Shown here: positions 1 through 26,684 of the stretch, one piece after another
How the letters are laid out: each line of letters opens with the position of its first letter
Numbering within the stretch: position 1 is the first letter of the stretch
DNA from: Caecitellus pseudoparvulus
Lineage: Eukaryota; Protista; Bigyra: Bicosoecida
Direction: 5' to 3'
DNA: 26,684 nt
Assembly: GCA_965644315.1 (NCBI GenBank)
Contig: CBFFRQ010000188.1
Span: 1-26,684 of the forward strand
Made by a program: the position numbers and the translations under genes
Notes under the pieces: model-generated
What the model was told of the DNA's origin: nothing
Database searches by the model: none
What the model saw: only the letters and a program-made list of their open reading frames with translations

Positions 1-3000
1 TAACCCTAACCCTAACACTAACCCTAACCCTAACCCTAACCCTAACCCTAACCCTAACCCTAACCCTAACCCTAACCCTAACCCTAACCCTAACCCTAAC
101 CCTAACCCTAACCCTAACCCTAACCCTAACCCTAACCCTAACCCTAACCCTAACCCTAACCCTAACCCTAACCCTAACCCTAACCCTAACCCTAACCCTA
201 ACCCTAACCCTAACCCTAACCCTAACCCTAACCCTAACCCTAACCCTAACCCTAACCCTAACCCTAACCCTAACCCTAACCCTAACCCTAACCCTAACCC
301 TAACCCTAACCCTAACCCTAACCCTAACCCTAACCCTAACCCTAACCCTAACCCTAACCCTAACCCTAACCCTAACCCTAACCCTAACCCTAACCCTAAC
401 CCTAACCCTAACCCTAACCCTAACCCTAACCCTAACCCTAACCCTAACCCTAACCCTAACCCTAACCCTAACCCTAACCCTAACCCTAACCCTAACCCTA
501 ACCCTAACCCTAACCCTAACCCTAACCCTAACCCTAACCCTAACCCTAACCCTAACCCTAACCCTAACCCTAACCCTAACCCTAACCCTAACCCTAACCC
601 TAACCCTAACCCTAACCCTAACCCTAACCCTAACCCTAACCCTAACCCTAACCCTAACCCTAACCCTAACCCTAACCCTAACCCTAACCCTAACCCTAAC
701 CCTAACCCTAACCCTAACCCTAACCCTAACCCTAACCCTAACCCTAACCCTAACCCTAACCCTAACCCTAACCCTAACCCTAACCCTAACCCTAACCCTA
801 ACCCTAACCCTAACCCTAACCCTAACCCTAACCCTAACCCTAACCCTAACCCTAACCCTAACCCTAACCCTAACCCTAACCCTAACCCTAACCCTAACCC
901 TAACCCTAACCCTAACCCTAACCCAAACCCTAACCCTAACCCTAACCCTAACCCTAACCCTAACCCTAACCCTAACCCTAACCCTAACCCTAACCCTAAC
1001 CCTAACCCTAACCCTAACCCTAACCCTAACCCTAACCCTAACCCTAACCCTAACCCTAACCCTAACCCTAACCCTAACCCTAACCCTAACCCTAACCCTA
1101 ACCCTAACCCTAACCCTAACCCTAACCCTAACCCTAACCCTAACCCTAACCCTAACCCTAACCCTAACCCTAACCCTAACCCTAACCCTAACCCTAACCC
1201 TAACCCTAACCCTAACCCTAACCCTAACCCTAACCCTAACCCTAACCCTAACCCTAACCCTAACCCTAACCCTAACCCTAACCCTAACCCTAACCCTAAC
1301 CCTAACCCTAACCCTAACCCTAACCCTAACCCTAACCCTAACCCTAACCCTAACCCTAACCCTAACCCTAACCCTAACCCTAACCCTAACCCTAACCCTA
1401 ACCCTAACCCTAACCCTAACCCTAACCCTAACCCTAACCCTAACCCTAACCCTAACCCTAACCCTAACCCTAACCCTAACCCTAACCCTAACCCTAACCC
1501 TAACCCTAACCCTAACCCTAACCCTAACCCTAACCCTAACCCTAACCCTAACCCTAACCCTAACCCTAACCCTAACCCTAACCCTAACCCTAACCCTAAC
1601 CCTAACCCTAACCCTAACCCTAACCCTAACCCTAACCCTAACCCTAACCCTAACCCTAACCCTAACCCTAACCCTAACCCTAACCCTAACCCTAACCCTA
1701 ACCCTAACCCTAACCCTAACCCTAACCCTAACCCTAACCCTAACCCTAACCCTAACCCTAACCCTAACCCTAACCCTAACCCTAACCCTAACCCTAACCC
1801 TAACCCTAACCCTAACCCTAACCCTAACCCTAACCCTAACCCTAACCCTAACCCTAACCCTAACCCTAACCCTAACCCTAACCCTAACCCTAACCCTAAC
1901 CCTAACCCTAACCCTAACCCTAACCCTAACCCTAACCCTAACCCTAACCCTAACCCTAACCCTAACCCTAACCCTAACCCTAACCCTAACCCTAACCCTA
2001 ACCCTAACCCTAACCCTAACCCTAACCCTAACCCTAACCCTAACCCTAACCCTAACCCTAACCCTAACCCTAACCCTAACCCTAACCCTAACCCTAACCC
2101 TAACCCTAACCCTAACCCTAACCCTAACCCTAACCCTAACCCTAACCCTAACCCTAACCCTAACCCTAACCCTAACCCTAACCCTAACCCTAACCCTAAC
2201 CCTAACCCTAACCCTAACCCTAACCCTAACCCTAACCCTAACCCTAACCCTAACCCTAACCCTAACCCTAACCCTAACCCTAACCCTAACCCTAACCCTA
2301 ACCCTAACCCTAACCCTAACCCTAACCCTAACCCTAACCCTAACCCTAACCCTAACCCTAACCCTAACCCTAACCCTAACCCTAACCCTAACCCTAACCC
2401 TAACCCTAACCCTAACCCTAACCCTAACCCTAACCCTAACCCTAACCCTAACCCTAACCCTAACCCTAACCCTAACCCTAACCCTAACCCTAACCCTAAC
2501 CCTAACCCTAACCCTAACCCTAACCCTAACCCTAACCCTAACCCTAACCCTAACCCTAACCCTAACCCTAACCCTAACCCTAACCCTAACCCTAACCCTA
2601 ACCCTAACCCTAACCCTAACCCTAACCCTAACCCTAACCCTAACCCTAACCCTAACCCTAACCCTAACCCTAACCCTAACCCTAACCCTAACCCTAACCC
2701 TAACCCTAACCCTAACCCTAACCCTAACCCTAACCCTAACCCTAACCCTAACCCTAACCCTAACCCTAACCCTAACCCTAACCCTAACCCTAACCCTAAC
2801 CCTAACCCTAACCCTAACCCTAACCCTAACCCTAACCCTAACCCTAACCCTAACCCTAACCCTAACCCTAACCCTAACCCTAACCCTAACCCTAACCCTA
2901 ACCCTAACCCTAACCCTAACCCTAACCCTAACCCTAACCCTAACCCTAACCCTAACCCTAACCCTAACCCTAACCCTAACCCTAACCCTAACCCTAACCC

Positions 3001-5627
3001 TAACCCTAACCCTAACCCTAACCCTAACCCTAACCCTAACCCTAACCCTAACCCTAACCCTAACCCTAACCCTAACCCTAACCCTAACCCTAACCCTAAC
3101 CCTAACCCTAACCCTAACCCTAACCCTAACCCTAACCCTAACCCTAACCCTAACCCTAACCCTAACCCTAACCCTAACCCTAACCCTAACCCTAACCCTA
3201 ACCCTAACCCTAACCCTAACCCTAACCCTAACCCTAACCCTAACCCTAACCCTAACCCTAACCCTAACCCTAACCCTAACCCTAACCCTAACCCTAACCC
3301 TAACCCTAACCCTAACCCTAACCCTAACCCTAACCCTAACCCTAACCCTAACCCTAACCCTAACCCTAACCCTAACCCTAACCCTAACCCTAACCCTAAC
3401 CCTAACCCTAACCCTAACCCTAACCCTAACCCTAACCCTAACCCTAACCCTAACCCTAACCCTAACCCTAACCCTAACCCTAACCCTAACCCTAACCCTA
3501 ACCCTAACCCTAACCCTAACCCTAACCCTAACCCTAACCCTAACCCTAACCCTAACCCTAACCCTAACCCTAACCCTAACCCTAACCCTAACCCTAACCC
3601 TAACCCTAACCCTAACCCTAACCCTAACCCTAACCCTAACCCTAACCCTAACCCTAACCCTAACCCTAACCCTAACCCTAACCCTAACCCTAACCCTAAC
3701 CCTAACCCTAACCCTAACCCTAACCCTAACCCTAACCCTAACCCTAACCCTAACCCTAACCCTAACCCTAACCCTAACCCTAACCCTAACCCTAACCCTA
3801 ACCCTAACCCTAACCCTAACCCTAACCCTAACCCTAACCCTAACCCTAACCCTAACCCTAACCCTAACCCTAACCCTAACCCTAACCCTAACCCTAACCC
3901 TAACCCTAACCCTAACCCTAACCCTAACCCTAACCCTAACCCTAACCCTAACCCTAACCCTAACCCTAACCCTAACCCTAACCCTAACCCTAACCCTAAC
4001 CCTAACCCTAACCCTAACCCTAACCCTAACCCTAACCCTAACCCTAACCCTAACCCTAACCCTAACCCTAACCCTAACCCTAACCCTAACCCTAACCCTA
4101 ACCCTAACCCTAACCCTAACCCTAACCCTAACCCTAACCCTAACCCTAACCCTAACCCTAACCCTAACCCTAACCCTAACCCTAACCCTAACCCTAACCC
4201 TAACCCTAACCCTAACCCTAACCCTAACCCTAACCCTAACCCTAACCCTAACCCTAACCCTAACCCTAACCCTAACCCTAACCCTAACCCTAACCCTAAC
4301 CCTAACCCTAACCCTAACCCTAACCCTAACCCTAACCCTAACCCTAACCCTAACCCTAACCCTAACCCTAACCCTAACCCTAACCCTAACCCTAACCCTA
4401 ACCCTAACCCTAACCCTAACCCTAACCCTAACCCTAACCCTAACCCTAACCCTAACCCTAACCCTAACCCTAACCCTAACCCTAACCCTAACCCTAACCC
4501 TAACCCTAACCCTAACCCTAACCCTAACCCTAACCCTAACCCTAACCCTAACCCTAACCCTAACCCTAACCCTAACCCTAACCCTAACCCTAACCCTAAC
4601 CCTAACCCTAACCCTAACCCTAACCCTAACCCTAACCCTAACCCTAACCCTAACCCTAACCCTAACCCTAACCCTAACCCTAACCCTAACCCTAACCCTA
4701 ACCCTAACCCTAACCCTAACCCTAACCCTAACCCTAACCCTAACCCTAACCCTAACCCTAACCCTAACCCTAACCCTAACCCTAACCCTAACCCTAACCC
4801 TAACCCTAACCCTAACCCTAACCCTAACCCTAACCCTAACCCTAACCCTAACCCTAACCCTAACCCTAACCCTAACCCTAACCCTAACCCTAACCCTAAC
4901 CCTAACCCTAACCCTAACCCTAACCCTAACCCTAACCCTAACCCTAACCCTAACCCTAACCCTAACCCTAACCCTAACCCTAACCCTAACCCTAACCCTA
5001 ACCCTAACCCTAACCCTAACCCTAACCCTAACCCTAACCCTAACCCTAACCCTAACCCTAACCCTAACCCTAACCCTAACCCTAACCCTAACCCTAACCC
5101 TAACCCTAACCCTAACCCTAACCCTAACCCTAACCCTAACCCTAACCCTAACCCTAACCCTAACCCTAACCCTAACCCTAACCCTAACCCTAACCCTAAC
5201 CCTAACCCTAACCCTAACCCTAACCCTAACCCTAACCCTAACCCTAACCCTAACCCTAACCCTAACCCTAACCCTAACCCTAACCCTAACCCTAACCCTA
5301 ACCCTAACCCTAACCCTAACCCTAACCCTAACCCTAACCCTAACCCTAACCCTAACCCTAACCCTAACCCTAACCCTAACCCTAACCCTAACCCTAACCC
5401 TAACCCTAACCCTAACCCTAACCCTAACCCTAACCCTAACCCTAACCCTAACCCTAACCCTAACCCTAACCCTAACCCTAACCCTAACCCTAACCCTAAC
5501 CCTAACCCTAACCCTAACCCTAACCCTAACCCTAACCCTAACCCTAACCCTAACCCTAACCCTAACCCTAACCCTAACCCTAACCCTAACCCTAACCCTA
5601 ACCCTAACCCTAACCCTAACCCTAACC
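1..5627 (+). repeat. Telomeric repeat tract (TAACCC)n / (TTAGGG)n, about 938 units, left chromosome end
   Basis: Continuous TAACCC hexamers from base 1. Only two variant units are visible (TAACAC, A at 17; AAACCC, A at 925). The tract ends as a partial unit TAACC at 5623-5627. C-rich strand at the 5' end is the expected orientation for a chromosome terminus. Confidence 0.99.
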
Positions 5628-8600
5628 TCGACGTCGAAAGACGCCACTCCAGCTCCATCTCCACTCACCACAAGCACGCAGTCAAAACCTTGCACAGCCT
5701 CAAAGTCGCCTTCATCAAGCTGCACAACTACCGTCAGTGTGCCCACCAATGTGGTCGCATCCCTACTGAACTCTTGCTCTGACATGCTGATTGAGATTCC
5801 TGACGCAGTGCCGGAAACACTGACAGAGGTTGCACTCAACACATCTGCAGCATCAACATCAGTCACATACAGCGTAAAATTACCCGGCAAGGATTCATCA
5901 GTAGCCTCTGCCACCGAGGCGATGGTGGACACAATCTGCGAAACCTCGTTCACGTCAAACACCTTCACGCTGAACACATGCTCCACATCCCCCACCGCCT
6001 CGCTCGACACCGGCCACACGTCACGACCGCGCACCGTCATCGTGATCACGCCGCCAGCCGGCAGCATCACGTCCTCCGCATCCAGCGACTTGGACCCCAC
6101 AGACCGATACACGATGTGTGCGTAGTTCGCACCGTCACCGCTTGCTGTCGACGCCTCCAGCGTGAACAGCTCCCCGAAGTACGCTGGCGACACACTCAAA
6201 CTCAACGACTGCAAGGCGTCGCCCACGTCACCGTCCTCGTCGAAGAACGCCACGACAGCGCTCTCGCTCCCGATGCCTGTCGCGCTGCCGTCTGCGATGT
6301 GCGACACGATTGTGCCATCAGCCGCGTTCTCCTCGATGCCAGCGTGGCTCCCCGTGCCCACCAGCGCAGGCGGGTCGTTCCTGTCCACCACCTGCACAGT
6401 CACACTGCCCGTGTCGGTGGTCGTGCCGTCCGACACCGTCACTGGCACAGACCAGCTGGCCGCGGGATCAGACGCCTCAAAGTCCAAGGCGCTCGCCATG
6501 ATGCTGCTCCCAGATGCGATGCGCAGCACAGCGCCAGAGAAGTCCCAGTCGCTGTCTGTCGAGCTAAACACCAAGCTGCTCGCCGCAGTGTCCACGTCAG
6601 CGGCAGGCACACTGCCCACAGCCAACGGGAACGACACGTCTGGGCTCCGGGACCAGCTCCCACGGCTGCCGCTCACAGCACCCGACACAGCCTCAGGCAC
6701 ATCCAACACCACACCCACGCCCAGCGTCGGCGCCTCGTCCACTCCAATGATGTCCACCGTCACAGTCACGACACGCGTGCTGGCCAGCACACCCGCCGGC
6801 TTCACCTCCTTCACCCGCACCGCAAACGTGTAGCTGTTGGGCTGGCTGTCCTCCGCGTCAAACATCACCAGTGTCTTCACCACCACGTCACTCCCTGACA
6901 CATCCACCACGAACCGTGACACGTCGGACCCCAGCACCTCCACGCTCTCCACTGCGTCACCGTCATCGTCGCTAAAGTACAAGTGACCCACCTCGGTACC
7001 AGCAGGCTCCTCCTCCAGCACTGCCAAGCTCACACTGGACGTCACACTGCCACCCGCACCAGTCAACAGGAACGGCGCCTTCTGGATGTCCGTCACATCC
7101 ACCACAAACCCCACCGTCACCGTCTCCTCCGTGCCCGTGTCGCCAGACACGCCCGTCGTGATCACCAAGTCAAACGTGTGCGCCGCTGCCTCCTCGTAGT
7201 TCAACAACGGAGCCGTGCCCTCGTTCGTGCTCACAGTGATCACGCAGCTGCTGCTGCCGGGTGTCACCTCCAAGTCAAAGAAGCTGTTTGCACCACCCGT
7301 GCCGGGCACAGGCGCCTCCCCCACCAACTTGGCAGACAGAATCGTGTGTGCCGCACTGCCAAAATCGACACTGTCGCCATCCACCACGTCGCTCTCGCCC
7401 ACACAGAACACCACCTGTGACACTGCCTCCTCACGCACGTTCGCCACAGCCCCACCGCTCTGCAGGAACTCAGCCGTCACAGACGGCGCCTCGCTCCGGT
7501 CTGTCACCGACACGCTGCATGCCGCTGTCGACACGCTCACGTCCACACCCGCCTCCCCAGTGCCCACAAACGACACAGCACAGTCCAGCGTGTACGGGTC
7601 ACTCCCAGCATTCGACAGGTCCACGCCTGCACTCCACACCTGCCACGCAGATGCATCGCTGTCCCACGCCACACTCAGGTACTCGCTGGCCACACTGGCA
7701 GACACGCCAGCAGCCGGCGACACGCCACTCTCGGGATCCGTCAACGTCACCGTGCCCACCATCTGGGGCACGAACGCCCCCGACGCGTCACGGGCATCCT
7801 CCGCCAGCTCCGTGACGCGCCCGGCGTCGTACGCAGCAGCAGTGGCCACCTCGTTCACTGGCGTCATCGTCACTTCCAACAAGAATGGCGTGTCCATAGG
7901 CGTACCCCAGTCGTCTGTGATCACCAAGGCCGCAGTGAACGTGGCACCCTCCTCAAAATCACCTGCATCCAGCGTCACAGTCACTGTCAGAGTGCCGGGT
8001 GTACCAGCGACAGCTGCAGTGTACGAAGATGCCACGTGGCTCAAGGTCACGCGCAAAGTATCAGGCGCGTTCACGTCCAGGCTCTTCACGCTCAGCGTGT
8101 GGCCGACGTCCACATCCCGCACGGTCACGGCAAATGACGCAGGCGCCGCTCCAACCGCTGACTCTGCAATCGTTGCACTGAGCCCCGATGCTGTCGGCTC
8201 CTCGTTCACGTCAAACACCTTCACGCTGAACACATGCTCCACATCCCCCACCGCCTCGCTCGACACCGGCCACACGTCACGACCGCGCACCGTCATCGTG
8301 ATCACGCCGCCAGCCGGCAGCATCACGTCCTCCGCATCCAGCGACTTGGACCCCACAGACCGATACACGATGTGTGCGTAGTTCGCACCGTCACCGCTTG
8401 CTGTCGACGCCTCCAGCGTGAACAGCTCCCCGAAGTACGCTGGCGACACACTCAAACTCAACGACTGCAAGGCGTCGCCCACGTCACCGTCCTCGTCGAA
8501 GAACGCCACGACAGCGCTCTCGCTCCCGATGCCTGTCGCGCTGCCGTCTGCGATGTGCGACACGATTGTGCCATCAGCCGCGTTCTCCTCGATGCCAGCG

Positions 8601-11600
8601 TGGCTCCCCGTGCCCACCAGCGCAGGCGGGTCGTTCCTGTCCACCACCTGCACAGTCACACTGCCCGTGTCGGTGGTCGTGCCGTCCGACACCGTCACTG
8701 GCACAGACCAGCTGGCCGCGGGATCAGACGCCTCAAAGTCCAAGGCGCTCGCCATGATGCTGCTCCCAGATGCGATGCGCAGCACAGCGCCAGAGAAGTC
8801 CCAGTCGCTGTCTGTCGAGCTAAACACTAGAGTACCAACGCCAGCGTCTGCATCCTCAACTGGAACTGGCGCAATCGAGAGCGGGAACGACACGTCTGGG
8901 CTCCGGGACCAGCTCCCACGGCTGCCGCTCACAGCACCCGACACAGCCTCAGGCACATCCAACACCACACCCACGCCCAGCGTCGGCGCCTCGTCCACTC
9001 CAATGATGTCCACCGTCACAGTCACGACACGCGTGCTGGCCAGCACACCCGCCGGCTTCACCTCCTTCACCCGCACCGCAAACGTGTAGCTGTTGGGCTG
9101 GCTGTCCTCCGCGTCAAACATCACCAGTGTCTTCACCACCACGTCACTCCCTGACACATCCACCACGAACCGTGACACGTCGGACCCCAGCACCTCCACG
9201 CTCTCCACTGCGTCACCGTCATCGTCGCTAAAGTACAAGTGACCCACCTCGGTACCAGCAGGCTCCTCCTCCAGCACTGCCAAGCTCACACTGGACGTCA
9301 CACTGCCACCCGCACCAGTCAACAGGAACGGCGCCTTCTGGATGTCCGTCACATCCACCACAAACCCCACCGTCACCGTCTCCTCCGTGCCCGTGTCGCC
9401 AGACACGCCCGTCGTGATCACCAAGTCAAACGTGTGCGCCGCTGCCTCCTCGTAGTTCAACAACGGAGCCGTGCCCTCGTTCGTGCTCACAGTGATCACG
9501 CAGCTGCTGCTGCCGGGTGTCACCTCCAAGTCAAAGAAGCTGTTTGCACCACCCGTGCCGGGCACAGGCGCCTCCCCCACCAACTTGGCAGACAGAATCG
9601 TGTGTGCCGCACTGCCAAAATCGACACTGTCGCCATCCACCACGTCGCTCTCGCCCACACAGAACACCACCTGTGACACTGCCTCCTCGCGCACGTTCGC
9701 CACAGCCCCACCGCTCTGCAGGAACTCAGCCGTCACAGACGGCGCCTCGCTCCGGTCTGTCACCGACACGCTGCATGCCGCTGTCGACACGCTCACGTCC
9801 ACACCCGCCTCCCCAGTGCCCACAAACGACACAGCACAGTCCAGCGTGTACGGGTCACTCCCAGCATTCGACAGGTCCACGCCTGCACTCCACACCTGCC
9901 ACGCAGATGCATCGCTGTCCCACGCCACACTCAGGTACTCGCTGGCCACACTGGCAGACACGCCAGCAGCCGGCGACACGCCACTCTCGGGATCCGTCAA
10001 CGTCACCGTGCCCACCATCTGGGGCACGAACGCCCCCGACGCGTCACGGGCATCCTCCGCCAGCTCCGTGACGCGCCCGGCGTCGTACGCAGCAGCAGTG
10101 GCCACCTCGTTCACTGGCGTCATCGTCACTTCCAACAAGAATGGCGTGTCCATAGGCGTACCCCAGTCGTCTGTGATCACCAAGGCCGCAGTGAACGTGG
10201 CACCCTCCTCAAAATCACCTGCATCCAGCGTCACAGTCACTGTCAGAGTGCCGGGTGTACCAGCGACAGCTGCAGTGTACGAAGATGCCACGTGGCTCAA
10301 GGTCACGCGCAAAGTATCAGGCGCGTTCACGTCCAGGCTCTTCACGCTCAGCGTGTGGCCGACGTCCACATCCCGCACGGTCACGGCAAATGACGCAGGC
10401 GCCGCTCCAACCGCTGACTCTGCAATCGTTGCACTGAGCCCCGATGCTGTCGGCTCCTCGTTCACGTCAAACACCTTCACGCTGAACACATGCTCCACAT
10501 CCCCCACCGCCTCGCTCGACACCGGCCACACGTCACGACCGCGCACCGTCATCGTGATCACGCCGCCAGCCGGCAGCATCACGTCCTCCGCATCCAGCGA
10601 CTTGGACCCCACAGACCGATACACGATGTGTGCGTAGTTCGCACCGTCACCGCTTGCTGTCGACGCCTCCAGCGTGAACAGCTCCCCGAAGTACGCTGGC
10701 GACACACTCAAACTCAACGACTGCAAGGCGTCGCCCACGTCACCGTCCTCGTCGAAGAACGCCACGACAGCGCTCTCGCTCCCGATGCCTGTCGCGCTGC
10801 CGTCTGCGATGTGCGACACGATTGTGCCATCAGCCGCGTTCTCCTCGATGCCAGCGTGGCTCCCCGTGCCCACCAGCGCAGGCGGGTCGTTCCTGTCCAC
10901 CACCTGCACAGTCACACTGCCCGTGTCGGTGGTCGTGCCGTCCGACACCGTCACTGGCACAGACCAGCTGGCCGCGGGATCAGACGCCTCAAAGTCCAAG
11001 GCGCTCGCCATGATGCTGCTCCCAGATGCGATGCGCAACACAGCGCCAGAGAAGTCCCAGTCGCTGTCTGTCGAGCTAAACACCAAGCTGCTCGCCGCAG
11101 TGTCCACGTCAGCGGCAGGCACACTGCCCACAGCCAACGGGAACGACACGTCTGGGCTCCGGGACCAGCTCCCACGGCTGCCGCTCACAGCACCCGACAC
11201 AGCCTCAGGCACATCCAACACCACACCCACGCCCAGCGTCGGCGCCTCGTCCACTCCAATGATGTCCACCGTCACAGTCACGACACGCGTGCTGGCCAGC
11301 ACACCCGCCGGCTTCACCTCCTTCACCCGCACCGCAAACGTGTAGCTGTTGGGCTGGCTGTCCTCCGCGTCAAACATCACCAGTGTCTTCACCACCACGT
11401 CACTCCCTGACACATCCACCACGAACCGTGACACGTCGGACCCCAGCACCTCCACGCTCTCCACTGCGTCATCGTCATCGTCGCTAAAGTACAAGTGACC
11501 CACCTCGGTACCAGCAGGCTCCTCCTCCAGCACTGCCAAGCTCACACTGGACGTCACACTGCCACCCGCACCAGTCAACAGGAACGGCGCCTTCTGGATG

Positions 11601-14600
11601 TCCGTCACATCCACCACAAACCCCACCGTCACCGTCTCCTCCGTGCCCGTGTCGCCAGACACGCCCGTCGTGATCACCAAGTCAAACGTGTGCGCCGCTG
11701 CCTCCTCGTAGTTCAACAACGGAGCCGTGCCCTCGTTCGTGCTCACAGTGATCACGCAGCTGCTGCTGCCGGGTGTCACCTCCAAGTCAAAGAAGCTGTT
11801 TGCACCACCCGTGCCGGGCACAGGCGCCTCCCCCACCAACTTGGCAGACAGAATCGTGTGTGCCGCACTGCCAAAATCGACACTGTCGCCATCCACCACG
11901 TCGCTCTCGCCCACACAGAACACCACCTGTGACACTGCCTCCTCGCGCACGTTCGCCACAGCCCCACCACTCTGCAGGAACTCAGCCGTCACAGACGGCG
12001 CCTCGCTCCGGTCTGTCACCGACACGCTGCATGCCGCTGTCGACACGCTCACGTCCACACCCGCCTCCCCAGTGCCCACAAACGACACAGCACAGTCCAG
12101 CGTGTACGGGTCACTCCCAGCATTCGACAGGTCCACGCCTGCACTCCACACCTGCCACGCAGATGCATCGCTGTCCCACGCCACACTCAGGTACTCGCTG
12201 GCCACACTGGCAGACACGCCAGCAGCCGGCGACACGCCACTCTCGGGATCCGTCAACGTCACCGTGCCCACCATCTGGGGCACGAACGCCCCCGACGCGT
12301 CACGGGCATCCTCCGCCAGCTCCGTGACGCGCCCGGCGTCGTACGCAGCAGCAGTGGCCACCTCGTTCACAGCCGTGACGAGCACAGTGAGCTGCAATGT
12401 GTCGGGTGAGTTTTCGAAATCACTGCTGGCTGCATCAGCAACCTTGACTGTGAAAGAGTTGGAAGAAGCCAGCTGAGAGCTGCCGTCAAGCTGGAGCCCT
12501 GGAGCACTCGCAGCGACTGGGCACACAGCCAGCTGCAGTCCATGCGCATCAGTGTACACGACCTTGAACTCCAAACCGTGCTTGTTTGCAGTGGCAGCAG
12601 TAGCAGTGGCCCCATCCAGCTCCACACTGTAGGCGCTCGCGTCGAACGATGACTCGTCGGTGTCCAAGTCAAAGTCTGTCAGTGCGACGGTCTCACAAGT
12701 ACTGGCAAGGTCTGTTTCAGTGAAGGAAAGCGTGTGCTGCAAGACTTGTGCCTTGGGGTGGTACCCAGCGTCTCGAACTTCTACGTCAACCGTACCAGTC
12801 TGGCTGGCGGCGCCGTCAGTGGTTACGGTGACGCTGAGACTGTGGGTGCCAGCGGACAAGGTCGCCCCCTCCAGTACAACAAGCTGGAAGGCACCGGGTG
12901 CTTCCCCGTCAGCGACGCCAAACACAGTGGACGTCGAGCCACCCTCTTGGACGTCGAAGTCTGAAGCAAGCAGATCTGAGTCTACATCTGACGCTTGCAG
13001 GAGGACGCCGATGGTGTGGGAGGCGTCATCCAGAAGCAAAGTCGCCTTGTTGGTCTCGTCAAGTAGGAGCTCAGGTGGGTCGTCAATGTCTGCGATGGTA
13101 ACAGGCACTGTCAATGTGGAGGACCGTGTTGGGGATGCAGAATCCACCAGATCCACCGTAATCGTGAAGGAAGACGTTGTTTCGTGGTCCAGCTCAACTT
13201 CTGGAGCAGATGCCGAAGTGCTCACTGTGATGACGATGCCGTCCAAGTCGGCGTCATTGATGGACGTGGACAATGTGAACATGGTGCTCCCTGCGTCCAG
13301 GCTGGTGCTGCTTATCGTCGCTGAGGTAAGCCCGCGCCCGAGCGAGCCTGGCTTGGAAATCGAAAACGAGCCCAGGCTGGTTCCAGCAGTTGGCGGCGTT
13401 GCGCCCCGCACGAGCTCGTCAATACTCAGAGCTGAGCTGAGAAGGGTATGGTCTTGATCGTTTTCATCAGTGACAGTCACAGTGATGGGAATGATACTCT
13501 CTGCAGGCGGCCCTTGAGACCTGTAGTCAAAGACTCGAAGCTGGACAGTCATGGCATTGGTCGCTCCTGGATTCGCACTTGGGTCTTCAAAGTCGAAGGC
13601 TTCCTTCGTCGCCAGCTCCCACCCGGCAGGAGCATGGGTAACTGAAAAGAAGGCAGCGGCATCCCCTGACACCTCAACGGTTCCGATCGTGTCCCCGACG
13701 TCCTCGTCTGCAAACTCCAGCGAGCCGATCACGGTGCCAGCCGGGGTGTTCTCGGCCACAGTAAAACTGTCAGTGAAGTCAGACTTTGTTGTGACAGAAG
13801 AGTACAGGTCCTTCAGCTGAGGAGCGTCATTGCGGTCGACGATGTAGAGGAACGACGAGAAGGCACGTGCCTTTACGTTAGAGCTCAAGTTTTCATCATC
13901 ACACGTTGCTGGGGTTGCGCGATCCGGGCCACCACAGTCATAGACAACGATGCACAGGGGGGTCTGGCGATACCGCTTGTCGTGTTCGGAGAACTGTGTT
14001 GAGTACACCAGCTGCGAGTCCTCCACGAAAGAGGCAAGGTCGGCGGCACCGTGCAGTGCTTCGCTCTCGTGCTGAGTTCCGGATGTCTGCGATGAATCAT
14101 CCTGAAGGCTGTCCAAGACTGCGGACGGGATGGCGTCACACGCGTTGGACTCCCTCCTGTTCGGGGCACCAATGACACGATCTGTCCCAGGAACAAAGGA
14201 AGATGCTGTAGATTGAAGGCCTCGGGGAACGCCCTGCTTGTGCTGCCCAGGCTCAAACGTGTGCATGTGAACAACAACATCGTCAGGTGTGTTTGAGCCA
14301 AATGAGCCCTCTGCATCCTCAAGATTAAAGGTGGCATCTGCTGTTGAACGAATGGCCCATGCACCGCTTGGAAGCTTGAAGGGTTCGACTTGCGCGCCCA
14401 GAGAGAACACCTTGACCGAAGTGATGGGATCCTCGCGAAGCCTCCTGTCTTCGTCAGCTGTGTCAAGCTGGCCAATAAGTGTTCCGCCTGGAGAATTTTC
14501 AGGAATGACAAAGCCCATGTTCCGCAGAAGCCCAGTTCCAGTTGGGGGATCGTTCTTGTCGACCAGAACCATCGTCAACGTCTCACTCAGGACTTGCGAA

Positions 14601-15349
14601 GCGGAACCAAAAGGATCCGTCTCGACATCAAAGCCAAACGTCGCCCGAGTGTCAAACATAGTTTTGGGGACATCTGGAAAGGCGTGGACGAAGCCTTCAA
14701 AGTCAAACGGGCTGCATCGGATGCCAAATTCAACTTCAGTGCCTGATGTGCTGTACTCGTGGGTTGCAGGCGCAAAGCTCTGCTGCAGATGACTCGCATA
14801 CGCACTCTGAACTGAGCCCGAGAAGGACATGAACTGATCTGGATCAGACGGATCAGTGATGAAATCCTCGTCAACCACTGTAAAGACCAAGGAGCCACCT
14901 GTTCCGTCAGCATTGGCAGTCGCAATCTGACTGCCGCTCTCACGCTCAGAGCAATACACAGTGCTCGCACCATCGAACACAGCAGTTGCAAGCTCATCCA
15001 TATCGGACACCGTGAGCGAAAGTGTTGTTGACGAAGCAGTGTTGCCCCCTGACTCAAACTGCGCAAGGAACTCAATGTCAAATGTGCCTGGGAAAGGAGG
15101 TGTTGGAACTCCACCGGCATCTTCCATTAAAATGGCCTCAAAATCAGCGCCAGGAGCATCCACGCTAAACGTAGCAGTACCGGAGAACGAGTGTGTCAAA
15201 GCGACAGGGGCCGCAACGGACCATGAGCCAACATCGAATGCTGCGGGGAGAGGATCGCTTCCTGCATCCAAACTTGTAACAGAGCCATCAGAGATGATAT
15301 CATCACCCTCCACATCGATGGAAGTAACCAGCACCGAGATTAACGTCGT
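5627..15349 (-). CDS. Distal 3,241-codon cadherin-repeat segment with no stop codon (absent from the ORF track)
   Basis: Manual translation in the frame of the 15350 TGA gives TTLISVLVTSIDVEGDD...VDKNDPP...IPENSPGGTLIGQLDTADED...IVDRNDAP...VAENTPAGTVIGSLEFADED...AFDFED...LDFE...VVDRNDPP...FDVNE...QLDEGDFE...ASFDVE. The frame is the same at both ends. The track lists no stop-terminated ORF in this frame, which is consistent with it staying open to the window edge. Confidence 0.9.
5944..12370 (-). repeat. Coding tandem repeat, 2256-bp period (752 aa, six cadherin domains), about 2.85 copies arranged A-B-A-B-A
   Basis: Offset of 2256 (5944 matches 8200 and 10456; ORF echoes at 6162/8418/10674). 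Block A is about 1.9 kb with five domains (linkers TDRSE, TDIQK, GVDE, DRND, DVNE). Block B is about 342 bp with one domain. Copies differ by a few SNPs and one 54-bp patch. Confidence 0.95.
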
Positions 15350-18300
15350 TCAAGCGCTGTTCTCTTCGACGGAATCTGAAGATGTTGAAACGCTTACACT
15401 CATCATGGAACCGTCGTACTCCTTGACATTCACCAGCTTCGGCAAGAAGCTCGTCGTCGACGTCACGTACGTCTCCCCGTCCTCACTCAGCAGCACCACC
15501 TTCAGCGCCGTGCCAAGCGTGCCCGCAGCGTTGTAGTCGCTGTAGTCCACACCCTGCTCCGTCAGCACGTCCTCCAGGTTGAAGTCTGCCACACGCACTG
15601 TCGCCACCACGTCGTCCTCATCCCGAGTCCAATCGCCGGGCGCCAGCTCAAACGTCAAGTGCTCCAGCACCACCACCTCCACAGGTCCTCCCCCGCCGTG
15701 CGGGGTCAGCTGCTGGCTGTGGTCGTCAGTGCCAGGCGTGGCCAGCGGCGTCGCGTCCGCCACCGACACCACCTGCAGGAACGCCACATACTCATGCTCC
15801 ACCTCGTCCACGGCCACCGTCACATCCACCAGGTTCGACGCCGACCCGGCATTCTCAGACACCGACCGCAAGTTCCCGTATGTGATGGATGCAGCCAGTG
15901 GCAGCTCCTGCACGTTCACCAGCTTCGGCACGAAGCTCGTCGTCGACGTCACGTGCGACCCCCCGTCCTCACTCAGCAGCACCAACTTCAACGCCGTGCC
16001 AGGCGTGCCCGCAGCGTTGTAGTCGCTGTAGTCCACACCCTGCTCCGTCAGCACGTCCTCCAGGTTGAAGTCTGCCACACGCACTGTCGCCACCACGTCG
16101 TCCTCATCCCGAGTCCAATCGCCGGGCGCCAGCTCAAACGTCAAGTGCTCCAGCACCACCACCTCCACAGGTCCTCCCCCGCCGTGCGGGGTCAGCTGCT
16201 GGCTGTGGTCGTCAGTGCCAGGCGTGGCCAGCGGCGTCGCGTCCGCCACCGACACCACCTGCAGGAACGCCACATACTCATGCTCCACCTCGTCCACGGC
16301 CACCGTCACATCCACCAGGTTCGACGCCGACCCGGCATTCTCAGACACCGACCGCAAGTTCCCGTATGTGATGGATGCAGCCAGTGGCAGCTCCTGCACG
16401 TTCACCAGCTTCGGCACGAAGCTCGTCGTCGACGTCACGTGCGACCCCCGTCCTCACTCAGCAGCACCAACTTCAACGCCGTGCCAGGCGTGCCGGCAGC
16501 GTCATAGTCACTGTAGTCCACACCCTGCTCCGTCAGCACGTCCTCCAGGTTGAAGTCTGCCACACGCACTGTCGCCACCACGTCGTCCTCATCCCGAGTC
16601 CAATCGCCGGGCGCCAGCTCAAACGTCAAGTGCTCCAGCACCACCACCTCCACAGGTCCTCCCCCGCCGTGCGGGGTCAGCTGCTGGCTGTGGTCGTCAG
16701 TGCCAGGCGTGGCCAGCGGCGTCGCGTCCGCCACCGACACCACCTGCAGGAACGCCACATACTCATGCTCCACCTCGTCCACGGCCACCGTCACATCCAC
16801 CAGGTTCGACGCCGACCCGGCATTCTCAGACACCGACCGCAAGTTCCCGTATGTGATGGATGCAGCCAGTGGCAGCTCCTGCACGTTCACCAGCTTCGGC
16901 ACGAAGCTCGTCGTCGACGTCACGTGCGACCCCCCGTCCTCACTCAGCAGCACCAACTTCAACGCCGTGCCAGGCGTGCCGGCAGCGTCATAGTCGCTGT
17001 AGTCCACACCCTGCTCCGTCAGCACGTCCTCCAGGTTGAAGTCTGCCACACGCACTGTCGCCACCACGTCGTCCTCATCCCGAGTCCAATCGCCGGGCGC
17101 CAGCTCAAACGTCAAGTGCTCCAGCACCACCACCTCCACAGGTCCTCCCCCGCCGTGCGGGGTCAGCTGCTGGCTGTGGTCGTCAGTGCCAGGCGTGGCC
17201 AGCGGCGTCGCGTCCGCCACCGACACCACCTGCAGGAACGCCACATACTCATGCTCCACCTCGTCCACGGCCACCGTCACATCCACCAGGTTCGACGCCG
17301 ACCCGGCATTCTCAGACACCGACCGCAAGTTCCCGTATGTGATGGATGCAGCCAGTGGCAGCTCCTGCACGTTCACCAGCTTCGGCACGAAGCTCGTCGT
17401 CGACGTCACGTGCGACCCCCGTCCTCACTCAGCAGCACCAACTTCAACGCCGTGCCAGGCGTGCCGGCAGCGTCATAGTCACTGTAGTCCACACCCTGCT
17501 CCGTCAGCACGTCCTCCAGGTTGAAGTCTGCCACACGCACTGTCGCCACCACGTCGTCCTCATCCCGAGTCCAATCGCCGGGCGCCAGCTCAAACGTCAA
17601 GTGCTCCAGCACCACCACCTCCACAGGTCCTCCCCCGCCGTGCGGGGTCAGCTGCTGGCTGTGGTCGTCAGTGCCAGGCGTGGCCAGCGGCGTCGCGTCC
17701 GCCACCGACACCACCTGCAGGAACGCCACATACTCATGCTCCACCTCGTCCACGGCCACCGTCACATCCACCAGGTTCGACGCCGACCCGGCATTCTCAG
17801 ACACCGACCGCAAGTTCCCGTATGTGATGGATGCAGCCAGTGGCAGCTCCTGCACGTTCACCAGCTTCGGCACGAAGCTCGTCGTCGACGTCACGTGCGA
17901 CCCCCCGTCCTCACTCAGCAGCACCAACTTCAACGCCGTGCCAGGCGTGCCCGCAGCGTTGTAGTCGCTGTAGTCCACACCCTGCTCCGTCAGCACGTCC
18001 TCCAGGTTGAAGTCTGCCACACGCACTGTCGCCACCACGTCGTCCTCATCCCGAGTCCAATCGCCGGGCGCCAGCTCAAACGTCAAGTGCTCCAGCACCA
18101 CCACCTCCACAGGTCCTCCCCCGCCGTGCGGGGTCAGCTGCTGGCTGTGGTCGTCAGTGCCAGGCGTGGCCAGCGGCGTCGCGTCCGCCACCGACACCAC
18201 CTGCAGGAACGCCACATACTCATGCTCCACCTCGTCCACGGCCACCGTCACATCCACCAGGTTCGACGCCGACCCGGCATTCTCAGACACCGACCGCAAG

Positions 18301-20819
18301 TTCCCGTATGTGATGGATGCAGCCAGTGGCAGCTCCTGCACGTTCACCAGCTTCGGCACGAAGCTCGTCGTCGACGTCACGTGCGACCCCCCGTCCTCAC
18401 TCAGCAGCACCAACTTCAACGCCGTGCCAGGCGTGCCGGCAGCGTCATAGTCACTGTAGTCCACACCCTGCTCCGTCAGCACGTCCTCCAGGTTGAAGTC
18501 TGCCACACGCACTGTCGCCACCACGTCGTCCTCATCCCGAGTCCAATCGCCGGGCGCCAGCTCAAACGTCAAGTGCTCCAGCACCACCACCTCCACAGGT
18601 CCTCCCCCGCCGTGCGGGGTCAGCTGCTGGCTGTGGTCGTCAGTGCCAGGCGTGGCCAGCGGCGTCGCGTCCGCCACCGACACCACCTGCAGGAACGCCA
18701 CATACTCATGCTCCACCTCGTCCACGGCCACCGTCACATCCACCAGGTTCGACGCCGACCCGGCATTCTCAGACACCGACCGCAAGTTCCCGTATGTGAT
18801 GGATGCAGCCAGTGGCAGCTCCTGCACGTTCACCAGCTTCGGCACGAAGCTCGTCGTCGACGTCACGTGCGACCCCCGTCCTCACTCAGCAGCACCAACT
18901 TCAACGCCGTGCCAGGCGTGCCGGCAGCGTCATAGTCACTGTAGTCCACACCCTGCTCCGTCAGCACGTCCTCCAGGTTGAAGTCTGCCACACGCACTGT
19001 CGCCACCACGTCGTCCTCATCCCGAGTCCAATCGCCGGGCGCCAGCTCAAACGTCAAGTGCTCCAGCACCACCACCTCCACAGGTCCTCCCCCGCCGTGC
19101 GGGGTCAGCTGCTGGCTGTGGTCGTCAGTGCCAGGCGTGGCCAGCGGCGTCGCGTCCGCCACCGACACCACCTGCAGGAACGCCACATACTCATGCTCCA
19201 CCTCGTCCACGGCCACCGTCACATCCACCAGGTTCGACGCCGACCCGGCATTCTCAGACACCGACCGCAAGTTCCCGTATGTGATGGATGCAGCCAGTGG
19301 CAGCTCCTGCACGTTCACCAGCTTCGGCACGAAGCTCGTCGTCGACGTCACGTGCGACCCCCCGTCCTCACTCAGCAGCACCAACTTCAACGCCGTGCCA
19401 GGCGTGCCGGCAGCGTCATAGTCGCTGTAGTCCACACCCTGCTCCGTCAGCACGTCCTCCAGGTTGAAGTCTGCCACACGCACTGTCGCCACCACGTCGT
19501 CCTCATCCCGAGTCCAATCGCCGGGCGCCAGCTCAAACGTCAAGTGCTCCAGCACCACCACCTCCACAGGTCCTCCCCCGCCGTGCGGGGTCAGCTGCTG
19601 GCTGTGGTCGTCAGTGCCAGGCGTGGCCAGCGGCGTCGCGTCCGCCACCGACACCACCTGCAGGAACGCCACATACTCATGCTCCACCTCGTCCACGGCC
19701 ACCGTCACATCCACCAGGTTCGACGCCGACCCGGCATTCTCAGACACCGACCGCAAGTTCCCGTATGTGATGGATGCAGCCAGTGGCAGCTCCTGCACGT
19801 TCACCAGCTTCGGCACGAAGCTCGTCGTCGACGTCACGTGCGACCCCCCGTCCTCACTCAGCAGCACCAACTTCAACGCCGTGCCAGGCGTGCCGGCAGC
19901 GTCATAGTCGCTGTAGTCCACACCCTGCTCCGTCAGCACGTCCTCCAGGTTGAAGTCTGCCACACGCACTGTCGCCACCACGTCGTCCTCATCCCGAGTC
20001 CAATCGCCGGGCGCCAGCTCAAACGTCAAGTGCTCCAGCACCACCACCTCCACAGGTCCTCCCCCGCCGTGCGGGGTCAGCTGCTGGCTGTGGTCGTCAG
20101 TGCCAGGCGTGGCCAGCGGCGTCGCGTCCGCCACCGACACCACCTGCAGGAACGCCACATACTCATGCTCCACCTCGTCCACGGCCACCGTCACATCCAC
20201 CAGGTTCGACGCCGACCCGGCATTCTCAGACACCGACCGCAAGTTCCCGTATGTGATGGATGCAGCCAGTGGCAGCTCCTGCACGTTCACCAGCTTCGGC
20301 ACGAAGCTCGTCGTCGACGTCACGTGCGACCCCCGTCCTCACTCAGCAGCACCAACTTCAACGCCGTGCCAGGCGTGCCGGCAGCGTCATAGTCACTGTA
20401 GTCCACACCCTGCTCCGTCAGCACGTCCTCCAGGTTGAAGTCTGCCACACGCACTGTCGCCACCACGTCGTCCTCATCCCGAGTCCAATCGCCGGGCGCC
20501 AGCTCAAACGTCAAGTGCTCCAGCACCACCACCTCCACAGGTCCTCCCCCGCCGTGCGGGGTCAGCTGCTGGCTGTGGTCGTCAGTGCCAGGCGTGGCCA
20601 GCGGCGTCGCGTCCGCCACCGACACCACCTGCAGGAACGCCACATACTCATGCTCCACCTCGTCCACGGCCACCGTCACATCCACCAGGTTCGACGCCGA
20701 CCCGGCATTCTCAGACACCGACCGCAAGTTCCCGTATGTGATGGATGCAGCCAGTGGCAGCTCCTGCACGTTCACCAGCTTCGGCACGAAGCTCGTCGTC
20801 GACGTCACGTGCGACCCCC
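15350..20819 (-). CDS. Frameshifted continuation of the same gene (five ORF segments made of 162-aa repeats)
   Basis: Each segment resumes the identical peptide (VTSTTSFVPKLVNVQELPL...) in a new frame after a C5 (G5 on minus) variant at 20815-20819, 20330-20334, 18873-18877, 17416-17420 and 16445-16449. The last segment ends at TGA 15350-15352. Confidence 0.8.
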
Positions 20820-23204
20820 GTCCTCACTCAGCAGCACCAACTTCAACGCCGTGCCAGGCGTGCCGGCAGCGTCATAGTCACTGTAGTCCACACCCTGCTC
20901 CGTCAGCACGTCCTCCAGGTTGAAGTCTGCCACACGCACTGTCGCCACCACGTCGTCCTCATCCCGAGTCCAATCGCCGGGCGCCAGCTCAAACGTCAAG
21001 TGCTCCAGCACCACCACCTCCACAGGTCCTCCCCCGCCGTGCGGGGTCAGCTGCTGGCTGTGGTCGTCAGTGCCAGGCGTGGCCAGCGGCGTCGCGTCCG
21101 CCACCGACACCACCTGCAGGAACGCCACATACTCATGCTCCACCTCGTCCACGGCCACCGTCACATCCACCAGGTTCGACGCCGACCCGGCATTCTCAGA
21201 CACCGACCGCAAGTTCCCGTATGTGATGGATGCAGCCAGTGGCAGCTCCTGCACGTTCACCAGCTTCGGCACGAAGCTCGTCGTCGACGTCACGTGCGAC
21301 CCCCCGTCCTCACTCAGCAGCACCAACTTCAACGCCGTGCCAGGCGTGCCCGCAGCGTTGTAGTCGCTGTAGTCCACACCCTGCTCCGTCAGCACGTCCT
21401 CCAGGTTGAAGTCTGCCACACGCACTGTCGCCACCACGTCGTCCTCATCCCGAGTCCAATCGCCGGGCGCCAGCTCAAACGTCAAGTGCTCCAGCACCAC
21501 CACCTCCACAGGTCCTCCCCCGCCGTGCGGGGTCAGCTGCTGGCTGTGGTCGTCAGTGCCAGGCGTGGCCAGCGGCGTCGCGTCCGCCACCGACACCACC
21601 TGCAGGAACGCCACATACTCATGCTCCACCTCGTCCACGGCCACCGTCACATCCACCAGGTTCGACGCCGACCCGGCATTCTCAGACACCGACCGCAAGT
21701 TCCCGTATGTGATGGATGCAGCCAGTGGCAGCTCCTGCACGTTCACCAGCTTCGGCACGAAGCTCGTCGTCGACGTCACGTGCGACCCCCCGTCCTCACT
21801 CAGCAGCACCAACTTCAACGCCGTGCCAGGCGTGCCGGCAGCGTCATAGTCGCTGTAGTCCACACCCTGCTCCGTCAGCACGTCCTCCAGGTTGAAGTCT
21901 GCCACACGCACTGTCGCCACCACGTCGTCCTCATCCCGAGTCCAATCGCCGGGCGCCAGCTCAAACGTCAAGTGCTCCAGCACCACCACCTCCACAGGTC
22001 CTCCCCCGCCGTGCGGGGTCAGCTGCTGGCTGTGGTCGTCAGTGCCAGGCGTGGCCAGCGGCGTCGCGTCCGCCACCGACACCACCTGCAGGAACGCCAC
22101 ATACTCATGCTCCACCTCGTCCACGGCCACCGTCACATCCACCAGGTTCGACGCCGACCCGGCATTCTCAGACACCGACCGCAAGTTCCCGTATGTGATG
22201 GATGCAGCCAGTGGCAGCTCCTGCACGTTCACCAGCTTCGGCACGAAGCTCGTCGTCGACGTCACGTGCGACCCCCCGTCCTCACTCAGCAGCACCAACT
22301 TCAACGCCGTGCCAGGCGTGCCGGCAGCGTCATAGTCACTGTAGTCCACACCCTGCTCCGTCAGCACGTCCTCCAGGTTGAAGTCTGCCACACGCACTGT
22401 CGCCACCACGTCGTCCTCATCCCGAGTCCAATCGCCGGGCGCCAGCTCAAACGTCAAGTGCTCCAGCACCACCACCTCCACAGGTCCTCCCCCGCCGTGC
22501 GGGGTCAGCTGCTGGCTGTGGTCGTCAGTGCCAGGCGTGGCCAGCGGCGTCGCGTCCGCCACCGACACCACCTGCAGGAACGCCACATACTCATGCTCCA
22601 CCTCGTCCACGGCCACCGTCACATCCACCAGGTTCGACGCCGACCCGGCATTCTCAGACACCGACCGCAAGTTCCCGTATGTGATGGATGCAGCCAGTGG
22701 CAGCTCCTGCACGTTCACCAGCTTCGGCACGAAGCTCGTCGTCGACGTCACGTGCGACCCCCCGTCCTCACTCAGCAGCACCAACTTCAACGCCGTGCCA
22801 GGCGTGCCGGCAGCGTCATAGTCACTGTAGTCCACACCCTGCTCCGTCAGCACGTCCTCCAGGTTGAAGTCTGCCACACGCACTGTCGCCACCACGTCGT
22901 CCTCATCCCGAGTCCAATCGCCGGGCGCCAGCTCAAACGTCAAGTGCTCCAGCACCACCACCTCCACAGGTCCTCCCCCGCCGTGCGGGGTCAGCTGCTG
23001 GCTGTGGTCGTCAGTGCCAGGCGTGGCCAGCGGCGCCCCGTCTGCCACCGACACCACCTGCAGGAACCCCACATATGAATGTGCGAATTCCGGAGTGTTC
23101 TCGAGTGTGATGGTGACCAGGTCTGACGTCGACCCGGCATTCTCAGACACCGCCTGCAAGTTCCCGTACGTGATGGATGCAGTCAATGGCAGCTCCTGCA
23201 CGTT
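15429..23204 (-). repeat. Coding tandem repeat, 16 x 486 bp (485 bp in five copies), each a 162-aa enlarged cadherin-like domain
   Basis: Period of 486 is visible in the sequence and in the ORF track offsets (for example 21406/21892/22378/22864). Internal copies are identical except for a C5/C6 run and a few SNPs about 50-70 bp away. The two terminal copies are partly diverged. Motifs per unit: VSENAG, DFNLED, VNVQE. Confidence 0.95.
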
Positions 23205-25781
23205 GATGAGGTCGACATCTGCACCATCATCATCAGGTACAGGCCCTGCAACTGTAGCTGTGACGGTCACAGTTTGCGGCGCAGCAGGTGACGTCCCGGT
23301 ATAGCCAGTCAAGCCGAGGCCTTCGAAGTCGAAATCAGTGTTGAGCTGAACAAGAAGAGTTATTTCACCATTCGTCGTCGCTGCCCCTGAAACCTTCAGA
23401 TCCAGAAAGTTTGACTCGGTGTCGGTGAAGGTCACGGTTGGGACGGTGGAGGGCTCACCCACAATGATGTCGGCATCTTCGAACGTGAGAGAAAACACAT
23501 TGTGATCAGCAAGGGCAGACTCGGCCACCCCTGAGGACGAGTCACCGTGCAGCGTCATGACTACGTTTGTTGGGCTCTGGTCAACGTTGTTCACAGTCAT
23601 GGTTGCAGTGTGGGAGTTGCTCGCCTGCGCACCGCCGCCCAGCGTCAAGTCAGTCGTAATTCCGCCAGTCCCGCTGTTGAAGGTTGACCCATCAATGGCG
23701 TAAATGTTGGGCACGGACTCGACTGCGGTAATGTCCACATCGCAAGATACTTGTCCGTTTTGGGCGTCGACGAGAGTCACAGCTGCTGAGCAATCAACAC
23801 CAACCGTCGCAGCTGCAATGTCAAAGGATGCAGAGAAGGCAGCAGTGTTCGTGCAGCTCGGAAAAAGATCTGGGCCTTGGATGTCAACAGTAAATGAAGT
23901 TGACGCCAGTTCGTCAACAGCGAAGTCGGCCGTGGAGCCCTGCAACGCATATGTGTCTGCGACGTTGGAGACCGACAGCGTCGCTTCAGGGGATGACTGC
24001 CCAGCGGCCACTGCGGCGGTGATTGTCAAGCCCCAGGGCCCTGTACAATCTGAACCCCCATCTGCTGTGAAGGCATCACGCGCTGTAATGTCGGTGTTGG
24101 CCACGCTGACGGTGTATGTGGCGGAGCCAGAGGAAACCGTCATGTCAGAGCCGCTGATGGTGGACAGGCCGAGAGCGGTCGCGAGACTGCCGGAAAAGGT
24201 AATGCCAGCAACTGTCGAATCATCTTCAATGCTTGTGTCGGTGAAAGTGAGCGTGAAGCCTGAGAAGGCCGTCTTTTCGTTCACTGATGCGGTTGTTGAG
24301 GACCACGCCAGTGACACGGTGTCCAAGACAGTCAGCGTCTCTGGAGCAGTCAAGCTGGTACCGTCAAGCACTGGCTCAATGGAGAAGCTGGGGGTGGTGC
24401 CGAAGTTGACAGCGCCAACGAGGAGCACGAAACCACTAGTCTGGCCGAACAATAGGCTTGCAGTGCTGCCAGACCAGGGACCAGCCTGAACTTCCAGCTC
24501 GTTTGGGTCAAAGCCAGTGAGGGAGCCAGCGAAGTGCACCCGCTTGTCATATGCTGTCGCATCCACATCTCCAGCGCTTACAAAGCTCACAGCCGTTGGG
24601 GGAGTAGGTGTCGACGATGCAACAGGCGTCAGGTATAGCGGCATGGCAGCTCCGACATCTGCATCAGAGCCATCCTTTGCTTGCAAGTCCACTGACACTG
24701 CACCGTACTCATCGTGGGTTGTCGAGACTGCAGGTGTGTCCCCGTTCACGACGTTGGTTATATCGCTGATACTAGCCCCCACCACCTTTGTTGCCGAACT
24801 AGCAGTGTTCAGCACGGAAATGGGGCGAGACAGAGTTGTGGCAACTGAAGCACCAACGAGGTTGAGATCGAAAGCTGCAGCGACAGGATTTTCTGGGTAA
24901 CCATCAAGCCCGAAGGAGTCGTCCAGGGCTTTGATCGTGACGGAGAAGCTCAGCGTGTGGGAGCCGATAGTGGCATCAAAGGTGCTGGTCTGGGCAGCAC
25001 TGCATCCTGACGTGTCAGCGGTAATGTGAATGTTCTCGCGAATGCCGCCACTTGCGACTGAGTGCGAAGCAGCGGGAGTCAAGCTGCACGTCCCAGCTAT
25101 ATTCGATATGCTCACACTGAACGGTACCGTGCCTGGGAGGTTCTGATCGACGAAGAGCTGGAAGAGCGTGTTGCTACCAACGTACACAGTTGCAGAAATT
25201 GGTGCCGTGTAGTCGGTCGAAGTCACGTCGGGCCCGAACGGGGTTGCAGGGTCTGCTTTCGAAAACAGGTATGGCAAATGGCAGCGCCGTGTTGCGGCAT
25301 TGTACTCCAGAATACCAGTGCAAGTTGCGTCGTCGTTGCAGATGGTGTCCAGGGTGTTGCTGCAGGTCTCCTGCGCGTACGAAGAGCCGTCAAACGCAAA
25401 GCAGGCGTCTGTCGCCCCTGTCACGATGGGGTGCAGTGTTGCTCCAGGCACATCAGAGACGATGGCCTGCACAATGCTCTCAGGTAGGGCGTTGTCATTT
25501 CTGTCGACAAATTCGTGGCGGGAGTTGCTCCACTTGGCAACGAAAACCGTCGACGTAGCAGCTGACTGGACAGCAACGACTTCAGACTGCTCCAGCGGCG
25601 TCCAAAGTGACCCGTAGGTGCACGTTGGGGCGGGGTCAAAAGCAGCTGCAGTCTCGACGTCGATGCATGTGTCGAAGTCGGTGTCCCACGTAGCGAGGGT
25701 TCCACTCCCGGGGCAACTTGTTGCCCAAGCACTGCTGACAACAGAGGCAAGGGCCAGGAAGGCCAAGGAAGGTGCTCTCAT
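20805..25781 (-). CDS. N-terminal 1,658-aa intact ORF of the giant cadherin-like protein (secreted; ends at the first G5 frameshift, ...SEDGGRT*)
   Basis: Part of the 1699-aa ORF in the track. The likely start is ATG 25781 (MRAPSLAFLALASVVSSAWA), preceded by a splice-acceptor-like tract. The sequence is acidic, S/T/V/A/G-rich and beta-sandwich-like, with cadherin-type motifs (VNEK, VDE, VNNVDQSP, FEDAD, DFDFEG), followed by five 162-aa repeats. Confidence 0.85.
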   Translation of the reverse strand: MRAPSLAFLALASVVSSAWATSCPGSGTLATWDTDFDTCIDVETAAAFDPAPTCTYGSLWTPLEQSEVVAVQSAATSTVFVAKWSNSRHEFVDRNDNALPESIVQAIVSDVPGATLHPIVTGATDACFAFDGSSYAQETCSNTLDTICNDDATCTGILEYNAATRRCHLPYLFSKADPATPFGPDVTSTDYTAPISATVYVGSNTLFQLFVDQNLPGTVPFSVSISNIAGTCSLTPAASHSVASGGIRENIHITADTSGCSAAQTSTFDATIGSHTLSFSVTIKALDDSFGLDGYPENPVAAAFDLNLVGASVATTLSRPISVLNTASSATKVVGASISDITNVVNGDTPAVSTTHDEYGAVSVDLQAKDGSDADVGAAMPLYLTPVASSTPTPPTAVSFVSAGDVDATAYDKRVHFAGSLTGFDPNELEVQAGPWSGSTASLLFGQTSGFVLLVGAVNFGTTPSFSIEPVLDGTSLTAPETLTVLDTVSLAWSSTTASVNEKTAFSGFTLTFTDTSIEDDSTVAGITFSGSLATALGLSTISGSDMTVSSGSATYTVSVANTDITARDAFTADGGSDCTGPWGLTITAAVAAGQSSPEATLSVSNVADTYALQGSTADFAVDELASTSFTVDIQGPDLFPSCTNTAAFSASFDIAAATVGVDCSAAVTLVDAQNGQVSCDVDITAVESVPNIYAIDGSTFNSGTGGITTDLTLGGGAQASNSHTATMTVNNVDQSPTNVVMTLHGDSSSGVAESALADHNVFSLTFEDADIIVGEPSTVPTVTFTDTESNFLDLKVSGAATTNGEITLLVQLNTDFDFEGLGLTGYTGTSPAAPQTVTVTATVAGPVPDDDGADVDLINVQELPLTASITYGNLQAVSENAGSTSDLVTITLENTPEFAHSYVGFLQVVSVADGAPLATPGTDDHSQQLTPHGGGGPVEVVVLEHLTFELAPGDWTRDEDDVVATVRVADFNLEDVLTEQGVDYSDYDAAGTPGTALKLVLLSEDGGSHVTSTTSFVPKLVNVQELPLAASITYGNLRSVSENAGSASNLVDVTVAVDEVEHEYVAFLQVVSVADATPLATPGTDDHSQQLTPHGGGGPVEVVVLEHLTFELAPGDWTRDEDDVVATVRVADFNLEDVLTEQGVDYSDYDAAGTPGTALKLVLLSEDGGSHVTSTTSFVPKLVNVQELPLAASITYGNLRSVSENAGSASNLVDVTVAVDEVEHEYVAFLQVVSVADATPLATPGTDDHSQQLTPHGGGGPVEVVVLEHLTFELAPGDWTRDEDDVVATVRVADFNLEDVLTEQGVDYSDYDAAGTPGTALKLVLLSEDGGSHVTSTTSFVPKLVNVQELPLAASITYGNLRSVSENAGSASNLVDVTVAVDEVEHEYVAFLQVVSVADATPLATPGTDDHSQQLTPHGGGGPVEVVVLEHLTFELAPGDWTRDEDDVVATVRVADFNLEDVLTEQGVDYSDYNAAGTPGTALKLVLLSEDGGSHVTSTTSFVPKLVNVQELPLAASITYGNLRSVSENAGSASNLVDVTVAVDEVEHEYVAFLQVVSVADATPLATPGTDDHSQQLTPHGGGGPVEVVVLEHLTFELAPGDWTRDEDDVVATVRVADFNLEDVLTEQGVDYSDYDAAGTPGTALKLVLLSEDGGRT
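25338..25715 (-). other. Probable divergent C-type-lectin-like domain at the mature N-terminus
   Basis: Cys spacing CP...W......C ... C..GSL...LEQSE...V ... CFAFDGSSYAQETCSNTLDTIC resembles the long-form CTLD pattern (CPxxW..C; C..G.L; C...WxxxxCxxxxxFIC). The canonical WIGL and WND motifs are absent. Confidence 0.45.
25722..25781 (-). other. Signal peptide coding region (MRAPSLAFLALASVVSSAWA|TSC...)
   Basis: Basic N-region (R), hydrophobic core LAFLALASVV and an A-W-A (AxA) cleavage motif. Confidence 0.8.
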
Positions 25782-25792
25782 GGGCGATGATA

Positions 25793-25821
25793 CTGCAAGG
25801 AGGGTTGAAGGAAGAAATGAA
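25793..25821 (-). promoter_or_regulatory. 3' splice acceptor (polypyrimidine tract + TGCAG) 11 nt upstream of the ATG
   Basis: Minus strand reads TTCATTTCTTCCTTCAACCCTCCTTGCAG|TATCATCGCCC-ATG. Confidence 0.6.
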
Positions 25822-26085
25822 CTTATGTTGTGGAAGTTGAAGGTGTGCAGGCACACAAGCGCAGGGAAGGCGAGGAGAGAAAAGCACGAGGAACAGCTGG
25901 GCACGGCTCCTGCAAAGCCCTCCGCATCAAACTAGCGGGAAGCGTCATCACCAGGCCTCCTTGATCAGTTTTGGGCACTTTGTGAGAGAGCCACAGTGCG
26001 TGAGGGAGGAGGAGCGCGCGCGCAGAAAGGAGCTTTCCGCATGCAAGGTGCAAGTTGCTTCACACCCTCCCTCCGCGCACGGGCG

Positions 26086-26142
26086 CTGCTAGGTCAGGGG
26101 GAAGTCAGACGCACACCATGTACACAGTAGAAAGGCACTCAC
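26086..26142 (-). other. Putative short (54-57 nt) 5'-UTR intron
   Basis: Minus strand: GTGAGT donor (26142-26137), then CTGACTTCCCCCTGAC (branch-point-like CTGAC twice), then CTAGCAG acceptor(s) ending at 26089 or 26086. Confidence 0.35.
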
Positions 26143-26684
26143 GGGAATAGCTTGTCGGTTCGACTTCACGCGTCGTAGCAGGCGGCACAAAGAGGGCAGC
26201 CTGTCTGGCGCGTGCCGAGGTACAAGGCAGGCGCGCACCACGAAATCGTGGCTGGCACCAGCACTCATGCAGTGAGGAGCCCAAACGTAGAAGTCTGGGT
26301 TGGGTGAAGTAATGTGTCCCGGGTCCAGAAGTGAGGGACCTGTGGGTGGCGCACACCAGCGGCCCCTTCAAACCCCCCCCCCTCCTTCCGCTGGCCGCAG
26401 CGACCCAAGCTCGGCGTCCCACTTTGGAGCACTTGTTCGTGCGCGCTGGGGCGATAAAGCCAGCCCTACTCGGCTGCGAAGCAAGGAAGAAAGCTCATTG
26501 GAGACTCTCAAGCATGTGCTGCTTGGATCGGGCCGCTGAAGAACATGCAGCGGCCCAGAAAGGCAAGCCCAGATGTGCAAGTTTTTCAGACGTGCCGCTG
26601 CCGGAGGAGCTTCCCACAAGTGATGGCCCGGAGTCTTAGCTGCCCAGAGCGCTTCGTCCTGTTTTCCTGGAGCGCTGCGCCGTT

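Follow-up and report, generated by a model that had tools for sequence, protein, structure and literature searches.

The telomeric end of the contig analysed here (C188; the window is this entire 26.7-kb contig) is best explained by a double-strand break in a subtelomeric gene for a giant cadherin-like protein, healed by telomerase, a reading taken from the assembled contig to which we assign a probability of roughly 0.8. In this scenario, the break would have occurred inside the gene on the C188 chromosome, telomerase would have added a de novo telomere to the broken end in the register GG-TTAGGG, and everything distal to residue 8,676 would have been replaced by TTAGGG repeats, leaving what we infer to be a pseudogene remnant. 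A previous, sequence-only reading of this DNA had proposed that such a junction could give rise to a protein whose C-terminus is written by telomerase. In our assessment, C188 is an ordinary healed chromosome break, and there is no support for a telomerase-written protein tail.

Results

A reading frame that continues into the telomere

The telomere array occupies positions 1 to 5627, with (CCCTAA)n on the plus strand and the G-strand TTAGGG running 5' to 3' on the minus strand toward the contig end, which is the outward orientation. Tandem Repeats Finder reports a period of 6, 937.8 copies, 99% matches and zero indels, and the departures from a perfect hexamer array are two substitutions, at bases 17 and 925. 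The contig begins inside this array. On the minus strand, a frame without a stop extends from 15349 to base 2, and its 5,116 codons are made up of 3,241 gene codons and 1,875 telomeric codons, with a Glu codon (5627-5629) straddling the junction. The telomeric codons are 938 Val, 935 Arg, one Trp (923-925) and one Ser (17-19); one of the remaining telomeric frames reads Leu-Gly without a stop, while the other has 936 stops. The sequence-only reading had described the junction, the array and the open Val-Arg frame of about 1,875 codons, in which the variant repeats give Trp and Ser and not stops, and all its statements on the sequence hold. Its division of the telomeric frames into VR, LG and stop proved correct when the frame arithmetic was checked on the array, as did its estimate that an open frame is entered by accident with a 2-in-3 chance. 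The frame entry of C188 is therefore not beyond chance: a break at this codon phase happens to join the gene to one of the two open telomeric frames, and this would be the whole reason why its frame reads on as Val-Arg.

The gene copy and its lesions

The gene is intronless and lies on the minus strand. Following its direction, an upstream region (25782..26684) precedes an N-terminal unique region (23205..25781, with the start codon at 25781), 16 tandem 486-bp (162-aa) repeats that are 98-100% alike (15429..23204), an in-frame TGA nonsense codon (15350..15352) and, as delimited by frame and profile search, an open remnant of a cadherin-like ectodomain that makes up the 3,241 gene codons (5628..15349). 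This remnant contains a unique part (12377-15349) and about three tandem 2,256-bp (752-aa) repeats (5944-12376). Against the cadherin profile PF00028, the 3,240-aa piece scores 76.6 bits (E 2e-21), above the Pfam gathering score, and the unique part scores 48.5 bits, with the domain at residues 528-627 of the piece (about 13469-13768). These scores bear out the earlier identification of the gene as a cadherin, but the 752-aa repeat adjoining the junction reaches 22 bits, which is under the cut-off.

It had also been claimed that the giant cadherin frame is free of stops as far as the telomere. This is true from 15349 to base 2 and untrue of the whole gene, as the stretch from the ATG (25781) to the telomere is not one uninterrupted frame. 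The TGA at 15350 is aligned, in frame, with a GGA (Gly) codon of the intact copy described below. Upstream of it, the C6 run is shortened to C5 in five of the sixteen 486-bp repeats (16441, 17412, 18869, 20326 and 20811), each time by a 1-bp deletion causing a -1 frameshift. Ribosomes starting at the native ATG would halt about 5,000 codons short of the telomere. The C5-run frameshifts could be consensus errors in a C6 homopolymer, in which case the TGA would be the sole lesion between the ATG and the telomere. The possibility that TGA is a sense codon was rejected, since this is the single TGA in more than 5,000 codons and it is aligned to a GGA of the paralog.

An intact copy continues past the break

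The reverse complement of C188 is colinear with positions 6830-33510 of contig C147, where the open frame (7484-37621) comprises 10,046 codons, or 10,000 aa from the Met, and ends in TAG. Its product has 23 repeats of 163 aa, cadherin-like repeats and, by hydropathy only, a signal peptide and a single hydrophobic helix 33 residues from the C-terminus, followed by a short tail; the C147 copy is thus predicted to encode a type I membrane protein 10,000 residues long. The C188 copy and the intact copy start with one and the same hydrophobic, signal-peptide-like leader (MRAPSLAFLALASVVSSAWA...), and the two have the upstream DNA in common down to 26571.

Comparison with the intact copy places the break and healing junction at 5620..5640 (minus strand). 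On the plus strand, the letters are ...ccctaacc followed directly by tcgacgtcgaaagacgc, and on the minus strand GCG TCT TTC GAC GTC GAG GTT AGG. Similarity to the intact copy stops after ...GTCGA (base 5628), and from 5627 downwards the telomere begins with GG-TTAGGG where the intact copy has AGTAACA. At the same place C147 reads GAA GTA ACA TTG ACT GAC GTA AAC GAG CGG CCG (...ASFDVE-VTLTDVNERP), so the cut falls within the final beta-strand of a cadherin domain, directly before the TDVNERP linker. As for the G at 5627 (GAA and GAG are synonymous, and there is a GGT microhomology), the genome-wide GG-TTAGGG register favours the first base added by telomerase rather than a genomic base. It had been suggested that the telomeric VRV would prolong the cadherin beta-strand (FDVE-V); since the intact copy has Val (GTA) at this position, the Val of the telomeric GTT is a coincidence.

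The break point follows residue 8,676 of the C147 frame, counted from stop to stop (8,630 from the Met), and past it C147 runs for 1,370 more codons to the membrane helix and TAG. Because C147 continues past the junction, C188 is cut inside the cadherin domain; it has kept the leader and is without the last 1,370 residues, the membrane helix, the stop codon and the 3' end. The intact copy is at odds with the idea that the telomere encodes the end of this gene's product. Similarly, the proposal of a telomerase-written C-terminus does not survive the comparison, as C188 is a 3'-truncated copy with a nonsense codon and five frameshifts upstream, and the normal gene ends in a helix and TAG. Between the two copies, dN/dS is 0.094 (991 codons, with 54 synonymous against 16 non-synonymous changes), which suggests that purifying selection acted on both during most of the time since they diverged and that function was lost recently in C188. 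An exact 29-mer adjoining the junction, taken without telomere letters, had 0 matches in JGI metagenome contigs, and a homologous-protein search with the last 120 residues before the junction gave no match, neither to VR-ended nor to VTLTDVNERP-ended fragments. At the opposite end, about 90-108 terminal bases of C188 recur, in unchanged orientation, at the beginning of contig C51, which points to C188 as probably the tip of the C51 chromosome arm. The assembler left C188, a small contig, and C51 unjoined.

Copy number and the assembly of the junction

We considered that the junction might be an assembly artefact, a chimeric read or a mis-join, with the true C188-type copy continuing like C147. 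The junction at 5627 rests on an assembled contig (5580-5639 being masked in contig mapping), C188 is a 26.7-kb orphan contig, and a 1,899-nt contig of run X1 that carries the C188 letter at 5734 reaches 1,732 nt past the junction, all of which would fit this explanation. However, the depth of that contig is 45.6, equivalent to one copy, and its far end is about 76 nt beyond the point where C147 turns similar to paralogs; therefore, the most plausible reading is that it represents the C147 path, left over once the bubble had been popped. In the same run, a depth of 51.7 was obtained for a contig that 13 diagnostic SNPs assign to the C188 copy (5777-5953), and pieces of a repeat present 7 times have depths of 285-343, about 47 per copy. 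Thus, both copies appear to be present at equal dose and the DNA past the break once, bearing in mind that these are k-mer depths of Logan contigs and are coarse. Moreover, no second copy of C147:33512-35153 was found anywhere in the assembly, which contains no C188-type version of this distal 1.6 kb. The C188-type haplotype is also represented among other strains (run X3). Together with the correct outward orientation of the telomere, the GG-TTAGGG start seen at most non-canonical ends and the existence of further genes cut likewise in this assembly, these results make an artefact quite improbable.

Other chromosome ends in the genome

In about 32 other ends, one shared element directly follows the telomere (CCCTAAC and then TTTCCAAATG...), and this element is absent from C188. 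The junction phase of C188, in which two C's precede non-telomeric DNA, is common to 11 of 16 non-canonical junctions that were read (against an expected 1/6, binomial P 5e-6, computed post hoc). Random chimeric joins would not show such a register. The genome also encodes telomerase: on C77, an open frame of 1,389 aa matches PF12009 with 79 bits. Two other reading frames are interrupted in the manner of C188. At C79:355200, a TTAGGG tract breaks off a frame that is at least 1,732 codons long, and on C125 a telomere cuts a 580-codon P-loop ORF; both enter the Leu-Gly frame. Including C188, the tally of entry frames, drawn from 21 junctions read plus short printed junction strings, is one VR, two LG and no stop, which fits chance. 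No further cadherin gene fused to a telomere was found among the ends examined. Two more cadherin frames, on C135 (about 12.5-23 kb) and C10 (about 2-12 kb), are situated close to telomere tracts. The sequence-only reading had named a random choice of frame as an outcome that would refute it, and this is the outcome obtained.

Many contigs, for example C5, C177, C187 and C79, carry a terminal array, an element of 7-13 kb and a second, inner array abutting unique DNA. By analogy, the C188 tract could be internal, an old healed break followed by telomere-specific retroelements and a newer telomere beyond the contig start. We consider this variant of the truncation account unlikely, as the inner tracts observed are short (about 0.4 kb on C5 and 0.85 kb on C79), whereas the almost perfect 5.6-kb array of C188 is among the longest in the assembly and resembles the terminal arrays of C8, C30 and C89, which at about 5.2-5.7 kb are the longest of their kind.

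Transcripts

In a metatranscriptomic RNA-Seq library (X11), contigs match the C188-type repeats exactly within 6229-11382 and match no copy on C147; this library is from a natural community, in which the C188-type allele may be intact, and DNA carry-over is possible. The sequence-only reading had held that silence distal to about 15 kb would count against it, and exact RNA-library contigs do lie in this region. No RNA contig mapped to 5580-6164, of which 5580-5639 is masked as repeat, and contigs of this type cannot show absence. It seems very unlikely to us that the C188 copy is transcribed from its own promoter through the 20 kb cadherin remnant into the telomere, generating an allele-specific ORF-TERRA chimera that could affect the length or chromatin of this one telomere.

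Also very unlikely is a functional gene-telomere fusion, in which the gene-TERRA RNA acts as a cis regulator of the telomere or, through an intact allele or read-through, yields a secreted cadherin with a telomerase-written poly(VR) tail. The frame open over 5,116 codons, the retained promoter and signal peptide, the exact RNA contigs and the production of VR peptides from telomeric RNA in mammals (PMC9992779) could be cited in its favour. However, the TGA and the five frameshifts lie upstream, the membrane anchor is gone, RNA contigs are lacking next to the junction under the masking described above, and the X11 contigs come from a community sample with the caveats just given. In addition, LG is the frame entered at the remaining ORF-telomere fusions, an open frame has a prior probability of 2/3 in any case, and a non-stop poly-basic tract of 1,875 codons would stall ribosomes and be degraded. 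If telomerase healed a break here, as we propose, RNA started at the retained promoter would be a chimera of the gene-TERRA type with premature stops, and this chimera would be a substrate of NMD or non-stop decay and not a source of VR-tailed cadherin.

Discussion

Our work provides a well-documented case of telomere healing inside a gene, in which the intact copy allows a before-and-after comparison, and its source is a free-living marine protist, as opposed to parasites, ciliates or tumour cells. Taken together with it, the further cut genes and the common GG-TTAGGG register suggest that chromosome ends have been repeatedly broken and re-capped in this genome. Such junctions will be useful for the study of telomerase start sites on non-telomeric DNA and of the turnover of subtelomeric gene families. 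It is tempting to speculate that frequent breaking and healing in subtelomeres might turn over a large family of giant adhesin genes. We could also speculate that, if the TGA lets some ribosomes through and the frameshifts stem from consensus errors, an ORF-TERRA chimera could feed poly(VR) to the ribosome.

The statement of the sequence-only reading that telomeric G-strand RNA is limited to VR or GL dipeptide repeats agrees with published work, in which such RNA codes solely for these repeats (Al-Turki and Griffith 2023, PMC9992779). In mammals, the VR and GL proteins are produced by repeat-associated non-AUG translation of TERRA that starts in subtelomeres (PMC9992779). C188 shares with that system the hexamer, with its two open frames (VR and GL) and one closed frame. 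In contrast, the VR frame here is joined to a broken ORF in the DNA only, and premature stops lie upstream.

The C188 end can also be compared with non-stop mRNAs and ribosome-associated quality control. Non-stop poly-basic tracts cause ribosome stalling and are degraded through ribosome quality control, and RNA copied from the final 3,241 codons would likewise lack an in-frame stop and carry a long poly-basic tract. From the native start, however, the C188 message would be a premature-stop (NMD-type) substrate.

At the protein level, the gene resembles FAT/protocadherin-like giant cadherins in its tandem PF00028 domains with a DVNE-type linker and, in the intact copy, in its signal peptide, single-pass anchor and very large ectodomain. 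It differs from them in the absence of introns, in a cytoplasmic tail of 33 residues that presumably lacks a recognised catenin-binding region, and in being built mostly from two families of near-identical tandem repeats (163 aa and 752 aa) with a weak or nil PF00028 score.

Telomere healing within genes is already known from truncated var genes. In Plasmodium falciparum 3D7, telomere repeats lie within a truncated var gene at 4 of the 28 chromosome ends (Calhoun et al. 2017, PMC5550746). As in C188, the gene that the telomere repeats enter, directly within its coding sequence, is subtelomeric, large and rich in repeats and codes for a surface protein; the usual telomere-associated elements are missing and a pseudogene results; there are several such ends per genome, and telomerase is present. 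The systems differ in the host, here a marine protist that is free-living and GC-rich and has TTAGGG repeats, in the gene, which encodes a 10,000-aa cadherin-like protein instead of being a var gene, and in the canonical ends, which here carry a telomere-specific retroelement and not TAREs. Moreover, an intact, diverged copy persists elsewhere in this genome (dS about 0.08). C188 thus adds one example to the known cases of telomere healing within genes.

The gene frame continues through the telomere

The window is the whole of contig C188, one of 215 in a 30.6-Mb assembly, and bases 1-5627 of its 26,684 form a (CCCTAA)n array (937.8 copies, 99% matches, zero indels) that departs from a perfect repeat only at bases 17 and 925. 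The junction reads ...ccctaacc followed directly by tcgacgtcgaaagacgc. On the minus strand, a frame without a stop extends from 15349 to base 2 over 5,116 codons, comprising 3,241 gene codons, the last of them a Glu spanning the junction (5627-5629), and 1,875 telomeric codons (938 Val, 935 Arg, a Trp at 923-925 and a Ser at 17-19). The remaining telomeric frames are Leu-Gly (LG), which is also stop-free, and one with 936 stops. Pfam places a Cadherin match (PF00028, E 2e-21) in the open frame. Given this match, the stop-free frame and the codon counts, the sequence-only reading was correct in describing the array, the junction, the three frames and a giant cadherin gene that enters its telomere as poly(Val-Arg) (VR).

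An intact copy of the gene defines the break point

A search of the window's own genome recovered a second, colinear copy on contig C147; when reverse-complemented, C188 can be aligned over C147:6830-33510. The two agree best in the distal cadherin repeats (97% identity), followed by the 5' unique part (91%) and the short-repeat array (83-86%). The 489-bp unit is present 23 times on C147 and the 2,256-bp unit four times; on C188 a 486-bp unit is present 16 times and the 2,256-bp unit about three times. In the short-repeat arrays (C188 15429-23204; C147:10199-21460), units are 98-100% alike inside each copy but only about 83% between copies, a pattern of strong concerted evolution. The C147 gene is a single unbroken frame (7484-37621, 10,046 codons) ending in TAG, and its protein, exactly 10,000 residues from the first Met, combines a hydrophobic leader with a single strong hydrophobic helix, placed about 33 residues before the C-terminus, and a short tail. 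Genome-wide, PF00028 gives 136 matches in roughly at least 25 giant, apparently intronless frames of 2,000-10,046 codons. For a protist genome of 30 Mb, this cadherin-like family is large.

Across the C188 break, at residue 8,676 of the C147 frame, C147 has GCG TCT TTC GAC GTC GAA GTA ACA TTG ACT GAC GTA AAC GAG CGG CCG (ASFDVE-VTLTDVNERP), which places the cut within the final strand of a cadherin domain, directly before the inter-domain linker. Homology between the copies stops after ...GTCGA (5628), and the telomere opens with GG-TTAGGG. Compared with C147, the C188 gene is missing its 3' end and stop codon and, in coding terms, 1,370 residues along with the membrane helix; the missing part includes an additional PF00028 domain (37.6-48.6 bits). 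It had been proposed that the first telomeric Val continues the beta-strand of the last cadherin domain; this is a coincidence, since the native codon at that place is GTA and the telomeric one GTT.

The two copies diverge beyond about -790 from the ATG, where C147 shares sequence with contigs C161 and C68, and they are either paralogs or on structurally different homologues. The last ~90-108 bases of C188 (26577-26684) overlap the start of C51 (C51:1-116), a 130-kb contig that the assembler left unjoined, in the same orientation and with ~87 identical bases; from this overlap, C188 probably forms the end of the C51 arm. Past its stop, C147 carries a gene of a SPRY-domain family (C147:38217-42399, a 1,719-codon frame; PF00622, E 4.5e-20) with about 20 or more copies, those on C147 and at about 20 other places being 89-94% alike. 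Because many of them lie no more than a few kb from telomere tracts, the locus is subtelomeric for both copies. In the assembly, the 1.6 kb that lies immediately distal to the break point (C147:33512-35153) occurs once.

The truncated copy carries upstream lesions

Directly before the open stretch of C188 lies an in-frame TGA (15350-15352), where the aligned in-frame codon of C147 is GGA; it is a substitution rather than a homopolymer problem. Further upstream, a C6 run is shortened to C5 in five of the 486-bp repeats (16441, 17412, 18869, 20326 and 20811), each time shifting the frame. Such changes could be consensus errors, a reading that we do not favor: the shortened runs all adjoin one repeat variant, the GCAA type (5/8 such units versus 0/7 others; Fisher P 0.026), and the 5.6-kb telomere of C188 holds zero indels. 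On these two grounds we lean towards real variants spread within the array, perhaps by unequal exchange. Whether or not the frameshifts are real, translation from the native ATG (25781) cannot extend to the telomere. Over the 991-codon unique region, 54 synonymous and 16 non-synonymous changes separate C188 from C147 (dN/dS 0.094); both copies were thus functional during most of their divergence, which makes the damage to C188 recent.

Telomere junctions recur in a common register

We surveyed chromosome ends by pattern searches for the inner edges of telomere arrays and by reading 21 junctions. Two junction kinds are present in the assembly. In about 32 canonical cases, the same conserved element comes right after the telomere (CCCTAAC followed by TTTCCAAATG... 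or TTTCCAAATGTCAACC...; arrays on C5, C8, C9, C11, C13, C19, C30, C44, C61, C67, C69, C79, C81, C89, C95, C111, C128, C133, C150, C151, C153, C154, C170, C173, C187, C194, C196, C207 and C211), and in about 16 the array abuts unique DNA. On many contigs the terminal array is separated by 7-13 kb from a second array further inside.

The start GG-TTAGGG, with two G's only in the first repeat, is found in 11/16 of the telomere/unique junctions (C111, C129, C176, C177 at 12388, C188, C206, C19, C5 at 10998, C125, C79 and C105), with a post hoc binomial P of 5e-6 against 1/6. Were these joins random mis-joins, no common register would be expected. The register is a telomerase signature, suggesting that this telomerase has a fixed starting position on non-telomeric ends, and a telomerase is encoded in the genome (PF12009, 79 bits).

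Other genes meet telomeric repeats as well. On C79 (350000-356500), an internal TTAGGG tract of 850 bp cuts, at 355200, into a SPRY-family ORF at least 1,732 codons long, which continues through it in the LG frame for ~285 codons. On the 5,777-bp contig C125, an ORF of 580 codons whose P-loop NTPase matches (AAA_16, NACHT) are weak meets the telomere near 3130, also in the LG frame. A tally of entry frames, which the sequence-only reading had called for, stands at one VR, two LG and no stop; three open entries arise by chance with a probability of 0.30. Leaving aside C135 and C10, the genome search found no further cadherin gene fused to a telomere. On these contigs, cadherin frames at ~12.5-23 kb (C135; 3,667 codons) and ~2-12 kb (C10; 2,230 codons) read towards nearby telomere tracts, and they may be further genes beside, or cut by, telomeres.

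A 22-nt insert, AGCTACTCAATGCATTCTGG, lies ~40 bases into the C125 array. On C125, C145, C177 (12.3 kb), C187 (1.9-2.8 kb), C163, C53 and C10, ATGCATTGAGTAGCT or a variant of this motif is found either flanked by telomere tracts or at the outer end of the canonical element, and its distance from a junction is usually 40-60 bases. The motif is unlike familiar sequencing adapters and probably marks where the telomere-specific element ends.

The C188 haplotype in public sequencing runs

The public runs that contain the stretch are available as Logan contigs, which were compared with C188 outside a masked interval, 5580-5639, that includes the junction. X1 is probably the source sample; one of its contigs, over 5777-5953 (depth 51.7), has the C188 letter at 13/13 positions that distinguish C188 from C147, and pieces of a repeat present seven times have depths of 285-343, or ~47 per copy. 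A 1,899-nt X1 contig over 5640-5806 (depth 45.6) extends 1,732 nt past the junction, and its far end, judged by length, falls ~76 nt past where C147 turns similar to paralogs. A telomeric nature of this extension is ruled out in a k=31 graph; we read it as the continuation of C147 in single dose, with the two copies equally dosed on the proximal side of the break.

In run X3 (2018; another study and organism label), a contig on 5814-5973 is identical in sequence to the C188 haplotype, so the haplotype is not private to one sample. On the same interval, the marine metagenome X4 holds a third haplotype mixing C188- and C147-type letters (5882, 5915 and 5919-5924), which points to a natural diversity of alleles in wild populations or to recombination of the copies there. 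Contigs of the metatranscriptomic RNA-Seq run X11 on 6229-6488, 7458-8330, 9376-9621 and 11086-11382 match C188 exactly and none matches the C147 copies; on 5580-6164 (5580-5639 masked), X11 has no contig. This suggests that a C188-type allele is transcribed in nature, although the allele there may be intact and DNA carry-over is possible.

Discussion

The best explanation of C188 is that a chromosome broke within a giant cadherin-like gene and was healed, leaving this copy of the gene truncated and decaying. The copy is truncated relative to an intact one, its telomere abuts it directly in a register common to other ends, the genome encodes a telomerase, such junctions recur in the genome, and premature stops lie upstream. 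We propose that a double-strand break inside the subtelomeric gene would have been followed by resection, after which telomerase, pairing little or not at all, would have started GGTTAG on the 3' end ...GTCGA; the new array would then have been extended to full length and stably inherited. In P. falciparum 3D7, healing is seen at 5/28 ends, with the repeats inside a truncated var gene at 4 (PMC5550746).

For mammals it is established that telomeric RNA can encode VR and GL (PMC9992779). In C188 this capacity is a property of the hexamer and no evidence for function, and the in-frame poly(VR) is incidental. The C188 remnant would be a pseudogene, any transcripts of which would be substrates for decay. 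Telomere healing is known in yeast, ciliates, nematodes and Plasmodium, and C188 matches the process as described there.
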